In this document: piece after piece, positions 1 to 64,000 of the stretch | How the letters are laid out: each line of letters starts with the position of its first letter | Numbering within the stretch: the stretch's first letter is position 1 | Origin: a virus | Lineage: Duplodnaviria > Heunggongvirae > Uroviricota > Caudoviricetes | Direction: 5' to 3' (one strand) | Length of the DNA stretch: 64,000 nucleotides | IMG/VR virus record: IMGVR_UViG_3300005329_000001 | Notes under the pieces: model-generated | Told to the model about the DNA's origin: nothing | What the model saw: the letters and a program-made list of their open reading frames with translations, nothing else | Databases searched by the model: none | Made by a program: the position numbers and the translations under genes

Positions 1-1
1 G

Positions 2-457
2 GATGACAGTATCAAGGCGTACATGCTCTCGTTCGTCGAGACTGCCGAGGGACGGTTCGTCTGTGTTCCACTGGCGGCAGGTGTTCTTCAGTTCCAAGAG
101 TATGCCGGCGAGACCGGGCCCGCGTCCAAGCTGAGTGTTGCGGTCGACTGGACGGTCTTCCACACCTATCGGCTCGAGCGCCGCCCGAGAGATGGAGTTT
201 ACCTCTACATCGACAACAAGCTGGCTCTCGTCATCCCGGACACGGCCCGCTACGCTTTCCCACAGACACAGCTCAGCCTTCCTGCTATAGCCTTTGGGCA
301 GTTCTCTCAGGAAGGAGCAGAGACCGTGTGGAAGTTCGTCAGAGGCTCCTTCGGATCTGGCTACGAGATTTCCACGATTCTCGATCGGCCGGAGAGCGAG
401 CTGAACAAGAGACTCAACAACGTCCGGGCAACCATCGTGGTCAGCGCGGGGCCGTAG
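2..457 (+). CDS. 5'-truncated virion structural protein (baseplate region), function unknown
   Basis: Frame is open from the window edge (DDSIKAYM...) to TAG at 455-457. It is beta-rich and coupled to the baseplate-like gene at 459. Confidence 0.5.
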   Translation, partial: DDSIKAYMLSFVETAEGRFVCVPLAAGVLQFQEYAGETGPASKLSVAVDWTVFHTYRLERRPRDGVYLYIDNKLALVIPDTARYAFPQTQLSLPAIAFGQFSQEGAETVWKFVRGSFGSGYEISTILDRPESELNKRLNNVRATIVVSAGP

Positions 458-458
458 C

Positions 459-3400
459 GTGACAATCGATTACGCATACACAACCGAAGAAAGCCCTCAA
501 CTACCGACGGCCATCATCGCGCCCGGTGCCCAAGACACCGTTGTCGGCGCGGTTGTGCGGCTGGACGGCCGCTCCTCGTTCAGCCCCAGCGGACTTGATC
601 TGACCTATCGTTGGAGTTTCGTGCAGGTCCCGATCGGGTCGCAGGTCCTCGTTGACGGCTTCAAGGATCTCGAGGAAGACAGCTCCGTTGTCAGTTTTGC
701 GCCGGACATCATTGGCCTCTACGTCGTTCAGCTCATCGTGAACGATGGCAGCTTCGACTCGGCGCCGGTGACGAGCGACGTCAACACCAAGGTGGTCCTC
801 GTCCCCCAGAATCGCGGCATTGTCCCGGATATGTCTTGGGTCTGGAACTTTCTCTCAGACTTCTGGACAATCGTCGAGCAGCGGGAGCGGTTCGAGACCA
901 TCTGGTCGAGCGCGGTGCAGATCATCGCGGCCGAGCAACTGAAGCTCTGGCAGTACGACTACAACAAGAGCATTCAGGACATCCAAGAAGTCATCCAGAA
1001 GAGGTGGATTGCCTACGAACCGACAATCTCGCTCGATCCCACCCTGTCGTCCTTCGTGCTGGCGGATGACCAGGCAGGTCTGAATGCCTCGACCTTCCTC
1101 ATCGACACGGTGACGAACGGGGCGCAGTCGAATCAGCCGCTGCTGTCGAATCTCATCACCGTGCCGATCGGCGAGGGGAACTTCGCCCTGACGTCCTACG
1201 GTTCCGCCATCGCCACGGGCCGACTCCTGCAGCTCGGCGACCTCGCCTTCACCATGGCTCGCTCCGGCGTCGCTACCAGAGCCGTGAATACTGGAACGGA
1301 CGGGGCAACGTCTGGCTCGAGCGACGCATTCCAAGGCAGCGCCTTCTCTGCCGGCATGGCCGGCATGTTGTTGAAGATCCTGACCGGAGCGTCGGCTGGA
1401 ACGTACTTGATTGCGACGGTCACGAGCTCTTCTGTTATCCATGTCCAGACGCTCACCGGCGGGGCTGTCTCCTTCCCCTCGAGCCAGACGGGCCTGAATT
1501 ACTCGATCTTCCCGAAGACCCCAAACAACAACTCCTTCTTCGCAGACCAGAATCTCGTCCCAACGCGCCTCTCTGCGAGACCGTGGCGCTTCAGCCCAAC
1601 GCTTACGTCGACGCAGTACGACTTCGAAGAGCAGGGAGTGTCCCCGGGTGACATTCTCGTGGTTCAAATCACGAGAGTCGACAATCAGCTCTCGTCGACG
1701 CTGAATTTACAAGTCGTTTCGGTCGATAGGGGCAAGATCGGCTTCGTCTTCAATACGCTCGATCTCGTGGATGGAACTCCGGCTGGCGGGCTGTCGCGCG
1801 ACGATCAGATCAAGCTCTCGATGGACCTGCAGATTCCGGGACTCATGGTCTCGACGGTGGACAACTCCCTGGTGTATACGGACCAGGCCCTCATCATCAA
1901 GACGTTGGTGCAGAGTCCGTCCTTCAAGCGTCAGTTCTACGAGACGTCTCTCACGTCTGTCATTTCCATCAACCTGGGGCCATTCTCGGTCACCCTGACG
2001 CCGCGCTCTGTCATCAGGAACAGCAAGGTGCTCATCGACGCCTCGGTGAAGTCAATCCCATCGCTTCAGGAGTACATCAAGCAGCCTGTGGTGGTGCAGC
2101 AGGACGGAGAACTCTTCCAGGTGTCCGAGAGCAAGTTGTTCCCGCTCGACCACCCTCCGATCGTCGTTTACCAGAACGCCGACTACATCATCGACGATCA
2201 GAGCAACGTCACTGGTACGTGTGCGGTGACGAGTGGGTCTGATCTGGTCTCCGTTCCGTTTGGTGACCTGTTCGACCGAGACATTCGAGAAGGCGACACC
2301 ATCAACATCGAAGATGGCGTCGTTCAGAACGCTTTTCAGATCATCTCTGTCATCGATCCACAAACTCTTCGAGTCGCTCCTACGCCGGCGTTCACAGAGG
2401 CTGTGGCACCGTTCGTCATCTCCAGAGCTGTTCCTGGAACCTTCATCCGGTTCACCGAAGGGACGTTCAGTAAGACGAAGCCGGCGCCAAGTCGTCTTTG
2501 GGCGGAGGTCACCTTCTTCGACAACGAGGATTCGGTCGAGAACAACTTCGGCGTCCTCGTCGGTGTTCTTCGTTCTGACCTGTCTTCAGTCGGGGCGACC
2601 ATCTCCTACAAGAATGCTGTCGCTGGTCTGATGTACGCTCTGACGAACGGACCAACGGTGGCGAACCTGCAGCTCGCATCGCAGATCTTGCTCGGGCTCC
2701 CGTTCACGACCAACGCCGGAACCATCATCGAGATCGACCCGTCCTTCAAGACGAACGCGGACGGGTCACCTCTCGAGGGTCGTATTCTCATCGCCGCTGA
2801 AGATGTCCACGGCACGCCGTTGGGAATCACGAATATCTACTTCTACCCGCAAGGTCGACAGATCCCAGATCCTGCCAATCCAGGGAAGTGGCTGCCAGCG
2901 GACCCGGAGCTCTCCGGCATCGCTATCAATCCTGCGACTGGTGCAGAGTACACCGTCGGCGACCATGTGGATCGATTCGCGGCGTTGTCGAAGGGCACCC
3001 AGGTTCAGGACTATCTCACAACGCCGGACCTGCTCACCCAGGCTCTGAATCAGGGCAACACTGCGTTCGCGATTCAGCGTTACCACTCGTTCCAGCTCAT
3101 CGTGAACGCCGACATCACTACTGCTATCGATACGGACTTGGTGGCGCAGTTCATTAGGAGAGCCAAGCCGACGTACACCAAATTGGCTCTAGCACTCTCG
3201 AAGGCTCTGGAAGACACAGTTGAGGTCGAAGACTCGATGCTCTTCACGGGCACAGTCTTCTTGCACGACAATGCAAGTCAGAACCTTCCCATCTCGGTTG
3301 CGTTCGATCCGCAGAGCGTCGACGGAACGTACCTGAGTGCCGAAGGCGACATGTTCGCCTATTTGATGTATGGGACGGACCTGCAGACTACGCAGGGCAG

Positions 3401-4526
3401 CAAGAGCTTCGTCTCACCAACTGGCGGCTTCGCCTCCACTCTTCCATTCACGAATCACGAGACAAACTGGATTCCGCCGAACGCCCATTTCGAGACAGTG
3501 CTCCAGATCCTCTCTGGCCCCAACGAGGGTAGGTACATTGTCAGCAGCGCAACGAGCGACACGGCCATTCTCGTCCAGAATAACGACTTCGACGGCGACA
3601 CGTTCGAAGTGCAGACGTTGACGGGTCAAGAGTTCGCCATCTACCGGTATGTGGACTGCCGCGTCATTCGCAGCATGCCCATCACCTTCAACAGCACCAC
3701 GGTTGCGGTTACCACAGACCCGATCTTCACGGCGGACGTCTCGACGGGCGACTGGTTCGTCTTCAGGAACGGAACGACCTCGTACAGCCGGCGGTACACC
3801 ATCATCGCAGTCGATCCGGTGGCGAGGACTATGACGCTCTCGCCCGCCGTCATCGAGTCGATCTCTGGGTCGTTCACTGGAGCTGTGATGAGGCCTGGGC
3901 TCATCAACCAGCACTATGGCAGTGCGAATCCCGACGCGATGGTCAATGGCACCGGCGTCATCGGGCAGAACGTCTTCACTCTAAACGGCACGAGCGAGCT
4001 CGACTCTGTGCTCTTCATGCAGCCGGACGATGTCATCGTGAACGTCGCCGACTCCATGGAGTACGTCGTTGTAGACTTCGACCCGGACAACAAGAATGTG
4101 TATGTCCAGCCAGCCCTTGCCTCGACATCCATCATCGGGCGGCTCGAGCGGCAGGACCGTACAGAAGACACCATCTCGCTGGACGTCCTTGACCGGATGC
4201 CCAGCGATTCTCTATTCTTGGGCATCAGAAGAAGGTCCGTCGCGAGCGGTGGCTCTGGGCCGGATCTCACTACAACGAATGCCTCTGCAACTGTTTCTAC
4301 TGTCTCCGGCACCGACTTCGATGCGGACCTTGGGGTCCGTGGTGGAGACTATCTGATCGTGCTCGAGGGAGCAGATGCGACTCGAGACATTGGCTACGGG
4401 GCGGGCATCTTCCCTATCCTTGCCGTCTCAACGACGAGTCTTGTTCTTACTCAGCCACTCACAGTAACCAATGCCGCCCCGGGCATTCTCTACGGCGTCC
4501 AGCGCAGGAGCTCCAATGAGCGATAG
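459..4526 (+). CDS. Large baseplate wedge-like structural protein with N-terminal PKD-like domain and repeated beta-barrel modules
   Basis: N-terminal PKD-type signature (VRLDGRSSFSP...LTYRWSFVQVP...GLYVVQLIVNDG). The segments WSSAVQI...QYDYNKSI and FIRRAKPTYT resemble wedge proteins. About 6 repeats of G-D-x-(L/I)-x-I...G-x-(Y/F)-x-I-x-x-V. Tail gene context. Confidence 0.6.
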   Translation: MTIDYAYTTEESPQLPTAIIAPGAQDTVVGAVVRLDGRSSFSPSGLDLTYRWSFVQVPIGSQVLVDGFKDLEEDSSVVSFAPDIIGLYVVQLIVNDGSFDSAPVTSDVNTKVVLVPQNRGIVPDMSWVWNFLSDFWTIVEQRERFETIWSSAVQIIAAEQLKLWQYDYNKSIQDIQEVIQKRWIAYEPTISLDPTLSSFVLADDQAGLNASTFLIDTVTNGAQSNQPLLSNLITVPIGEGNFALTSYGSAIATGRLLQLGDLAFTMARSGVATRAVNTGTDGATSGSSDAFQGSAFSAGMAGMLLKILTGASAGTYLIATVTSSSVIHVQTLTGGAVSFPSSQTGLNYSIFPKTPNNNSFFADQNLVPTRLSARPWRFSPTLTSTQYDFEEQGVSPGDILVVQITRVDNQLSSTLNLQVVSVDRGKIGFVFNTLDLVDGTPAGGLSRDDQIKLSMDLQIPGLMVSTVDNSLVYTDQALIIKTLVQSPSFKRQFYETSLTSVISINLGPFSVTLTPRSVIRNSKVLIDASVKSIPSLQEYIKQPVVVQQDGELFQVSESKLFPLDHPPIVVYQNADYIIDDQSNVTGTCAVTSGSDLVSVPFGDLFDRDIREGDTINIEDGVVQNAFQIISVIDPQTLRVAPTPAFTEAVAPFVISRAVPGTFIRFTEGTFSKTKPAPSRLWAEVTFFDNEDSVENNFGVLVGVLRSDLSSVGATISYKNAVAGLMYALTNGPTVANLQLASQILLGLPFTTNAGTIIEIDPSFKTNADGSPLEGRILIAAEDVHGTPLGITNIYFYPQGRQIPDPANPGKWLPADPELSGIAINPATGAEYTVGDHVDRFAALSKGTQVQDYLTTPDLLTQALNQGNTAFAIQRYHSFQLIVNADITTAIDTDLVAQFIRRAKPTYTKLALALSKALEDTVEVEDSMLFTGTVFLHDNASQNLPISVAFDPQSVDGTYLSAEGDMFAYLMYGTDLQTTQGSKSFVSPTGGFASTLPFTNHETNWIPPNAHFETVLQILSGPNEGRYIVSSATSDTAILVQNNDFDGDTFEVQTLTGQEFAIYRYVDCRVIRSMPITFNSTTVAVTTDPIFTADVSTGDWFVFRNGTTSYSRRYTIIAVDPVARTMTLSPAVIESISGSFTGAVMRPGLINQHYGSANPDAMVNGTGVIGQNVFTLNGTSELDSVLFMQPDDVIVNVADSMEYVVVDFDPDNKNVYVQPALASTSIIGRLERQDRTEDTISLDVLDRMPSDSLFLGIRRRSVASGGSGPDLTTTNASATVSTVSGTDFDADLGVRGGDYLIVLEGADATRDIGYGAGIFPILAVSTTSLVLTQPLTVTNAAPGILYGVQRRSSNER

Positions 4527-5229
4527 AGTGAGGCACGGCGGTCACGACCTGGTGAGGGTGACCGACCAACTCAACTTTGGATTCTTCGACACCTCGAGAG
4601 GTACTCGAGAGCCGGCGAAGACCGTTATCTGCGCCCCAGAAAAGGAGCTCGTCCAGGTCGAGGGCTTCTTTTCCGCCGTGTGCCGAGAGCGTGGAAAGCT
4701 CGTCTATGGTACGAGGCGGGAGGGCAAGAACATCTGGACTCTGACCGGCCGTGAGTACCTGGCTCAGCTCATGAGCTACTCGGCCTACGGCACCTCAGCA
4801 CACGCCGGTGGAAGCTCGAACCCGGATACGCCGGCACGCGACGATCGCATTCGCTACTTTGGCTTCGGGACGGGAACGCAGCCGGAAGTGAGCTCAGTCT
4901 CGGCGCTCGTCAACCCGATCGCATTCGATGGCGGCGGTAACTTCCTGGCGTCGATCTCCCTGCCGACCTACCCGCTAGCACCAACCCGGACCACCGTCCA
5001 ATACAGCCGTACCTATACGGAGTTGGAGCTCTCGTTTGGCGGGACTGTCACGCTCACCGAGGCGGGCCTCTTCACAGACGGATCCCCGACGGCGAACTAC
5101 GCACCGAGGACGCGAGATGTTACTCTCGCAAATGCCTCTGCCCAAGCGCCGGACGCGTACAAGGCATTCGAGCCGCTGAGGAAGACGCAGAACTTCGTTC
5201 TCGATGTGAGCTGGCAGATCCGCTTCTAG
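4516..5229 (+). CDS. Tail collar / baseplate-fibre junction protein
   Basis: KNIWTLTGREYLAQL...IRYFGFGTG...TLTEAGLF...KTQNFVLDVSWQIRF is the typical tail-collar pattern. Start moved to ATG 4516, which overlaps the upstream stop. Confidence 0.65.
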   Translation: MSDRVRHGGHDLVRVTDQLNFGFFDTSRGTREPAKTVICAPEKELVQVEGFFSAVCRERGKLVYGTRREGKNIWTLTGREYLAQLMSYSAYGTSAHAGGSSNPDTPARDDRIRYFGFGTGTQPEVSSVSALVNPIAFDGGGNFLASISLPTYPLAPTRTTVQYSRTYTELELSFGGTVTLTEAGLFTDGSPTANYAPRTRDVTLANASAQAPDAYKAFEPLRKTQNFVLDVSWQIRF

Positions 5230-5237
5230 GAGAAGTA

Positions 5238-8200
5238 ATGGCGACCAACGTCGATCCTCGTTTCGCCCGCGGCAGCCTCAATGGCAATGCCTCTGTCCCG
5301 CGGCTGTCCAATCCGCAGATTCGCGGCAGTGTGCGAAGGAGCGACCCAGACGGCAGCCACGCCCAGCCGTTCTGGAGTGGGCTGAACGGCACCTCGCTGG
5401 TCGTCGAGGTTGGTACAATTGATGGTGGTATCCTCGCCACCGTCACTATCAACTTCACCAGCAACTTCTATTCGAATACCGTCACGACGGTGAATGCAGC
5501 GTCTCCGACCCACCTGAAGTGGCTCGAGTCGGATGGCTTCCCCTGCATCCAAGATCTGCACTCAGGGGCGAAGAACTACATCAAAATCACTGGAGGCACG
5601 GCGGCTCCCATCTTCGGGATGCCCGTGTTTCCGTCTCCAGGCGGCATGTCGCGAGCAGGCGACCTCCAGCCGGCTCCTGGCGATAAGACGCAGGCCAATC
5701 CGCAGACGACTGAGCTCCTGACCCACGATGAGAACCTGTCGACGGCCGCAGTGAATCGGGCAATCGTCGGCTCTCTTCAGGGCGTGGACCAGATTCTGTC
5801 GGCGCTGGACCGCGAAGTTGCGTGCTGGAGGACGATCGAGTTCACGGAAGACAGCTTCAGCGGAATGCTCGCTCCGACGAACGTGAACTCGGATCCCACC
5901 ATCGCCAATCTTCGCGTCCACACCGGCGCCATCGCTCAGGCCATCGCGGACGGGTACAGCTACGCCGACATCATCGAGATTCAGAACTCCTCTCGACAGA
6001 CGTACTACGTCACGAACCTCGGCACGACGAGCAAGGTCGTCCCGCTTGGGGTCTCGTACGGTGGCAACGGTTTCGCTCCGATCAGCGGTCCTATCACCTG
6101 GGGAAGCACCGGCAGTGGCATTCGGCCGGACACAACTGCTGCGGCGCAGTCTCTGAAACAAGCCTCGACGGCAATCACCAGTATCCAGGGATCGACGCTC
6201 ATTGCCTCAGGAGCGACCTTTCAGACGAACCGGATTCAGCCTGGCGACCATATCCTGATCTCTGGTGCCAACAACAACTCGCCACTCAACCATAATGGTG
6301 AATTCGTTGTCATCAACGTCGCATCTGAGACTGAGATCGAGGTGCGGCCTTTGGGCTACACCGAGTCAAAGATCGACCCGGCGAATGACGCCCCTCCGGC
6401 ACTGAACCAGAGCATCAATCCTGGTGAAGTCTACGGCAACATTTCAGTCTACATCGGCTGGGGCTTCCCACTTGGCGGGAAGACCGCGACTACGGCGGAT
6501 AGCTTTCGCATCTGGATCGGCCTTGGTGTGCTCACTGGCGGCACGAATGCGTGGGTTCGTCTCCCCATTGCGACGACCCTGCGCGAAGTCATCTCGAATG
6601 GCTTCCTCGAGAACCCCAACAGCTCTCACGACCCGCAGATCGCCTTCAAGAATCTGGCGAACGAGTTCACCCAGAGGAATCAGTTTGACGCTGGAATCAC
6701 GCTTCCAACCCTTCCTCTGAATGGGGGCTTCGCGCTCGCCTCCCGCGTGCTTGCTCCAGTCACGGGCAACGATGACCCGTTCTTCGTCTTGATGATCGAG
6801 ACGGACGGTGTCGACCTGTTTGGCGCCAACTATCCGATGCGCGTGTACTTCAATCGCACAACGGGTGGCATCACGATCACGACCAACTCGAAGCACAACC
6901 GCTCTACCGACGTCTGGACCAAGGACGTCAACGGCACGGCCGCCAGCAGAATGGATATGAATCCTGCTGGCATAAAATACTTCCAGCAGACGGCATCGGA
7001 CAACTCGCTCATCACTTCCGACGCCTGGCCAGAGATTCCATTCATCATCAGCGCAGCGTCATTGAGCTCTACAACGGGCGGTGCGACACCTCGCTTCGAG
7101 CTTCCTCCGACAAATGAGGGGAGCGGTGCGATCCGTCTTAGCCTTTTGTTTGAGTCCAACACGGTCGGCTCGGTAGGCAAGACTCGACTGTACGTCAACG
7201 CTCAGGCCACTGCGTATGTATTTACTACCAACGCTGTCTGGGATTGGACGTCGCAAACGTGGAGCAAGGACAGCGGTAGTGCCCGGTCGACGAAATTCAC
7301 AATCGGAGTTGCCGCTGGCCTGTCTGGATTCGAGTGCCGCGGCCGAAGCACCGCAGGTGGCACGTGGAACGACAGCTCTTGGGATGAGATCGCTCTCTCC
7401 CAATTCGACGCGAATATCGGGTACACCATCAAGGGAATCGTCTCCCTAATTTCGGTCGGAACCCCGAATACGCCACTTCTGTTCTTCGACGGCATCAATG
7501 ACCAGCTCCTGTCGAAGGTCAATGACAACGTCGGCGGCAGCATCAGGGTCTACAACCGCTCGAGCAGTGGCATTGTAATTTCTGCGAACTGCTCTTGGTC
7601 GACGGGCGGCGGCGGAGTTTGGACGGCAGATACGCCAGGCAATGGCGGATCGGCGATCAAGCTCATCGGCAGCCAGGTCCAGTTCTTCTACAACACCGGT
7701 GGAACGACGTGGAACGACTCCCTCGTCGGTGGTGGTTGGACGGGCTACAACTTCCTGATCAACCCGACAGGTCTCGATCTTCCGCATTCGCTCGTCAACT
7801 TGGGACTCTCTCTTACTGGAGCGAGCGGGGCGCGTACCGCAAGAATCTCGGGCCCCACGTATGGTGCCGGAGAGGGTTCATCCCTCCTAGTCACGCTTCT
7901 CGAGGAGTGGGATCCTGCCGTTGGCGGTGCCAAGTCGCGCATCTATTCTGGCGATACGAACCTCGAGCGTCGGCACGTCATCAACGCTCGGTGGGACGGT
8001 ACGAACTGGAACCAGGACAACGCGGCGCTCGCTTCGTACTTTTACCAGTTCGGCAGCACGGAGAGAGTTGGCTTCAAGGCGGCGGGCTCATCCCCTTGGA
8101 CCGAGGCCAACTGGTCCATCGTCGACAGCCGAGATTTGTCTACTGGCAACCAGTTGGTGAAGTCGCTGAAGAGCGATCTCACACCTCTGTTCCGAGCACA

Positions 8201-8924
8201 GAACGCTGGAGGCAAGAATCGCTTTGCGCTTGGAGCGCACGGCTATCCGACCGGCTACACGTTCGATATCGCCGAGTACTGGGATCCTGTCCTAGTCAAG
8301 CGCTGGCTTTCGACCGGGGCATACCCGCGCGTCAGCCCGACATCGGGTAACCTGACTACGGCCGGTCAGCCAAGCACGTCTTGGCTGCAGGTTGCTGGCA
8401 CTCCGCTCGCCATGCTGAATAATGGCTGGGGCTGGGGCTGGAACTCGTATCTCGATCTGATCATCCCGTTCCACATCATGATGACCGATCAGGTGAACGG
8501 TCATTTCGAGATGATCATGGACGACAATACCGGAGGAGGAAAGATCATCCTCGGCTACAACTCCGGCTCCATCGGTGGAACCGGATGGCAGGTGTTCTCG
8601 TCGCGAGACGTCTCTCACAACAACATTGCGAGTTTCGGCTCAGCACTTACGAACAGTGCCTGGACGAAGGTCCAGTTTGAGTACCACGGCAGTGCTACAG
8701 CCATCGGGACGGCAAACGGTGCGGCGACAATCCGTGTCTACATTGGTGGTTCTCTTGCCGTCGAAATCATCAATAATCCGGGCGCGTTCATCTATATGCC
8801 GGACAACGACAACGTGGTGAACGAGATTCTCATCAATCTATCGCGCTCCAGTGGAACCGGTAATATCAACCTCGGACCGATGCGCTTCTCATACAACTAC
8901 CTTGATGACAGCATCAACGGCTGA
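5238..8924 (+). CDS. Tail fibre / receptor-binding protein with four internal ~120 aa repeats
   Basis: 1228 aa, rich in G/S/T/N/W. Follows the collar gene. Recurring R(V/L/I)Y...N(A/C/S)xW...W..D units. Confidence 0.6.
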   Translation: MATNVDPRFARGSLNGNASVPRLSNPQIRGSVRRSDPDGSHAQPFWSGLNGTSLVVEVGTIDGGILATVTINFTSNFYSNTVTTVNAASPTHLKWLESDGFPCIQDLHSGAKNYIKITGGTAAPIFGMPVFPSPGGMSRAGDLQPAPGDKTQANPQTTELLTHDENLSTAAVNRAIVGSLQGVDQILSALDREVACWRTIEFTEDSFSGMLAPTNVNSDPTIANLRVHTGAIAQAIADGYSYADIIEIQNSSRQTYYVTNLGTTSKVVPLGVSYGGNGFAPISGPITWGSTGSGIRPDTTAAAQSLKQASTAITSIQGSTLIASGATFQTNRIQPGDHILISGANNNSPLNHNGEFVVINVASETEIEVRPLGYTESKIDPANDAPPALNQSINPGEVYGNISVYIGWGFPLGGKTATTADSFRIWIGLGVLTGGTNAWVRLPIATTLREVISNGFLENPNSSHDPQIAFKNLANEFTQRNQFDAGITLPTLPLNGGFALASRVLAPVTGNDDPFFVLMIETDGVDLFGANYPMRVYFNRTTGGITITTNSKHNRSTDVWTKDVNGTAASRMDMNPAGIKYFQQTASDNSLITSDAWPEIPFIISAASLSSTTGGATPRFELPPTNEGSGAIRLSLLFESNTVGSVGKTRLYVNAQATAYVFTTNAVWDWTSQTWSKDSGSARSTKFTIGVAAGLSGFECRGRSTAGGTWNDSSWDEIALSQFDANIGYTIKGIVSLISVGTPNTPLLFFDGINDQLLSKVNDNVGGSIRVYNRSSSGIVISANCSWSTGGGGVWTADTPGNGGSAIKLIGSQVQFFYNTGGTTWNDSLVGGGWTGYNFLINPTGLDLPHSLVNLGLSLTGASGARTARISGPTYGAGEGSSLLVTLLEEWDPAVGGAKSRIYSGDTNLERRHVINARWDGTNWNQDNAALASYFYQFGSTERVGFKAAGSSPWTEANWSIVDSRDLSTGNQLVKSLKSDLTPLFRAQNAGGKNRFALGAHGYPTGYTFDIAEYWDPVLVKRWLSTGAYPRVSPTSGNLTTAGQPSTSWLQVAGTPLAMLNNGWGWGWNSYLDLIIPFHIMMTDQVNGHFEMIMDDNTGGGKIILGYNSGSIGGTGWQVFSSRDVSHNNIASFGSALTNSAWTKVQFEYHGSATAIGTANGAATIRVYIGGSLAVEIINNPGAFIYMPDNDNVVNEILINLSRSSGTGNINLGPMRFSYNYLDDSING

Positions 8925-9496
8925 TGGACTTCACAACTCTTCATAGCTTCGGTGTGGAGCTGCTCAAAATCGCCGAGACGAAGAGCGAACGAGAGCTCTA
9001 CCAGCGCGTCAAGAAACAGTCTCCGGTCGAGGTGAAGAGGCTGGATGAGGCCGCTGAGTACGGCGGTGGCTACTTCGACCCATCAGGTGAAGGTCACATC
9101 GGCGTCTCGGACAAGAAGTTCGACGCCCTCGCTCATGAGGTTGGGCACGCCAAGAATCATCAGAAGATCTGGGGAAAGCTCATCCAGAGTGTTCCGGCTC
9201 GCCTTGCTTTCCAACTCGCTCCTGCTGCTGGCCTCGTTGCAGGCATGGCAGTAGCTAAAGGAAAGAAGTGGCCTCTGATCATCCCTGCAGCCGCGGTGGC
9301 GCCGATCCTCTTGGCAGAGGCTCTGGCGACCAACACGGGCCACAAGGTCTTGGAGAAGGTGAAGGCGAAGCCGGAGGAGGTGGAGAAGTACCGGACGAAC
9401 TTGCGCTCGGCCTTCTCCACCTACCTCCAGACTCCAATTGCTGCTGCGGCTACTGGAACGCTTGGCTACTTGCTGCAGCGGGCGACGGCAGCCTAA
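8924..9496 (+). CDS. Zn-dependent (HExxH) membrane-associated peptidase-like protein with N-terminal F-x-x-E-L-x-K-I-A leader
   Basis: ALAHEVGHAKN, a downstream candidate third ligand in LLAEALA, and hydrophobic helices. N-terminus reads HSFGVELLKIAE. Confidence 0.6.
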   Translation: MDFTTLHSFGVELLKIAETKSERELYQRVKKQSPVEVKRLDEAAEYGGGYFDPSGEGHIGVSDKKFDALAHEVGHAKNHQKIWGKLIQSVPARLAFQLAPAAGLVAGMAVAKGKKWPLIIPAAAVAPILLAEALATNTGHKVLEKVKAKPEEVEKYRTNLRSAFSTYLQTPIAAAATGTLGYLLQRATAA

Positions 9497-9720
9497 CCAT
9501 CTCTCGCTGAGATCGCGACCTTCATGATCACGTCGAGCATCTTGTCTCTCGACCAGGCCGGTACCCCATTCACTACTGGAAGGGTGATGCCGAGCTGGGT
9601 GAGCAGTCCGTAGAGCTCCTGGTCGCTCATCGAGAGAAGCTGCTCGCTGGTGATCTCGGTGAAGTCTTCCGGCTCCTCCGTATTAGGGCGCCGCGGTAGA
9701 GCAACCTGGTCGGCCGGCAC
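9493..9720 (-). CDS. Hypothetical protein, start uncertain
   Basis: The frame looks coding from about 9780 to the stop at 9493. The nearest start codon is GTG at 9720, with a weak SD. Confidence 0.4.
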   Translation of the reverse strand: MPADQVALPRRPNTEEPEDFTEITSEQLLSMSDQELYGLLTQLGITLPVVNGVPAWSRDKMLDVIMKVAISARDG

Positions 9721-9764
9721 AGGATAGTTGCTGACCTGTACCGGCTTCTCGGGCTCTGGCGGCG

Positions 9765-10961
9765 CTACGAAGGGTACGGGAGGCCGATCTCCTTGAACGT
9801 CGCCTCGGTCCCGAGTTGCTGGGGCTGCTGGGGCAACTGCTTCTCGTAGTACGGGCGGATCATGCACGACACCGCCGCGTCCGTGCCCTTGCTCAGATGG
9901 AGAACCTGGCCCACCATCGAGAGAAGGCCCTCGAGCTGTCGGCTCTGGGCGGCGACCAGGCCCTTCAGCTCGTTGATCTGAGCCTGGAGAGCCGCGGTGT
10001 CACCACCACCCTGCTGCTGTTGCGGCTGACCCATGGCCGGAGGCCCGAAGCCAGCCATCGCCGGCGGGGCGCCGAACCCCTGCGGCTGCTGAGCGTTGCC
10101 GAGGGGCAGCGCCTGCTGTCCGGGGAGCACGCCCGGCTGCGGCGGAGCGCCTTCCGCCGCCTTGCCGCGACCACGGCGATTGCTCGGAGCCTGCGCCGGC
10201 GGGGCCGGAGGCTGGCCGGGAGGGGCCATCTGCGGCTGCTGGGGCGGAGCACCCATCGGAGGAGGCGCCATGGTCGGGGGCGCGCCCATCGCCGGCGGAG
10301 GAGCACCCATGGACGGCGGGGCCATCTGCGGGGGCGGGATCGGCGGGGGAGCGCCCTGCGGCGGGAACGAGGGCTGTTGGGGCTGCTGGTACTGCTGAGG
10401 CGGCGGCTGCATCGGGGGCGGCCCGAACCCCTGCTGGGGCGGGGCAAAGCCCTGCTGAGGAGGAGCGTAGCCCTGCGGCGGCTGCTGCGGGGCGTACCCG
10501 GGCGGCTGGGGCGGCGGACCGAACCCGGCCGGAGGCGGAGGCGGGTTGTAGCCGGGAGCGCCGGGGGGCTGACCGTTCGGGGGACCCATCTGCTGGAAAT
10601 CGGCCATGATGATTCCTTCTCCTTCTTTGGGTTGCAGTGCTCGGCCGTCTTGGACGAACACAGCGAGCCTTTGGATGAACGAGTTGAAGTACGAGTCGTC
10701 GGTGTCGAGCTCCGGCTGGATCCCTAGCAGGTCGCCGGCAATCTGCTTCTTGCGGATCAGCTCGTCCAAGATCCAGTGCGTGACGGTGATGGGCTTCATC
10801 ATCCACACGAACTGGTAGTCCAGACCAAGCTGCCCCCACGCGAATCGACGTTGCACGTGTGACGTCTTACAAACGTCGCGCACGTGCTTCTCTGCTTCGA
10901 TTCGGGTGAGCAAGGATCCGTCCGGCTTCGTGAGCTCGAGAGTGGGTAGTCCGTGATGCAT
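9765..10961 (-). CDS. Pro/Gln/Gly-rich low-complexity protein with small folded N-terminal domain and C-terminal coiled coil; probable internal start at 10607
   Basis: SD GAAGGGGAG before the ATG at 10961. About 200 aa of PPQ/GAPP repeats. A second strong SD (AAGGAGAAGGA) precedes the in-frame ATG at 10607. Confidence 0.75.
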   Translation of the reverse strand: MHHGLPTLELTKPDGSLLTRIEAEKHVRDVCKTSHVQRRFAWGQLGLDYQFVWMMKPITVTHWILDELIRKKQIAGDLLGIQPELDTDDSYFNSFIQRLAVFVQDGRALQPKEGEGIIMADFQQMGPPNGQPPGAPGYNPPPPPAGFGPPPQPPGYAPQQPPQGYAPPQQGFAPPQQGFGPPPMQPPPQQYQQPQQPSFPPQGAPPPIPPPQMAPPSMGAPPPAMGAPPTMAPPPMGAPPQQPQMAPPGQPPAPPAQAPSNRRGRGKAAEGAPPQPGVLPGQQALPLGNAQQPQGFGAPPAMAGFGPPAMGQPQQQQGGGDTAALQAQINELKGLVAAQSRQLEGLLSMVGQVLHLSKGTDAAVSCMIRPYYEKQLPQQPQQLGTEATFKEIGLPYPS

Positions 10962-11174
10962 CTACTCCCCCTTCGTGTCGAGATCCGGCGGCCTGTTCAC
11001 AAGAACACGCGCACCGGCGGAGCCGAACTTATACAAGATCTGCTGTCTCGCTGCCACTGCTGCTTCGTGGGCCTCCTTCCAGTCCCCACACATGTAATTG
11101 GTCATGAGCTTCTGCTCGTCGACCTTGGTGCAGTCGCCGAGCTGCTTGCAGTTGACACACGCCGGCTGAATCAT
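10962..11174 (-). CDS. Small Cys-containing hypothetical protein
   Basis: MIQPACVNCKQLGDC...; ATGA overlap with the upstream gene. Confidence 0.6.
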   Translation of the reverse strand: MIQPACVNCKQLGDCTKVDEQKLMTNYMCGDWKEAHEAAVAARQQILYKFGSAGARVLVNRPPDLDTKGE

Positions 11175-11515
11175 TTCAGCGCGAAGTGCGGCTTGGCGTT
11201 CATGTAGCAAGTGAGGTGTCTCCCCTCGGGGCATGCGTAGACCGTGCAGTGCCCCTTCTGCGGACCGCTGCAGGGAAGCTGGGAGTTCACCATCATCCAG
11301 TTCTTGAGAATCCAATCCTGAAGCTCCGCTCTCGACTCCATGTACAGAAAGCTGTCATCAGGAGGATTGCCAGTCTCTATGAAGTAGATGACGGTCTCCC
11401 GTGGCACGGACCGCTTGAGGCGCATTGGACGACTCCAAGCCGAAGAGAGCTCGAGACGGGCAAGCTCCCAGAGTTCGGTGTCGTTCAGGTCCTGCAGATC
11501 TATCTGTCCTTCCAT
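11171..11515 (-). CDS. Hypothetical protein with C-terminal Cys cluster
   Basis: SD GGAGGAAG before ATG 11515. C-terminus LPCSG...HCTVYACPEGRHLTCY. Confidence 0.65.
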   Translation of the reverse strand: MEGQIDLQDLNDTELWELARLELSSAWSRPMRLKRSVPRETVIYFIETGNPPDDSFLYMESRAELQDWILKNWMMVNSQLPCSGPQKGHCTVYACPEGRHLTCYMNAKPHFALK

Positions 11516-11919
11516 TTCTCTTCCTCCCACCAGCCCGGTTCGGTCCTGGGAGTTTTCTGGATGTTCCTGTTGGGGCAACTGCTGCAGTACTCGTACGGGG
11601 AAACGAGTAGGCACTGCTCCCGTCGAACCATCTCGTATTGCGGGATCTTCTTGTCGATTCTGTCGCTTATCGACTTCCAGCGGGGGCAGGCAACCATCTG
11701 CCCGCCGATGTTGTTCTGGAACTTCACGGTGAAGTTTCCGTGCTCGCAGCTTTCACAGGCAGGTAGCGGGCGCCCTAAACAAACAGCCCGAACCTGCTGA
11801 TGAACCTCCGTGCCGGATTTGGGAGCATCGCCATCGCACAGTACTAGGAGTCCGCGAGATCCTCGCTCGACGTCCCCGAAGACACGCTTGTACTCTTTAT
11901 GGTCGTGCCCGTGGGACAT
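11500..11919 (-). CDS. Cys-rich hypothetical protein
   Basis: SD AGGAGG before ATG 11919. Motifs CESC, CPRW and YCSSCP. Confidence 0.65.
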   Translation of the reverse strand: MSHGHDHKEYKRVFGDVERGSRGLLVLCDGDAPKSGTEVHQQVRAVCLGRPLPACESCEHGNFTVKFQNNIGGQMVACPRWKSISDRIDKKIPQYEMVRREQCLLVSPYEYCSSCPNRNIQKTPRTEPGWWEEEKWKDR

Positions 11920-11929
11920 CGAGCACCTC

Positions 11930-12442
11930 CTAGACGCCAAATGTTGCGGGATGAGCCTTCTTCAGACGGATGCAGATCCCGCTGTGGCCTCCAACAAGAT
12001 CGGCGCTGCACTTATCGTGGATCTCACGAAAGTTCAGCGAGTCGTCGAGGGCCAGGGCTTTGAATACTGCGTCCGTCACCAGCTTGATACGGTTTTGTAC
12101 ATCCATCTTCTTGTACCGTGTTTTCGCTGGGTTCTTGACGGCCTTGCCGAACGTGGTGTTTAGGAGATCTTCGTTGTCGAAGAAGAACGTCATCCACATC
12201 TCGAGGATCGAGTTCGGGTCGTTGTCGATCGTCTTGCAGAAGGACTGAATCTGCATCATGTACGGTGCTGCCACCTGCTGCGTGAAGCGATTCTTCCAAG
12301 CCTCGGCGTCTTTGCTCAGAAACCTGCCCCGACCGCCTCTGCCGTTGACGTAGATGTGGTTCGAGCTCGGCGGCAGGAAAGGGATGACGATCTGCAGCCC
12401 GTCAGGTGGCGTGTACTCTGGAGGCGTCGGTAGAGTGAGCAT
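11930..12442 (-). CDS. rusA: RusA-family Holliday junction resolvase
   Basis: PFLPPSSNHIY...GRFLSKDAEAWK and DVQNRIKLVTDAVFKALALDDS, matching the RusA D-x-x-N-x-x-K-x-x-x-D...DD signature. Confidence 0.8.
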   Translation of the reverse strand: MLTLPTPPEYTPPDGLQIVIPFLPPSSNHIYVNGRGGRGRFLSKDAEAWKNRFTQQVAAPYMMQIQSFCKTIDNDPNSILEMWMTFFFDNEDLLNTTFGKAVKNPAKTRYKKMDVQNRIKLVTDAVFKALALDDSLNFREIHDKCSADLVGGHSGICIRLKKAHPATFGV

Positions 12443-13224
12443 CAGGGCATGTTCCCGGCAAACCCGACGGCCCAGTCCTCGAGCATCTTGTTGACGATGT
12501 CCAAGCCCTCGGGGAAGTTGAAGACCTTGCTGAAGCGAGAGTCGGGGATACCTCGCTGCTCCTGCTCACTGCGGTGCCCTTGCAGCCCGACATTGGAGTT
12601 GTCCTGCTTCACTCGAGAGAGTCGTCTCGTCCTGAGTGAGTAGCCTCCGCGGGCCTCCGACTTGTCGAGCTCGTTGATGAAGCGCTGGTCGGGAATGACG
12701 ATGCCATTCTTCGGCGTCCCAGGCTCGATGTTGGTTCGAACTCCAAGATCGGCTTCGTACACGTATCCCTGGGCGAGAAGAGGGAGCTGGACGTCGAACA
12801 AATAGTCCACCCACATGTCCGGGTAGACCTCTCGTCCCCACTCCGTGCCGAGCGTCTGTAGGATGATGCGAGCGGAGATCTTCTCCGGGTACTGCTTCTG
12901 AAGCTGGGTGAACCATCGATGCAGCCCGTCGAACGCTCTGGCGCGAACGTCCGGGCCCAGGCTCTCGGGAACCACTCGAGCGGTGAACTGATGCAGGATG
13001 TGCATCTGCGCCCAGGCCGTGGCCCAAAGTGGCACCGCGTCGAGCGTCTCCTCCCTCTTGCTCGATGGCCCCCAGAGGTTGTCGAAGGGCACGCCGAAGA
13101 GCTGGCGGACGAAGCGCTTCATTGGATCGGCGAAGGCGATCTTCACGAGACCAAGTCGCTGGGCGCACCAGTCGGCGACGTAGTCCTTTCCGTTGTCAGC
13201 TTCGCCGTTGACGGTCAAGAGCAT
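12442..13224 (-). CDS. Deoxynucleoside monophosphate kinase
   Basis: GEADNGKD P-loop, KIAFADPMK, RIILQTLGTEWGR and VIPDQRFINE, typical of phage dNMP kinases. Confidence 0.85.
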   Translation of the reverse strand: MLLTVNGEADNGKDYVADWCAQRLGLVKIAFADPMKRFVRQLFGVPFDNLWGPSSKREETLDAVPLWATAWAQMHILHQFTARVVPESLGPDVRARAFDGLHRWFTQLQKQYPEKISARIILQTLGTEWGREVYPDMWVDYLFDVQLPLLAQGYVYEADLGVRTNIEPGTPKNGIVIPDQRFINELDKSEARGGYSLRTRRLSRVKQDNSNVGLQGHRSEQEQRGIPDSRFSKVFNFPEGLDIVNKMLEDWAVGFAGNMP

Positions 13225-13233
13225 GGTCTTCTC

Positions 13234-13836
13234 CTAGGGGCGATGAAAGAGCGGGCCACTGACGTTGCCCACAGTAGTCTGGCGCTTCTGCCGCTCGATG
13301 TCTTGCTGACGCTGGCTGATGCGGCGAGAGACGGCCGAGTAGCTCTGTTCCGCTGTCTCGGCGATTGCTTTCACGTGGCGATAGTACGTCTCGTGATAGA
13401 TGGCCTCTGCCTGCGCTTCGACGTAGCGCCGGTCGATGAGCACCATCGCCTTTCGCTCCGGCTCCGGTCTCTTCTTCTCACCATCCTTCTTGTGAATCAT
13501 GAGGAGGTGCGCGTTGACGAACTCGAGCTTCTCGTTCGCGATCCGCATCGAAGAGTGTGCCTCAGCGAGCTGCTGCTGGACGTAGTCCATCCAGCCAGAG
13601 AGCAAACCGAGATAGTAGCCGAGCCAATCGTCATTGAGGGCCGTCAGGTCAGTTGGGATCCTGCCATTGAACGGCACCGTCTGACCAGTGGCTTGGTCTT
13701 GGACTTGGGGTGGGTTCGGGGCGCCACCAAAGCCCTTCTGCAGCAGCATGGTCTGGACCTTCATGGGCACCGCGTTGAACATCCTCGACGCCTCCTCGAA
13801 GGAGATGTCGGTTTGGAGATTCTGAAATCCTTGCAC
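13234..13836 (-). CDS. Helical protein, possibly a UvsY-like recombination mediator
   Basis: Long amphipathic helices (ERKAMVLIDRRYVEAQAEAIYHETYYRHVKAIAE...SAVSRRIS) loosely resemble UvsY. Lies in the recombination cluster. Confidence 0.4.
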   Translation of the reverse strand: MQGFQNLQTDISFEEASRMFNAVPMKVQTMLLQKGFGGAPNPPQVQDQATGQTVPFNGRIPTDLTALNDDWLGYYLGLLSGWMDYVQQQLAEAHSSMRIANEKLEFVNAHLLMIHKKDGEKKRPEPERKAMVLIDRRYVEAQAEAIYHETYYRHVKAIAETAEQSYSAVSRRISQRQQDIERQKRQTTVGNVSGPLFHRP

Positions 13837-13837
13837 G

Positions 13838-14737
13838 TTATCTCCTCAGGTTGGGGCCGCAGAGCTTGAGGTAGCCGCACTCCCTGCACTCGCTCGTGTT
13901 GTTCACTGCCGAGGTGATCTCCCAAGGAGGGAGCTGGTCGTTCTCGATGTAGTACTTCACCGTCTGCAGTTTCTGCTCGATCTGCTGCCAGAGGGCGAAG
14001 TCGAAGGGAACGGGGTAGTCGATCTGAGCGCAGGTGTCTTTGTTCAGGTAGAGATAGACGACGAGCGGGACGTCGAAGACGGCCGCATAAATCATCGCCT
14101 GCCACTTGTGCTCCGGCTTCGGCCTCTTCAGGTTCGTGTAGCCGTTGGAGTTGATGGTCTTGTACTCGTGGACCATTCGCACCGCAACATCACCAAGCGT
14201 AGGAACAGCCGGGATGACGTAGCGGTCGATGATGGCGTCAGCCGAGCCCCGAATCCAGAGATTGTTGGCGACTGGGAGGATCGGCCGACCTTGTTCGTCG
14301 AGCGCGTCGGGATCGATGGGCACTTCATCATGGTAGTGCTCTCTCGGCCCCCAGGCCCCGGACTTGCCGTAACTCTGGATGGTGTGGTGCCAGGCGTGCC
14401 CGAGATCGAAGATGCGGCGAACGCGCGGGTCGACGTTGTCCTCCGCATAGGGCGCATAGCCGGCGCAGTCGAACCAGAGCTTCTTGATGCACTTGTTCAC
14501 CTGCGACGGGTGAATGTCGGAATCGTTGCGAGGCGTGTGGAGAACCCAGCCGGGATACTCGCCGTCGCTGCAGCCTTTGCACTGCTTCCACTCCGGTTGG
14601 ATGAGCGTTGGCCTCTTCGTGTTGAGGCTGTCGAGCCAGCGGTCGAGCCGATCTCTGACTCGCAGGGCCTTCAAGATCTCCTCCCGCTGCTGCACGGGGA
14701 GAGACATGAAGTCCCTGATGGTCATGATCTCAAGCAT
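13838..14737 (-). CDS. Cas4-like PD-(D/E)XK exonuclease with Fe-S Cys ligands
   Basis: HPSQVNKCIKKLWF, GHAWH, GSADA, EYKT, QAMIY and C-terminal CRECGYLKLC. Confidence 0.8.
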   Translation of the reverse strand: MLEIMTIRDFMSLPVQQREEILKALRVRDRLDRWLDSLNTKRPTLIQPEWKQCKGCSDGEYPGWVLHTPRNDSDIHPSQVNKCIKKLWFDCAGYAPYAEDNVDPRVRRIFDLGHAWHHTIQSYGKSGAWGPREHYHDEVPIDPDALDEQGRPILPVANNLWIRGSADAIIDRYVIPAVPTLGDVAVRMVHEYKTINSNGYTNLKRPKPEHKWQAMIYAAVFDVPLVVYLYLNKDTCAQIDYPVPFDFALWQQIEQKLQTVKYYIENDQLPPWEITSAVNNTSECRECGYLKLCGPNLRR

Positions 14738-15254
14738 TGGCCCCCTCCAACGTCTTCAGGTAGTCCTTCCAGTAATGCAGACAAAACCACCTATGGTGCG
14801 TTGAGCCGTCGATCTGTCGTTTGGAGAAGACGATGTATATGTTCTTCTTCATGAGCTTGAGGATCGTGCGGTCTCGGTCGATGGTTGTCCGAGCCGAAAA
14901 TGTCTGTAGATCGGCGGCTTGTTGGAACGTGAGCTGCGTCTTAGTGTCGGCCATTGGATAGATGGCAAACTCAGCGACTGGGCGATTGGCGCGATCGACG
15001 AAGCAGAGCTGGAGGACTGCATTGTCCAGCCCTGCCTCGCCGATGATCTTGTCCAGGTCCGATAGCTTGAGGATGTACGAGCTCTTGGCGGTGTACTTCG
15101 CCTCGGCTCGCACCACGCCAAACTTCCGCACGTCGCCCTTCGCCCCAGGGAGAGCGCCGGATGCTGGCTGAGCTCGACCACCGAGATCTTCGGCCATCCT
15201 CTCTTCTTGCTTCCTGCTGACTCTCTTCTGTCGCTTCGACGTGCGGGCGTCCAT
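14730..15254 (-). CDS. Hjc-like PD-(D/E)XK Holliday junction resolvase / nuclease
   Basis: QEERMAEDLGGRAQPASGA...GDVR...AEAKYT motif. Start moved to ATG 15254. Confidence 0.65.
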   Translation of the reverse strand: MDARTSKRQKRVSRKQEERMAEDLGGRAQPASGALPGAKGDVRKFGVVRAEAKYTAKSSYILKLSDLDKIIGEAGLDNAVLQLCFVDRANRPVAEFAIYPMADTKTQLTFQQAADLQTFSARTTIDRDRTILKLMKKNIYIVFSKRQIDGSTHHRWFCLHYWKDYLKTLEGANA

Positions 15255-15421
15255 CAATGCACCTTCACTATGTAGCCGGACTCTTTGAGGATGATGAACA
15301 TGTTCCCCACGAAGAGTGCGCAGCAGATGAACTTCATGCTGATGTTCAAGAGCGTATCCGCCTTGAAGAACAGGCCCATGAAGAGAAAGAAGAGCGCGTT
15401 CAGACAAAGCACTAGTGCCAT
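15254..15421 (-). CDS. 55-aa two-helix membrane protein (not in ORF track)
   Basis: Manual translation MALVLCLNALFFLFMGLFFKADTLLNISMKFICCALFVGNMFIILKESGYIVKVH. It fills the gap exactly, with start/stop overlaps at both ends. Confidence 0.6.
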   Translation of the reverse strand: MALVLCLNALFFLFMGLFFKADTLLNISMKFICCALFVGNMFIILKESGYIVKVH

Positions 15422-15642
15422 CATCCCTTTTCCATCCGCGTCATGATTTGGCTATTCGAGAGGCAGAAGGCTTCGACGTACTTGTTGAGGTACTCGTTCG
15501 CCTGCGCCTCGGAGTCGAATGGCCCGTGCTCGTATGCCCAAGTCTCGTCGAAGAACCACCACGTGCCGTCCTCATGCTTGTGGACGGGATCCTTTGGATC
15601 GCTGTGGTCCTTCTGCCAAGTGGTGTCTTCGCAGAACGACAT
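15421..15642 (-). CDS. Hypothetical protein
   Basis: SD AGGAGGAAG; aromatic-rich (WWFFDETWAYEHGPF). Confidence 0.65.
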   Translation of the reverse strand: MSFCEDTTWQKDHSDPKDPVHKHEDGTWWFFDETWAYEHGPFDSEAQANEYLNKYVEAFCLSNSQIMTRMEKG

Positions 15643-15650
15643 GCTTCCTC

Positions 15651-16937
15651 CTAGAACGTCTCCTTCGTGATGAAATTGAGACCGACCTTGGCGAAGATCG
15701 CCTGCCGGACCGCCTCCAACAGCGTCGGATTGGTCATGAACGCAGCGGCTGCGTTGTCTTGGCCATTGCAGATGGCGGTACCTTGGAAGCCGTACCAGGC
15801 ACCGCTAGCCTCGATGACCCCCGTCTTGACGCCGCACATCAGGAGGTTGTGGTAGACGTCTGCGCCGAAGCCGTAGCCATTCTCGCCGTAGTAGAAGCGG
15901 TACTCGCCCTCTCCTCCGTCGTGGCAGCCAGCCTTGCCCTTGAGGACGCTCCAGTTGATGACCTTGCCGTGGATGATCTCGTTGGGGTACTTCCCCTCCT
16001 TGATCTTCGCCCCCTTCTTCAGGAGCACGTCGACCAGCTTGCCGTGTTTGAGGGCGCGACCACCGGCGATTTGAAGAGGGTTGGCGTACGGACCTGAAGC
16101 CTTGAGGTTCTCGCGATACTGGTTGATGCCGAGAACAGTCGTGGTGTTCGGGCGCCCATACTGGTCAGGCAGGTTGAGAGCGGCGTGGAGTCGATGCATG
16201 AACGACGTGATGACGCCCGACGCACCGCCGTAGTGCCGATCTTCGAGACCACCCTCGGCCTCTGCCTCGGCTGCCGTGAGAAGCGCACCGAAAGAGTCGA
16301 TGAGGACAATCTGGAAGAGGTTCGATTCCACCTGCTGGACGGCTGCCTCCAAGAGCTGCTCTGCCGTCTGAAAGATGGATTCCTGGAAGTGGCCCTTCTG
16401 GAACCGGAGCCAGTCCAGGGTTTGCTGGTCGAGCGGAGGTAGCCCGTGTCGAGCGCGAGACTGCTCGATGATGTCGATCTCCATCTTCGACATCGCGATG
16501 TGCATGCCGCACTTCCACTTCGCGAAGGCCTTGTCGTACTTCTGCTCGGTCATGCAGACGGAGATTGCGGCATCGTCTCCGTAGGTGTTCTGCGCTTCAG
16601 CTATGGTCCTATTCGCCAGGTAGGACTTTCCCGAGTTGTCCTCACCGATGATTTGAGATAGACCGCCGGCGGGCCAACCCCCACCGATGGAGATGTCCAG
16701 GTCGATGATGCCAGTGGGGCGGCGCAGGCCAAAGACGTTGGAGATCTCGTCGCCGCAGAGAACGGCACCCTTCCCCTCGAAGGCCTTGTTGAGGGTCGCC
16801 TGCAAGAGAAGGATGCGCTCCTTGCGGGATAGCGGCACATTCTTCGGAGCCTTCGGCTTGAGCGGAGCTTTGGCTCTCGCCTCCTCCTTCTCTTCCTTCT
16901 TCTCCTTCTTGGCTTTCTCTTTGGCTGCGGACGCCAT
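15651..16937 (-). CDS. recA: RecA/UvsX-family recombinase
   Basis: TGIIDLDISIGGGWPAGG...GEDNSGKS Walker A, VLIDSFGAL Walker B, INQYRE, GGRALKH and GAWY. Start moved to ATG 16937 (TAATG coupling). Confidence 0.92.
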   Translation of the reverse strand: MASAAKEKAKKEKKEEKEEARAKAPLKPKAPKNVPLSRKERILLLQATLNKAFEGKGAVLCGDEISNVFGLRRPTGIIDLDISIGGGWPAGGLSQIIGEDNSGKSYLANRTIAEAQNTYGDDAAISVCMTEQKYDKAFAKWKCGMHIAMSKMEIDIIEQSRARHGLPPLDQQTLDWLRFQKGHFQESIFQTAEQLLEAAVQQVESNLFQIVLIDSFGALLTAAEAEAEGGLEDRHYGGASGVITSFMHRLHAALNLPDQYGRPNTTTVLGINQYRENLKASGPYANPLQIAGGRALKHGKLVDVLLKKGAKIKEGKYPNEIIHGKVINWSVLKGKAGCHDGGEGEYRFYYGENGYGFGADVYHNLLMCGVKTGVIEASGAWYGFQGTAICNGQDNAAAAFMTNPTLLEAVRQAIFAKVGLNFITKETF

Positions 16938-17101
16938 TACGCCACCTGGTCTCCGCCCTCGAATGGGGCGGTGCCGTGAGTTGGGCACTTCGGGGTGGGA
17001 GAGTTGGGATCGAGATCGGCGCCGCAGATGGGGCACTTGCTCCCTTCCGCTGCCGTCTTCTCTCCGTCGTTCTTGCTAGTATCGACGCCGTACTTGTCCA
17101 T
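16937..17101 (-). CDS. 54-aa Zn-ribbon protein (not in ORF track)
   Basis: MDKYGVDTSKNDGEKTAAEGSKCPICGADLDPNSPTPKCPTHGTAPFEGGDQVA, with CxxC...CxxH. SD AAGGAGG. Confidence 0.7.
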   Translation of the reverse strand: MDKYGVDTSKNDGEKTAAEGSKCPICGADLDPNSPTPKCPTHGTAPFEGGDQVA

Positions 17102-17112
17102 TCTATCCTCCT

Positions 17113-17325
17113 TCAGTCGGCCGGACTCGACTTCGCTTCCACGGTGACGGTGAGGAAGTCCGAGATCTTCACGTCTTTCAAGAGCCGCACTTCGCAGTGA
17201 AGCTTCAGCTCACCCTCGATGAGCCTTCCGGCAGCATCGCGCCCTTCGACTTCGAGGGTGATGGCAGTCTTGCCACCCTTGCTGTTCTCCAGGGCCGTGA
17301 GCCGGCCCGTCATCTCGCACTTCAT
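17113..17325 (-). CDS. Small beta-rich hypothetical protein
   Basis: SD AGGAG; packed tightly between polA and the Zn-ribbon gene. Confidence 0.6.
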   Translation of the reverse strand: MKCEMTGRLTALENSKGGKTAITLEVEGRDAAGRLIEGELKLHCEVRLLKDVKISDFLTVTVEAKSSPAD

Positions 17326-17333
17326 GTCGTCTC

Positions 17334-19364
17334 CTACTTCGCGTCGACCCAGGTGTAGCCTGAGCCCGCGGCGGCGGTGAGTCGGACCGAGAGTTCGAAG
17401 TCCGGTCCAAACGGATGCTCCATGATGTCCTGCACGCGCTTCTTGCAGGTGTTGACCTTCTCCGGGTCATCCTCGACTTCGAAGATGAGTTCGTCGTGAA
17501 TCTGCAGCAGCAGTTTGGCGCCGATGCTGTTGAGGACTGGGTCGTACTCGGAGACGATCATCGCCTGCTTCGCGATGTCGGCAGCGGTGCCCTGGATGAT
17601 GGTGTTGACCGCTTGCCGCCGCGCTTCAGCAGCGATACCGCCGCCATCCTCACCGTCGACGCCGCCACCTCCCTTAGCGTTAATGCCAGGCAGCCGGCGG
17701 AAACGACCCATGAGCGTCTGGACATACTCAGTCTCCATGCACCGCTGGTGGGTGCCGTCGATGAAGGCCTTGGCGCCGGGGAACGCCATGAAGTACTTGT
17801 TGATGAGATCTTTGGCCTTCTTGATGTTCTCCTTCAGCTCGGCCTCGTTCCGTGGAGGCTGGAAGACCTTCGCGTCGACGAGCTGAGAGGCGAGCTTCAT
17901 CGGACCGATGCCGTAGATGAGACCGAAGCCGGTGTTCTTGGCGGCCTGGCGGAGAAGGAGGAGATGCTTCTGACGATCCGTCAGCGTCATCTTCTTCTCT
18001 TTGCAGTGCTTCGCCTCGGCGACTTCCTCATAGTTCTCCCCGTACATCAGGGCCACCGTGTAGCAGTGGAGATCCTTGCCCGAGCGGATGGCGCCAATCA
18101 TCTCCGGGTCCTGGGAGAAGTGGGCCATCAGCTTCATCTCGAGCTGGTCGTAGTCGGCGATGACCAGCACGCAGCCGAGAGCGGCGCAGAAGGCAGCGCG
18201 GATCTTGAACTTGTCTTCGTCAGGGCGGGGGATGTTCTGCAGGTTCGGTTCGACCGAGGAGAGTCGGCCGGAGACCGTCACGTGCTGGTTCAGGGTCGTA
18301 TGGATGCGGAAGAACCGATCGACCCAGTCCTGAAGGCCGTCGACGTAGGTGCTCTTAGCCTTCGCAATTTCACGCTGCTTGATCATCAGCGAGGACACCT
18401 TGCACTGCTTGGTGTCCTTGAAGTGGATGAGCGTGTCGGCATCGGTGGAGGGTTGCTTGATGCCGGAGGCTCCACCGTCGGTGTATCGGTGAGGCTCGTA
18501 CCCCATTTGCTCGAAGAAGTACTTTCGAAGCTGAACCGCGGAGTTGGGGTTGATGGGCCAGCCAACGTGGCGGACGATCTCCTTCTCGAGCTCGTGCAGG
18601 TCATGGTCCATCGGCGCGGACTGAGCACGCAGGTGGCCGATGCAGGTGGTGATGCCTCGGCGCTCCATGTTGAAGAGCACGCGAGTGAAGGGGATCTCGG
18701 TGTCGCAGAAGTGCTGCCAGAGAGAGCGATCGGGGAACATCATGATGGCGCTGAGCTGCTCTCTCAGCCACATCTTGACTCGTACAGAGCCCCAAGCGTC
18801 CAAGCCGGCGTACTCGATGCCGCGAAGACTCTCCACCGGGTCAGCCATCACTCGCATGATGGCGTCGCCGGCAGTTTCACCTGGCACCTTCTTGGTCGCC
18901 TTCCTCATCGGGAAGACTTCCTTGAAGTCCTTCATGACGAGACCGCAGTGGTCCTTGGCTGTCTCTTTCAAGCCGTGTCGACCAGTGCGGTTCTCATCAT
19001 AGAGCCAGTCCATGACGAGTGTGTCTTCCAGGTTGCCTTCGATGTGGATTCCGATGTTCGCGCACATGTGCATGTCGAACTTGATCTTTGTGCCGACCTT
19101 CGGAATCTCTGGGTTGCGGAGTACACCTTCGTGAAGCCAGTTCCAGCGAAAGAGGTTCTGAATCCAGAACGCGAATCGGCGGTTTCCGTCCGAGAGTGAC
19201 ATCAGGAGCGGCACGTCCTTGACGAGGTTCGTGCCCGTGGTCTCGGTATCGGTCCCCAGCCCATTCACTCGAGCGTGTTGCTGAAGGTACTCAGCCGCTT
19301 CTTGGGCCTGTGCGTCAGTCTCGATCCACTCAGCCTTCGGGATGAGATTCCACGTGCCGCTCAT
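17334..19364 (-). CDS. polA: Family A DNA polymerase (3'-5' exonuclease plus polymerase, no 5'-3' exonuclease)
   Basis: ExoI DTETTG, ExoII KIKFD, ExoIII YAGLDA; GRLSSVEPNLQNIP; motif A ADYDQLE, motif B RQAAKNTGFGLIYG (Phe at the E. coli 762 position), motif C QIHDEL. Confidence 0.95.
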   Translation of the reverse strand: MSGTWNLIPKAEWIETDAQAQEAAEYLQQHARVNGLGTDTETTGTNLVKDVPLLMSLSDGNRRFAFWIQNLFRWNWLHEGVLRNPEIPKVGTKIKFDMHMCANIGIHIEGNLEDTLVMDWLYDENRTGRHGLKETAKDHCGLVMKDFKEVFPMRKATKKVPGETAGDAIMRVMADPVESLRGIEYAGLDAWGSVRVKMWLREQLSAIMMFPDRSLWQHFCDTEIPFTRVLFNMERRGITTCIGHLRAQSAPMDHDLHELEKEIVRHVGWPINPNSAVQLRKYFFEQMGYEPHRYTDGGASGIKQPSTDADTLIHFKDTKQCKVSSLMIKQREIAKAKSTYVDGLQDWVDRFFRIHTTLNQHVTVSGRLSSVEPNLQNIPRPDEDKFKIRAAFCAALGCVLVIADYDQLEMKLMAHFSQDPEMIGAIRSGKDLHCYTVALMYGENYEEVAEAKHCKEKKMTLTDRQKHLLLLRQAAKNTGFGLIYGIGPMKLASQLVDAKVFQPPRNEAELKENIKKAKDLINKYFMAFPGAKAFIDGTHQRCMETEYVQTLMGRFRRLPGINAKGGGGVDGEDGGGIAAEARRQAVNTIIQGTAADIAKQAMIVSEYDPVLNSIGAKLLLQIHDELIFEVEDDPEKVNTCKKRVQDIMEHPFGPDFELSVRLTAAAGSGYTWVDAK

Positions 19365-19367
19365 GGC

Positions 19368-19739
19368 TCAGCGCTTGTTCCAGGGCTTGAAGTCCTTGAG
19401 CTCCTCGACGCTGGGAAAGATGCCTTCGAACCGCCAGGCACGATCGTCGAGATAAACGAAAGCGATCGGCTTCGTGGAGGAGAACTCCAGCTTGGTGTAG
19501 ACCTCCGCTGGGCAGCCGTGCTCCACGAACCACGCCTTCATCGCCTCGATGCCGGCCGGTTCGGAAGAGCGAGCGGAGTAGATGCAAACGTTGAAGTGCT
19601 CGACATACTGGGCGAGTGCGTCCCATGCATTGGGATGCGGCTTGTCCGAGACAACGTGAATCCCAGTCCACGGCGATTCGTAGAGATGAACCACGCCGTC
19701 GAAGTCGACGCAGAGAGTCTTCTTGCCATTCCAGGTCAT
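19368..19739 (-). CDS. HAD-superfamily phosphatase (nucleotidase-like)
   Basis: CVDFDGVV motif I, IYSAR motif II, KP...YLDDRA motifs III/IV. Confidence 0.8.
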   Translation of the reverse strand: MTWNGKKTLCVDFDGVVHLYESPWTGIHVVSDKPHPNAWDALAQYVEHFNVCIYSARSSEPAGIEAMKAWFVEHGCPAEVYTKLEFSSTKPIAFVYLDDRAWRFEGIFPSVEELKDFKPWNKR

Positions 19740-19753
19740 GAGTCACCTATTGT

Positions 19754-19788
19754 GAAAAGAACGCCCCGACTTTCCCCACGCTCGGGGC
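19754..19788 (-). terminator. Rho-independent terminator (minus strand)
   Basis: GCCCCGA/TCGGGGC stem followed by GTTCTTTTC on the minus strand, downstream of the SSB-like gene. Confidence 0.55.
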
Positions 19789-19838
19789 CACACGTGGCGA
19801 GACATCAGGAGGGAAGGAGAGGACCCTCCTGTCTTGGG

Positions 19839-21323
19839 CTACTGCTTTCCGAAGTTGGGACGACCGCCGAACGGCATGCCCGGAGGCTGCTGTTGCGGGT
19901 ACTGCATGTTACCCGCACCCGACTGAGCAGGCAGCGGTCCGTTGTTCTGGAACGGCTGCTGTTGCGGAGGCGGGTAGCCCGGCACCGGTGCGCCGTACGG
20001 AGGAGGCTGCGGCGCACCATACTGCGGCTGCTGAGGAGGCATCTGGCCGCCGTACTGCTGTGGCGGAGGAGCGTACTGACCAGGCGCCACGCCCTGCTGC
20101 CCCGGGTAGTTCTGGTACTGCTGTTGCTGCTGGGGGGCGAAGGGATTGGGAACCCCGCAAATCCTCGCCTGCTCCTCCAGGTCGATGGGCTTGAACGCGT
20201 CGACGAGGTTGATGCCGCGGACGAGATGCGGCTGCTGGAGGAACTGCTCGAGATCCGTGTTGCCCGTGTGGGTTCGGAAGAACCGGATGGGCGTCGGCGG
20301 GGAGATCACGAGCTTGGTCTGAGTGTCCTGACCTTCCTTGTGAACGAAGAGCACGCAGTCGAAGATCGACATCGGCCGCGGCTCGACGTTCTGAGAGCAT
20401 CCGCCCTGGGGAACCTTGTACATGCCGTTGGGATCGAAGCCGCACTCGTAGGCCGGCTTCGCCAGCCCCACGTGGCCGCAAGAACGGCATTGCTGAGGCG
20501 TCTCGGCGAACTGCTTGAGCTGGTCGTTGACGAACCCGGACTGGGCGACGTTGAGGATCTCGTTGCCGCAGCGGGCGCAGTCGAAGGCGACCTTGATGAG
20601 GCGCGTCATGCAGTTCGCGCAGGTCTGCTCGAGGAAGGTATCGACCTTGAACAGCTCTTCGAGATGGTTCTTGCCGAGCTGGAGGAACTTCGGAGCGCCG
20701 TAGAGGAGCGGCATGTTGCGCTGGCAGTGCTCGCACTGTCCGTTGCGGTTGTTCTTCATGCCGTACAGGCGCTCGCTCGGCGTCCCCACCTGGCACTGCT
20801 GCAGGACCATCACCGGACCGCTGTTGTCCTGCTTCATCCGCATCTGACCGGTCTTCTTGTCGACCAGCGGGATCTCGTGGTAGGGGACGAGGTGCTTGAC
20901 GTTGAAGGCCCACTGCTGGCGGCCATTGCCGACGGTCTTGTTGCCAGCGTCATTCTGCTGGCACCCGACGCAGTTCTGAGGAGCGTGCGGGCTGGGGCCG
21001 GCGGAGCAAGGAAAGTCGCCGTACTTCTCCTTGCCGTTCTCGATACGCTTGACCTGGTGCTGGACGAAGTGAAGAGCCTCGGTCTTCGTGCCCTTCCAGT
21101 TGCCGTGGTCATCGACGTCGTAGATGTCGTCGTAGAGCGGCTCGGGGCGGACGAGCACGATCGGCTCGCCGGGGCTCTCGTTGGGCCGGAGCATGCCCTG
21201 AAGCTGCGGAGTCAGTTGGGGGATGCGGAGCTTGTTGAAGAAGCCACCCTTCCCGCCCTTCCCACCCTTGCTGCTGTTCTCGGTGAACTTCTTCGCGCCC
21301 TGCCGGAGGCTACCAATTCCCAT
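19839..21323 (-). CDS. gp32-like single-stranded DNA-binding protein candidate with multiple Zn-binding Cys motifs and a Q/P/G/Y-rich tail
   Basis: Lies between primase and polA. The N-terminal GGKGGFFNKLRI and C...CxxC...WAFNV pattern resemble gp32-type SSBs. Further CxxC pairs. The last ~100 aa are low complexity. Confidence 0.5.
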   Translation of the reverse strand: MGIGSLRQGAKKFTENSSKGGKGGKGGFFNKLRIPQLTPQLQGMLRPNESPGEPIVLVRPEPLYDDIYDVDDHGNWKGTKTEALHFVQHQVKRIENGKEKYGDFPCSAGPSPHAPQNCVGCQQNDAGNKTVGNGRQQWAFNVKHLVPYHEIPLVDKKTGQMRMKQDNSGPVMVLQQCQVGTPSERLYGMKNNRNGQCEHCQRNMPLLYGAPKFLQLGKNHLEELFKVDTFLEQTCANCMTRLIKVAFDCARCGNEILNVAQSGFVNDQLKQFAETPQQCRSCGHVGLAKPAYECGFDPNGMYKVPQGGCSQNVEPRPMSIFDCVLFVHKEGQDTQTKLVISPPTPIRFFRTHTGNTDLEQFLQQPHLVRGINLVDAFKPIDLEEQARICGVPNPFAPQQQQQYQNYPGQQGVAPGQYAPPPQQYGGQMPPQQPQYGAPQPPPYGAPVPGYPPPQQQPFQNNGPLPAQSGAGNMQYPQQQPPGMPFGGRPNFGKQ

Positions 21324-22386
21324 GAGCTTGTCCCTTTCTCCAATTGGGGTACGTCACAGCGCCTGCGATAGCCGAGGACACGGCCTGAGGAATCAGGTCG
21401 TCCGGTTGACACTCTTCGTGAGCGTCGTCGGGGTAGCAGGCAATCAAGACCCCATTTATCAACTTGTGAAGCTCGGATGCGATCTTCCTGGTGCCTTCTC
21501 TCCCTGCCTGGTTGTTGTCGAGGAAGAAGACGATCTTGTTGTCTCTGACCCTGAGGAGTAGCTGCTTCTGACGATACGAAAGCGAGCTGCCCATCAGTGC
21601 CACCGTGTTCACCCAGCCAGCCTGGATGCACCACATGGCCGCCTTGTAGCCCTCAACGACAACTAGGGTCTGCGGCTCCTTTCCGAAGAAGAGGCGAGGG
21701 TAGACCTTATCGAGTCCCCACAGGTAGTCGTGATTGTCGAACTCGTACCCTTCGTACTGGTAGTCGTCGTCGAACCACGGACCGAAGTTGCTGGGGATGA
21801 CACGGCCTGTGTCTCGCTCCTTCCTCTTACCCAAATAGACGAGGTATTTGGGCTCCTGATAGTCGAACACTCGACCACCAGCGATGCCCGCCAAGTTACC
21901 ATAGAGATCCCGAATCGGATATGTGATTCGATTGTTGAAGCGGTCGTAGCCAACCTCGCAGTACTGCAGGATGGTGGGATCGAACCCGTCCTCCACAAGC
22001 TTGGTTGGAAGGAACTCGTAGGCCGAAAGGATCATCTCCGGGAGGATGTGCTTGGCCTCGAACGGGTTGTTGTTGATGCAATCCGTCCTGCGTCGGTGCC
22101 GCAGGGCATTGAGGTTCGCATCGAACAGAGCTTTGAGGCCCGCAGTCTCGGAATCCACCGTCTGCTTGGGGAGACCAAGCATGGAGAGGAGCTTCTTGAC
22201 GGTGCCGGCGACGTGGCAGGTGAAGCACTGGAATATGCCCGTATCGACATTGATGGAGAACGAGGCCTTCGTCTCCTGTCCACCCTTGTGGAACGGGCAT
22301 TTGATTTTGATGTTCGAGTCGCCCGAGAAACGATAGTTCCCCAGGTCGAGGTGCCGCTCGAGCACCGCGATGACCTGGTCCCTCAT
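21310..22386 (-). CDS. dnaG: DnaG-like DNA primase
   Basis: CHC2 finger CPFH...FQCFTCH, RITYPIRD, Toprim VVVEGYKAAM and FLDNNQAG. Confidence 0.9.
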   Translation of the reverse strand: MRDQVIAVLERHLDLGNYRFSGDSNIKIKCPFHKGGQETKASFSINVDTGIFQCFTCHVAGTVKKLLSMLGLPKQTVDSETAGLKALFDANLNALRHRRRTDCINNNPFEAKHILPEMILSAYEFLPTKLVEDGFDPTILQYCEVGYDRFNNRITYPIRDLYGNLAGIAGGRVFDYQEPKYLVYLGKRKERDTGRVIPSNFGPWFDDDYQYEGYEFDNHDYLWGLDKVYPRLFFGKEPQTLVVVEGYKAAMWCIQAGWVNTVALMGSSLSYRQKQLLLRVRDNKIVFFLDNNQAGREGTRKIASELHKLINGVLIACYPDDAHEECQPDDLIPQAVSSAIAGAVTYPNWRKGQAHGNW

Positions 22387-22395
22387 GTCCGACTC

Positions 22396-23808
22396 CTAGT
22401 ACTGCGCGAAGGGAGGCTTTGGTGCCATGCGCCCGCCACCTGGGAGCATCTGTTGCTGGCCGTTCGACTTCTTGCTGGCACCGTTCTTCTGGCCATTGCT
22501 GCTCTGCTGGGTCTGTCCCTGATTCGGGTCAGCCTGAGGGACCCAGACTCGCTTGAATCCGAAGTTCACGCCGGGAATGCCGTGGATGACGATGTTCTCG
22601 ACTTCGTACTCGCGAGCCGCCGGGAAGCTCATGATGACCTCCGGCTCGTGGGTCTGCGGGTCCTTCTCTTTCTTGACCCGGATGGCCATGTCGCACTCCT
22701 GGCCGAGAGCGTCGGCGAACGCGAGCTCTGCGACGTCTGCCTCTTTGGGTGAGGCTTTGGCGGCGGAGCGGTTGGCCTGAGTGATGCCGATGATGGGGAT
22801 GTTGAGGGTCTTGGCCGTCTCGTTCAGGTCCTGGACGACGGCCGTGACATCCTTCCAGTCGATGGAGCGTGTTTTGTTTCTGTCGTTCCGCAGGCGGTAC
22901 AGGCCATCCACCACGACAAGGGTCGGGCGGAACTCGAAGATCTTGGCCTGCACCAGCCCGATGCCCTCGCCCATGCCGGACATGGCCAAGAACTCCGGGT
23001 GATTGCCACCCGCGTTGGTGACCGTGCGCTCGCCCTGCTTGAGGAACTGCAGCCAGTTGAAGAGACGGTCTCTGTCGTACGGTTGCAGTTGGGCTTTGCG
23101 CCACTTCTGGTAGTCGACCTTGGCGCAGACCGATGCGGCTCGTCGCTGGATGTCGGTGGATGACATCTCCATCGAGATGACGAGCACTCGTTGGTGGGCG
23201 TGTAGATAGGCATGAGATGCGATGGCCAGACCAACCCACGTCTTCATGTTCTTGGGTCGTCCGTACAGGACGATGAACTGCCCTGGCTGCAGGCCCTGAG
23301 TCTCGTCATTGAGCACGTCCCACGGCCACGGGATGCCGAGGAGGCCGTGCCCACTGGCCACCAAGTCGTACTCTTGCTTGAGCACTTCATAGGCGTCCGA
23401 CATGAGCAAGTCGTTGGACCGCTCGTGCATCCCAGAGAGTTGGGATGAGCTCGCACGGACCAGGCTGAGCGCCTCTCTGGGATTCTGCTCGGCGATCTCC
23501 CAGAGCTGCTCTGCAAGTGACTTGATTTGGATGGAGAGCTTCGAGGTGTGAAGCTGCTCGCAGAGGGTAGAGACCGTGTCGTTGTTGTAGACACGCTGGA
23601 AGGCAGGAAATCGCTGAAGGACGATCTCCCAACTCGGGACCGAGCCGTAGGTGTATCGGCTCGTGAAATGATCCCGAATGAAGCAGAAAACCTGGCGACA
23701 AAGCGCCTCGAGGAAGAACTCCTCGGTGATGCGGGCCTTCTGGACTGTGAAGAAATCCTGATAGTCCAAAATACGCGAGATTAGCGCGTATTCCACGTGC
23801 GCTGCCAT
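22396..23808 (-). CDS. dnaB: DnaB-like replicative helicase with Q/N/P-rich tail
   Basis: GLQPGQFIVLYGRPKNMKT, ISMEM, VVVDGLY, IIGITQANR and LGQECD. SD GGGAGG before ATG 23808. Confidence 0.9.
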   Translation of the reverse strand: MAAHVEYALISRILDYQDFFTVQKARITEEFFLEALCRQVFCFIRDHFTSRYTYGSVPSWEIVLQRFPAFQRVYNNDTVSTLCEQLHTSKLSIQIKSLAEQLWEIAEQNPREALSLVRASSSQLSGMHERSNDLLMSDAYEVLKQEYDLVASGHGLLGIPWPWDVLNDETQGLQPGQFIVLYGRPKNMKTWVGLAIASHAYLHAHQRVLVISMEMSSTDIQRRAASVCAKVDYQKWRKAQLQPYDRDRLFNWLQFLKQGERTVTNAGGNHPEFLAMSGMGEGIGLVQAKIFEFRPTLVVVDGLYRLRNDRNKTRSIDWKDVTAVVQDLNETAKTLNIPIIGITQANRSAAKASPKEADVAELAFADALGQECDMAIRVKKEKDPQTHEPEVIMSFPAAREYEVENIVIHGIPGVNFGFKRVWVPQADPNQGQTQQSSNGQKNGASKKSNGQQQMLPGGGRMAPKPPFAQY

Positions 23809-23856
23809 TATCGCGACCTCCCTTTCCCGTGCCTGGATCACGGGTACTGCATGCGA

Positions 23857-24240
23857 CTACTTATCTTGGCAGATAACGGCGATCGATCCTTTGTGGATGA
23901 TGAGCTCGCTCTCTTCGGCGCCGACGAGCAAGTCACCATCCTTGTCATAGATCCGTCCTGCCACTTGCAGTGTGTATCGATCGAGGCTTCGAAGCACGCC
24001 GCGAACATTGTCGCCGGTGACGAGGTAGACCAGCACCTGCTTGCCGATCCACTCCCGCACCGTATTGTTCCACTGACTCTTGTCGTTGACCGTTGCTTCG
24101 AGTGCCTGGATGCGCTTCTCGTTGTCCAGGGACTTGCCGCGGGCCTCATGGACCATGCGGCTAAGCTCACCTGCCTGGGACGGGCTTATCGCCGGCGGGA
24201 TCGATCTGTTGCTGCCCCGGCGATCGTCGTGGTTCCCCAT
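23857..24240 (-). CDS. Hfq/Sm-like protein with N-terminal helical extension
   Basis: KQVLVYLVTGDNVRGVLRSLDRYTLQV (Sm1) and ELIIHKGSIAVI (Sm2) align by eye with Hfq [21 protein letters not shown]...MVYKHAISTV. Alternative start at 24156. Confidence 0.7.
   Translation of the reverse strand: MGNHDDRRGSNRSIPPAISPSQAGELSRMVHEARGKSLDNEKRIQALEATVNDKSQWNNTVREWIGKQVLVYLVTGDNVRGVLRSLDRYTLQVAGRIYDKDGDLLVGAEESELIIHKGSIAVICQDK
24185..24212 (-). promoter_or_regulatory. Candidate phage promoter GCAACA-N16-GATAAG
   Basis: Matches the motif found at five other sites. Upstream of the alternative Hfq-like start at 24156 and of dnaB. Confidence 0.4.
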
Positions 24241-24308
24241 AGGGTCCTCGCGAAACTGTAGTCCTACTCCCAGGCGGGAGAGGAGATCAAGTTTGAACTG
24301 CTATCACG

Positions 24309-24587
24309 CTACATCTGCTCGGGTTCTCGTGCTTGCTCCTGCGGTGGCTGCGGCTCGAACACGTGCTCGAGTGTCTCCGCTTCCATCGCATCCTGCAACT
24401 CTGCGAGCGCGGCGAGAGTGCGAGGACTCCACTCCAGCCGTCGCTGCAGCAACCCAGCCCGCTCCTCGTCATCGCGGATGAGGACGAAATCCGCCGTCAA
24501 CGGGGGCAGGGCTGGATTGACGAAGTTGAGATGCGCCTGCTGAAGCTCGATGCCCACGATCCGGCACTTCGACTTGGACACCAGCAT
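24309..24587 (-). CDS. Hypothetical protein
   Basis: TGATG coupling with the upstream gene. Confidence 0.6.
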   Translation of the reverse strand: MLVSKSKCRIVGIELQQAHLNFVNPALPPLTADFVLIRDDEERAGLLQRRLEWSPRTLAALAELQDAMEAETLEHVFEPQPPQEQAREPEQM

Positions 24588-24970
24588 CAGTACGCCGGCC
24601 TTGCTGGCGCCGCAGGCTTGAGGAGCCCCATGGCTTCGCAGCGCTGCTTCATCTGCTGGAAGTGCTGCTCGATCTGGTAGTCCGCGATCTGCGCTGCCAA
24701 CCCCACGGCGTAGTTGACGGTCTGCGCATCTTGGTTGCAGACGAGGGAGACGGACACGAACACCTTGCCGCCGGAGCCGAAGTCCATCTCGCTCATGTCG
24801 CGCCCGACGGAGACGCGAGCGAGCCCGTCCCCGATGATCGCCTTGTAGTAGTCCTGCTGTTGCTGAGACATGGGAGCCTCTCCTTCAAGAACCTCGTTGT
24901 CTACGTCACGACTGTTCTGACTGTAGACGCGTCGCACAGTGAAGCTTGTGTGAGGGAGAACCACTTCCAT
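24587..24970 (-). CDS. Hypothetical protein (start 24970 or 24871)
   Basis: SD-preceded ATGs at both positions; coding-like composition. Confidence 0.6.
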   Translation of the reverse strand: MEVVLPHTSFTVRRVYSQNSRDVDNEVLEGEAPMSQQQQDYYKAIIGDGLARVSVGRDMSEMDFGSGGKVFVSVSLVCNQDAQTVNYAVGLAAQIADYQIEQHFQQMKQRCEAMGLLKPAAPARPAY

Positions 24971-24974
24971 GGGA

Positions 24975-25274
24975 CTAGTCCTCGGCGATCGGAACTTCTC
25001 CGGGCTCGATTCCACGCGAGAGGCGCGCCTTGAGCTGGACAGTCTCGATGTAGACCGTCCGCTTCTTCGTGGCCTCGATGCGCTGGTCGATGGATGCCTT
25101 GTTGGGAATGCTGTCGCGCGGGTCGTCGTAGACTGTGACGTCCACGAACCCTTCCCGACGCAGGGCCTCTTCGATGAAGCGAGCCACCGTCGTCTTGCCT
25201 CGATTGCACTTGCCAGCGACGGTGATGATGAGGCCTTCCTCGCCTGCTTCCTGTCTCGTCACTTCACGACCCAT
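24975..25274 (-). CDS. Short P-loop-containing protein (kinase-like fragment)
   Basis: IITVAGKCNRGKTTVARFI. At 99 aa it is too short for a complete NMP kinase. Confidence 0.5.
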   Translation of the reverse strand: MGREVTRQEAGEEGLIITVAGKCNRGKTTVARFIEEALRREGFVDVTVYDDPRDSIPNKASIDQRIEATKKRTVYIETVQLKARLSRGIEPGEVPIAED

Positions 25275-25551
25275 TGCCCACCGCCTGGTTGGGATACTTC
25301 ATGTCGTAGGCCTTCTTCGCCGCGTCGAGCAGCCGGAACCCCCAGAAGGACGCCGGCTGGCCGCCCTGCTCGCAGATGTCGAGCTGCCAGATCGAGATGT
25401 ACTGCTGCTCGTCCGGCGTCCCCTTCGGCTTGCGAAGGCCGTACTTCTTCAGGTCATCGATCGGAACGGCGAACTTGAAGGCACGGGTGCCGGGCCAGGT
25501 CTGGCCCTTCTCCAGCTCGTCCAGCGTTGCTTCCAGTCCCATCTTCGGCAT
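25264..25551 (-). CDS. Hypothetical protein
   Basis: SD AGGAG; high GC3 codon usage. Confidence 0.6.
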   Translation of the reverse strand: MPKMGLEATLDELEKGQTWPGTRAFKFAVPIDDLKKYGLRKPKGTPDEQQYISIWQLDICEQGGQPASFWGFRLLDAAKKAYDMKYPNQAVGNGS

Positions 25552-25566
25552 CTATCGCTCCTAGGT

Positions 25567-25599
25567 AAGAAAAGCCCCACCTCCCGAAGGAGGTGAGGT
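25567..25599 (-). terminator. Rho-independent terminator (minus strand)
   Basis: CCTCACCTCC-TTCG-GGAGGTGGGG with a UUCG tetraloop, followed by CTTTTCTT. Confidence 0.75.
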
Positions 25600-25606
25600 T
25601 TGGTGG

Positions 25607-25849
25607 TCACTTGAGCTTGCGCCCGTGGTTCCGTTGCCGGTTCAGCTTGAACTCTTCGAACGCGGTCAGCCTGAAGTAGACTTCTCTCCAAGCCAAGTGA
25701 AAATGCGGACCGAGAAGCTTGAGGCGCCACTCCGCTTCCTTATGAAAGTCGATGGCGAGCTCGAGCTCTTCGTCGGTGAGTCCATCTCCCTTACCGATCT
25801 TCTTGAGAACAGCCTCGAGCTTCTCCTCCTGCTCCTTGTCGATGTTCAC
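25607..25849 (-). CDS. Hypothetical protein
   Basis: GTGA overlap with the upstream gene. Confidence 0.6.
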   Translation of the reverse strand: MNIDKEQEEKLEAVLKKIGKGDGLTDEELELAIDFHKEAEWRLKLLGPHFHLAWREVYFRLTAFEEFKLNRQRNHGRKLK

Positions 25850-26367
25850 TTGCCGGCCTTGAGCTCCTGACCGAATGCCGGGATCGGCTTCGGACCGGAC
25901 ACCGCCGGCGTCATGGCCAGGCCGGGCTCGATGGTGGTGGCGAACTGCTTCTCGAGCCCGTTCTTCTTGAGGAACTCGTTGGCCGCTTCCTGGTTGATCT
26001 CGATCTTCGTGGCGATCGCGCCCTCGTCTTCCATCTGCTTCTTGAAGCCGAGCGACTTGGCGAGGTTGACGAACTCGACCGCGCGGAAGCTGTCCGAGCC
26101 GAACTTCTTCGAGACCTGGAACGGCCCGAACTTGAACGTCTTGTAGCGGGTCGGGTCGAGGCGGGTGGCCTCGCTGCGGAGCATCTTGCCGGCCTCGTCC
26201 AGGTTCACGTTGCGCTCTTCACGAAGCTGGTCGAGCTGGTCGATCTCCTGCTGATGGCGGTCGTAGAACTCGGCCCACGCGGCCTGGTACTTCTGGTCGG
26301 CCGAGAGGAACTTGTTGACGACGTTCTGGGTGTCCTGCGTGGGGATGTAGTCCTTGACCGTGCTCAT
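25846..26367 (-). CDS. Hypothetical coiled-coil protein
   Basis: SD AAGGAG; very high GC3; N-terminal coiled coil. Confidence 0.7.
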   Translation of the reverse strand: MSTVKDYIPTQDTQNVVNKFLSADQKYQAAWAEFYDRHQQEIDQLDQLREERNVNLDEAGKMLRSEATRLDPTRYKTFKFGPFQVSKKFGSDSFRAVEFVNLAKSLGFKKQMEDEGAIATKIEINQEAANEFLKKNGLEKQFATTIEPGLAMTPAVSGPKPIPAFGQELKAGK

Positions 26368-26537
26368 CGCTCGTTCTCCTTGTTCGCCGTAAAGAGATCA
26401 AACTGCTCATCCCAGTCTCCAGCCGGTAATTCGGATGGATACTCTTTGGGCTGTCGCAGAGATCTTTTCTCCCAATGTTGCTCGAATTTGTTGAGCAGTC
26501 GGATCTGCTCCTTGACGTAGGCCTGAAGGGTCATCAT
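26364..26537 (-). CDS. 57-aa hypothetical protein (not in ORF track)
   Basis: MMTLQAYVKEQIRLLNKFEQHWEKRSLRQPKEYPSELPAGDWDEQFDLF...; overlap coupling at both ends. Confidence 0.6.
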   Translation of the reverse strand: MMTLQAYVKEQIRLLNKFEQHWEKRSLRQPKEYPSELPAGDWDEQFDLFTANKENER

Positions 26538-27334
26538 CACTCGTCCTCCCGGCGGTCTGGATGCGGGATGCCGAAGTTGCGGAAGTTGTAGTCGTCCACA
26601 AGCTTTACGGCCCGCAAGAAGTCATGGAACGTCTTGGCCCCCTCTCCTCCCTTTTGGTTGAAGTCGTTCTTCCTCATCAAGTAGCTGGGGTGCAGCGTCG
26701 CGATGAGCGGGTAGGTCAGGTTGCGGCCGAGCAGCCTCCCTGGAACCGGGACGTCGAAGAGCTCACCACGAACTCCAGTGATGGAGATCTTCCTGCCGAG
26801 CAAGCTCTCGACTGCGATGCGGCCTACCGCGATGATGATGACTGGGTCGACGATGTAGATCGTCTCCAGTAACCGCGGCCGGCACGCGGCGACCTCCTTG
26901 GGGGTCGGATCCCGGTTCTCTGGCGGATGGCAGGAGATGACGTTGGTGAAGAAGAACTCTTGGATGAGGAGCTGGCGGAGCTCGTAATCCAGTCGCTGCG
27001 TCCTCTCCGAGCTCGACTCCTTGTTGATCTCGGCCAGCTTCTCCCTGACCTCTGGGCGGGCGCTGACAGAGGCGAGGTACTGATTCAGCAGCATCCCCGA
27101 CTTGCCGACGAAGGGATGACCCTGCTCGTCCTCATTGGCGCCGGGCGCCTCACCAATGATGAGAACCTGACCGCCGAAGCCAATCTGGCGGTTGATGTTA
27201 TGGTCGTAGATCGGGACCTTGTCGAACTGCCCATAGCCGAAGACTACGTTCTTCCTCTCATTGCACAGCAGTGGGCACTTCTGGCAGTTAGACCACTCGT
27301 TGACGAGGGTCTGCAGCCGCTCCAGCTTCTGCAT
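26537..27334 (-). CDS. Family 4 uracil-DNA glycosylase (Fe-S type)
   Basis: CQKCPL, IIGEAPGANED..G.PFVGKSG, FTNVISCHPPENRDP...AACRPRL and LHPSY. Confidence 0.92.
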   Translation of the reverse strand: MQKLERLQTLVNEWSNCQKCPLLCNERKNVVFGYGQFDKVPIYDHNINRQIGFGGQVLIIGEAPGANEDEQGHPFVGKSGMLLNQYLASVSARPEVREKLAEINKESSSERTQRLDYELRQLLIQEFFFTNVISCHPPENRDPTPKEVAACRPRLLETIYIVDPVIIIAVGRIAVESLLGRKISITGVRGELFDVPVPGRLLGRNLTYPLIATLHPSYLMRKNDFNQKGGEGAKTFHDFLRAVKLVDDYNFRNFGIPHPDRREDE

Positions 27335-27341
27335 GACTACC

Positions 27342-28730
27342 TCACGTGAAGTTGGGTGCGTTGAGAACCTGGAACGGATAGCTCCAGCTCCTGAGCTTCG
27401 ACTTCAGCTTCTTGCACATCGCATGGAAGGGCGGGATGTGGACGTCATCGAAGACGATCATCACAGGGTGGCCCTTCTTCAGTTGTGGGTCTCTGGCGCC
27501 GATGCGCCCTTTCGCTTGCTCCAGGTCGTTCTCCGACGAGAACGGCGTGAGAAAGAAAAGCGTGTCAAGCTGCGGGTCGTCCAGACCCTCTACGCCAAGA
27601 CGAGCAATGGCGTAGGTCACCTGGCTGCGCTTCAGTAGTGCAGATCGTTCTTCTTGTGGCGTCTCCTCGATGATGATTGCAGAGCCGGGTGTCTTCTCGT
27701 GTAGTGCCTTGAGTTGCGCTTTCGAGTGAGAGACAGCCAAGATCTTCCGTCCCTCTTTCACAGCCTCCATGATGCAGCGCCAGCGGAACTCGTTGGCCAC
27801 GTCGTCTTTTCCAAGCGCGGAGCGCATCATCGAGACACTGAGCTCTCCCGTCACATCCCTCACCTCACTGTTGCCCTTGCCCAGATCCATTTGCGTTGGG
27901 GTGAGCTGGAAGTAGGTTCTGGGAATCAGGTCTTGCTCTGTGTCTGTGTAGAAGACTGGGCCCAGATGGTAGTGGTAGATGTACTCGAGCCCGTCGAGAC
28001 GCCGCGGTGTCGCGGTTAGCCCAAGACGGTATCCCATGACTGTCGCTGCGGTCTGGGAGAACAGCTTGGCTGCGAGGTGATGAACCTCGTCGTAGATGCC
28101 CACCCCGAAGTGCCGGTCGAAGCCAGGAGGGAGCTTCTTCTCCTTCGCCCGCAGCGCCAACGTATGAATCATGGCGATTACGATTGGCCTCTCCCAGTCA
28201 AGCTCCTTGCCCTGGATGACGCCGATCTTCTCCCCCTTTGGAAGAATAACGTGTTCCTCAATTCGCTCTCTCCACTGTGTAAAGAGATACGAGTTGTGAA
28301 CAACTACCAGTCCTGGACACCCAAGCTCGACTAGACGCTTGAGTGCCAGGACTGTTTTACCCTTGCCGCAGCCGAGGTTGAGGATGCCATTGGGGTTGGC
28401 CTGCATTGCTGCATAGGCCTCGGCTTGCTTCTGATTGCGCAGCTCGATCTTCGTCGACAGCCCACTCTTGGGGAACGATCGGGGCGTCAGATCAACGAAG
28501 GGAAATGGGTAGGACTGGTAGTCGGAGACTTTGAGAAACTCCCGTGGCACGCCGATGTGGTGAGGTGAGTCCTCCCACAGGCGAACGCGCACCGGATCTC
28601 GATCTTCGACATCCCAGAATTCGAGAGTGTCGGTGATCGCCTGCTGCCGGATTCCCCACTTGGGTAGCCACAGCAGGCGATCGATATACGCCTTATCCGG
28701 TGCCCGCACCGGCAGCAGAAGCTTTGACAT
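27342..28730 (-). CDS. Superfamily II DNA helicase (UvsW/XPB-like)
   Basis: LGCGKGKT, DEVHH, GLTATP.R.DG, EGLD and EQAKGRI. Confidence 0.9.
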   Translation of the reverse strand: MSKLLLPVRAPDKAYIDRLLWLPKWGIRQQAITDTLEFWDVEDRDPVRVRLWEDSPHHIGVPREFLKVSDYQSYPFPFVDLTPRSFPKSGLSTKIELRNQKQAEAYAAMQANPNGILNLGCGKGKTVLALKRLVELGCPGLVVVHNSYLFTQWRERIEEHVILPKGEKIGVIQGKELDWERPIVIAMIHTLALRAKEKKLPPGFDRHFGVGIYDEVHHLAAKLFSQTAATVMGYRLGLTATPRRLDGLEYIYHYHLGPVFYTDTEQDLIPRTYFQLTPTQMDLGKGNSEVRDVTGELSVSMMRSALGKDDVANEFRWRCIMEAVKEGRKILAVSHSKAQLKALHEKTPGSAIIIEETPQEERSALLKRSQVTYAIARLGVEGLDDPQLDTLFFLTPFSSENDLEQAKGRIGARDPQLKKGHPVMIVFDDVHIPPFHAMCKKLKSKLRSWSYPFQVLNAPNFT

Positions 28731-28756
28731 TGTCTCCTTCCAGCCCGAAGAAGATC

Positions 28757-29326
28757 CTACGTTGTACCTAAACTAACGGGCCAAGTCCAGTTCGCGAAGA
28801 ACCTCCACAGCTCCTCGAAAATGGCCTTGAGTGCAGACAGGATCACGTTCTTTGCCAGGCGAGATCTCGTTGATTCTCCAGAGTACTGCCACACCCCCGG
28901 GTTGTTGGGATTCGGCCTCTGCAGATACACGATCGGAGCATTCCAGCCGGCCGGAGCGTTCTGCTGATAGGCCAGAGGTGCGTACCCCACAGAAGGTTGC
29001 TGGGGAGCCTGCATCGGCGCTGGCATCGCGGGTCGAGGATAGTTCGTCGGTGGCGGCTGAGGCATTGCCGATCCCGAGTTGTACCCAAACCGCTGTGAGA
29101 AGGTCTGTGGCGGCTGCTGCGGTTGTTGCGGGAACATCGGTAGTGAGTAGCGAGGTTGAGGCAGCATCGACCCTCCCTGCCGCCGGTACGAGTCGAGCAT
29201 CGATCGGTGATTGATCGACTCGGTCCGGCATGTCGTCCTGTCGAACAGGCAGTTCTTGCATTCATCGTCTTCTTCGCCGAATTGCTTCCCCCAGCAATGC
29301 GGTGCTCCGGCTGGTTCGTTGCCCAC
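28757..29326 (-). CDS. Hypothetical protein with N-terminal Cys motif, P/Q-rich middle and C-terminal amphipathic helix
   Basis: SD AAGGAGG before GTG 29326. HCWG...ECKNC...TC; first gene of the minus-strand block. Confidence 0.65.
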   Translation of the reverse strand: MGNEPAGAPHCWGKQFGEEDDECKNCLFDRTTCRTESINHRSMLDSYRRQGGSMLPQPRYSLPMFPQQPQQPPQTFSQRFGYNSGSAMPQPPPTNYPRPAMPAPMQAPQQPSVGYAPLAYQQNAPAGWNAPIVYLQRPNPNNPGVWQYSGESTRSRLAKNVILSALKAIFEELWRFFANWTWPVSLGTT

Positions 29327-29369
29327 TTTGTCCTCCTTCAGTGAAAGAAAATGGCATCCTCTCCAAGCC

Positions 29370-29396
29370 CTTATCCCGGGGATTTGGAGTTTTTGC
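29370..29396 (-). promoter_or_regulatory. Candidate phage promoter GCAAAA-N15-GATAAG driving the replication block
   Basis: Intergenic, about 45 nt upstream of the first gene of the 20 kb minus-strand block. The motif recurs at 35.0, 39.0, 54.3 and 57.4 kb. Confidence 0.6.
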
Positions 29397-29412
29397 ATTC
29401 GGAGGTTTTGCT

Positions 29413-29441
29413 TTGCACCCGACAGTCAGTCCTCGTAGGAT
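29413..29441 (+). promoter_or_regulatory. Sigma70-like promoter TTGCAC-N17-TAGGAT
   Basis: Exact 17-nt spacing; upstream of the head-protein/portal operon. Confidence 0.55.
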
Positions 29442-29473
29442 GAGACCCAGGCTCTCCTCGAGAGGTGTGAAAG

Positions 29474-30892
29474 ATGCGCGGAATCGCAGGCTTCGTGGTG
29501 GATCAGTACGATGATGTTCGAGGCGAGGTGCTGGTCTCGCGATTCCCCACGGCAGAGACAATGCCGGAGTTCGTGAAGACGGCGCATCGCATGACGGCGG
29601 ACGAGAAGGAGACGATGCCGGACGACGCCTTCGCTCTCGTCCTCTTCGACCAGGGCACCAAGATGAAGAAGTTCGCCATGGTCGACAAGGGCAACACTGC
29701 CCTCTCCGTCGTCTACCTGCTCGAGCAGGGGCACCTTCTTCCTCCCGATGCCGTGAAGGTCGCGGCTTCGAACTTGATCGATGCCTGCGAGCACTACGAG
29801 CTCGAGATCCCAGAGAAGCTGAAGGAGGCGGCCAAGAACGGCGTCTCAGGCATTCCTGGGAAGGGCCAGACACCGTACGCTCGAGGAGCGAAGGTCAACA
29901 AGATCCAGTTCAATTCGCCCAAGACGGACAACGGGGCGTATCACGACAACCCAGAGCTCGGCAAGGACGAGGAGGATCACGACCTCAAGTCCCGAGTCAA
30001 CTACGACTCTCCGCAGGGGACGAACTTCATCCAGATCCCCCACTTCTCCACCAAGGAGACCATCAAGGACGACCACGCCGGCTCGACCGACAACATGAAG
30101 CAGGCGATGGTCAAGACCGCTGGCGCCTTCGGTGATGCCCCCGGCCAGGTGGTCGCCAAGCAGAAGGGCTGGCGCGAGGCCCCGCACATGGACATCTCTG
30201 GATGGGATCCTCGCCAGGCCTTCACCAACGTCGAGCCGGAGGCGGTCGAGACGCTCCTCCGAGGTCACTACCCGGTCGATACCTACGACCAGGTGAAGAC
30301 CGCATCGGCCTACTTCGACGAGAACTGGCAGCAGTTCGCAGCGCGCGATCGTCACACCTACTGCGTGAAGCTGGCGCAGAAGCTCGCCTCTCTGGGCCTG
30401 CCGATCTCGGAGGACATCGAGCGGTACGGCTCCACCACCTATGCGGCCGACGTCGACGAGATGACGAATGTCCGTCGCAACCTCGTCCCGGAGGAGTTCC
30501 GCTCGTCTCTCGACATGCTGCTCGAGAAGCGGGCCAGCGTGACGCCGGAGACCTTCGCCGAGGCTCTCAGCGACTTCGACCACATGACCAACCTCCACTT
30601 CCACTGGGGCACCAACCTCATGGACCCGTGGTACACCACCTTCGGCCCATCGAAGGAGAAGCTCGCCTCCGCGACCTGGACTTACGATGAGCTGGGAGCC
30701 AGGACCGACGAGGCCGAGCTCAAGAATCTGGCCATGAACGGCCACCATCTCGTCACCAAGACTTTCGGCGCCAAGTTCGCCGATGAGTTCTCCAAGTCGC
30801 CCAAGGCTTTCTTCGAGGCGCTACCCAAGCCGCAGAAGCTCGTCCTCGCTCGCATGGCGAGTGATCGTCGTTCCGCTACTGGCACGGAGTAA
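29474..30892 (+). CDS. Putative head/core protein with many K-x-A motifs
   Basis: VKTAH, VKVAAS, LKEAAK, VKTAGA, VKTASA, KLAQKLAS, EKRASV and EKLASA. First gene of the portal operon. Confidence 0.6.
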   Translation: MRGIAGFVVDQYDDVRGEVLVSRFPTAETMPEFVKTAHRMTADEKETMPDDAFALVLFDQGTKMKKFAMVDKGNTALSVVYLLEQGHLLPPDAVKVAASNLIDACEHYELEIPEKLKEAAKNGVSGIPGKGQTPYARGAKVNKIQFNSPKTDNGAYHDNPELGKDEEDHDLKSRVNYDSPQGTNFIQIPHFSTKETIKDDHAGSTDNMKQAMVKTAGAFGDAPGQVVAKQKGWREAPHMDISGWDPRQAFTNVEPEAVETLLRGHYPVDTYDQVKTASAYFDENWQQFAARDRHTYCVKLAQKLASLGLPISEDIERYGSTTYAADVDEMTNVRRNLVPEEFRSSLDMLLEKRASVTPETFAEALSDFDHMTNLHFHWGTNLMDPWYTTFGPSKEKLASATWTYDELGARTDEAELKNLAMNGHHLVTKTFGAKFADEFSKSPKAFFEALPKPQKLVLARMASDRRSATGTE

Positions 30893-30895
30893 TCA

Positions 30896-31447
30896 ATGGA
30901 CATCGAGACCTTCAAGGCGTTCGTTCGGCACTCCGCCGAGCGAGACGATGTGCCGGGGGACTATGTCGCCGTGAAGATGGCGGCGATGAAGATGTTCCCC
31001 AAGCTGGCGGCTGGGCTCGACTCGCATGCTCAGCTCGCACAGAGCGTCTACCACAACAACGGAGCCAATGCTCTCGGGCACTTAGCTCAGGCAAACCCGA
31101 CCCATCGGGGAGGGCTGCTTGGAGCCGTGAAGAAGCTGGCGCCCGCCGTTGGTGGAGTTCGGTCATCCGGGACCAACCCGCTTCGGGCCGCGGCTTCGGG
31201 CATCATCCACACCAAGCTGGCGAACCTTGGAGTTGCCGGAGCGGAGCTGGCAGGGCTTGGTGTCCTTGCTCGCCCAAGTGTGAAGGATCTCCGAAACCCA
31301 GCGATGGACCAGACGCACAAGTCACACGCCAAGTACGAACTCGCCGGATTGGGTATACTCGGAGCTCATCCTGCGTACGAGATCGGATCTCACTTCGCTG
31401 GTAAGCTGAGGCCGCTCGCAGCCCAGGCGACTCACATCATCCGCTAG
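30896..31447 (+). CDS. Putative virion internal protein, Ala/Gly/His-rich, with K-x-A motifs
   Basis: VKMAAMK, PKLAAG, TKLANL; hydrophobic GAELAGLGVLA and YELAGLGILGA repeats. Confidence 0.55.
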   Translation: MDIETFKAFVRHSAERDDVPGDYVAVKMAAMKMFPKLAAGLDSHAQLAQSVYHNNGANALGHLAQANPTHRGGLLGAVKKLAPAVGGVRSSGTNPLRAAASGIIHTKLANLGVAGAELAGLGVLARPSVKDLRNPAMDQTHKSHAKYELAGLGILGAHPAYEIGSHFAGKLRPLAAQATHIIR

Positions 31448-31455
31448 GAGAGCTC

Positions 31456-32391
31456 GTGAATAAGAGGCCGGACGAGGCGTTCTTCGAGAGCCTGCAAGAG
31501 ACGAAGAAGCAGAAGATCGCGGCCCCAGTAGGGGCAGTCCTCGACACGTCCGGTGTCTTCTCTCCACCAACACCGGTGTCTTCGAAGAACCTCTTCAGCC
31601 ACCCGGACGCTCATCCGGTTGTCTTGGATATGGCGCTGCTCAAGGTCTTCCAGGTTGAGTGGTTCGACTGGCTGTCCGATACGCTCTTCGCCGAAATCGA
31701 GCGGGAGTTCGATACGCACATCAACGCCGGCAACCGTCTCAAGATCATGGCGGCGAAGACGCTGCATGTGATCGATGCGTTCTGGGACCACTGGGAGGTC
31801 TTCGAGAAAGTCATTGCTGGGCTCAATGGCATCGTGCCGCAGGTGGCCCTTCTGCAGCCGCCCGATCTCGCCGCTCTCTATGCTGGGGTCGATATCGCCA
31901 GCGGCATCCGCCAAGAGACGTACAGCGACGAGGTGAAGCGCTATTGCGCCGCAGTCTTCCTGCATGAAGGCGTGACCTACGCCGCCCCTCCTCTCGACTT
32001 CTGCCAAGAGTACATCTCTCAGCCGATCTATCGCTGCCGCGACTGTGAGCAGACCGGCTCGGCACTTCCGCCGTTCGATGGTCACTGCCCGACCTGCACT
32101 CAGAAGTACGAACAGGACAAGGCCTTCTCCCTCAAGCCCGACCCGGACATGAAGGACAAGACCAAGGGCGTGAACCTCGAGTACCACCTCACCTACGAGT
32201 CTCAGCCGACCAAGAAGCGGTTCGAAGAGCTGAGCAAGCTTCCCGCTGAGCAGGCGGCAGACGCGATCCAGGAGACGGCCGAAGATGTCGAGTCGGCTCG
32301 CCTCATCATCGCCACCGACTTCATGAAGTACCGCTCGATGCAGCTCAAGACCCAGCTCGAGAGCCTCAAGGGCTGGTTGGAGGCATCATGA
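31456..32391 (+). CDS. Hypothetical virion-associated protein with Zn-binding CxxC pairs
   Basis: N-terminal AFFESLQETKKQKIAA; CRDC...CPTC. SD AGGAG before GTG. Confidence 0.6.
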   Translation: MNKRPDEAFFESLQETKKQKIAAPVGAVLDTSGVFSPPTPVSSKNLFSHPDAHPVVLDMALLKVFQVEWFDWLSDTLFAEIEREFDTHINAGNRLKIMAAKTLHVIDAFWDHWEVFEKVIAGLNGIVPQVALLQPPDLAALYAGVDIASGIRQETYSDEVKRYCAAVFLHEGVTYAAPPLDFCQEYISQPIYRCRDCEQTGSALPPFDGHCPTCTQKYEQDKAFSLKPDPDMKDKTKGVNLEYHLTYESQPTKKRFEELSKLPAEQAADAIQETAEDVESARLIIATDFMKYRSMQLKTQLESLKGWLEAS

Positions 32392-32996
32392 TCGACGAGG
32401 TCACCAGAGCAGCCTTCGCTGATGAGCTCGCCAAGATCGCAGGGCTCAAGACTGAGGTTGGCAACGTCATCTCCGCCGGCTGGCACGGCACGCCGCAGAA
32501 TCCTCAGAAGTGGATGGGCGAGGGCCTGAAGATCGCGCCGAAGATGGGACGGCTCGGCAAGGCAATGGAGTACGCGTCTTCTCTCGGCGGCGCGACGAAG
32601 TATCTCCCAGTCGGCGGAAAGTCGATGGCGCTTCTCGGCACCGCGGCTATGGCTCCAATGGCTCTGGCGAAGGAAGACCCGACTGGTCACGGCAAGTCCA
32701 GGTTCGAACGCACTACTGGCCTTGTCGGCAATACTCTCGGCGGTCTGGCGGCCTCCGGTGCGATGATTCGACACGGCATCAAGAACCCCTTCGCTTTGGC
32801 TGCTGGGGGGCTCCTTGGGAGCGTGGGCGGCGAGCGTCTCATCACCTCGCCATTCGCCCTCATCCGGCGCGGCTTCCGTCGTCATCCTCCGGCTGTTCTC
32901 CCGCAGCAATCGAATGATGGCGGCTGGCAGAACACGGCTCCAGGCGGCCTCAATACCACGCCCGACGCAGTCGTCGGCCAAGCACAGGCGATGTAA
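32388..32996 (+). CDS. Glycine-zipper membrane-type virion protein with AFADELAKIA leader
   Basis: N-terminal AAFADELAKIAG followed by three Gly/Ala-rich hydrophobic segments. Confidence 0.6.
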   Translation: MIDEVTRAAFADELAKIAGLKTEVGNVISAGWHGTPQNPQKWMGEGLKIAPKMGRLGKAMEYASSLGGATKYLPVGGKSMALLGTAAMAPMALAKEDPTGHGKSRFERTTGLVGNTLGGLAASGAMIRHGIKNPFALAAGGLLGSVGGERLITSPFALIRRGFRRHPPAVLPQQSNDGGWQNTAPGGLNTTPDAVVGQAQAM

Positions 32997-35045
32997 ATGA
33001 GCGACCTCGGTCTCGCTGGCGGCATTGCCAGATTCGATTCGTTTCACGGTCGCCAAGAGGGCGGCGGAGGCGCTCTTCGTTACCCGTCTCCGTTCTTCGA
33101 CATCGGCCACACGTATCTGCCCACCAGCATCAAGCAGATGTTCCGGTGGTGCCGGTACTACTTCCTCACCAACCCGCTGATCAACGCCGTCACTTACAAG
33201 ATGGCGGAGTACCCGATCACGGACATCATCGTCGACGAGGAAGACTCTGAGCAGCGGGCGAAGTGGATCGAGATGATCGAGCACCAGTTCAAGGTGCGTA
33301 CGGTCGAGATCGAAGCCGGCCTGGACTATTACTGCTACGGCATCGCATTCATTTCGCTGCACTTCCCATTCGACAAGTACCTCGTCTGCCCGCACTGCAA
33401 GACGGAGTACAAGGCCAAGGACAAGCGGACCGAGTTCAAGTTCCGCAACCTCAACTACTTCTTGTCCTGCAAGAAGTGCGAGATGGTCGTCCAGGCCAAG
33501 ATCGTCGACAACTACACGAAGAACTATCGGGACATCAAGGTCATCCGGTGGAACCCGGAGTACGTCACCGCTGAGCACAACGACATCACCGGTGAGACGG
33601 CCTACTTCTTCGACATCCCCATGGCGACGAGGAACGACATCCTCATGGGGAAGCGTCACGTAATCGAGTCGATCCCGGACGTCTACATCGAGTCGCTTCG
33701 CTCCAACAAGAGCCTGCGCCTCACCTCGGACAACATGTTCGTGCTGAAGCGACCAACCATCGCTCAGAAGGACATGGGCTGGGGCATGCCCCTCATCCTG
33801 CCTGTCCTCAAGGACACCTTCTACCTGCAGATCTTGCGGAAGGGGCAGGAGGCGATTGCCCAGCAGCACATCGTTCCGCTCCGCATCCTCTTCCCGCAGG
33901 CTGGTGGCGCCGACGCGAGCCCTTACTCGACGACGGACCTCGGCAATTGGCGCAAGAGGATCGAGCAAGAGCTCGCCAAGCAGCGAGTCGACCCGAACTA
34001 CATCCCCATCATGCCGCTACCGGTGGGCAACGAGACGATCGGAGGCGAGGGCAAGGCACTCATGCTTCACCAGGAGATGCGCGCCTGGTCGGAGCAGATC
34101 GTCGCCGGCATGCACGTTCCCATCGAATTCGTCTTCGGCGGCCTGCAGTACTCTGGCTCCAACGTCTCGATGCGCATGCTCGAGAACCAGTTCCTCGGCT
34201 ACCGCACCAACCTCCTCATCATGGTCCGCGACTTCATTCTCGGGAAGATCGCCGACTACATGGAGTGGAACCGCCCGAAGCTGCACTTCAAGCGCTTCAA
34301 GATGGCGGACGATCTGCAGCGTCTCCAGCTCACCTTCCAGATGAACCAGGCGCAGAAGGTCTCGGACACCACGCTCCTCGACGAGGCCGATCTGGACATC
34401 GTTCAGGAAGAGAAGCACAAGAGCGCCGAGATGGCGAAGCAGATGGACAACCAGCGCAAGCAGATGATGGCCTCCGCCGAGCTCCAAGGCGAGACGCTCC
34501 TTGTCCAGACGCGCTACCAGATCCAGGCCCAGAAGCTCATGCAGGCCGCTGGAATGCCTCCGCCAGACCAAGGCGGTGGTGCCCAGAACCAACAGCTTGG
34601 CGACGCCATGAAGCAGTTCGCCGAGGGCCAGCAATTGGGAGGCCCCGGCGGGCCTGGTGGCGGTGGCGACATGCAGCCCAAGGAAGGTGACGACGCCGCC
34701 CCGGGCTTCCCAGAGGGTGTGAAGGCCTACCCGGAGAAGGGCGGGACCATGCCGAACGAGGGCATCCCGATGGAGATGCAGTCGCCGCTCACCCAGGCGG
34801 CTGGCCAAGGTGCTCTATTCAGTCCGCTCTACCTCGCTCGTCGTGCGGCTACGCACTTCGAGAAGATGGATGAGATGACGAAGAACATCGAGCTCATCAA
34901 GATGAAGGGCAAGAACCCGCAACTCTACGGGCTCACCGTTCAGCTCCTCCAAGACGCGAAGGGCTCTCAGACTGATCCGCTTGACCCCGGTCAGTCGCCC
35001 ATGCCAGACATCAAGCCGCCTCGTCGCAAGAACGCTCTCATCTGA
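32997..35045 (+). CDS. Portal protein with inserted Zn ribbon and low-complexity C-terminal extension
   Basis: WCRYYFLTNPLINAV, LDYYCYGIAF, WGMPLILPVLK and IVAGMHVPIEFVFGG match portal helix patterns. CPHC...CKKC insertion. Confidence 0.75.
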   Translation: MSDLGLAGGIARFDSFHGRQEGGGGALRYPSPFFDIGHTYLPTSIKQMFRWCRYYFLTNPLINAVTYKMAEYPITDIIVDEEDSEQRAKWIEMIEHQFKVRTVEIEAGLDYYCYGIAFISLHFPFDKYLVCPHCKTEYKAKDKRTEFKFRNLNYFLSCKKCEMVVQAKIVDNYTKNYRDIKVIRWNPEYVTAEHNDITGETAYFFDIPMATRNDILMGKRHVIESIPDVYIESLRSNKSLRLTSDNMFVLKRPTIAQKDMGWGMPLILPVLKDTFYLQILRKGQEAIAQQHIVPLRILFPQAGGADASPYSTTDLGNWRKRIEQELAKQRVDPNYIPIMPLPVGNETIGGEGKALMLHQEMRAWSEQIVAGMHVPIEFVFGGLQYSGSNVSMRMLENQFLGYRTNLLIMVRDFILGKIADYMEWNRPKLHFKRFKMADDLQRLQLTFQMNQAQKVSDTTLLDEADLDIVQEEKHKSAEMAKQMDNQRKQMMASAELQGETLLVQTRYQIQAQKLMQAAGMPPPDQGGGAQNQQLGDAMKQFAEGQQLGGPGGPGGGGDMQPKEGDDAAPGFPEGVKAYPEKGGTMPNEGIPMEMQSPLTQAAGQGALFSPLYLARRAATHFEKMDEMTKNIELIKMKGKNPQLYGLTVQLLQDAKGSQTDPLDPGQSPMPDIKPPRRKNALI

Positions 35046-35053
35046 GGCATAAG
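35026..35053 (+). promoter_or_regulatory. Candidate phage promoter GCAAGA-N16-CATAAG upstream of nrdJ
   Basis: Variant of the motif straddling the portal stop codon, 65 nt before the nrdJ start. Confidence 0.45.
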
Positions 35054-35118
35054 CGCGAGCGCTGTGCGTTAGCCAGCATAGAAGGCTTGCGCTCTTTTTT
35101 CACCTTTGGAGGTCGCAC

Positions 35119-37854
35119 ATGCAGACGGCAGCAGAGGACAAGAAGGTGGTGCGCCGAAACGCATCACCGAAGAGGATCCGATTCCAGCGGGTCTTCACCA
35201 CCGAGGGCGTTCATCCGTTCAACACCGTCGAGTGGGTCAGGAAAGATGCAGTAATCTACGGCAGCAAGGGGGACGTGAAGTTCCGTCAAGACGGTGTCGA
35301 AGTCCCCGGGTTCTGGAACGACACCACAGTCAACATCGTCGCTGAGAAGTACTTCCGCACCATCAATGGCGTGAAGGAAGTCTCCGCGAAGCAGATGTTC
35401 GATCGCGTCGCCTATTGGATGGCGCGTCAGGCGATCGACCAAGGGATCTTCGAGCCGGGGCATCTTCACACCTACGGCGCCCCTCCGTCGCCGCCCGATA
35501 CGATGATGTCCGTCGACGGCCAGGTGTTCTACGAGGAGCTTCTCTTCATGCTCCTTCATGGCATGTTCGCCTTCAACTCTCCGGTCTGGTTCAATGTCGG
35601 CGCGGTGGAAGTTCCGCAGTGCTCGGCCTGCTTCATCCAGCAGGTCACCGACGACATGGGCGACATCATGGACCTGGCCAAGAAGGAGGCCATGCTCTTC
35701 AAGGGCGGCTCGGGCACGGGCGGTAACCTCTCGCCCATCCGCGGCAGCATGGAGAAGCTGTCGAACGGTGGCACGGCATCTGGCCCGGTCTCGTTCATGA
35801 AGGGCTTCGACGCCTTCGCCGGCGCCATGAAGTCTGGTGGTGGTACTCGACGTGCCGCCAAGATGGTCGTTCTCAACGTTGACCACCCGGACATCGAGGA
35901 GTTCATCACCTGCAAGTCGAACGCGGAGCAGGTGGCTCACGATCTCTACTCGACGGGGAAGTACACCGCCGAGTTCAACGTTCCGGGCAATGTCTACGAG
36001 TACGTTGGCTTCCAGAACGCCAACAACTCGGTTCGTGTGACCGATGAGTTCATGAAGCTCGTCGAGAGCGACGGTGAGTTCTCGACGAAGTTCGTGAGCA
36101 CGGGCAAGCCGCACAAGAAGTACAAGGCCCGTCATCTTTGGAAGGAGATCGCCAAGGCCGCCTGGATGTGCGGCGATCCGGGTCTGCAGTTCGACACGAC
36201 CACGAACAACTGGCACACCAGCCCTGCTTCGGGCCGCATCAACGCCTCGAATCCGTGCTCGGAGTATCTCTACCTCGACAACACGGCCTGCAATCTCGGA
36301 TCACTGAACCTGCGCAAGTTCGTCAAGCTCGACAACACCTTCGACATCGAAGGCTTCGAGCACGCCTGCTCGATCGCCATCACCGCGATGGAGGCGGTCG
36401 TCGACGCCAGTTCCTACCCGTCGCCGGTCATCACGGAGAACAGCCACAGGTACCGTACACTGGGGCTCGGCTACACGAATCTGGGCGATCTTCTTACCGT
36501 GTGGGGTCTTCCGTACGACTCCAATGACGGTCGGAGTGTCGCCGGCGGCATCACTGCCATCATGGGTGGCGCAGCCCAGAGGCAGTCTGCTCTGCTTGCC
36601 GAAGTCCGCGGTCCGTTCGAGGCGTTCGAGGCCAACCGCGAGCCGATGCTCAACGTGGTCAAGATGCACCTCAATGCGGCCAAACGGATTCCGACGCCGA
36701 TGGCGAAGCAGTATCACGCCATCATCGATCGGGCGCCCGAAGTCTGGACGGAGGCGCTGCAGGCCGGAAAGAAGTTCGGCTACCGCAACGGCCAGGTCAC
36801 AGTGCTCGCCCCGACTGGAACCATCAGCTTCCTCATGTGCGCCGATACTACCGGCGTCGAGCCCAACACGGCTATCGTCCGGTACAAGAAGCTTGTCGGT
36901 GGTGGCATGGAGCGGCTGGCGACTCCCAGTGTCGAGCTCGCTCTCAAAAACCTCGGGTACTCGCCGGAAGTCATCGACGGGATCCTCGAGTACGTCGCTG
37001 AGAACGAGAAGCTTCAGGGCGCGCCGGAGTTCGACTACGAGAAGCACGGTGGCGTCTTCCCGGAAGCTATCGGACCGAACGCCCTGCGTCCAGAAGCTCA
37101 CATCCTCATGATGGCTGCGGTCCAGCCCTTCCTCTCGGGCGGCATCTCGAAGACCGTCAACATGCCAGAGAACTGCACGGTGGAGGACATCGAGAAGATC
37201 TACATGCTGTCCTGGAAGTCTGGTCTGAAGTGCGTGGCCATCTACCGGGACAAGTGCAAGCTCTCTCAGCCCATCTCCACCGAGAACAACACGCTCGAGG
37301 GCCGAGTCAAGTCGCTGGCGTGGGGTGAACGCCGTCGCCTACCGGACGAGCGCGACGCCAAGACGGCGAAAGTCAGCATCGGCGGCACGGAGGTGTACAT
37401 CACTCCGGGCTTCTTCGGGGATGGCTCTCTGGGCGAGATCTTCGTCCGCGTCTCGAAGCAGGGCTCCACGCTGAACGGCATCATGGATGCGTGGGCGACC
37501 GCCTTCAGCATCGGCCTCCAGCACGGCGTTCCGCTGGAGACGTTCATCGAGAAGTTCAGCGACCAGGAGTTCGAACCCAAGGGCTGGACGAGTCACCCGA
37601 TCATCCGCCGCGCTCGGTCCATCCCGGACTTCCTGGCGCAGTGGCTCGCTCTCAACTTCGCACCAAATGCGCAGCATCTTCTCCGACTGCGTGAGGCGCC
37701 GGCTGACGTCAAGCTGCTCACGCCGAAGGAAGAGGAGGCGAAGGCAGAGAAGGCGCCGTCTGGTCCTCCCTGCACTCGCTGCGGCAGTCTCACGAAGCGG
37801 GCAGGCTCGTGCCACCTCTGCCCGAACTGCGGTACCTCGACCGGCTGCGGATAG
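35119..37854 (+). CDS. nrdJ: Class II (adenosylcobalamin-dependent) ribonucleotide reductase
   Basis: FNSP, CSACF, GGSGTG, NASNPCSE, ACNLGSLNL, APTGTIS and GGISKTVN. C-terminal TSCPD-like domain and CxxC...CxxC...C tail. Confidence 0.95.
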   Translation: MQTAAEDKKVVRRNASPKRIRFQRVFTTEGVHPFNTVEWVRKDAVIYGSKGDVKFRQDGVEVPGFWNDTTVNIVAEKYFRTINGVKEVSAKQMFDRVAYWMARQAIDQGIFEPGHLHTYGAPPSPPDTMMSVDGQVFYEELLFMLLHGMFAFNSPVWFNVGAVEVPQCSACFIQQVTDDMGDIMDLAKKEAMLFKGGSGTGGNLSPIRGSMEKLSNGGTASGPVSFMKGFDAFAGAMKSGGGTRRAAKMVVLNVDHPDIEEFITCKSNAEQVAHDLYSTGKYTAEFNVPGNVYEYVGFQNANNSVRVTDEFMKLVESDGEFSTKFVSTGKPHKKYKARHLWKEIAKAAWMCGDPGLQFDTTTNNWHTSPASGRINASNPCSEYLYLDNTACNLGSLNLRKFVKLDNTFDIEGFEHACSIAITAMEAVVDASSYPSPVITENSHRYRTLGLGYTNLGDLLTVWGLPYDSNDGRSVAGGITAIMGGAAQRQSALLAEVRGPFEAFEANREPMLNVVKMHLNAAKRIPTPMAKQYHAIIDRAPEVWTEALQAGKKFGYRNGQVTVLAPTGTISFLMCADTTGVEPNTAIVRYKKLVGGGMERLATPSVELALKNLGYSPEVIDGILEYVAENEKLQGAPEFDYEKHGGVFPEAIGPNALRPEAHILMMAAVQPFLSGGISKTVNMPENCTVEDIEKIYMLSWKSGLKCVAIYRDKCKLSQPISTENNTLEGRVKSLAWGERRRLPDERDAKTAKVSIGGTEVYITPGFFGDGSLGEIFVRVSKQGSTLNGIMDAWATAFSIGLQHGVPLETFIEKFSDQEFEPKGWTSHPIIRRARSIPDFLAQWLALNFAPNAQHLLRLREAPADVKLLTPKEEEAKAEKAPSGPPCTRCGSLTKRAGSCHLCPNCGTSTGCG

Positions 37855-37856
37855 CT

Positions 37857-37903
37857 AAAAAACAAAGGCGGGAAGGAATGCGCAACCTTCCCGCCTTTTC
37901 TTT
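37857..37903. terminator. Bidirectional Rho-independent terminator
   Basis: AAAGGCGGGAAGG...CCTTCCCGCCTTT stem with an A-tract on the left and a T-tract on the right, between convergent genes. Confidence 0.8.
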
Positions 37904-37912
37904 AGCTTGCTC

Positions 37913-38362
37913 CTACGCTGCGCTCTCTTCGAGTATCGCATCCACCATCGCGTCGGCCACCTCTCCGCAGTCAGGGCAGACTGGCATTGCCCCACTTCTG
38001 CACTTGAGGTTCGAGCACTCGTACTCTGCAGGCGGGTCGTCGGGCCGCATCTTATGTTTCGCGCACGCCGCACACAGGTACTGGAGCTCTTCCGCAGCCT
38101 CTGATAGTGCGATCTGCTTCAGGTCGTCGATCTCATCACGTCGAACCTCCAGGAGCACTTCGTTCCTGATGACGTCTCTGAGTTCCTGGTTCTTATAGAC
38201 CCACGATGGAAGGCATGAAAGGTGGATCGTCTCCGGCTTTTCCATGTCGGAGCTGTGGTACATCTGACCTGACTTTTGACCCATCTTGGATGTTCCTGTC
38301 GACCCCTGAAAGGTTGGCTGGTCGATGTAGATGGGGAATCTGCAGTAGTCGCAAAGCATCAA
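37913..38362 (-). CDS. Zn-finger hypothetical protein
   Basis: CDYC...HLSC, CAAC, ECSNLKC and CPDCG. Confidence 0.65.
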   Translation of the reverse strand: MMLCDYCRFPIYIDQPTFQGSTGTSKMGQKSGQMYHSSDMEKPETIHLSCLPSWVYKNQELRDVIRNEVLLEVRRDEIDDLKQIALSEAAEELQYLCAACAKHKMRPDDPPAEYECSNLKCRSGAMPVCPDCGEVADAMVDAILEESAA

Positions 38363-38745
38363 CCGCCCTCCAGCGTGATGTCACCGAGTACGAGTTGGAG
38401 GTGGCTCGCTGGGCGATCCTCCTCATCTCGACGGCAGGCAGGGTTTTGACAGTATCCGTCGGTGTAGTACCCAGGAAGGCGTAGATGCCGACCCACCCCT
38501 TTGGATCGGCTCTTCAGCCTTGCGACGCAGCTCGTACAACACCACCACACTGTTCCTGCAGGGTGGTACGAGAGCTCGTGCTGCATGAGACTGCAGGTGT
38601 CGCAGTCGTACGCTCTGGTGCAGTTCCCGCGAACATGATCATTCCCGAGAACGTTGAAGCGGGGTGATCCGTCGGCGGTGAATGTGCCTCCGTTCGCCCT
38701 CCACAGCAACGGACAGAAAGCCTGCGGCACTCCATCGCCATCCAT
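38359..38745 (-). CDS. Cys-rich hypothetical protein
   Basis: FCPL, GNC...CDTC, WCCTSC and YCQNPAC. Confidence 0.6.
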   Translation of the reverse strand: MDGDGVPQAFCPLLWRANGGTFTADGSPRFNVLGNDHVRGNCTRAYDCDTCSLMQHELSYHPAGTVWWCCTSCVARLKSRSKGVGRHLRLPGYYTDGYCQNPACRRDEEDRPASHLQLVLGDITLEGG

Positions 38746-38748
38746 GAG

Positions 38749-38835
38749 TCACCCCATGCCATACAACAGCCAAAGCATCCACTGCACGCGGATCAGAAAG
38801 AACAGACAGAATGCGAGGCGGACGGCGGTGAGCAT
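38749..38835 (-). CDS. 28-aa hydrophobic peptide (not in ORF track)
   Basis: MLTAVRLAFCLFFLIRVQWMLWLLYGMG; fills the gap between neighbouring genes. Confidence 0.4.
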   Translation of the reverse strand: MLTAVRLAFCLFFLIRVQWMLWLLYGMG

Positions 38836-38836
38836 G

Positions 38837-38962
38837 TCACTCGTCGCCTTCCGGTGTGATTACCCCCGAGATTAGGTCGTCGACAGCCTCCTCGTAATCG
38901 TTGTTCTCGTCCTCCGGTTGGTTCGAGTCGTTGTCACCTGGTTCGAAACTCTCTCGGCCCAT
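38837..38962 (-). CDS. 41-aa highly acidic peptide (not in ORF track)
   Basis: MGRESFEPGDNDSNQPEDENNDYEEAVDDLISGVITPEGDE; SD GAGGGAAG. First gene after the 39.0 kb motif. Confidence 0.55.
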   Translation of the reverse strand: MGRESFEPGDNDSNQPEDENNDYEEAVDDLISGVITPEGDE

Positions 38963-39002
38963 GGCTTCCCTCTCTGCGAAAATAAAGCCTGCCTACGAAA
39001 CT

Positions 39003-39030
39003 CTTATCTCCGGCAATCTCTAGGTTTTAT
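39003..39030 (-). promoter_or_regulatory. Candidate phage promoter ATAAAA-N16-GATAAG
   Basis: Intergenic, about 40 nt upstream of the acidic peptide gene. Confidence 0.55.
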
Positions 39031-39059
39031 TTGACGTCGGATCGTCTTCTGCCTACGCT
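39031..39059 (+). promoter_or_regulatory. Sigma70-like promoter TTGACG-N17-TACGCT upstream of the RNAP gene
   Basis: Near-consensus -35, exact 17-nt spacer and a TAnnnT -10. Confidence 0.6.
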
Positions 39060-39117
39060 GGAGGCACTTGGTCGGCCCGGAGATTGCCGTCAGGCAGAGG
39101 GCTGCAAGGAGATTATC

Positions 39118-42100
39118 GTGGCCGGTACCCCAGCAGAGACCTGGAAGTCCCTCCAAGAGCGTGTCGAGTCAGCAGTGAAGAGCTACTTCCCCTTCGAAGG
39201 AAGAGCGAAGAAGTTGGTTCTTCACAATCTCTCCTTCGATGATAGTGGCGCACCGAGAGATGACATCCGCTCTCAGGAGCAAGCGAAGGATCAGAAGAAG
39301 ACCTGGGGCGCGAACGTCTTCGCCGACGTGAGCCTGATCGACAAAGCCACGGGACATGAGCTCGATCGAACCAAGATCAAGGTCATGACTCTCCCCAAGC
39401 CCACCAACCGCTACAGCTACATCGTCGACGGATCCGAGTGGCAGGTGGATAGCCTCTGGCGCCTGCGTTCGGGCGTCTACGCCCACATCAAGCAGAACGG
39501 CGAAATGGAGACCGAGTTCAACCTCGCCAAGCCGTTCGCGGGTAAGCCTCGTATCAAGATCCCGTTCGATCCAGAGTCTCGCAAGTTTCAGTTCCAGTGG
39601 GGCACCTATCACCCTCCGCTCTACTCCGTTCTCAAGGTTCTCGGCGTTCAAGACGAGGATATGAAGAAGGCGTGGGGCGAGGACATCTACAAGGCCAATG
39701 TCCCGAAGCACCCGGAGAAGGACATTGAAGAGCTCTACGCGAAGATCACCAAGAACTCGAAGCAGCAACTGCAAGGCCTAACCTACGACCAGAAGGCCTC
39801 TGCCGTTGTTGCCGAGTTCCACAAGACGGGTTTGTTGCCAGAGATGACGAAGCTCGTCTTCGGCAAGCCGTTCGACCACGTCAACGGGGAAGCTTTGCTG
39901 CTGGGCTCGCAGCGGATTCTTGGAGTGACCAAGGGCGATATCCCACAGGACGATCGCAACTCACTCGTCTTCAAGACACTGCACGGAACGGACGACTTCC
40001 TGCACGAGCAGCTCACCAAGTCCAAGATGAAGCGGACCCTTGCTGGAAAAGTCGGCAACAACATCGACCGGCAGGATAAGGTTCGCGACATCATCTCCGG
40101 CGACCTCTTCAATCGCCCCATCAAGGAGTTCTTCACGAGCTCCATGCTCTCGAAGAACCCGGAGCAGGTGAACCCGCTCGAGATGATCTCGAATCATCGA
40201 GCGACGACGATCATGGCCGAGGAGGGCGGTATCAAGAAGGAGCAGTCGGTTACGCCCGACATGAAGCTCATCAACCCCTCGCACTTCGGCTATCTCGATC
40301 CGATCCACACGCCGGAGTCGGAGCGCACCGGTATCACTCTGCACTTGCCCATCGGCGTCAAGAAGAGGGGCAACGACCCCATCATGCAGGTCTATGATCT
40401 GAAGGCGAAGCAGTTCGCCAAGGTCACGCCGGCCGAGCTACACCGAGAGAACGTGCTGCTGCCAGATCAGGTCGTCATCAGGGACGGGCGCCCGCATCCG
40501 ATTGCGGACCTCGTGAAGATGAAGGACCCGATAACACACGAGATGCTGGAGAAGCCTTTCTCCGAGGCTCGCTACCTCGTTGTTCAGCCCTCGCAGCTCT
40601 ACGATGAGGCGACCAACCTCATCCCGTTCCTGCAGAACAACCAGGGCAACCGCACGATGACCGCGTCCCGCCAGGGCACGCAGGCCGTCTCTCTGCACAA
40701 TCGCGAGCAGCCTCTCGTTCAGGTTTTGGCAGGCGGGTCTCAGACCTGGGAGAAGCTCACCGGTCTCGACTGGTCCCACAATGCTCATCACGACGGCAAG
40801 GTGGTGGAGATCAAGACCAGCAAGGAGAACGGCCACGCTGAGGCTATCGTCATTCAGGACGCGGCCGGCAAGCGACACGAGGAGCAGATCTACAACCACT
40901 TCCCGCTCAACGACTCGAAGACCTTCATCCACTCGACGCCGCTTGTGAAGGTCGGCGATTCGGTGAAGAAGGGGCAGACCCTCGCCGACACCAACTTCAC
41001 ACGGCAGGGCTCTCTGTCCCTTGGAACGAACCTTCGCGTCGCGTATTTACCGTACAAGGGGTACAACTTCGAGGACGGCATCGTCATCTCCGACTCAGCA
41101 GCAAAGAAGCTGACGTCGGAGCACTTGCACCGTCGGACGCTCGAGACAGATCCCGAGAGGGACGAGATCTCGAAGTCGAGGTTCATCGCCTTCGCCAGCA
41201 CGATGTCAAAGAAGCTGACGAAGGACCAGATGTCCAAGATCGGGACGGACGGTCTGATTCGAGTCGGTCAGCGGGTCGAGCCGGGAGACATCCTCGTTGC
41301 AGCAGTGGGCAAGAAGGACTACGCCGGCGAGACTGGTCGGTTGATGAGTCGTCTGTCGAAGAAGGCCTTCAATCTCCAAGACCGAAGCGTGGTCTGGGAT
41401 TCCGACCACCCGGGTGAGGTGGTGAAGGTCGTCAAGCTCCCGAACAACAAGGGAGCCGTCGTTCACGTCAAGACGCTCGAGTCCGCCGAGGTCGGTGACA
41501 AGATCGTCGGCCGACACGGCAACAAGGCCATCATCACCCGCATCCTGCCCGACCACGAGATGCCTCGCATCGGTGGCGCAGATGGCCAGCACGTCCAGGT
41601 CCTCATGAACCCATCCGGCGTCCCGACCCGCATCAACCTCGGTCAGATGCTCGAGACAGCCGCCTCGAAGGTCGCCGAGAAGACGGGCAAGCCCTATGTC
41701 GTCACCAACTTCGCCGGGCCGCACGTCGACTACACCAGCAAGGTGAAAGAAGACTTGGCGAAGAATGGCATCAGCGATCAAGAAACGCTCTTCGATCCGA
41801 CCAACGGCAAGAAGCTCGGAGACGTACTGACGGGCAATCAGTACATCTTCAAGCTCAAGCACCAGGTCGAGAAGAAGCTCGCCGTCCGAAGCGGAGGTCG
41901 ACAGGGCGGTGGTTCCTACACCGTCGACCACGCTCCCAAGGGCACAGGTGCGGAGCACCCCGGCCAGGGCCTGGGGCAGCTCGAGTTCTACGCTCTGCTC
42001 GCTCACGGAGCGCGCCACAACCTTCGCGAGATGGCCACCTACAAGGCCGACCAGCACCTCGGGGACAATCTCGACGACATGAATCACACCGACTTCTGGG

Positions 42101-45100
42101 ATCGCGTCCGCACGGGCCAGCCGCTGCCGGCTCCTCGCCCGACGTTCGCGTACAAGAAGTTCGAGAACCTGCTCACCGGCCTCGGCGTCAACATCCAGAA
42201 GCAAGGCAACGAGCTCCAGCTCATGCCGTTGACTGACAAGGGCGTGCTCGCTCTCTCGCACGGCGAGATCAAAGACGCTGGTCGCATGCTCCGTGGCAAA
42301 GATGCCAAGGAGCTGGAGAAGGGCCTCTTCGACCCGAAGATCACCGGCGGCCTGCCGGATGACAAGGGCAAGGGACTCTTCTGGTCTCACATCAAGATGG
42401 CCGAGCCGGTTCCCAATCCGGTGTTCGTCGGCTCGAGCAAGTCGCAGCTCGGCCCGGCCGTCATCCTATCCGGTCTTCGGTATGAAGACTTCGAAGCGGT
42501 TGCGAAGGGCAAGAAGGCCCTGCCCAACGGCGAGACAGGTGGTATCGCAATCAACAATCTTCTCAAGAAGATCGACGTCAAGGCCGAGCTGAAGAAGACG
42601 CTCGCTGAGCTCCCGAAGCTGAAGAAGGACGCGCTCAACAAGGCCAACAAGAAGGCGCGCTACCTCATCGCTCTCGACAAGCTCAACATGAAGCCGCACG
42701 AAGCGTACATGATGAACTACCTGCCGGTGCTGCCGCCGGCGTTCCGGCCCATTGTTCCGATGCCGGATGGTTCACTGCGCTACGACGACATCAACCAGTA
42801 CTACCACGCCATCGGTCTCCTCAACGATCGTCTGAAGAACCCGGTCAAGGAGCTCGGCGGTGCCTCGGAGAGGAACGTCCGCGAGCAGCTCTACGACGCC
42901 ATGAGGGCCTACGCTGGCCTCGGTGGGCGTCCGGTCTACGAGTCGAACCGCCCGATGAAGGGCATCCTCGACGTCGTTGCTGGCGATCAGCCGAAGCAAG
43001 GCTACTTCCAGAAGCGGCTCATGAAGCGCCGGCAGGAGCTCTCCATGCGCTCCACCATCATCCCGGAGCCGGCCATGCACCTCGACTACGTGGGCCTACC
43101 GAAGGAAGCGGCGATGGAGCTCTACAAGCCTTTCGTCGTGCGAGAGCTGGGTCAGGTCGGCCTCAACCCGGTCAATGCGCTGAAGGCGGTGAAGGAGAAT
43201 AGGGACATCGCCTGGAAGGCGCTCGAGAAGGCGATGGACAAGCGCCCGGTCCTCCTCAAGCGAGACCCGGCTCTGCACAAGTTCTCGATCATGGCCTTCA
43301 AGCCGAAGATGGTCGAGGGCAAGGCCATCCAGATCCACCCGCTGGTCACCGCTGGCTACAACGCTGACTTCGACGGCGACACCATGTCCGTCTTCGTCCC
43401 GCTCACGGACGAGGCAGTCAAGGAGTCCCACAAGATGTTCCCGTCGAACAACCTCTTCAGCTCGACCAGCGGCGACATCATGTACCAGCCGACGCAGGAG
43501 TCACTGCTCGGTCTTCACCTTCTGACGAAGTGGGGCAAGGAGACTGGTAAGACATTTCCCAACTTCCTCGAAGCACAGAAGGCGAAGGACAGAGGTGCTC
43601 TTGGCATGAACGACGTCTTCACCATCGGTGGCAAGAAGACGACGCTCGGCCGCATGACAATCAATAGCTACTTCCCAGACGGCTTCAAGGCCAACGAGGA
43701 ACTTCTGCACGACTCGAAGTTCACGCTCAAGAAGAAGAACGTGAAGCAGCTCCTGGGTAACCTGGCCCGCCAGGACCCGAAGAGCTTCGCCCTCACCGTC
43801 GACAAGCTGAAGGACTTGGGTAACAACTACTCCTACGAAGCGGGGTTCTCCTTCGGTCTGAAGGACCTTGATGTTCAGAAGGGGCTGCGTGATCACATCC
43901 TCCACCCCTACGATGTCGAGGCGGGAAAGATCAGGTCCAGCAAGCTCTCGAAGGAAGAGAAGGACGCCAAGCTGGTGAAGATCTACTCGATGGCGACCGA
44001 TGAGCTCGAGAAGGAGCTCCTGCCGCACTTCGAGAAGACGGACAACAAGATCTACACGATGGTGTACTCCGGTGCTCGCGGCTCGACGCCGCAGTTCCGC
44101 CAGATCACCATGGCTCCGATGCTCATGAAGGACGGCGCTGGCGGCACCATCCCCACTCCGGTCAAGAAGAGCTATGCGGAGGGTCTCGACGTCGGTGACT
44201 ACTGGACGTCTCTCCACGGCGCCCGCATGGGTACCCTGCAGAAGGTCGAAGGTACCTCTGAGCCTGGAGCTCTCACCAAAGACGTTGCTAACGTCATGAT
44301 GCCGACGCTGATCGTCTCGAACGATTGCGGTACCAAGAACGGCATCACGATGAATGTGGCCGACGTGGAGATCCAGGATCGAGTTCTGGCCAAGGAAGCG
44401 AAAGTGGGTAAGCACACGCTCGCTCCTGGCACGATCATCACTCCAGAGGTGACGGCAACTCTGCAGAAGCACGGCGTCGACAAGATCATCGTGCGGTCTC
44501 CTCTGAAGTGCGCCCACGGGCAGGGCCTGTGCGCCAAGTGCTACGGACTCAGTGAGAACGGACACTTCCACGAAGTCGGCACCAACATCGGCGTGATCGC
44601 CGGACACGCTCTTGGTGAGCCAGCGACGCAGCTCGCCATGGACTCGTTCCACACCGGTGGCGTCGCGGCGTCTCGAGGCGCCGGTGCGGTCGACAAGTTC
44701 ACTCGACTGAACCAGCTTCTCAATGTCCCCAAGATCCTGTCGCACTCTGCTACCCTATCCACCATGGAAGGGACCGTGTCTCGGATCGAGCACGACAAGG
44801 CGACGAACGGTCACTACATCCACATCGGCGGGGAACGGCACTACGTCCCGGCCGTCAACAAGGTCACCGTCGCTGTGGGCGACAAAGTCTTCCCGGGCCA
44901 CGCGCTGTCGGACGGCCCCATCAATCCCCGCGAGCTCTTGCCGCTGACCGACATCCACAATGTGCAGAACTACGTCACGAACAGCCTACACAACGATGTG
45001 TACAAGGACGAGCACGTCAAGCGCCGCAACATCGAGACAGTAGTGCGCTCTCTGACCAACCTCGCTCGCGTCGAGGATCCGGGCGATTCGGCACACCTGC

Positions 45101-45387
45101 ACGGAGACCTCGTCCTTCGCACTGTGGTGGATGAGCACAACCGCAGCCTGAAGCCCGATGAGAAGCCGATCATCGCAAAGCCAGTTATTCGCTCGGCGGA
45201 GCAGGTCGCCCTCGACCAGCACGAAGACTGGATGGCGCGTCTCAACTTCGAGCGTTTGCGGCAGACCATTCTCGAGGGTGCGTCTCGAGGCTGGAAGAGC
45301 AACATCCACGGGCCCAACCCCGTTCCCGCCTATGTCTTCGGTGCGGAGTTCGGCAAGGGCACCAAAGAGAATCCGCACCACTACTAA
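39118..45387 (+). CDS. Single-chain DNA-directed RNA polymerase (fused beta-beta')
   Basis: Beta motifs: SHFGYLDPIHTPE, GYNFEDG, GDKIVGRHGNK, MNPSGVPTRINLGQ, GQLEFYALLAHGA. Beta' motifs: LPVLPPAFRP, LLKRDPALH, YNADFDGDTM (43357-43386), GEPATQLAMDSFHTGG. SD AAGGAG before GTG 39118. Confidence 0.97.
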   Translation: MAGTPAETWKSLQERVESAVKSYFPFEGRAKKLVLHNLSFDDSGAPRDDIRSQEQAKDQKKTWGANVFADVSLIDKATGHELDRTKIKVMTLPKPTNRYSYIVDGSEWQVDSLWRLRSGVYAHIKQNGEMETEFNLAKPFAGKPRIKIPFDPESRKFQFQWGTYHPPLYSVLKVLGVQDEDMKKAWGEDIYKANVPKHPEKDIEELYAKITKNSKQQLQGLTYDQKASAVVAEFHKTGLLPEMTKLVFGKPFDHVNGEALLLGSQRILGVTKGDIPQDDRNSLVFKTLHGTDDFLHEQLTKSKMKRTLAGKVGNNIDRQDKVRDIISGDLFNRPIKEFFTSSMLSKNPEQVNPLEMISNHRATTIMAEEGGIKKEQSVTPDMKLINPSHFGYLDPIHTPESERTGITLHLPIGVKKRGNDPIMQVYDLKAKQFAKVTPAELHRENVLLPDQVVIRDGRPHPIADLVKMKDPITHEMLEKPFSEARYLVVQPSQLYDEATNLIPFLQNNQGNRTMTASRQGTQAVSLHNREQPLVQVLAGGSQTWEKLTGLDWSHNAHHDGKVVEIKTSKENGHAEAIVIQDAAGKRHEEQIYNHFPLNDSKTFIHSTPLVKVGDSVKKGQTLADTNFTRQGSLSLGTNLRVAYLPYKGYNFEDGIVISDSAAKKLTSEHLHRRTLETDPERDEISKSRFIAFASTMSKKLTKDQMSKIGTDGLIRVGQRVEPGDILVAAVGKKDYAGETGRLMSRLSKKAFNLQDRSVVWDSDHPGEVVKVVKLPNNKGAVVHVKTLESAEVGDKIVGRHGNKAIITRILPDHEMPRIGGADGQHVQVLMNPSGVPTRINLGQMLETAASKVAEKTGKPYVVTNFAGPHVDYTSKVKEDLAKNGISDQETLFDPTNGKKLGDVLTGNQYIFKLKHQVEKKLAVRSGGRQGGGSYTVDHAPKGTGAEHPGQGLGQLEFYALLAHGARHNLREMATYKADQHLGDNLDDMNHTDFWDRVRTGQPLPAPRPTFAYKKFENLLTGLGVNIQKQGNELQLMPLTDKGVLALSHGEIKDAGRMLRGKDAKELEKGLFDPKITGGLPDDKGKGLFWSHIKMAEPVPNPVFVGSSKSQLGPAVILSGLRYEDFEAVAKGKKALPNGETGGIAINNLLKKIDVKAELKKTLAELPKLKKDALNKANKKARYLIALDKLNMKPHEAYMMNYLPVLPPAFRPIVPMPDGSLRYDDINQYYHAIGLLNDRLKNPVKELGGASERNVREQLYDAMRAYAGLGGRPVYESNRPMKGILDVVAGDQPKQGYFQKRLMKRRQELSMRSTIIPEPAMHLDYVGLPKEAAMELYKPFVVRELGQVGLNPVNALKAVKENRDIAWKALEKAMDKRPVLLKRDPALHKFSIMAFKPKMVEGKAIQIHPLVTAGYNADFDGDTMSVFVPLTDEAVKESHKMFPSNNLFSSTSGDIMYQPTQESLLGLHLLTKWGKETGKTFPNFLEAQKAKDRGALGMNDVFTIGGKKTTLGRMTINSYFPDGFKANEELLHDSKFTLKKKNVKQLLGNLARQDPKSFALTVDKLKDLGNNYSYEAGFSFGLKDLDVQKGLRDHILHPYDVEAGKIRSSKLSKEEKDAKLVKIYSMATDELEKELLPHFEKTDNKIYTMVYSGARGSTPQFRQITMAPMLMKDGAGGTIPTPVKKSYAEGLDVGDYWTSLHGARMGTLQKVEGTSEPGALTKDVANVMMPTLIVSNDCGTKNGITMNVADVEIQDRVLAKEAKVGKHTLAPGTIITPEVTATLQKHGVDKIIVRSPLKCAHGQGLCAKCYGLSENGHFHEVGTNIGVIAGHALGEPATQLAMDSFHTGGVAASRGAGAVDKFTRLNQLLNVPKILSHSATLSTMEGTVSRIEHDKATNGHYIHIGGERHYVPAVNKVTVAVGDKVFPGHALSDGPINPRELLPLTDIHNVQNYVTNSLHNDVYKDEHVKRRNIETVVRSLTNLARVEDPGDSAHLHGDLVLRTVVDEHNRSLKPDEKPIIAKPVIRSAEQVALDQHEDWMARLNFERLRQTILEGASRGWKSNIHGPNPVPAYVFGAEFGKGTKENPHHY

Positions 45388-45389
45388 TC

Positions 45390-46538
45390 ATGAGCAGACG
45401 CGCTGTAGACGCCTTCCCCAAGAAGCGCTCGTCCTCCACGGCGACGACGGATCTTCGCGACGTTTCCGTTTATCGGGGCCGTGTCGTCAACGTCAACATT
45501 CGGGACTACACGGTGGACACCCGAATGGAGGCTGCGCCCTATACGGTGAAGTTCGACATCCCCTTCATCTCTCCCTACGTGAATCAGAACCAGGGAGAGG
45601 GCATCAACTGGATGCCGGAAGTCGGGTCGGTTTGCTGGGTCTGTGAGCCTTCAGAAGACGGACGAGAGAGCTTCGTTCTTGGCTGGTCTGTGGTGGATGA
45701 GGGCGGCAGCTATCGTGGTGGGCGCTCTCTTCTCAATCCTGGAGACATCGAGCTCAAGACAAGAGACCTGAACTTCGTCACTCTCCGTCGAGGAGGGATC
45801 GTTCAGATCGGCTCTACTCCCATCTGCCAGCGCATCTTCCTACCCATTCGAAACGTGATGCAGGACTTCGCCGAGAACTACGAGCTCCACACCCCGGCTG
45901 GTGACCTCACATGGCAGGTGCAGAGGAAGGATGAAGATTCCGACGGGCACCAGAAGTGTCTGTACCAAATCGCCGCCAAAGAGTTCGCGGACGACTCCAA
46001 TGACAAGACGGTCGCCCTCCTCAAAATCGGTTCCCATGGCGACGGTGACAAGACTATCCTGACGCTGCAAACCCGCGATAAAGGTGGAGGAGACGTCAAG
46101 ATAGGGCTCACCTTCGACAAGGACGGCAACGTCAACTGGACCATGGAAAAGAACTACTCCTTGGTGCTCAACTCAGGTGACCTGACGCTCCAAGCGAAGC
46201 AGGGCAAAGTCTCGGTCTCGTCGAACAAGGCGATGTCGCTCGATAGCCAAGACTCGATGGATCTCCACAGCACAAAGGCGATGGGAATCAAGACGGACGA
46301 CGCGATGACGATCCAGGCCATGCAGAAGCTGGTGCTCAAGGGCACAGCGGGGATCGATATCGACTTGGCGCAATGGCCCGTCTTGCGCAACTCTCCTGAC
46401 TTCATCCAGTTCATCGCTGCAGTCGCTGCTCAGCTTGGAACTCCAGTGACGACGCCCTTCGGCACTCTCGTCGCTGCGAACCCTGGCATCCTCTCGATGA
46501 TTCCCAAAAACCACCAGAACCCGAAGGTGAAGGTCTAA
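45390..46538 (+). CDS. Baseplate central spike (gp5/gpV/VgrG-like) protein
   Basis: N-terminal OB-fold pattern (YRGRVVNV...WMPEVGSVCWV) and C-terminal 8-residue beta-helix periodicity (SMDLHSTK/AMGIKTDD/AMTIQAMQ). Confidence 0.65.
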   Translation: MSRRAVDAFPKKRSSSTATTDLRDVSVYRGRVVNVNIRDYTVDTRMEAAPYTVKFDIPFISPYVNQNQGEGINWMPEVGSVCWVCEPSEDGRESFVLGWSVVDEGGSYRGGRSLLNPGDIELKTRDLNFVTLRRGGIVQIGSTPICQRIFLPIRNVMQDFAENYELHTPAGDLTWQVQRKDEDSDGHQKCLYQIAAKEFADDSNDKTVALLKIGSHGDGDKTILTLQTRDKGGGDVKIGLTFDKDGNVNWTMEKNYSLVLNSGDLTLQAKQGKVSVSSNKAMSLDSQDSMDLHSTKAMGIKTDDAMTIQAMQKLVLKGTAGIDIDLAQWPVLRNSPDFIQFIAAVAAQLGTPVTTPFGTLVAANPGILSMIPKNHQNPKVKV

Positions 46539-46539
46539 C

Positions 46540-48558
46540 ATGAATCTCTTCCTCGATCAGGACTTCAAGCCGACCTTCGAGAAGGTGGCCATGCCGGTGA
46601 AGCTCGGTGACAACACCGAGAACTGGCAGCGGGAGATCGCATCGGAGATCTACAAGCAGCTCCCCTACCTGGCGGACTACTCGGTCAACGTGATGCTCGA
46701 TCGCGTGGATGCCCAGCGGGGCTACGCCTTCGGAGCTGCCGAAGTCACCAATCAGACGGATTCTCCTCTGCCTGATCAGCCGGAGAACTCGGTCAAGATC
46801 CCCATCATCGTCAAGGACCGGCTCATGCAGCCACTGGACGTGATGCTCGATGGCAACGAGGCTCTTCCTCTCAACGAACGCCGCCTGCGGGAGAAGCTCT
46901 TCCGCACGGCCGCCGTCGAGACGTCAACCCGCAAGCCCACCGATCAGGGCATGGTCGACCAGCTCTATCCGCCGATGCGTACCAATTACGGCTACGGCAA
47001 TGCCGTGGCGACTGGCGTTGGTGTTGGCGGCTTCGGCAAGCAGGCGTCAGCGAAGAAGCCCCTGTGCGAGGTGATTGCCTCGACCATCTCTGATCAACAG
47101 TACGAAGCCTTCCTCGAGAAGATCGCCTCCGACGAGGAGACCCGTCTTCTCTTCCTGAAGAACGCGTCGGTTCGGAAGATCTCGAACCGGATGGCGATGG
47201 TTCAGCACATGAGCGTCGAGAAGACGGCTTCGGCGCTGATCCACAGCATCAAGCCGACGGTCGTGCAGATCACCAAGCTCGCCTCGGGCAACTTCAAGGT
47301 GAAGTGGGCCAACGCCGGCGCCTTCGCTCCGCAGGAGATGCAGGCCTCGCCGGACCAGGCTGCCGCCATGGCTGGGCAGGACATGTCGAAAATGCAGCCA
47401 GGTCAGACCATGACGGTCACCACCCAGCGTGCTCAGAAGCAGGGCCTGGACGAGCCGGATGGGGCGCTCATCACTGAGTTCGGTGATTACGCTGTGAAGA
47501 ACGCGGACAGTGGCGAGACTCTGATGGGCACCGTGCTGCCTGTGGTCGACTTCCAGATGCAGCCACTTGAGTTCTTCGTCTTCACTGATGGCCACGGCGC
47601 CTATGGTGCTCAGGACGAGATCATCGGTGTGCGTCAGGAGGGACCTGGCGGCATGGCTCTCGAGGCGGCTCAAGGACAGCAGCCGCAGGGCGACGGCATT
47701 TTCGTCTACCACCCACAGGGTGGTGCCAAGCCATTCTCGACTCTTCCTCTCACCATCGAATCGACCTCGCAGGGCCCGGACGGGATGCTGCAGTACATGG
47801 TCAGCGACGTCTTCGGGGCGCAGATGACCCTCGTCCCCACTCCTGGTATCTCTGCATTCGAGCCGATGGGAGAGGGCGATATGTTCGCCATCCCGGACGA
47901 CATGCAGTGGGTGCCCCTGAGCGGAGAGCCGGTTCACCTGGCCAAGGGTGACACCCCGGACTCGGCGGCCGATGCCAAGAGCTTGCCGAACGAAGTGGCC
48001 GTCAAGTCGACGGGCCCAGGAGAGACGTCTCTCGAGGGCATGCCGGTCATGAAGGTTGCCCGAGACAACCGCTGGTTCTTGAAGACGGCGGAGGCAACGT
48101 TCCTGCTCTGCGCCATGGGCCTTACCCAGGACGAAGCGCAGGAGGTTATCAAGGAAGCGGAGCGTCGCCCCAATAAGCTGGTGAAGCTTGCAGGCCTGAA
48201 CCCCATCGTGCCGCTCGGCGACATCCACGCGAATGCAGAGAAGAAGGCTGCGGCGCTGCTCGAGCAATTCGATTACAGCTTCTGGCGCCGGGACTTGGTG
48301 AAGGAGGCGGCTGCGCTCGAGGACACCGAGACGGCCGACAAGATTCTCGCCATGAACTTCATCAACCCGGAGAACATCTCCATCTTCGCCAGCTACCTCC
48401 CCGACCTCGACACGACATCGACCAAGCTCGCCGAGATGCTGATCGCCTCACGTCTCGGCCTCAACCAGGTCCCGACTGGTGCCGCCGAGCGTGCCATGAA
48501 GAACATGGAAGAGGTGATCGGCGGCCTTCGCTCGCTCCAGCAGAAGGAGCTCGTCTAA
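46540..48558 (+). CDS. Large putative head/core protein with many K-x-A motifs
   Basis: FEKVAM, GKQASA, EKIASD, EKTASA, TKLASG, VKLAGL, EKKAAA and VKEAAA. Confidence 0.6.
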   Translation: MNLFLDQDFKPTFEKVAMPVKLGDNTENWQREIASEIYKQLPYLADYSVNVMLDRVDAQRGYAFGAAEVTNQTDSPLPDQPENSVKIPIIVKDRLMQPLDVMLDGNEALPLNERRLREKLFRTAAVETSTRKPTDQGMVDQLYPPMRTNYGYGNAVATGVGVGGFGKQASAKKPLCEVIASTISDQQYEAFLEKIASDEETRLLFLKNASVRKISNRMAMVQHMSVEKTASALIHSIKPTVVQITKLASGNFKVKWANAGAFAPQEMQASPDQAAAMAGQDMSKMQPGQTMTVTTQRAQKQGLDEPDGALITEFGDYAVKNADSGETLMGTVLPVVDFQMQPLEFFVFTDGHGAYGAQDEIIGVRQEGPGGMALEAAQGQQPQGDGIFVYHPQGGAKPFSTLPLTIESTSQGPDGMLQYMVSDVFGAQMTLVPTPGISAFEPMGEGDMFAIPDDMQWVPLSGEPVHLAKGDTPDSAADAKSLPNEVAVKSTGPGETSLEGMPVMKVARDNRWFLKTAEATFLLCAMGLTQDEAQEVIKEAERRPNKLVKLAGLNPIVPLGDIHANAEKKAAALLEQFDYSFWRRDLVKEAAALEDTETADKILAMNFINPENISIFASYLPDLDTTSTKLAEMLIASRLGLNQVPTGAAERAMKNMEEVIGGLRSLQQKELV

Positions 48559-48573
48559 CCCAGGAGGTCTCTC

Positions 48574-48687
48574 ATGAGTAAGCCGGATGCCGATCGTACG
48601 AAGGAAATGGACGACATCCAAGCAGAGATCCGAAAGGTCGTCGAGCGCATCGACGCTTCATCGAAGAAGAAGACCAAGGAGCCGTGA
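48574..48687 (+). CDS. 37-aa charged peptide (not in ORF track)
   Basis: MSKPDADRTKEMDDIQAEIRKVVERIDASSKKKTKEP; SD AGGAGG; GTGA coupling to the next gene. Confidence 0.6.
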   Translation: MSKPDADRTKEMDDIQAEIRKVVERIDASSKKKTKEP

Positions 48688-49517
48688 CGACACCTCTCTT
48701 CACCGCCTTCTCCGACGAGTTCCAGCAGATCCAGCGACTGAAGCTCGCGAGTCCGCTTGGTGTCGCAAAGTCGTGGTTGAAGGGGCAGTACGCACAGCTC
48801 GGCAACGCCGCGGCCCAGGCATCCCAAGGACACCAGTCCTTCAGCCCGATGCTTGGTCAGCCCGCTCCACCGATCGTCGGAACGATCACCAACTTCCTCG
48901 CCAACAAGCTGCCGACCCCAAAGAAGCCACCGGGGCCGGTCATCGAGGGAGCCAAGCGCCTTCTTAGCTCTAAGCCGGCGAAGACGATCATCCCCCTCAT
49001 CGATCAAACCAGCGAGTTCTTGAAGCTCGCACAGGTCGAGCCCTACCAACAGAAGACACAATACTCATGCTCAGCGGCGTGTCTGAAGGCCGTGCTCGAG
49101 CACTGGGGAGCCGATCGCTTTGCCGAGCACGAGATCATGTACGCCATCGGCGTGCGCGATCGCGGCGGTGCGGAGGTGGACGAGATCACCCGTGGAGCTC
49201 AGAAGCTCGGCTTCGACGCGTACGACAAGTGCTTCTCGTCCCTCGATGAGGCGAAGGCAATCACCGATCAGGGCATCCCGATCATTGCCGACTTCCAAAG
49301 CTTCAACAACCCTGGCAAGGGGCACTACGTCGTCATCACTCAGATCGACGACAATGTGGTCCATCTGATGGACCCCAACACCGATGGCAACCAGCGTGTT
49401 ATTACACGCGCTGAGTGTGAGCAGCGGTGGTGGGACAAGACCATGGCCCCGCCACACAACCTGATGGTGAAGTGGGGAGTGGTGGTCACCCCAAGGAGTG
49501 GCGATGGGACTCGGTGA
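48684..49517 (+). CDS. C39-family cysteine peptidase behind a K-x-A-bounded leader
   Basis: QQKTQYSCSAACL (Cys), GHYVV (His) and LMDP (Asp). Leader begins AFSDEF...KLAS, and EFLKLAQ directly precedes the domain. Confidence 0.85.
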   Translation: MTTPLFTAFSDEFQQIQRLKLASPLGVAKSWLKGQYAQLGNAAAQASQGHQSFSPMLGQPAPPIVGTITNFLANKLPTPKKPPGPVIEGAKRLLSSKPAKTIIPLIDQTSEFLKLAQVEPYQQKTQYSCSAACLKAVLEHWGADRFAEHEIMYAIGVRDRGGAEVDEITRGAQKLGFDAYDKCFSSLDEAKAITDQGIPIIADFQSFNNPGKGHYVVITQIDDNVVHLMDPNTDGNQRVITRAECEQRWWDKTMAPPHNLMVKWGVVVTPRSGDGTR

Positions 49518-49980
49518 CTTCATCAAGACTAACCCACGTGCCTTCCTCACCGGCGTTGGGGCAGTTGCTGGCGGTGCTGGCGGAGCCGTCCGTGGATTGA
49601 CGATGAAGTCCTGGCATGACCAGTGGCGAGATGTAACGCACCACTATGATGCCGAGCAGAGAAAGAAAAACGCGTGGAAGATGGGGCTCGCTGGCGGAAT
49701 CGCTGGCGGTCTCGTCGGGTACACAACTCCCGTTCATACAGTGCCGGCCTCAGCACTCCCCAAAGCAGTCCCGTCGGCCTTCAAAGGCGTAAAGTCGCAG
49801 AAGGACGTGAAGAAGCTCGTCCGCGAGTTCTCGCTCAAGCACCATCCAGATCGCGGCGGTGATGCCAAGAAGTATCGAGAGTTCATCGACGCCTACAACG
49901 CGTTCAAGAAGCATCCCAAGTTCCCGAAGACGGCCATGGTGGCCTTTGTGGACGAGATGCTCCACATCCTCAATCGATGA
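49498..49980 (+). CDS. Membrane-anchored J-domain (DnaJ-type) protein
   Basis: Two Gly-zipper segments, then VKKLVREFSLKHHPDRGGD...YREFIDAYNAF (HPD). C-terminal KTA-MVAFVDEMLHIL. Start may be 49504. Confidence 0.85.
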   Translation: MAMGLGDFIKTNPRAFLTGVGAVAGGAGGAVRGLTMKSWHDQWRDVTHHYDAEQRKKNAWKMGLAGGIAGGLVGYTTPVHTVPASALPKAVPSAFKGVKSQKDVKKLVREFSLKHHPDRGGDAKKYREFIDAYNAFKKHPKFPKTAMVAFVDEMLHILNR

Positions 49981-51434
49981 GTCGTCTCGCTACCAACCTC
50001 GGGAAGATCGCGGGCGTGGCAGGGCTACAGCCCCATCAGCAGCGTGTTGTCGATCGTATCCAGCAGCCTGACCAGCCGGGCTTGGTGGTGGCGCACGGTC
50101 TCGGTTCTGGAAAGACGAGAACTGCGATCGAGGCTCAGAAGGCTCTCAAGATGCCGTCGGACGTCATCGTTCCGGCAGCACTCCAGGCGAATTACCGCAA
50201 GGAGCAGAAGAAGTGGTTGGGCGGAGCCAAGCAGAAGGCTCATGTCCAGTCGATGCAGAACATCACGAGGAAGCGTCAGGCTCCGACGCAGCCCCTGATG
50301 ATCGTCGACGAGGCTCACCGTGCTCGTGAGCCTCAGACGCAGACCTACAAGACGCTGGCGAAGAACGAGGCCGAGAAGCGCCTGCTTCTGACCGGCAGTC
50401 CATTCTACAACCGCCCGTCTGACATTGCGCCACTCGTAGACCTCGCCTCTGGAGCGCCGTTGCTTCCGACGGACCCGGAGCGGTTCAATCAGAGGTTCAT
50501 TCGTCAGAAGAAGATTAGCCCTGGCATCATCAATCGACTCCGCGGCCTCAAGCCGGGTGTCGTTGAAGAGCTGAACCCCAAGCGCCAGGAAGAGCTTCAA
50601 GGCATCTTCGACAAGTGGGTCGACTATCACCCGTCTGCGAAGGAAGACTTCCCCGAGGTCAATCGTGAGGACGTCAAGGTGCCGATGGACCCGAAGCAGC
50701 TCGAGGTCTACGACACCATCCTGAAGAAGGCGCCACCTTGGGTGTCGGCCAAGATCCGCTCTCGTCTGCCTCCCAGCAAGCGGGAATCCCAGCAGCTCAA
50801 CGCCTTCTTGGGGGCCAGTCGGCAAATCGCCAACTCCACTGCTCCCTTTCAGGAGGACGTGAAGAAGGTCTATGAGCCCAAGCTGGACGAAGCCTTCTCT
50901 CGGTTGCAGCAAGAGCTTGCCGCGAACGAGAGGGCAAAGGCTGTCGTCTACTCCAACTACCTCGGCGCAGGCATCAATCCCTACGCCCAGAGGCTTCAAG
51001 AAGCTGGCATCCCCTACGGCGAGTTCACCGGTGAGATGCCGAAGTCGAAGAGGGACGAGCTCGTCAGGCAGTACAACGAGAACAAAATTCGCGCCCTCTT
51101 GCTCTCTTCGGCCGGTGGAGAAGGTCTCGATCTGCAGGGCACTCGACTCATCCAGATGCTAGAGCCTCACTGGAATGATGAGAAGTTGAAGCAGGTTGAG
51201 GGTCGTGGCATCCGTTACAAGAGCCACGCGATGCTTCCCCCAGAAGAGCGGAATGTGAAGGTCCAGCGGTTCTTGGCGACTCGCCGTCCAACCGGCGTTC
51301 TCGAGAAGCTGCGCCTCAAGAAGCCAGGTGGATCGGTCGACGAGTACCTTGCCGCCAGGGCCCAGGAAAAGGAAAACTTGATCCAACAATTCCGGGCCCT
51401 ACTTGAACAACAGCAGCAGCCTGCAGCACAATAG
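49977..51434 (+). CDS. SNF2-related SF2 helicase/ATPase resembling poxvirus D6/D11 (NPH-I)
   Basis: AHGLGSGKT, IVDEAH, LLTGSP, VVYSNY, GGEGLDL, EPHWN and QVEGRGIRYKSH. N-terminal GKIAG. Confidence 0.8.
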   Translation: MSRLATNLGKIAGVAGLQPHQQRVVDRIQQPDQPGLVVAHGLGSGKTRTAIEAQKALKMPSDVIVPAALQANYRKEQKKWLGGAKQKAHVQSMQNITRKRQAPTQPLMIVDEAHRAREPQTQTYKTLAKNEAEKRLLLTGSPFYNRPSDIAPLVDLASGAPLLPTDPERFNQRFIRQKKISPGIINRLRGLKPGVVEELNPKRQEELQGIFDKWVDYHPSAKEDFPEVNREDVKVPMDPKQLEVYDTILKKAPPWVSAKIRSRLPPSKRESQQLNAFLGASRQIANSTAPFQEDVKKVYEPKLDEAFSRLQQELAANERAKAVVYSNYLGAGINPYAQRLQEAGIPYGEFTGEMPKSKRDELVRQYNENKIRALLLSSAGGEGLDLQGTRLIQMLEPHWNDEKLKQVEGRGIRYKSHAMLPPEERNVKVQRFLATRRPTGVLEKLRLKKPGGSVDEYLAARAQEKENLIQQFRALLEQQQQPAAQ

Positions 51435-51439
51435 GCTCC

Positions 51440-52327
51440 ATGCCGATCCGTCATCCTTCAGAGAACTTCATCAAGTTCCTCATCACGACGACTGACCCGC
51501 GAATGCAGGATGACGCCATGGTCAACATGTGGGTGACCATGCTTGGGTTCCCTGAGACGCAGCCGAACTACCTTCAGTGGCTCAGGAACGAAGTCAACCA
51601 GAAGCTCCCGGCTCAGTTCACACCGCACAATCGGTTCCACCGCCCCAGTGTTCGCTTCATGCGACAGGAGGGGATCTACGGCCTCCACAACCCCGACGAA
51701 GCCAGCCATGAGGCGAGCAAGATCACCGTCCACCTTCGCGCCAGGCCACTGGTCGAAGAGCTGCTCCTCGGCCACCACCACTCCGTCACGATAGCTAAAA
51801 AAGTGAATGCCCGCCTCGAGGAGCACTTCACTGCTGATGGGATCGAGGCCTATCGTCACTACTACTGGAACGTGGATCTTCTCCGAGTCGACGAGTGGGC
51901 CATCCTCCTGCAGAACAGAGATGCGCAGCGCTCCAAGACGATGGCCATTCTGCAGGTGGGCCCGGCGATGGCGATGCATCAAGCCGGCTTCTCACAGGAG
52001 ATCGAGGCGAAGGCCATCATGCAGGAGATGCTCGAGGCCAGCTACTTCGACTTCCTCGAGTGGAAGGCCAAGCCGCAGTCGGAGGCGCGGACCAAGATGA
52101 TGGCGACCATCGTCAAGGCTACCGCCCTCCTCGACGAGCGCATGCAAGAAGGTACCTCGTTGGTCAAGGATTCACTCAAGAACTTCGAGAAGTTCCGCAT
52201 GGAGCATGCTCGCAAGAAGGTTCTGGATATGCGGTCTCTGGCTCCAGATGGTAACTTCACAGGGTCAGGGGCGAAGCTGCTCGAAGCACCGGATGAAGAG
52301 AAGGTTGAGAAGAAGGGGAACAAATGA
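51440..52327 (+). CDS. Hypothetical helical protein
   Basis: 295 aa ORF in the operon with typical codon usage; no motif recognised. Confidence 0.6.
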   Translation: MPIRHPSENFIKFLITTTDPRMQDDAMVNMWVTMLGFPETQPNYLQWLRNEVNQKLPAQFTPHNRFHRPSVRFMRQEGIYGLHNPDEASHEASKITVHLRARPLVEELLLGHHHSVTIAKKVNARLEEHFTADGIEAYRHYYWNVDLLRVDEWAILLQNRDAQRSKTMAILQVGPAMAMHQAGFSQEIEAKAIMQEMLEASYFDFLEWKAKPQSEARTKMMATIVKATALLDERMQEGTSLVKDSLKNFEKFRMEHARKKVLDMRSLAPDGNFTGSGAKLLEAPDEEKVEKKGNK

Positions 52328-52881
52328 CGACTCGTGCGGCGTTCGACGAGGCAAAGGACGCCATGGCTTCCATGGACGCCCTCCTCAAGAAGGGGCTCGG
52401 TAAGCCCGGAGTTCAACCACTCGCCGAATTTGTCGGCGGCGGATATGAGCAGGCGATCGAGTACACCCGCGTTGAGCGACCAAAGTACGTCGCCGAAGTC
52501 GGCAAGAGAGATGGGTGCTACATCTACCATTTCTGGCCCCGAACGACTGATCTCTTGCCGACCTTCGGCGACAAGCTGGGCGATGCGATGCTCGCCAGCT
52601 TCAAGTACCCGGAGCGGATAGCCGCGAAGCACGATGAGGTGTGGCGCTGCTTCCAAGGCGACGTAGGCACAACGACAGCTTCGACTCAGCCCCTGTGCCG
52701 CTACTGGGGGGAGGCTGGGGACTTCGCATCAGGGCAGTGCCCAGAGTGCGGCAGCGGCAACGTGGGAGTCTCGATGAGCTCCTGGGCAGTCCGCGTGACG
52801 GGCTATGCAGACAACCCGCTCGCTGACGATCTCGCCGCCAGCGTCTTCGACACCCTAGACCGACTTCTGGAGACCCCATGA
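52324..52881 (+). CDS. Hypothetical protein with CxxC motif
   Basis: ATGA coupling; CPECG. Confidence 0.6.
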   Translation: MTTRAAFDEAKDAMASMDALLKKGLGKPGVQPLAEFVGGGYEQAIEYTRVERPKYVAEVGKRDGCYIYHFWPRTTDLLPTFGDKLGDAMLASFKYPERIAAKHDEVWRCFQGDVGTTTASTQPLCRYWGEAGDFASGQCPECGSGNVGVSMSSWAVRVTGYADNPLADDLAASVFDTLDRLLETP

Positions 52882-53426
52882 GCTACCTCGAGCCGCGCAT
52901 GGATGGGTTCTACGACGAGTTTGAGAAGATCTCAGCTTATTCGAATAAGCGGCTGTTTCGGGATATCGCTCCTCTTATTGGAGGGGCTGGAGCTCTTACC
53001 GGTGCCCTGAGTACTCCATTTGGAAAAAAGACCGACGAGAAGAGCTATGCACTCCGTGCGGGGAAACGAGCACTCGTCGGAGGCGCTATCGGTACTGGTC
53101 TGTCTTTGGGAGGGTCAGCACTCGCAAAGATGGCGCACGAGCTCACCCAGAGCGAGCGCACCGACTTCGCTCAGCCCAAGAAAGAAGAAGAGGGTCACAA
53201 GGGCAAGTACCCCATTCCCGACAAGAAGCACTACGGGATCGCCCTGGGCTTCGCGAAGATGCACCACGATTCTGGCGCCCTGAAGGCCATCCATGCGAAG
53301 GGCAAGGCGATGGGCTACACAAAAGAGGCCGAGGGGTTCGGCTCGCCCAACATCTCCGACGCCGATGAGATGGCGAAGATGGCAGGCCGCAGCCGGCAGA
53401 GGGTCAGCCAGCTTTTTGGGAGATGA
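52878..53426 (+). CDS. Glycine-zipper virion protein with GFYDEFEKIS leader
   Basis: N-terminal DGFYDEFEKISA, two Gly-zipper segments, then AKMAH and TKEAE. Confidence 0.6.
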   Translation: MSYLEPRMDGFYDEFEKISAYSNKRLFRDIAPLIGGAGALTGALSTPFGKKTDEKSYALRAGKRALVGGAIGTGLSLGGSALAKMAHELTQSERTDFAQPKKEEEGHKGKYPIPDKKHYGIALGFAKMHHDSGALKAIHAKGKAMGYTKEAEGFGSPNISDADEMAKMAGRSRQRVSQLFGR

Positions 53427-54009
53427 TCTTCGAGATGAACTGAGTGCGGTGGTGCGGAGTCGCCCCATTCATCTTGAGTCTGGCCTGGTGTAGCGTCGAG
53501 CCGTAGCCCTTGTTCGTCCCCCACACGTAGTTCGGGAACTCCTTGTCGAGCTCGTTCATGAGCCGATCGCGAATGACCTTGGCGAGGATGCTGGCTGCTG
53601 AGACGGGCCAGTACTTCGAATCTGCCTTGGGCTCCACTCTCTGACGGTCGATTGGCCAGCCCCTGATAGAGTACTCGCCGTCCACATAGATCAGGTCGGG
53701 AGGCTGCTTGAGGCAGGCGATGGCCCTCTGGAAGACAACGTCGTTGCACCAGTTGATGCCCTTCTCGTTGATCTCTTCCACCGAGCACTCGCCCAACCCG
53801 AAATCGAGGAGGAACGGCGACGTGAGGATGCGCTTCCACACCTCCTCTCGTTTCCTCTCGGTCGCGAATGACTTCGAGTCGGCCAGGCCCTCGATGGGAG
53901 GGTTGGACATCGTCACCTGACCGTCGAACTTGAAGAGAGCGCACGCGGCCACCAGAGGACCGGCAAGAGCACCACGACCCACTTCATCCACACCTGCGAT
54001 CAGCATCAC
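53404..54009 (-). CDS. rnhB: Ribonuclease HII
   Basis: AGVDEVGRGALAGP, LADSK, IYVDG, KAD, SAASILAKVIRD and NKGYG...H. Confidence 0.93.
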   Translation of the reverse strand: MMLIAGVDEVGRGALAGPLVAACALFKFDGQVTMSNPPIEGLADSKSFATERKREEVWKRILTSPFLLDFGLGECSVEEINEKGINWCNDVVFQRAIACLKQPPDLIYVDGEYSIRGWPIDRQRVEPKADSKYWPVSAASILAKVIRDRLMNELDKEFPNYVWGTNKGYGSTLHQARLKMNGATPHHRTQFISKIISQKAG

Positions 54010-54242
54010 TTCACCTCGGTGATCTTTCCGACGACGTGAGGAGGAATGAAGAGATCTCGGACGGCCTTCTCCGGGATGTTGATGATCAGCTCGCGATTGG
54101 CGGTGTTCGCAAGAGCCTTCTGGTAGTCTTCGGGTAGCTCGCCGCCTAGTGTGTCGACGGTGTACTCATCGACGGCAGCTTTCAACCACGGCACATCGCC
54201 ATCTTCGCAGCCCTCATTGGACCAAACTGTTCGAACTTGCAT
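54006..54242 (-). CDS. Hypothetical protein
   Basis: SD AGAGG; ATGA-type overlap with rnhB. Confidence 0.6.
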   Translation of the reverse strand: MQVRTVWSNEGCEDGDVPWLKAAVDEYTVDTLGGELPEDYQKALANTANRELIINIPEKAVRDLFIPPHVVGKITEVK

Positions 54243-54245
54243 TGG

Positions 54246-54578
54246 CTAACCTCTGTTGGTGAACGGTCCTCGCTTATCGCTCAGCAGCGGATTCTTTTGC
54301 TGAACAGGTCCGAGGCGCCGTTTCGTTCCAACGACGAGGATTAGTTTGTCTGGCTGGTTGTATATGCGCTGCAAGACGCAGTCATTCGCGTTGGCGAAGC
54401 CGTGCGCCAGATTCTGGAAGGGGCGGTAGTTCTCGCCAGTGAGTGGCTCTCTGAGATGGAAGATGACGTTCTTGATGAGTGGGTTGACAGTATCTTCGAT
54501 GGTGTACGTCGAGGAGATGTCAGCCGCTCTGTTGAACGACGCATGGAACTCTCGGACCCAGGCGAGGGAGGGTTGCAT
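54246..54578 (-). CDS. Hypothetical protein
   Basis: 110 aa ORF filling the gap; lower GC than its neighbours; no SD seen. Confidence 0.4.
   Translation of the reverse strand: MQPSLAWVREFHASFNRAADISSTYTIEDTVNPLIKNVIFHLREPLTGENYRPFQNLAHGFANANDCVLQRIYNQPDKLILVVGTKRRLGPVQQKNPLLSDKRGPFTNRG
54273..54300 (-). promoter_or_regulatory. Candidate phage promoter GCAAAA-N16-GATAAG upstream of the rnhB unit
   Basis: Exact motif, 30 nt upstream of ATG 54242. Confidence 0.6.
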
Positions 54579-54606
54579 GGCAAAATCCTAGTGACTTTGT
54601 TAGGAT
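54578..54606 (+). promoter_or_regulatory. Weak sigma70-like promoter TGGCAA-N17-TAGGAT upstream of HNH-terL
   Basis: Same -10 hexamer as the 29.4 kb promoter with 17-nt spacing; -35 matches only 3 of 6. Confidence 0.35.
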
Positions 54607-54622
54607 CCTGGTAGAGGAATCG

Positions 54623-55057
54623 GTGAACAAGATCCGCTACCCACGAAGAACTAAGACTTGTCCACGGTGCAAGAAAGACAAGCCGGCTACGGCTAAGTTC
54701 TTCTGTCCAGACAAGCGAGGCTATATTTGCTGGTGCAGGCGCTGCTCGGCCGACCGAGCGACTGAGTGGGGAAAGACCAATCATCGTCGACAAACGGATA
54801 CTCGATTCAAGAGACGCTACGGCCTCTCCATAGAAGAGTTTGATGCACTAGTCCTACAGCAGAACGGCAAATGCGCCATCTGCGGAGAGGCCCCAAAGGC
54901 CGTGAAGAGCAAACTTCAGGGATTCAACGTGGACCACGACCACAAGACGAAGAAAGTCCGGGGGCTGCTTTGCTTCGGGTGCAACACTGGAATCGGCTGC
55001 CTGAGGGATAACCCTTCCCGGCTGCGGTCTGCTGCCGACTACCTCGAGAGGATGTAA
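54623..55057 (+). CDS. Endonuclease VII-type HNH endonuclease with N-terminal Zn finger
   Basis: CPRCK...CRRC and YGLSIEEF...QNGKCAICG...VDHDH.T.KVRGLLCFGCNTGIG. Confidence 0.9.
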   Translation: MNKIRYPRRTKTCPRCKKDKPATAKFFCPDKRGYICWCRRCSADRATEWGKTNHRRQTDTRFKRRYGLSIEEFDALVLQQNGKCAICGEAPKAVKSKLQGFNVDHDHKTKKVRGLLCFGCNTGIGCLRDNPSRLRSAADYLERM

Positions 55058-56898
55058 TGGCTTACGAGATCGTGGAGGATCTCCACTCCTACCAACGCGA
55101 CCGAGAGCGTCGCGTAATGCTGCTGGATCATGAGGGTCTCTACTCTGGTCCCGAGTTCCCGGAAGAGTGGGATTACGAGCCGGATCCTGGCAACGAGTAC
55201 GGAGCACAGGACTTCAAGGACCTCCAGGATCTCGTCTCGGTGCTCCCTTCGGAGTTCACCGAATTCGCGATCATGATGCCGGACAAAGAGCATCAGACCT
55301 ACAAGAACTACTCCTTTGCCGAGCGCGAGTACCTCCGCCAGATCTACGACACCTCATCGAAGCGGACCCTGCTGAAGTGCGGTCGACAGGTCGAGAAGTC
55401 GACCATGCTCGGCAACAAGCTCCTTTCCTACTCCTGCATCGTCACTGCCCTCAACAGCCTCTACGTCTCGCCGACCAACCAACAATCGAAGGTTTTCTCG
55501 CAGGACCGTCTGAAGGAGCCGATCGAGACCAGTCCATTCTTGAAGAGCTGGACGACCACCAAGCTCTCGGACAACGTCTTCCTCAAGAAGTTCATCAACC
55601 GCTCCCAGATCACTCTCCGCTACGCCTTCATGAACGCCGACCGCTGCCGCGGCATCCCGGCGGACATCATCTGCATCGACGAGCTCCAGGACATCCTCAC
55701 CGACAACATCCCCGTTATCGAGCAGTGTGCTTCGCACTCCGTCATCAATATCGGCGGTGAGTCGCACAAGGGCGGTGTCTTCATCTTCTCTGGCACCCCC
55801 AAGAGCCTCGACAACACAATCGAGGCCTATTGGCAGCAGTACTCCACCCAGAACGAATGGGTGGTCCCCTGCCACGCCCACTCTATGTTTACGGGCGACG
55901 GCAAGATCACCAAGGTCCACTGGAACATCCTCACCGAGGACCACATCGGGGCAAAGAGCCTCATCTGCGACAAGTGCGGCGGCCCCATCGACGCCAAGGA
56001 TCCGATGGCGCAGTGGGCGTCTCTGAACCCAGACATCATCAATCAGATCCCCAAGCCCTATGAGGGCTTCCGCATCCCGCAGCTCATGGTGCCGTGGATT
56101 TCGCACGACGACATCATCCAGAACCTCAAGACCTACCCGCGCGATCGTTTCTACAATGAGGTGCTCGGCCTCTCGTACGATTCGGGCACTCGACCCCTCA
56201 CTCAGCAGGACTTGATCGACAACTGCTCGCAGTACCTCTCACTTGATCCAGCCTCTCTCGAGAAGTACAGGAACCACTTTGGCGGTTCGACACCCATCTA
56301 CGGCGGCATCGACTGGATGGGTGGCGGTGAGCACTCCTTCACCGTCTTCACGATGGGCGCCTATCTGGACGGCAAGTTCCAGGTCTTCTACTACCGTCGA
56401 TTTGAGGGGCGCGAGGCTGAGCCTCAGACGCAGATGGATGAGATCATCGAGACCATCCTCAAGTGGAACGTGCGTAGGATCGGGGTCGACTACGGCGGCG
56501 GCTTCTGGCCGAACGACAAGCTCACCAACCGCTTCGGCCTCAACCGCATCGTTAAGTACCAGTACTCGAATCCGGGCGAGAAGATTCGCTGGGAGGACGG
56601 ACTCAAGCGATTCCTCGTCAACCGTAGCGAAGTGATGAGCGACATCTTCAACGCCATCAAGCGGCGCAACGTCTTCCGCTTCCCGCAGTGGGACCAGTTC
56701 AAAGCGCCATTCGGCGGCGACTTCCTGAACATCTTCGCTGAGTACAACGAGCAGCGGCGCATGATCGAGTACAAGAAGTCGCCCAACGCCAGCGACGACT
56801 CGTTCCACTCCACCCTCTTGTGCTTCATCGTCTCGATGCTGGACTTCCCTCGTCCAGATATCGTGGCGCCGGCTATCACTCCCAGGGCGAATAGCTAA
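55057..56898 (+). CDS. terL: Terminase large subunit
   Basis: LLKCGRQVEKST (Walker A), ICIDELQD (Walker B), SGTPK (motif III), Zn-type insertion PCHAH...CDKC, nuclease GGIDW and DDSFHS. Confidence 0.85.
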   Translation: MAYEIVEDLHSYQRDRERRVMLLDHEGLYSGPEFPEEWDYEPDPGNEYGAQDFKDLQDLVSVLPSEFTEFAIMMPDKEHQTYKNYSFAEREYLRQIYDTSSKRTLLKCGRQVEKSTMLGNKLLSYSCIVTALNSLYVSPTNQQSKVFSQDRLKEPIETSPFLKSWTTTKLSDNVFLKKFINRSQITLRYAFMNADRCRGIPADIICIDELQDILTDNIPVIEQCASHSVINIGGESHKGGVFIFSGTPKSLDNTIEAYWQQYSTQNEWVVPCHAHSMFTGDGKITKVHWNILTEDHIGAKSLICDKCGGPIDAKDPMAQWASLNPDIINQIPKPYEGFRIPQLMVPWISHDDIIQNLKTYPRDRFYNEVLGLSYDSGTRPLTQQDLIDNCSQYLSLDPASLEKYRNHFGGSTPIYGGIDWMGGGEHSFTVFTMGAYLDGKFQVFYYRRFEGREAEPQTQMDEIIETILKWNVRRIGVDYGGGFWPNDKLTNRFGLNRIVKYQYSNPGEKIRWEDGLKRFLVNRSEVMSDIFNAIKRRNVFRFPQWDQFKAPFGGDFLNIFAEYNEQRRMIEYKKSPNASDDSFHSTLLCFIVSMLDFPRPDIVAPAITPRANS

Positions 56899-56925
56899 AA
56901 GAACCAGGCGCAATTGCCTGGTTCT
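56897..56925. terminator. Rho-independent terminator between convergent genes
   Basis: AGAACCAGGC-GCAATT-GCCTGGTTCT stem; T-tract on the minus strand. Confidence 0.7.
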
Positions 56926-56941
56926 GTGCTGCCCCTTGAAA

Positions 56942-57313
56942 CTACGAAACGCGTGCCCCCACAGCCCGCAGCTTCGTCGAACCCGAGAACTCCTTCTCCA
57001 TCTCCTCGTTGACCTTCGCGGTGTCCTTGCGCTGCTTGCGGTCCGTCAGCCGCTTGTAGGCCAGGCCACCCACGATGCCTCCCACGACGGCCACCGCAGC
57101 ATAGCTGCCGATGACTGCCACCCGCTGCCGAGTCGTGAGTACCGGCTTGATGGAGAACTGTCGGATGGCCTCCGGGATGGTGTCCAGAGCGCCTTCCACC
57201 ATCTCGTCGATGTGCTCCTTGCAGAAGTTCTGGAGAGTCTCCATGTCCTGCTTGTTGAGGCCGTGGCGGGGTGGCTGCGGAAGCGAGGACATCTCTTGCT
57301 GCTGGTTTCCCAT
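56942..57313 (-). CDS. Single-pass membrane protein
   Basis: Transmembrane segment VAVIGSYAAVAVVGGIVGGLAY followed by a basic tail. SD GGAGA. Confidence 0.65.
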   Translation of the reverse strand: MGNQQQEMSSLPQPPRHGLNKQDMETLQNFCKEHIDEMVEGALDTIPEAIRQFSIKPVLTTRQRVAVIGSYAAVAVVGGIVGGLAYKRLTDRKQRKDTAKVNEEMEKEFSGSTKLRAVGARVS

Positions 57314-57368
57314 CTGTCGTCTCCATGTGAGGGGTACGAACGAAAAAACGTTCGTTCACGTCACACCT

Positions 57369-57396
57369 CTTATCCCGAGACGTTTCAGTTTTTTGC
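57369..57396 (-). promoter_or_regulatory. Candidate phage promoter GCAAAA-N16-GATAAG
   Basis: Exact motif, about 55 nt upstream of ATG 57313. Confidence 0.6.
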
Positions 57397-58086
57397 AGCG
57401 TATTCTTTCTGCCTTCTCTCGAGCTTATTGAGCAAACGCTTGCTGGGGCGGGCTTCTCGATTGAGCATTGCGTCGAGCTGACGAGGAGAGATTTGCTTTA
57501 TCTCGAACCACACACTCGTCATCATCTGCATGTGCTCTCTGGCAGACGAGAGTTGGATAGAGAGCTCAGTGTTGTAAGGGCGCAGTGCCATTGTCGAGGC
57601 AAGTCGAAGGAAGGGGCGCCAGGGATGTGAGTCCTTGGTCATCCTCTCGATCTGACCGAAGTGCTGCGCATCGATGCGTTGGAGGTACCCGGCCCAAGTC
57701 TCCTCGACATGAGGCGGCCAACCATCACTGGCGTATGTATTGGCCATCTGGTACAACGAGGTAATCTCCAAGTCCGTGAACCTCAGCGGGTCCTTTCGGA
57801 TGTTGAGTACTCGGAGGATCTGATCGACGTCACGCCGGAGGATGCTATTCTCGGTGTGAAGTCGCATCAGCGTCTGGCGGTTGATAGCGAATGGAAGAGC
57901 TTTCTCTCCGTCGCTCTTCCGTTGAGAATCACGGAGAGCGATGACGTCCTCCTCGAGGATGTCTACCCGGTGGCCGTTCTTCACCGTGCGCAACTCCCCT
58001 CGCTGAACCTTGTAGAAGATGGTTCGCTCGCTGCAGCCAAGTACCTTTGCCGCCTCCTTCTTTGTCAAGAATCGGCTTCCCACCAA
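57385..58086 (-). CDS. Excisionase/MerR-like HTH DNA-binding protein with helical C-terminal domain
   Basis: FLTKKEAAKVLGCSERTIFYKVQRGELRT (HTH_17 pattern). SD AGGAGG before TTG. Confidence 0.75.
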   Translation of the reverse strand: MVGSRFLTKKEAAKVLGCSERTIFYKVQRGELRTVKNGHRVDILEEDVIALRDSQRKSDGEKALPFAINRQTLMRLHTENSILRRDVDQILRVLNIRKDPLRFTDLEITSLYQMANTYASDGWPPHVEETWAGYLQRIDAQHFGQIERMTKDSHPWRPFLRLASTMALRPYNTELSIQLSSAREHMQMMTSVWFEIKQISPRQLDAMLNREARPSKRLLNKLERRQKEYAAKN

Positions 58087-58133
58087 GGTCTTCCTCCTAT
58101 GAATATGATGCTAACTCAGAAGCCGGAGAACTC

Positions 58134-59111
58134 ATGGACGTTTTCGAGCAACTTCTGACGTCGGGATCCAGCAAGGGCGTCAGCCCCGAGACGTTGGAAT
58201 ACATCGGTCAGAAGGCCTCGGCTGAGTTCCTGGACAAGAAGACGCCGCTGAACGAGTCGATCGTGAAGCTCGCCTCCCAGCATCCAGAGCTCAACAACGA
58301 GCACATCCACCGCATCGTCGAATTCGCCAACAACTCCACCTTCCAACATCTCTTCGAGAAGAACAAGGACAAGAACGTCCACTTCCCGATTGCAGATCCG
58401 GGAGTGGTGATTCGGGATCTCCGGGATGGCGGATCTCCGGCTCACAGCGGCAAGGTCTTGCACAACAAGGCCGACTACCATCGAGCGCCGATCCGGGAAG
58501 AGAAGGACGGCTCAATGGGGATGGACGGGTCGGGGGCTGGTGATCCCGAATCTGGTCTCGCCGACCTCTTCAACCGCAACAACTCTTCTGGGCAGTTCGG
58601 CCAGGGAGAGCCTGTCGAGAAGGTCGCGAGTGCTGCCGGGCTCGATCCGTCTTGGGAGGGCTCGGCCAATCCGGTCAACGACGTCTATGCCGAGCACCTC
58701 AAGCTCAAGCGCTCCTACGATGAGCTCGCTGCGGCCCACGAAGGTGCGGACCTGATGTACAAGCAGGCCTCGGCCGACTTCTACAAAGCCGCTCGGGAAG
58801 AGGTGCTCAACCCGGAGGGCGCTGGCTTCCGTGGTGTGGTGGAGGCTGTCTCGGTCGTTGCCGCTCTCGGCCGTGAAGACATCACGAAGCTGGCAGAGAG
58901 TCTCCTGCGAGCCGGCGTCTCGGAAGAGCAGCTCAAGAGCCGCACGAAGACTGCCGGCAAGCTGGTCAACCCCAATCACCCACTCGTCGCTTCGGCGTCG
59001 GCGATGATGAAGTGCGCCCATGAGCGTTCGATCGCACATGAGGCACTTCTCGATGTAAAGAAGGGTCTCGATCAGACGACTCAGTTCCTCAAGACGGCGG
59101 CACGGAAGTGA
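58134..59111 (+). CDS. Putative head/core protein with K-x-A motifs
   Basis: VKLASQ, EKVASA, YKQASA, TKLAES, TKTAGK and LKTAAR. SD GGAGA before ATG 58134. Confidence 0.6.
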   Translation: MDVFEQLLTSGSSKGVSPETLEYIGQKASAEFLDKKTPLNESIVKLASQHPELNNEHIHRIVEFANNSTFQHLFEKNKDKNVHFPIADPGVVIRDLRDGGSPAHSGKVLHNKADYHRAPIREEKDGSMGMDGSGAGDPESGLADLFNRNNSSGQFGQGEPVEKVASAAGLDPSWEGSANPVNDVYAEHLKLKRSYDELAAAHEGADLMYKQASADFYKAAREEVLNPEGAGFRGVVEAVSVVAALGREDITKLAESLLRAGVSEEQLKSRTKTAGKLVNPNHPLVASASAMMKCAHERSIAHEALLDVKKGLDQTTQFLKTAARK

Positions 59112-59401
59112 CCTTCCGCCAAGCTGCATATTCCCGTGCTGTCCTCCGCGGGCTCGCCGGCGAGAAGGTCGCGGGTGTGCTCGGCGTAGTGGGAGGAGCA
59201 GCGAAGGGGATCGGCCGTGGTGCCAATTGGGCCTGGCAGAAGTCGATGAAGCAGAACGGCCCGGTGATGGGCACGATCGGTCTTGGTCTGGGTGCCGCCG
59301 GTCTCTACGCTCTCGGCAAGAGAGCAGTCAATCAGACTCAGGCTGCGTACCAGGGATTCAATCCCGAGGTTCAGGCCTACACCCGCCAGTCGCCCTACTA
59401 G
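59108..59401 (+). CDS. Small Gly-rich membrane-type virion protein
   Basis: GEKVAG followed by VLGVVGGAAKGIG and IGLGLGAAGLYALG. Confidence 0.6.
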   Translation: MTFRQAAYSRAVLRGLAGEKVAGVLGVVGGAAKGIGRGANWAWQKSMKQNGPVMGTIGLGLGAAGLYALGKRAVNQTQAAYQGFNPEVQAYTRQSPY

Positions 59402-59410
59402 GAGCTCAAG

Positions 59411-60040
59411 ATGAACAGCACGCAGCTCATGGAGAAGGTCGCGGAAGTCGCGCCCGAGACGTACGACTTCATCATGCAGACCCGCGGCGAGATCAGCGAG
59501 AGCCCGTGGAAGGACGAGTTCCTCGAGGAGTTCGACGGCATCCTGAAGAAGGCTGCCATGGACTGGAAGTCGATCGGCTCGTCTGTCGGGCAAGGAGGTC
59601 TTGCCATGGCCAAGGGTCTGGGTGCCACGGCACTCGGCGGCATCGGCCTGGCGCTCGCTGGTGACGCCTATGATGCCACTCGTCGAGCCATCACCAAGAC
59701 CCGCAACTACAAGCGGATGATGGCGTCGAACCCAGATCTGAAGGACAAGCCGGCGCACCAGGTCCAGGCAATCTTCTCCACCCTTCACCGCTTCAACCCG
59801 GACTTCTCGGGAGACCCGGTCGTCTCTGGAAGCTTCGTCCGTCAGCATGTCGACATGGCCCAGAGCGAAGAAGGTGTGGGTGCGGTCGGTCTCGACGCCA
59901 TGAAGGCCATCGTCGAAGGGCGCAAGGGTATCAATGAGAGCCGCCGGTTGCCCAAGCCGGAGATGCTCAGGATGCCCGATCGCGAGATGGAGATGCTCCA
60001 GAAGTCCAAGCTTCGCCACGACCTGGGCGCCAAGAAGTAA
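59411..60040 (+). CDS. Putative virion protein with acidic leader, KKAA site and Gly-zipper
   Basis: EKVAE; EFLEEFDGILKKAAM; GLAMAKGLGATALGGIGLALAG. Confidence 0.6.
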   Translation: MNSTQLMEKVAEVAPETYDFIMQTRGEISESPWKDEFLEEFDGILKKAAMDWKSIGSSVGQGGLAMAKGLGATALGGIGLALAGDAYDATRRAITKTRNYKRMMASNPDLKDKPAHQVQAIFSTLHRFNPDFSGDPVVSGSFVRQHVDMAQSEEGVGAVGLDAMKAIVEGRKGINESRRLPKPEMLRMPDREMEMLQKSKLRHDLGAKK

Positions 60041-60043
60041 GCG

Positions 60044-62449
60044 ATGCTCGTCAAGCAGGTTCAGTTCTTCGGCAAGAACGATGAGGGGCAGATCTTCTGC
60101 CAGCCCTTGCTCGATGACGGCTTGGTAAAGACTGCCTCTGCCTCATCGCGAGCGAACCTGCATCCTCAGATCGCCGACTTCGTCAGGACTGTTCGCCCCA
60201 GCAAGCACGGCATCTACGTCCTGGTGAACGCCATGGGCGCCGGCGAGATCTGGGGCTCCAACATCAATGGCGACCACTTCCCTGAGAAGGAGCTGATCCA
60301 CTCTCCGAAGGACTGGGAGAAGCTTCCCGCCACGCGGATGAAGGAGATCGGCAAGAGCTGGGAGTACGGCTTCCCCACCTTCATGGGGGCGCATCCGTAC
60401 AAGCACCACGTCAACAAGGACTCGTCGCGGGCATTCGGCTCGGTCGAGCTCGCCGCGTGGAACCCAAAGATGCATCGCGTGGAGCTGGTGGTCTATCTTG
60501 ACCGCGAGCTCTGCAAGCGTTTCGACGCTCAGGATGTGATCGAGAAGATCGAGCGGGGAGAGTTCCCGGACGTCTCAATGGGCTGCAAGGTGCCCTACGA
60601 CGTCTGCTCGATCTGTCAGCACCGGTCGAAGACTCCGAAGGACTACTGCCACCACGCGAAGAGCATGATGAATGTCATCCTGCCAGATGGCAGGAAGGTG
60701 TTCGTCTACAACCCTCGCCCTCGCTTCTTCGACATCTCCTTCGTCTTCATCGGAGCCGACAAGACGGCCAAGGTCATGGCCAAGCTTGCGTCAAAGGGCA
60801 ATCAGGTCTGCATGGGTGAGTACTGCACCATTCCTCGACTCAGCGTCGATGTTGGTGAGCAGTTCTCGAAGTTCGCCGGTGAGCAAGACCCTACGGCCCC
60901 GCTTCGTGAGGAGCATCCTACCTGGCTCGGCAATCACCAGGACGGGATGTACGACCCGACCTTCAACGACTTCATCGGCAACAAGTCTCGTACTCAGATC
61001 ATTCAAGAGACGAAAGCTGCCAAGCCGGCATTCGAGGCGCGGCTCTATCCTCCGGCTCAGCTCGAGGCAAATGAGTCGTATGACGCGCTCGTCAACCTCG
61101 ACGCTGCTCGTGAGAAGACAGCTTCAGTCAAGACGGCCAATGACCCAATTCAGAAGTTCATCCACGTCCAAGGCATCCCGATCATGCTGGAGTGGTTGAA
61201 GGGTCAGACGCGTAAGTACTACTCAAAGGCCGATCCTTCAAAGGTGACCTACCAGAAGCTGATGAAGGCCGATTACGGCTACATCCCAGCGACCGTAGAT
61301 GCCGATGGCGAGCAGCTCGATGTCTATGTGGGGCCGAGCCGCGATTCAGAGTTCGTCTTCATGATCAATCAGCTCAAGGACGACGGCTCGTTCGATGAGC
61401 GAAAGGTCATGATCGGCTATCGCGATGAGGCGGCGGCAAAGAAGAGCTATCTCGACCATATGCCTGAAAGGCGTCTTGGGCAGGTGTCGAGGACGACAAT
61501 GGGTGAGTTCAAGAAGACCCACCTTGTCAGTGCTCGAAAGGCACGCAAGACCCGCGATGCCGAGGCAGTGAAGATCGCGTCAGCGACGTGCGGATGCCAC
61601 GGACTTGGAGATGATTGCGGCGGTACGGCTGAGAAAGTCGCGCACGCCGTCTTTCCAGGTACGCGTAATTCTGAAAAATCCGCTTCCCATAGGAAGCTGA
61701 GTGAGATCATAAAAACAATACCGGCAGGTCCTTTTTCGAAAGAGACATTGCCAAGACTGGAGAAAGGGGAGAGCTCGATCCCAAACAAGGCGCTGGACGA
61801 GATGGGCAAAATGGATCTTACCGAAGCCCTCTCAACCCCCGCTATGATGGGCATCGTTCTTAAGCCCCATGAGTTTCAGAGGGTGATGCTGGTGCGAATC
61901 GGAGAGAAGCCGCTGGCGGATGAACTCGACAGGAAGGGGGAGGTCTTCGGGCCTTCTTCGGACGTCGACGAGTCCCTGCAGGTGAATCCCGATCGCATCG
62001 ATCGTGCTCTCAAAGACCTCCTTCAGGCTCTGGGCATGGTGGGTGAGCGGTCAGTAGCCGCCACTCCTCTTGCTCGTCGAATGGAGCGTCTTGAAGCACG
62101 CCGTGCCGATCCGCGGAAGAGCGTCGAGAAGACCGCCTCCGCCGATCCCCTCATGAAGAAGCTGTCAGCCGCCTACAACGGCTACCGGCGCAGCATCGTG
62201 AAGAAGGCCACCGCCATCCAGAAGTTCCTCGTCTCCGACCCCCAGCTCGCTCCCGAGTCATTCGGTAGCAGCATGGTGCAGGCCTTCGCCGGTGGGGTCG
62301 ACAAGACGGCCAGCTCGAGCGTGTTCAGCCCCGACTCGCTCGCATACCTGACCGGGGCGCACCACACGGACCGGGCCATCCATATCGCCGATCAAGGCGT
62401 TCGGGTGTCCCTCGCCCAGACGGGCGCACTCGCAGAGGCGCTGTACTAG
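60044..62449 (+). CDS. Prohead (maturation) protease polyprotein with inserted InPase-like domain
   Basis: The N-terminal NGDHF...HPYKHH...VELV...DVSMGC...CSIC...FFDISFVFIGAD fits a phage prohead serine protease. The segment GIPIMLEW...YGYI...DADGEQLDVYVGP...FDERKVMIGY resembles the InPase family. About 10 K-x-A motifs. Confidence 0.7.
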   Translation: MLVKQVQFFGKNDEGQIFCQPLLDDGLVKTASASSRANLHPQIADFVRTVRPSKHGIYVLVNAMGAGEIWGSNINGDHFPEKELIHSPKDWEKLPATRMKEIGKSWEYGFPTFMGAHPYKHHVNKDSSRAFGSVELAAWNPKMHRVELVVYLDRELCKRFDAQDVIEKIERGEFPDVSMGCKVPYDVCSICQHRSKTPKDYCHHAKSMMNVILPDGRKVFVYNPRPRFFDISFVFIGADKTAKVMAKLASKGNQVCMGEYCTIPRLSVDVGEQFSKFAGEQDPTAPLREEHPTWLGNHQDGMYDPTFNDFIGNKSRTQIIQETKAAKPAFEARLYPPAQLEANESYDALVNLDAAREKTASVKTANDPIQKFIHVQGIPIMLEWLKGQTRKYYSKADPSKVTYQKLMKADYGYIPATVDADGEQLDVYVGPSRDSEFVFMINQLKDDGSFDERKVMIGYRDEAAAKKSYLDHMPERRLGQVSRTTMGEFKKTHLVSARKARKTRDAEAVKIASATCGCHGLGDDCGGTAEKVAHAVFPGTRNSEKSASHRKLSEIIKTIPAGPFSKETLPRLEKGESSIPNKALDEMGKMDLTEALSTPAMMGIVLKPHEFQRVMLVRIGEKPLADELDRKGEVFGPSSDVDESLQVNPDRIDRALKDLLQALGMVGERSVAATPLARRMERLEARRADPRKSVEKTASADPLMKKLSAAYNGYRRSIVKKATAIQKFLVSDPQLAPESFGSSMVQAFAGGVDKTASSSVFSPDSLAYLTGAHHTDRAIHIADQGVRVSLAQTGALAEALY

Positions 62450-62501
62450 AGATGGAGTCCATCTCGGAGACGACACGCTTTTGTCGAGAAGGAGAAATTA
62501 C

Positions 62502-63494
62502 ATGAGCATGGATACGTGGCTGGCCCAGGCGTACAACACCAACGGCGCGAGCGAGGACCTCGAGAAGATCGCTCAGGCCGAGATGGCGCAGAACATGGCC
62601 CAGCAGGAGGGCCTGGATCTGTCGAACCTCTCGCCCGAGCAGATCGAGGCTCTTGGCCAGGAAGTTCTCGGGCCGCAGGGCCAGGGACAGCAGCCGCAGG
62701 GTGCCGCTCCGGGCGCTCCTCAGCAGCCCGGCGTTCCCCAGCAGGGAATGCAGCCCCAGCAGCCGCAGGCTCCTGGTGCCGAGGGCGGTGGTGAGCTGAC
62801 CGAAGAGCACGTGCAGGAAGCCCAGCAGGTGCTGGCCAACCCGCAGGCCTACGACCCGGCGATCGTCCAGGAAGCCCAGGCGATCATGCAGGTCGTCGAG
62901 CAGATGCAGGCTCAGCAAGCCGGTCAGCCAGGTCCCGAGATGGCCAAGGTCGCCGAGGCCCAGGCCAAGTTCGAGGAGGCCGACTTCCTCGGTCGCGTCA
63001 TGGCGCACGCCTTCAATCAGGAGTCGGAGAAGATCGCCGCCTCCAAGCAGGCGAACATGATGGGCGCCGCAGGTGGCCACCTGAAGCACCTCGGCCAGCA
63101 GGCTGCTCACCACATGGGCGCTGCCGCCGGCGCCGCCAAGCACCACGCTGGCAAGGCGATGGGAGCCGCGGGCGGTCACTTCGCCAAGCACCCGGGTCAT
63201 GCTGCTGCCGCCGGCGCGGTCGGTGGTGCGGCGGCCATGCACGGCGCTCATCACATGATGAACAAGGAAGCCACCGTCGCCGCGATCGAGAAGGCGGCGA
63301 TGCAGCAGGCCGCCAACATCCTGCAGGCCAACGGCATCGACCCGGCGACTGGTCAGCCGGCCCAGCAGGCCGCTCCGCAGATCGCTCCGGCGGGCGCGGT
63401 CCCGGCTCCCCAGCAGAACTCGCAGCAGGCGCTCGGTGAGCTCGTGGAGAAGCGCGCTCATCAGATCCTGCGGGGGCTCGGCTACAACATCTGA
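62502..63494 (+). CDS. Scaffold-like protein, Q/P/A/H-rich, with K-x-A motifs
   Basis: Directly follows the protease; SD AAGGAG. EKIAQ, AKVAE, EKIAASKQAN, NKEAT and EKAA. Confidence 0.55.
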   Translation: MSMDTWLAQAYNTNGASEDLEKIAQAEMAQNMAQQEGLDLSNLSPEQIEALGQEVLGPQGQGQQPQGAAPGAPQQPGVPQQGMQPQQPQAPGAEGGGELTEEHVQEAQQVLANPQAYDPAIVQEAQAIMQVVEQMQAQQAGQPGPEMAKVAEAQAKFEEADFLGRVMAHAFNQESEKIAASKQANMMGAAGGHLKHLGQQAAHHMGAAAGAAKHHAGKAMGAAGGHFAKHPGHAAAAGAVGGAAAMHGAHHMMNKEATVAAIEKAAMQQAANILQANGIDPATGQPAQQAAPQIAPAGAVPAPQQNSQQALGELVEKRAHQILRGLGYNI

Positions 63495-63507
63495 GGTCTC
63501 AGGGTGC

Positions 63508-63541
63508 CCGAGGCGGGAGGGGATGGTCCTTCCCGCCTCGG
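63508..63541 (+). other. Strong intergenic hairpin without U-tract
   Basis: CCGAGGCGGGAGGG...CCTTCCCGCCTCGG; its stem is nearly identical to that of the 37.87 kb terminator. Confidence 0.6.
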
Positions 63542-63559
63542 TTCCTCTCAGGAGAGAAG

Positions 63560-64000
63560 ATGCCGAAGTGGATCCACGATCGTGCGGCACACATCAGGGC
63601 GGAGAACCCCTCCATGCCTGAGAGTGAGTCGTGGGCGATCGCCACTCAGCAGTCCCATGCGACGGGACACTCTCCAAAGGGGTACGGAACGGCGAAGGGG
63701 CGGCACGAGGCTCATCAGAAGTATCCGACGCCCGGTGATGACGAACAGAAGGCGAGTCCCAAATCCAAGACGGCTGGCATTTCGGTGCCCTTCAGCTCGG
63801 ATTTGGTAAGCGGCTTCTGTGAGGAACTGTCTTCGATCTTCCGTGAGAAGACAGCCGGTCTCCTGCCCATGCCGGAGAACGGTCTCACACAGATGAAGCT
63901 GACGAGCCCGAAGCCGACCATGGGCGCGAAGAAGAACATCGCGGCGTACTCGCAGCCGAAGAATCTCCCCTCGACTTCGCCGTCGCAGGGAACTCAACCG
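63560..64000 (+). CDS. 3'-truncated putative virion protein with K-x-A motifs (not in ORF track)
   Basis: SD AGGAGAG. MPKWIHDRAAHI...SKTAG...GFCEELSSIFREKTAG...; the frame stays open to the window end. Confidence 0.7.
   Translation, partial: MPKWIHDRAAHIRAENPSMPESESWAIATQQSHATGHSPKGYGTAKGRHEAHQKYPTPGDDEQKASPKSKTAGISVPFSSDLVSGFCEELSSIFREKTAGLLPMPENGLTQMKLTSPKPTMGAKKNIAAYSQPKNLPSTSPSQGTQP

Follow-up and report, generated by a model that had tools for sequence, protein, structure and literature searches.

A predicted SNF2 DNA translocase in the head-gene run of a large tailed phage and its kinship with the D6/D11 helicases of poxviruses and giant viruses

The window, meaning the whole stretch of 64,000 nucleotides of phage DNA that was analyzed, contains a gene whose product is a minimal SNF2 ATPase with all of its catalytic motifs intact. 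This protein is a predicted SNF2 double-stranded-DNA translocase, and it belongs to a phage-specific helicase family that is either sister or stem group to the D6/D11 (VETF-s/NPH-I) helicases of giant viruses and poxviruses. Viruses that import their own RNA polymerase (RNAP) need helpers for starting and stopping transcription on naked, freshly delivered DNA, a role that D6 and D11, both of them SNF2 motors, fill in poxviruses. A large and uncharacterized phage family now appears to be the closest relative of these two motors, and it is encoded in head-gene modules beside the virion RNAP. The best reading of the phage protein is that of an optional, virion-delivered DNA translocase that would assist early transcription. 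This predicted function is put forward tentatively, with a little less than even confidence.

Catalytic core and kinship with the D6/D11 helicases

The start codon of the helicase gene overlaps the stop codon of the preceding gene (Table 1). In Pfam searches the protein matched SNF2-rel_dom (PF00176) with 50.8 bits against a cut-off of 24.9, as well as Helicase_C (56.1 bits) and ResIII (33.7 bits), both above cut-off, and all of its matches were to helicase families. The AlphaFold model has a pLDDT of 90.2. The helicase core begins at residue 17, after a 16-residue leader, and the protein ends approximately 60 residues past motif VI. The sequences GLGSGKT, DEAH, LTGSP, GGEGLDL and QxxGRxxR, which represent SWI2/SNF2 motifs I, II, III, V and VI, were invariant or nearly so among 30 family members, and in the region of motif VI the same members all retained Q406, G409, R410, R413, S416, H417, L420 and R425. 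The three C-terminal motifs on which the initial annotation relied, GGEGLDL, EPHWN (residues 396-400) and QVEGRGIRYKSH (residues 406-417, nt 51192-51227), were all found in the reading frame. The SNF2 fold is indicated by the PF00176 match together with structural alignments of the model to INO80 (Z 29.6, rmsd 3.3 over 397 residues) and CSB (Z 26.1); the alignment to NPH-I gave a Z of 23.3 with 409 residues aligned.

Table 1. Positions of the helicase gene, its motifs and neighboring features in the window
Feature	Coordinates	Strand	Basis or remark
Portal homologue (Arash gp204), head-module marker	32997..35045	+	blastp 31% identity, E 1.5e-82, to Arash portal ORF
Fused beta-beta' multisubunit-type RNAP, 2118 aa	39031..45387	+	Pfam Rpb2_6, Rpb2_3, Rpb1_1 to Rpb1_5
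Four co-directional genes in the RNAP-to-helicase interval: 382 aa (weak DUF2345), 672 aa, 277 aa (C39 peptidase), 160 aa (Gly-zipper/J-like)	45390..49980	+	ORF list, Pfam
SNF2-family ATPase gene (P0001), 485 aa	49977..51434	+	ORF list, translation, Pfam, AlphaFold model
Leader motif G-K-I-A-G (K-x-A), residues 9-13	50001..50015	+	Possible maturation/targeting site
Walker A/motif I GLGSGKT, residues 41-47	50097..50117	+	G43, G45 and K46 invariant in 30 family members
Motif II DEAH	50307..50318	+	D111 and E112 invariant in 30 family members
Motif V GGEGLDL, residues 380-386	51114..51134	+	G383 and D385 invariant; aligns with NPH-I GGEGISF
Motif VI QVEGRGIRYKSH with LPPEERNV extension, NPH-I-like signature	51192..51257	+	Alignment to NPH-I
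Three co-directional genes downstream of the helicase (295, 185 and 182 aa)	51440..53426	+	No family match
Terminase large subunit	55057..56898	+	PHROG 675, E 1.4e-60; Pfam GpA_ATPase
Head-protease-like protein with InPase domain	60044..62449	+	Homologue of Arash virion protein gp222

The likeness to D6/D11 helicases, which had been proposed in the initial annotation, proved to be statistically real. In a single-sequence phmmer search of the PDB, vaccinia NPH-I was matched at E 2.5e-9 over residues 344-438, a region that includes GRxIRxxSHxxxPPExRxVxV, and when a family profile of lobe 2 with the C-terminal tail was used, NPH-I was the top PDB match at 57.9 bits, followed by the next protein at 44.7. 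The lobe-2 signature of D6/D11, GRxxRxxSH and then a PPExRxV strand, is present in the alignment to NPH-I residues 405-503. Among the fold matches in BFVD, a close phage relative ranked first, ranks 2-9 were occupied by giant-virus proteins labeled 'early transcription factor 70 kDa subunit' or DEAD/SNF2-like helicases (1e-30 to 4e-22), and other phage SNF2 proteins ranked below these giant-virus helicases (2e-21 or weaker). A 777-residue protein from a giant-virus bin, for which NPH-I was the only PDB match (3e-45), scored 160 bits on the family HMM.

In terms of the whole fold, Foldseek and VIA-align comparisons with the PDB ranked the classical remodelers ISW1, CSB and INO80 above NPH-I, so that NPH-I is not singled out by this type of comparison; it is singled out only by the sequence profiles, the viral library and a rooted tree. 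In that tree, which came from a quick search and a subsample of sequences and whose D6/D11 grouping is therefore provisional, the phage family groups with the giant-virus helicases in a single clade (SH-aLRT 99) that leaves out the bacterial SNF2 proteins used as the root and the Gordonia/RM378 phage helicases. The giant-virus proteins fall inside the phage radiation, adjoining the PA-SR01-like branches. An earlier tree without bacterial outgroups was unrootable and joined two long branches, and it was superseded by the rooted one. The phylogenetic check that accompanied the original proposal thus came out on the side of NCLDV D6/D11 and not of generic bacterial SNF2 proteins, and a family assignment that is specifically D6/D11 (NPH-I/VETF-s)-like is supported at the level of sequence.

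The features shared with NPH-I and the giant-virus D6/D11 proteins are the SNF2 core, the lobe-2 elements GGEG-x-D/S, WN-x4-Q, GRxxRxxSH and PPExRxV, and a multisubunit RNAP in the viruses that carry them. Presence in the virion is also shared: for NPH-I, this is established, also by the vaccinia complete RNAP complex structures 6rfl/8c8h. On the phage side, it was observed by mass spectrometry of the homologue gp217 (PMC10585845). In contrast, the phage helicase has 485 residues compared to 631-790 for NPH-I/D6/D11, it lacks their lobe-1 insertions, and its lobe 1 scores higher against Ino80/Sth1 than against the poxvirus proteins. The C-terminal domain of NPH-I is also absent because the phage protein ends soon after lobe 2, and the alignment stops at chain residue 504 of the 631 in NPH-I. 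In NPH-I this domain binds Rap94, and no Rap94 or VETF-large partner is known for the phage helicase.

It is possible, though we consider it rather doubtful, that D6/D11 and the phage family go back to a single ancestral SNF2 motor, packaged in heads and traveling with a virion RNA polymerase. If so, a hallmark NCLDV transcription gene would have come from large tailed phages, and Arash-like phages would offer a tractable bacterial model of an 'RNAP plus SNF2 motor in the particle'. No description of phage relatives of NPH-I/D6 came up in a literature search, an absence that is no proof in itself.

Head module, virion evidence and the N-terminal leader

The genome of the source phage is approximately 210 kb, and a search of all of it returned a single multisubunit-type RNAP match, the fused beta-beta' gene of the window. 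The order of RNAP, four genes and helicase is the same in the P0017 contig, where the helicase is 69% identical. The initial annotation had placed the helicase in one operon with the RNAP. The shared strand and the tight spacing agree with this placement, while promoter and terminator scans over 38300-55100 found sites no more numerous than in shuffled sequence; the label 'operon' is thus a matter of spacing alone. The further suggestion that the helicase replaces sigma-type promoter opening is unlikely, since the phage genome encodes a sigma-like protein (Sigma70_r3 above cut-off). A complex prediction for helicase residues 17-485 with the C-terminal 529 residues of the RNAP gave a score of 0.00, which was counted neither way. 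The InPase domain of the head-protease-like protein was also seen fused to close relatives of the helicase.

The nearest experimental evidence comes from Salmonella phage Arash, whose gp217 ('DNA helicase') is 38% identical to the window protein over 93% of its length and, as a member of the same family, scores 511 bits on the HMM. Arash and the window have a collinear head module of portal, RNAP, helicase and protease. However, the Arash RNAP is split (gp206 and gp216) and the helicase follows directly after the gene for the beta' C-terminal part, whereas the RNAP of the window is a single chain and is separated from the helicase by four genes. In purified Arash virions, gp217 was detected with 38 unique peptides and 1148 spectra, and the RNAP protein gp216 with a similar 40 unique peptides and 1210 spectra (PMC10585845). 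The proteome lists 116 proteins and includes obvious non-structural enzymes, so the preparation was not stringent.

An N-terminal GKIAG site ahead of the helicase domain had been pointed out in the initial annotation, and it is present at residues 9-13, with its K-x-A element conserved in both stand-alone and fused forms of the family. GKIAG was ruled out as a P-loop, the Walker A motif being GLGSGKT. In most family members K-x-A lies upstream of LxPHQQ. A stricter pattern, [ED]-hydrophobic-x-K-hydrophobic-[AGS] within the first 40 residues, occurred in 57 of 143 stand-alone homologues compared to 1 of 1566 internal windows, and 34 of 54 fused forms had K-x-[AGS] ahead of the core. The loose form K-[ILVMT]-A showed no N-terminal enrichment genome-wide (22 observed, 18.5 expected), and weight is therefore given only to the stricter acidic-hydrophobic-x-K-hydrophobic-A form and to the family-wide conservation. 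The leader may be a targeting or processing signal at which cleavage would occur. The same leader motif was also common to unrelated cargo-like proteins. From Arash gp217, the effector-fused relatives described below and the conserved K-x-A leader, virion delivery of the window helicase is predicted, indirectly, as likely.

Distribution of the helicase among phages with the RNAP

An RNAP was present in all nine near-complete (>=90%) helicase-bearing phage records and in the window's own genome, and PF00562 was found in 26 of the 32 records that bear the helicase; 4 of 5 further records had it as well. The converse relation was different. RNAP relatives were collected by an alignment-based search in place of a single-protein search that had returned 3 loci only, and among the near-complete RNAP-bearing relatives just 3 of 9 carried the helicase; none was found in the remaining six, even at E 0.01. 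In PA-SR01, a complete isolate genome, the helicase lies in the structural module, and neither a multisubunit nor a T7-like RNAP was found; two incomplete records (G016 and G031) likewise bear the helicase with no RNAP seen. The helicase and RNAP genes are at most 13 kb apart in 14 of 29 records and 16-130 kb apart in about half.

The expected co-occurrence with the RNAP therefore largely held in one direction, from helicase to RNAP, and failed in the other. Since only 3 of 9 RNAP-bearing relatives have the helicase, the forward association may reflect shared ancestry only. Of the proposal that the two genes form a virion transcription module, the shared gene run and the presence of the Arash homologue in virions stand, but the partnership does not look like a necessary one, because the helicase is missing from six of nine relatives and PA-SR01 has it without an RNAP. 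Its phyletic pattern thus speaks against a role that early transcription could not do without. Unlike NPH-I and D6/D11, the phage helicase can be dispensed with, as many sister phages have the same polymerase and lack it, which makes it an optional helper rather than a core transcription factor. Under either function considered below, this patchy distribution marks it as an accessory and not as a core part of the phage transcription machine.

Possible roles on the incoming genome

Under the preferred reading, the helicase would be made late in infection, loaded into the head along with the phage RNAP and other cargo, perhaps with the K-x-A leader as a targeting or processing signal, and ejected together with the DNA. 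Using ATP, it would then track along the incoming genome and aid the co-delivered RNAP as an optional helper and not a subunit. Such aid would consist in clearing away bound proteins or, in the manner of NPH-I and RapA, in releasing and recycling polymerase that has stalled or is terminating. We infer packaging in the source phage, cleavage at K-x-A and the action on transcription. The location of the helicase in the same gene run as the RNAP, here and in the P0017 contig, and its adjoining position in Arash count in favor of this reading. Counting against it are the fusion partners of its relatives, which are counter-defence and nucleotide-signal enzymes and not transcription factors, the absence of the NPH-I C-terminal domain, the six helicase-free RNAP relatives and PA-SR01, the wide spacing in about half of the records, and the non-stringent Arash preparation. 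Should it indeed assist the phage RNAP, the motor would form a mechanistic and evolutionary link between early transcription in phages and in giant viruses.

The main alternative, which we consider somewhat unlikely, is a counter-defence function in which the stand-alone form of a polyvalent-protein SNF2 module is injected with the DNA, translocates along the incoming genome and, independently of the RNAP, displaces or stalls restriction and other DNA-targeting defence complexes, following the logic of DarB without the methylase. Support for it comes from the close relatives, which are modules of polyvalent (injected effector) proteins. Relatives with 54-62% identity are embedded in proteins of 1,012-1,682 residues alongside InPase, 2H-SAK, LigD 3'-phosphoesterase, C39/C92 peptidase, GNAT, Lar and DUF5661 domains, and NUDIX occurs in a relative of 1,806 residues with 41% identity. 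InPase, 2H, LigD-PE, C39, C92, NUDIX and GNAT are typical domains of injected polyvalent proteins, and 122 of the best 150 representatives of 50% clusters exceed 560 residues. The window protein itself stands alone, so that the family shows this feature in part, through its fused relatives. SNF2 modules of injected polyvalent proteins, of which P1 DarB is the prototype, have been described (Iyer et al. 2017, PMC5512222). The phage helicase family likewise consists of SNF2-clade ATPases that are probably delivered with invading DNA. The patchy spread among RNAP-bearing relatives is what an arms-race gene would show, and the PA-SR01 helicase without an RNAP is in keeping with it. However, the defining adenine methylase of the DarB dyad was found in none of 14 fused relatives scanned, nor among the window neighbors; the P1 and plasmid polyvalent proteins match no better than a generic 23% identity; the closest characterized homologues, NPH-I and VETF-s, work in transcription; and both in Arash and in the window the gene has RNAP genes as neighbors. 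Models of the anti-phage defence proteins DrmD, ZorD, DpdE and BrxH gave partial matches of at most 36 bits, which is the generic SNF2 level. If the motor protects incoming DNA, it would represent a new version of the DarB strategy that manages without the methylase. The polyvalent-protein kinship had not been anticipated by the initial annotation.

An improbable alternative is a non-packaged replication or recombination helicase with UvsW-like branch migration or fork remodeling activity, which would lie in the late operon by chance. Jumbo-phage SNF2 helicases have been suggested as possible substitutes for UvsW in recombination-dependent replication (Iyer et al. 2021, PMC7824862), and in the P0069 contig the helicase is beside a block of DNA polymerase A, RecA-like and thymidylate genes, on the opposite strand. 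The abundance of the homologue in Arash virions, the head and cargo gene runs, the conserved leader shared with unrelated cargo-like proteins and the fusions to effector domains all speak against it. Less probable still is a DNA-entry motor, anchored at the entry channel and pulling the 210-kb genome into the cell, for although SNF2 enzymes translocate forcefully on double-stranded DNA (PMC5512222) and both a Gly-zipper membrane-type protein and a spike-like DUF2345 protein are encoded nearby, the 485-residue protein has no membrane or channel-binding domain and is missing from most sister phages, whose genomes are of the same size and must still be imported.

Two further SNF2 ATPases invite comparison with the window helicase. 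Bacterial RapA/HepA is likewise an SNF2 ATPase, and RapA acts on RNAP by recycling it. It differs in having large N-terminal RNAP-binding domains, which the window helicase lacks, and RapA was not among the PDB sequence matches listed for the window protein. In phiKZ-like (group 1) jumbo phages, a Rad25-like SNF2 ATPase follows the multisubunit RNAP genes in its distribution and gene neighborhood and was proposed to be RapA-like (Iyer et al. 2021, PMC7824862), so the idea of a phage SNF2 helicase that tracks with RNAP has already been published for that protein. A tblastn search of phage records with the window helicase gave 7 matches, none of them in phiKZ-like or P1 phages, and the Rad25-like ATPase belongs to a different family.

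Domain structure of the helicase and its kinship with NPH-I and D6

The window comes from a complete 210,330-bp viral record that has direct terminal repeats. The helicase (P0001), whose start codon (ATG) overlaps the upstream gene's stop, matched three Pfam domains, each over the cut-off (ResIII, residues 17-142; SNF2-rel_dom, 107-286; Helicase_C, 307-414), and PHROG 62 'DNA helicase' (E 3.6e-48). When 30 stand-alone relatives (37-85% identical) were aligned, invariant positions coincided with the catalytic motifs GLGSGKT (41-47), DEAH (111-114), LTGSP, GGEGLDL (380-386) and QxxGRxxRxxSH (406-417), the last of which is followed by L-P-P-E-E-R. The confident AlphaFold model (pLDDT 90.2) predicts a standard two-lobe SNF2 ATPase fold, with Z scores of 29.6 against INO80, 26.1 against CSB and 23.3 against vaccinia NPH-I (409 residues aligned). 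The protein is a complete, minimal enzyme, made up of a 16-residue leader, the core and a single long C-terminal helix.

Features of the window and of its whole genome (G000)
Feature	Position	Strand	Description
Second Helicase_C gene	27342-28730	-	23.7 bits; presumably replication module
Tag-bearing proteins	8924-9496; 32388-32996; G000:31349-32175		Open with the shared N-terminal tag
Fused beta-beta' RNAP	39031-45387	+	
C39 peptidase	48684-49517	+	
SNF2-family ATPase gene	49977-51434	+	485 aa ORF
Protease-like/InPase protein	60044-62449		801 aa; N-terminal part matches head-maturation-protease PHROG; InPase PF18823, 105 bits
Sigma-like protein (L121)	G000:C1:32392-33378, outside window		328 aa; Sigma70_r3, 29.8 bits, over cut-off

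The initial annotation had likened this protein to the vaccinia/NCLDV transcription helicases D6 (VETF small subunit) and D11 (NPH-I), and the likeness was borne out by four tests. A single-sequence search matched vaccinia NPH-I (E 2.5e-9) in one stretch, residues 344-438 of the helicase against 405-503 of NPH-I, and past motif VI the alignment took in SH..PPE.R.V.V, a part that alignments to other SNF2 proteins do not reach. Lobe-specific family profiles differed: lobe 2 with the tail retrieved NPH-I first in the PDB (57.9 bits; next 44.7 and 40.5), while lobe 1 placed Ino80, Sth1 and SsoRad54 on top and gave 45 bits for vaccinia VETF-s (D6). In a library of predicted viral structures, giant-virus proteins came after one phage relative (37% identity); they included 'Early transcription factor 70 kDa subunit' proteins of Gaeavirus (1e-30) and Marseillevirus (1e-26) and 'DEAD/SNF2-like helicase' proteins, and other phage SNF2 proteins began at 2e-21. 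Finally, an IMG/VR scan with the family alignment recovered giant-virus bins. NPH-I was the only PDB match (3e-45) of a 777-aa protein from such a bin, whose family-HMM score of 160 bits included 107 from lobe 2; six generic SNF2 proteins from bacterial MAGs scored 59-100 bits overall, with at most 42 bits in lobe 2 for the three whose match splits by lobe. A giant-virus bin (G028, contig 2) held a full-length member of the phage family (L034; 475-480 aa, 403 bits). Its AT-rich giant-virus contig (25% GC) has lipid desaturase, polyprenyl synthase, NTP-transferase and DUF1796 genes around it.

A maximum-likelihood tree (LG+C20, quick search, SH-aLRT support only) was built from 51 rows, which comprised a subsample of 103 sequences, omitting near-duplicates and many close family rows, and six bacterial SNF2 proteins as an outgroup. 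One clade (support 99) united the phage family with the long giant-virus-type helicases. The Gordonia-phage and RM378 helicases fell outside it, as did five of the six outgroup rows; the sixth, from a MAG (L218), landed within it. The giant-virus-type group (support 100) was nested beside a PA-SR01-like branch (support 97). The direction of descent between phage and giant-virus helicases depends on the root and the long branches, and is a lead only. Helicases of 850-1,400 aa with a giant-virus-type lobe 2 form a large set (L056-L086, and L119, L116 and L118 on Bacteroidota MAG contigs) on IMG/VR and Bacteroidota MAG contigs that are not labelled giant virus.

Association with the RNA polymerase genes

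The genome's single multisubunit RNAP is a 2,118-aa chain in which beta and beta' are fused. It opens a run from 39031 to 53426 in which all genes lie on the plus strand and overlap or are separated by a few bases, except for one 126-nt gap, and the helicase is the sixth gene of this run. The block recurs in a 186-kb contig (helicases 69% identical) in the order RNAP, 372 aa, 668 aa, 63 aa, C39 peptidase, 176 aa, helicase, 296 aa. The helicase of Salmonella phage Arash is 38% identical, and its gene, gp217, directly follows gp216, the gene for the beta' C terminus, and portal, RNAP, helicase, gp220 and gp222 occur in collinear order in the window and Arash. RNAP genes in the phage group (G003, G033, G008, G017, G024 and others) include single chains of about 2,000-2,200 aa, open frames of 2,842-3,031 aa and split forms (1,257 + 576; 1,136 + 614; 1,525 + 628 in Arash), and the interrupted Rpb2_6 match in several records hints at insertions.

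Forward co-occurrence was high: the RNAP marker PF00562 was present in 4/5 helicase-bearing records and in 26/32 further ones, including all nine phage records estimated to be at least 90% complete, and the two genes lay within 13 kb of each other in 14 of 29 records. The reverse test altered this picture: the helicase was present in only five of 24 records recovered through the RNAP beta core (45-65% identical), and in three of the nine that were at least 90% complete; the six other near-complete records gave no helicase match even at E 0.01. In PA-SR01, a complete 137-kb cyanophage, the helicase lies in the structural module, and no Rpb1, Rpb2 or T7-type polymerase was found. Therefore, the helicase occurs mostly within an RNAP-owning clade, yet the RNAP works without it, and the helicase is an accessory gene. 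The helicase of PA-SR01 (L002, QIW88461; Pseudanabaena phage) has 598 aa, with an N-terminal extension of about 148 aa, and is encoded beside the major capsid gene.

Probable delivery in the virion and the N-terminal leader

Four indirect lines point to the helicase as probable virion cargo. The Arash particle proteome contained gp217 at a level near that of gp216 (1,148 and 1,210 spectra, 38 and 40 unique peptides, respectively); its list of 116 proteins shows that the preparation was permissive (PMC10585845). The helicase gene lies between the portal and the terminase/protease/capsid genes in the window and in Arash alike. Relatives with 54-62% identity in the core form modules within proteins of 1,012-1,682 aa, fused to InPase, 2H-SAK, LigD 3'-phosphoesterase, C39 and C92 peptidase, GNAT, Lar and DUF5661 domains and inteins, and a 1,806-aa relative (41% identical) carries NUDIX; this repertoire is that of 'polyvalent proteins', presumed to enter the cell together with the DNA (PMC5512222). 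Of these partners, C39 and InPase are present unfused in the window. In the 801-aa protein that bears InPase, a domain also fused to close helicase relatives, the N-terminal part shares 40% identity with gp222, an Arash virion protein. In some helicase homologues (P0151, P0154), the helicase region contains, or is preceded by, intein or Hint and LAGLIDADG domains.

The fourth line is the leader of the helicase, which ends in K-x-A. Of 143 stand-alone homologues, 57 carried a more stringent form (acidic, hydrophobic, x, K, hydrophobic, A/G/S) within their 40 N-terminal residues, compared with 1 of 1,566 internal windows, and 34 of 54 fused forms had K-x-A/G/S just ahead of the core. 'EL.KIA' also starts four unrelated proteins of the same genome, which share the tag F/L-x-x-E-L-x-K-I-A at residues 12-19, and ELEKIA occupies the same place in helicase homologues. 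The leader fits a shared targeting or protease site, and the tag may be a capsid-targeting signal or a protease site common to these proteins.

Possible roles of the helicase

Our tentative reading is that the helicase is an optional double-stranded-DNA translocase, delivered from the head with the RNAP, that would act on the incoming genome and assist the polymerase by roadblock removal, or by polymerase release and recycling, as NPH-I and RapA do. The main rival, a methylase-free protector of incoming DNA resembling DarB (the injected SNF2 protein of phage P1), seems somewhat less likely; although it accounts better for the fusion partners, the patchy distribution and PA-SR01, it leaves the kinship with transcription helicases and the adjacency to the RNAP genes unexplained. 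Transcription helper and DNA protector could be compatible roles. For phiKZ-like phages, an association between SNF2 helicases and phage RNAPs has already been proposed (PMC7824862), but their helicases are of a different family; injected SNF2 modules are also known (PMC5512222), and gp217 appears in the Arash virion list as a 'DNA helicase' with no further comment (PMC10585845). Our literature search found no paper linking a phage family to NPH-I/D6.

The proposal that the helicase replaces sigma-type promoter opening is opposed by the genome's own sigma-like gene, whose product matches region 2 weakly and carries an HTH at its C terminus, and by the sigma factor found in Arash virions, both of which argue against such a role. 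A 2,270-aa ORF lies just downstream of the sigma-like gene.

A generic bacterial SNF2 protein was ruled out, as a scan of 185,579 prokaryote species (one genome each) gave only 21 loci, all in metagenome-assembled genomes, plasmid matches were about 23% identical, and defence-system models matched weakly. Many of the 21 loci were on contigs of 150-226 kb that look like binned phage genomes. The family is large: 1,024 cluster representatives matched with an E value of 1e-30 or lower.

Follow-up and report, generated by a model that had tools for sequence, protein, structure and literature searches.

The open reading frame at positions 60044-62449 (+ strand) of the window, a 64,000-nucleotide stretch of DNA from the complete 210-kb genome of a soil phage, is a single uninterrupted frame of 801 amino acids that encodes an 88-kDa protein. 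The gene sits in the head module, with the terminase at 55057-56898 and the major capsid gene five genes further on, ~4 kb downstream of the window. The predicted structure contains three confidently folded parts (residues 36-236, 366-499, and 565-741), and the chain can be read as a protease, a variable slot holding an InPase domain, and a constant C-terminal module. An initial annotation, made from the sequence alone, had divided the protein at several landmarks, and all of these were found where it had placed them: the end of the protease part at DKTAKVMAKLAS (residues 239-250), KFA at residue 276 (nt 60869), EKTASVKTA at residues 357-365 (nt 61112), and VKIASA at residues 509-514, with K510 at nt 61571. 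All features described below lie on the + strand.

The first 31 residues (60044..60136) form a propeptide-like segment with pLDDT <50 that ends in LVKTA (K29-T-A31). The prohead protease domain follows at residues 32-249 (60137..60790), is confidently folded from 36 to 236, and ends in AKLA (K247-L-A249). Comparison of the structural model with known structures confirmed that residues 36-236 share the fold of the T4 gp21 and herpesvirus assemblin proteases. In VIA-align, 5jbl_A (T4 gp21) matched the model over residues 29-236 with a Z of 10.1 and an rmsd of 2.9 (134/165 residues), which bears out the N-terminal protease fold claimed in the initial annotation; the assemblins came after it (VZV protease, Z 6.3; HCMV, Z 4.7), with unrelated rows at ~5 or less. 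A Foldseek search of the PDB with the protease domain likewise returned 5jbl as all of its top three matches (probability 0.99). S178, which lies in the motif DVSMG (60575..60577), and H121-H122 (60404..60409) are invariant across 40 homologues and are candidate catalytic residues, S178 as the nucleophile. The spacing from His to S178 is 56-57 residues, similar to the 55 residues between the catalytic H85 and S140 of T4 gp21. The local serine motif IERGEFPDVSMGC also resembles IRAGWIPGVSSRG of T4 gp21, the two having I-x-x-G-x-x-P-x-V-S in common. Six homologues bear inteins, four of them at DVSMG|C. The protease domain also carries a probable zinc site, C188-x2-C191 ... C202-x-H204 (60605..60655), suggested by conservation across the 40 homologues (C188, C191, and C202 invariant; H204 at least 90% conserved), whereas the T4 gp21 sequence has no C-x2-C...C-x-H motif.

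At the sequence level, the only link to proteases is a match to the head maturation protease family phrog_18299 (2.4e-6). A Pfam search of the 801-aa protein at E <= 1 matched no protease model, S77 included, and when the family profile was aligned to T4 gp21 with hhalign, nothing was found (probability 0.1). The evidence for the gp21/assemblin assignment thus consists of the modelled fold, the PHROG match, and the short motif. An HK97-type (S78) protease, which the V-S-x-G motif had suggested, was dropped because the fold matches gp21/assemblin and PF04586 gives no match. Genome-wide searches with PF04586, PF03420, and PF00574 found no other protease of the S78, S77, or ClpP type.

Related protease domains are found in other phages, with identities of 40% for Gp222 of Salmonella phage Arash, 39% for VPHD69_0270 of Vibrio phage D69, and 32% for gp19 of Bacillus phage G. 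In all three, the homologue likewise lies upstream of the capsid gene in the same order, and K-x-A occurs at the same N-terminal and post-protease places. These homologues differ from the present protein in their remaining parts: they are shorter (491, 471, and 300 aa, respectively), have no InPase, and their C-terminal part is different or absent. The annotation of Arash Gp222 goes no further than structural protein, and the word protease is absent from the Arash paper (PMC10585845).

Behind the protease lies a disordered linker or insert (residues 250-365; 60791..61138; pLDDT mostly <50) that contains C256/C261 and K-x-A at 276, 358, and 363, and whose length and sequence differ among homologues. 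The InPase cassette occupies residues 366-512 (61139..61579; pLDDT >90), beginning just after VKTA (363-365) and ending with VKIA (510-512). The initial annotation had recognized an InPase-like domain here, and Pfam agrees: InPase (PF18823) matches residues 371-492 with an E of 2.8e-30 and 105.4 bits against a cut-off of 26.8, and PF18823 is present in a single copy in the genome. A fold search of the PDB matched the InPase to family I pyrophosphatases. In a profile search of PDB sequences, the InPase part only was matched, to the C-terminus of a portal protein (9b41_L, E 3e-22). DGEQLDV aligns with DGDPLDV and DDGSFDER with DDGGIDAK of solved pyrophosphatases. The cargo in this phage can accordingly be described from its sequence as a type-I pyrophosphatase-like InPase domain.

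It is conceivable that this domain is catalytically dead and serves as a structural OB-fold module in the head, for DNA contact, spacing, or plugging. Throughout the InPase family, Glu occupies the position equivalent to the general base Asp67 of E. coli pyrophosphatase. Asp to Glu is, however, a conservative change, and ten acidic, Arg, Tyr, and Lys positions (E383, R390, Y411, D421, E423, D426, D447, D451, E452, and K454) show no change in any InPase-bearing row of the alignment. The domain belongs to a phage InPase clade that is without the beta-hairpin of the cellular enzymes (PMC5512222), and the equivalent region of the Pa193 portal lies inside the capsid and is disordered. Against this, the cupin and RRM cargoes found in the same slot of homologues (see below) point to effectors rather than spacers, and a dead structural module seems very improbable.

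The InPase is followed by a Cys-rich linker (residues 513-547; 61580..61684; pLDDT <50) with C516, C518, and C525, K-V-A at 531-533, and K-S-A at 545-547. Its C-x-C...C cluster and KSASH motif are conserved, bare-linker homologues included. The remainder of the protein is the constant C-terminal module (residues 548-801; 61685..62446), with helices over 565-741 and K-T-A at 696-698 and 754-756; the helical C-terminal remainder with more sites that had been described earlier was recovered, the sites being at residues 545, 696, and 754. This ~250-aa module is present in ~110/120 homologues whatever the slot content. It gave no family match and no usable match in a protein atlas, none of the matches listed in fold searches with the full-length model extended over it, and it has no detectable similarity to known scaffolds and no BLASTP similarity to Arash Gp222. 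By its position and by analogy, the module is most likely what takes the protein into the procapsid.

The feature that joins these parts is the K-x-A motif. The 801-aa protein contains eight K-x-A-[SG], compared with a mean of 0.85 and a maximum of 5 in 5000 shuffles. All eight map to linkers or loops of low model confidence where one domain gives way to the next: pLDDT is <50 around those at 29, 247, 276, 358, 510, 545, and 754, and 61-67 in the loop that contains the one at 696. Across 40 homologues K29 and A31 never change, though the residue following A does, and conservation is 90% or more for K247/A249, K510/A512, K545/A547, and K754, despite the variable linkers around them. The head block contains 27 instances of [LIVMF]-x-K-x-A in the forward form and 7 in the reversed form (~four-fold), as opposed to ~1:1 in the genome outside the head block. 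Many proteins of this genome start with short N-terminal leaders that end in K-x-A, the capsid protein among them (GKEKIA|EV at residue 24); the capsid protein of Arash carries GLVKEA|GA at 27. Such leaders mark the capsid protein and a dozen other head and cargo proteins, which gives the motif the look of a general maturation code for the clade. In T4, the short N-terminal leaders of capsid and cargo proteins (IPI-III, Alt) end in the recognition motif, which is L/I-x-E; the leaders here have the same arrangement, with a putative specificity for K-x-A in place of L/I-x-E.

From their sequence context, the K-x-A motifs look like the protease's own cutting sites. Any cleavage would probably be after the Ala, a bond guessed from the invariant positions and the A|S precedent of the assemblins; Ala-Ser is also the commonest putative scissile pair in the 801-aa protein. 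Alternatively, K-x-A could be a short docking motif that binds, for example, the inner wall of the capsid, the scaffold, or an exosite of the protease, in which case the 88-kDa protein would remain uncut and internal with a tethered InPase. Repeated docking could also explain the repetition of K-x-A in Gly/Ala-rich head proteins; in Arash, the head proteins gp220, gp223, and gp225 are rich in it. Gp222 was detected in purified Arash particles with 16 peptides, 365 spectra, and 85% sequence coverage (PMC10585845), so that particles contain most of the chain, although retained fragments would also give high coverage. Because the Arash proteome comprises 116 proteins, ribonucleotide reductases among them (PMC10585845), presence in it is weak proof of packaging; the RNAP subunits of Arash were likewise detected in purified particles (PMC10585845). 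Docking fits less well with the precise coincidence of K-x-A with each domain boundary and its occurrence in disordered linkers, and with its position in the capsid protein and in many cargo proteins, 10-30 residues from the N-terminus, the classic layout of gp21-type propeptides. Moreover, only K and A are fixed and the next residue is free, which fits P3/P1 recognition. Docking without cleavage is on balance quite unlikely.

The slot between the constant modules was compared in 120 homologues; 1788 long-form homologues were present in the searched database at E <= 0.001. The protease and the C-module are constant, while the stretch between them ranges from 53 to ~650 aa and holds a bare linker, InPase, RRM+InPase, cupin+InPase, DUF6321/DUF5661, or unknown inserts. 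These contents differ even among homologues with 60-75% identical protease domains, and a tree of just the constant modules places at least 15 switches of content. The insert is thus not invariant, and the comparison of homologues proposed in the initial annotation did reveal different passengers between the constant modules, with K-x-A at the cassette boundaries. K-x-A stands at both ends of the InPase in 86/86 InPase-bearing homologues, the upstream motif at most six residues from the domain in 84/86; within the InPase fold itself, K-x-A occurs at about the frequency expected by chance. Other cassettes are similarly marked. One homologue (P0064) has FTKKA|S six residues ahead of its RRM and LTKKA|E behind it, another (P0075) has FTKKA|Y ahead of its cupin, and the cassette motifs of a third (P0104) are LIKTA|E and GEKQA|A; P0064 and P0075 carry two effectors each, compared with one in this phage. 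On this evidence, the slot appears to be an inbuilt site for cargo that is to be loaded into the virus head. An apparent natural split into separate protease, InPase, and C-module genes in one relative (P0125) was rejected, as it reflects two frameshifts in one metagenomic contig.

Five complete relatives in IMG/VR have an InPase-less protease gene. The InPase is absent from the whole genome in three of the five, which indicates that this cargo is dispensable. One complete relative with an InPase-less protease gene carries an InPase at the end of another polyprotein, which has an N-terminal leader (...ELQKLA|A) and RQKLA|F immediately ahead of the InPase, and one relative encodes a stand-alone InPase of 166 aa. 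This dispensability, the many homologues that hold a bare linker, and the stand-alone enzyme would all suit another reading, in which the protein is cut but its InPase is not delivered. The enzyme would then act late in the producing cell or be discarded with the scaffold, and the fusion would provide late co-expression, for example for removing PPi from replication, transcription, or nucleotide metabolism. Such a late role is nevertheless unlikely. The InPase is repeatedly fused to head-internal proteins, namely this protease, the portal, MuF, and the leader-tagged polyprotein; a closed shell would hardly let a folded domain of 17 kDa out; and the precise bracketing of the InPase by sites in 86/86 homologues suggests intact release rather than degradation.

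It is fairly probable, then, that the gene encodes a head-assembly polyprotein whose InPase cargo, placed between protease and C-module, is freed at K-x-A and delivered. The folds, the placement, conservation, and enrichment of the motif, and the variability of the slot are shown by the data; cleavage, retention, ejection, and the activity and substrate of the enzyme are inferred. The protein would be of the protease-plus-assembly-domain type seen in herpesvirus pUL26 and phage P2 gpO, its fixed parts being the N-terminal serine protease of gp21/assemblin fold and the constant 250-aa helical C-module, and the disordered stretch between them would accept folded cargo cassettes. Once the procapsid is assembled, the protease would cut at L/V-x-K-x-A, probably after the Ala. 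It would shed its own 31-residue N-terminal piece; the 218-residue protease would be freed, the ~147-residue InPase (366-512) released, and the C-module cut at residues 698 and 756. The folded InPase, too large to exit the closed shell, would remain inside with the DNA and pass into the host on infection.

Protease-scaffold polyproteins are well known from pUL26, with its release and maturation sites at A|S bonds, from P2 gpO, and from lambda C/Nu3. The present protein has the same layout, with a protease at the N-terminus and a presumed assembly part at the C-terminus of one chain, and as in pUL26 a putative release site directly follows the protease (KLA 247-249) and a further site lies ~45 residues from the C-terminus (KTA 754-756). 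Unlike in pUL26, gpO, and C/Nu3, however, the two parts are separated here by a variable slot that houses unrelated domains, enzymatic or binding. It also departs from T4, where the cargo is a separate leader-tagged protein, in that the cargo lies within the protease's own chain. Protease-scaffold polyproteins, capsid-targeted cargo, and polyvalent proteins are known kinds, and what would be new here is a cargo slot in the chain of the maturation protease; neither a protease-pyrophosphatase fusion nor a K-x-A cleavage motif turned up in a search of the literature. More broadly, it is possible, at somewhat less than an even chance, that a large clade of ~200-kb soil and aquatic phages matures its heads by a code not described before, a gp21-fold protease cutting after K-x-A, and uses the polyprotein of that protease as a plug-in dock. 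Inserted domains would be packed at protease copy number, released in the head, and injected with the DNA, and the InPase, RRM, cupin, and unknown domains would represent a library of injected early effectors.

If K-x-A is the cut site, the mature head proteome and the set of injected proteins could be predicted by a readable rule across a very large group of uncultivated jumbo phages, and Arash and D69, both cultured, would gain the maturation protease that they had been missing. Insertion into the protease linker would also be a simple, natural means of loading foreign proteins into capsids. The slot hints at activities wanted at the onset of infection, such as hydrolysis of PPi or nucleotides, RNA binding, and a cupin enzyme. 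For the InPase, the suggested roles are clearance of PPi for early transcription or replication, or attack on nucleotide signals (PMC5512222). The initial annotation proposed that PPi removal by the freed enzyme could drive early transcription by a co-ejected RNA polymerase, a role that the presence of RNAP subunits together with Gp222 in purified Arash particles would support only indirectly. With this slot, what InPase does in phage polyvalent proteins, a matter of debate, could be tested in a small and well-defined construct.

The InPase clade (PF18823) is common to this protein, the polyvalent proteins (Iyer et al., 2017; PMC5512222), and the InPase-portal fusions of Pbunavirus (BcepF1; Pa193 gp19, PDB 9B41), and fusions of InPase to portal and MuF head proteins have been described (PMC5512222; PDB 9b41). 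The polyvalent proteins and InPase-portals appear to follow the same logic as the present protein, that of riding on a head-internal protein. In polyvalent proteins, assemblin-like peptidases have been reported only at the C-termini (PMC5512222), whereas the peptidase here is N-terminal and would be the phage's own maturation protease. The cargoes also number one or two here as opposed to 2-15 in polyvalent proteins, and their boundaries carry a defined K-x-A motif.

The architecture of this protein, in which a variable slot separates an N-terminal protease domain from a constant helical C-terminal module (C-module), is solid, and no paper on such an architecture was found in the literature. 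The gene is a single uninterrupted frame (window 60044-62449, plus strand; 801 aa), and each of the sequence landmarks that the initial annotation had placed in it was found at its coordinate. The source record is 210,330 bp long, has direct terminal repeats and is rated complete in IMG/VR; the window, which corresponds to its bases 53814-117813, contains in addition the gene for a fused beta/beta' RNA polymerase of 2118 aa. In the head module, a GpA-type large terminase (55057-56898) is followed by three small ORFs, the gene under study, a Q/A-rich 337-aa ORF, ORFs of 156, 517 and 158 aa and, last in the block and just outside the window, the major capsid gene (phrog_2522, 6e-9). An AlphaFold2 model of the 801-aa protein, with 40 homologues as alignment input, contains three confident blocks, namely residues 36-236, 366-499 (pLDDT >90) and the helical 565-741, and pLDDT falls below 50 in residues 1-35, most of 237-365, most of 500-564, and 742-757.

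As modelled, the N-terminal domain is a protease of the gp21/assemblin fold, in agreement with its earlier designation as a prohead protease: T4 gp21 is the top structural match and the herpesvirus assemblins come next. When the domain was modelled on its own (pTM 0.71) and compared against 48,161 representative PDB chains, T4 gp21 ranked first (5jbl_A, Z 10.1, rmsd 2.9, 134/165 residues), followed by the varicella-zoster (Z 6.3) and HCMV (Z 4.7) proteases, with unrelated rows at Z ~5 or below. Foldseek placed three 5jbl chains first (probability 0.94-0.99), and among the BFVD matches are phage G gp19 and proteins annotated as prohead proteases. Residues H121, H122 and S178, the last within DVSMG, show no variation among 40 homologues; by eye, IRAGWIPGVSSRG of T4 gp21 corresponds to IERGEFPDVSMGC of this protein, and the His-to-Ser spacing is 56-57 residues versus 55 in T4 gp21. 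Because a sequence-level match is absent, both to Pfam S77, S78 and ClpP and, by hhalign of the protease family, to T4 gp21, the domain is named a gp21-fold protease and not a Pfam S77 member. No second candidate maturation protease was detected in the 210,330-bp genome. Inteins tend to home into functionally critical motifs, and six homologues (P0013, P0022, P0086, P0093, P0113 and P0114) carry inteins of ~380 aa with homing endonuclease domains in the protease domain, at G71/S in one, V187/C in one and DVSMG/C in four, the last agreeing with this preference. The domain also contains an invariant C-x2-C...C-x-H cluster (60605-60655) that has no counterpart in the T4 gp21 sequence and is probably a structural zinc site particular to this protease clade.

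Cultured phages also encode homologues of the protease, namely Arash Gp222 (491 aa), Vibrio phage D69 (471 aa) and phage G gp19 (300 aa), each upstream of the phage's own capsid gene. Phage G gp19 has been termed a head maturation protease (PMC12484599), and the Arash paper, in which Gp222 was detected in particles, lists it solely as structural (PMC10585845); the protease annotation missing from the Arash genome (L003, 140815-153399) can now be supplied as Gp222. RNA polymerase subunits were the most abundant proteins of Arash particle preparations (PMC10585845), which fits a virion polymerase but is weak evidence, since 116 proteins were listed for the preparation.

A search with residues 1-270 returned 1788 homologues of 440-1402 aa, most with PF18823 (InPase, a phage type-I pyrophosphatase-like domain) and many on 180-220 kb contigs; short forms are few and mainly fragments. 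Among the best 120 matches, the protease ends near residue 240, the ~250-aa C-module is constant and the stretch between them ranges from 53 to ~650 aa. The suggestion that protease orthologues would carry different passengers is thus borne out: the slot holds a bare linker (80-120 aa), InPase alone, RRM and InPase (P0064), cupin and InPase (P0075), DUF5661 (P0098), DUF6321 with a DUF5661-like piece (P0104), or further inserts lacking a family assignment. On a tree of 98 homologues built from the constant modules only, the slot must have changed its content at least 15 times, and well-supported branches force at least nine changes in InPase presence or absence. Most of the relatives in IMG/VR at 42-55% identity are without InPase, but five long forms (1077-1172 aa) carry it. 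Conserved Cys clusters stand on both sides of the slot, C-x-G-x-x-C before it (C256, C261; 60809-60826) and C-x-C...C after it (C516, C518, C525; 61589-61618), are retained even where the slot is a bare linker, and might form a zinc clasp at its base; the 517-aa head protein encoded just outside the window has clusters of a similar kind (C-T-C-x5-C-x2-C). A seemingly natural three-gene split into protease, InPase and C-module ORFs in a close relative (L007 4001-6184; contig Ga0642625_00055, 209,966 bp) was rejected, as two frameshifts break the gene, and is probably an assembly error or pseudogene.

The InPase match anticipated by the initial annotation is clear (PF18823, residues 371-492, E 2.8e-30), and the classical Pyrophosphatase Pfam model gives a faint echo on the same stretch. 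Against solved family-I pyrophosphatases, YGYIPATVDADGEQLDV pairs with YGYVPNTLSEDGDPLDV and DDGSFDER with DDGGIDAK; E383, R390, Y392, Y411, G412, Y413, D421, G422, E423, D426, D447, D451, E452 and K454 are constant in every InPase-bearing alignment row, and the D-x-D-x-x-D signature has a single change, of its second Asp to Glu. From these residues, the domain looks catalytically competent. PHROG families matching it comprise minor head proteins, virion structural proteins and DarB-like polyvalent proteins, and the nearest solved sequence is the Pa193 portal C-terminus (9b41_L, E 3e-22), for which no density was seen in the capsid (PMC11456595). Iyer et al. proposed that InPase removes PPi, favouring early transcription/replication, or hydrolyses nucleotide-derived signals (PMC5512222).

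The Lys-x-Ala (K-x-A) motif, the putative cut site of the protease, constitutes a genuine signal that is both conserved and localised. K-x-A-[SG] occurs 8 times in the 801-aa protein versus 0.85 expected (5000 shuffles, maximum 5), and [LIVMF]-x-K-x-A outnumbers its mirror image 27:7 in the head block, the two being about equal over the remaining genome. Seven of the eight sites (29, 247, 276, 358, 510, 545 and 754) lie in low-confidence segments of the AlphaFold2 model, and that at 696 is in a loop (pLDDT 61-67). K247/A249, K510/A512, K545/A547 and K754 are conserved at >=90% despite the variable linkers around them. K-x-A stands directly upstream of InPase in 86/86 carriers (at most six residues away in 84/86, often as K-x-A-N-D-P-I), and a downstream copy stands where the last helix of the domain ends. 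The P0064 RRM (373-442) has FTKKA/S (367) before it and LTKKA/E (459) after it, where the slash marks the presumed cleavage point, and the P0075 cupin is preceded by FTKKA/Y. Cleavage at K-x-A is likely, and the pattern suggests a cut after Ala, since K29 and A31 are invariant across homologues and the following residue is free (S, A, E, D, N, Q, G, F), as in the A/S sites of assemblin.

In the mechanism that we propose, the C-module would carry the polyprotein into the procapsid, as its constancy and the analogy with pUL26 and gpO suggest, and the protease, once activated, would cut at K-x-A. This would yield an N-terminal piece of 31 residues, the protease (218 residues), linker fragments, InPase (~147 residues), a Cys-rich piece of 35 residues and the C-module in three fragments; InPase, being folded, would stay with the DNA and be injected into the host. 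In mechanism, the nearest analogues are the herpesvirus and P2 protease-scaffold polyproteins together with T4 gp21 and the leader-tagged internal proteins of T4, and the nearest conceptual relatives are polyvalent proteins, in which assemblin-like peptidases have been reported at C-termini only and whose published description contains neither a K-x-A code nor a protease-embedded slot (PMC5512222).

In T4, gp21 trims short leaders off the capsid protein and capsid-targeted internal proteins, and the K-x-A leaders of the source genome follow this pattern. N-terminal leaders of 10-30 residues ending in K-x-A are found on many proteins encoded across it (e.g., window 46540-48558, 48684-49517, 49977-51434, 59411-60040 and 62481-63494; genome 31349-32175, 62737-63309 and 86201-86809), and several share an amphipathic helix F..EL.KIA, such as AFEDELKKIA, AFADELAKIA and FGVELLKIA. 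The capsid protein of the source phage has GKEKIA/EV at residue 24 and that of Arash GLVKEA/GA at 27, with 7-10 copies of the motif in each of the Arash head proteins gp220, gp223 and gp225. Such a leader looks like a capsid-targeting tag taken off by the protease. Two proteins without a family match, each with an N-terminal leader, are candidate internal head proteins subject to heavy processing: one of 672 aa (46540-48558; 11 [LIVMF]-x-K-x-A, 16 K-x-A in all) and one of 472 aa (29474-30892; 4 and 12, respectively).

Five complete relatives with an InPase-less protease gene were checked for InPase elsewhere in the genome. In three none was found, which shows that this cargo is dispensable. 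The other two encode it on different vehicles, and this mobility, together with the previously known fusions of InPase to portal and MuF (PMC5512222), is consistent with cargo loaded into the head rather than with an enzyme of the cytoplasm. Relative G005 has a 526-aa polyprotein ending in InPase (L094 1465-3045, minus strand), a predicted second kind of vehicle, with an N-terminal ...GLLDELQKLA/AS tag helix, EKQA/G in mid-protein, RQKLA/F directly before the InPase, a DUF5661-like segment and a middle domain lacking a family assignment. Relative G004 has a stand-alone InPase of 166 aa (L093 1411-1911, minus strand), the C-terminal end of which, LGFLDEFGKIQEA, is similar to the tag helices at the N-termini of other cargo proteins and may represent this tag in a C-terminal position.
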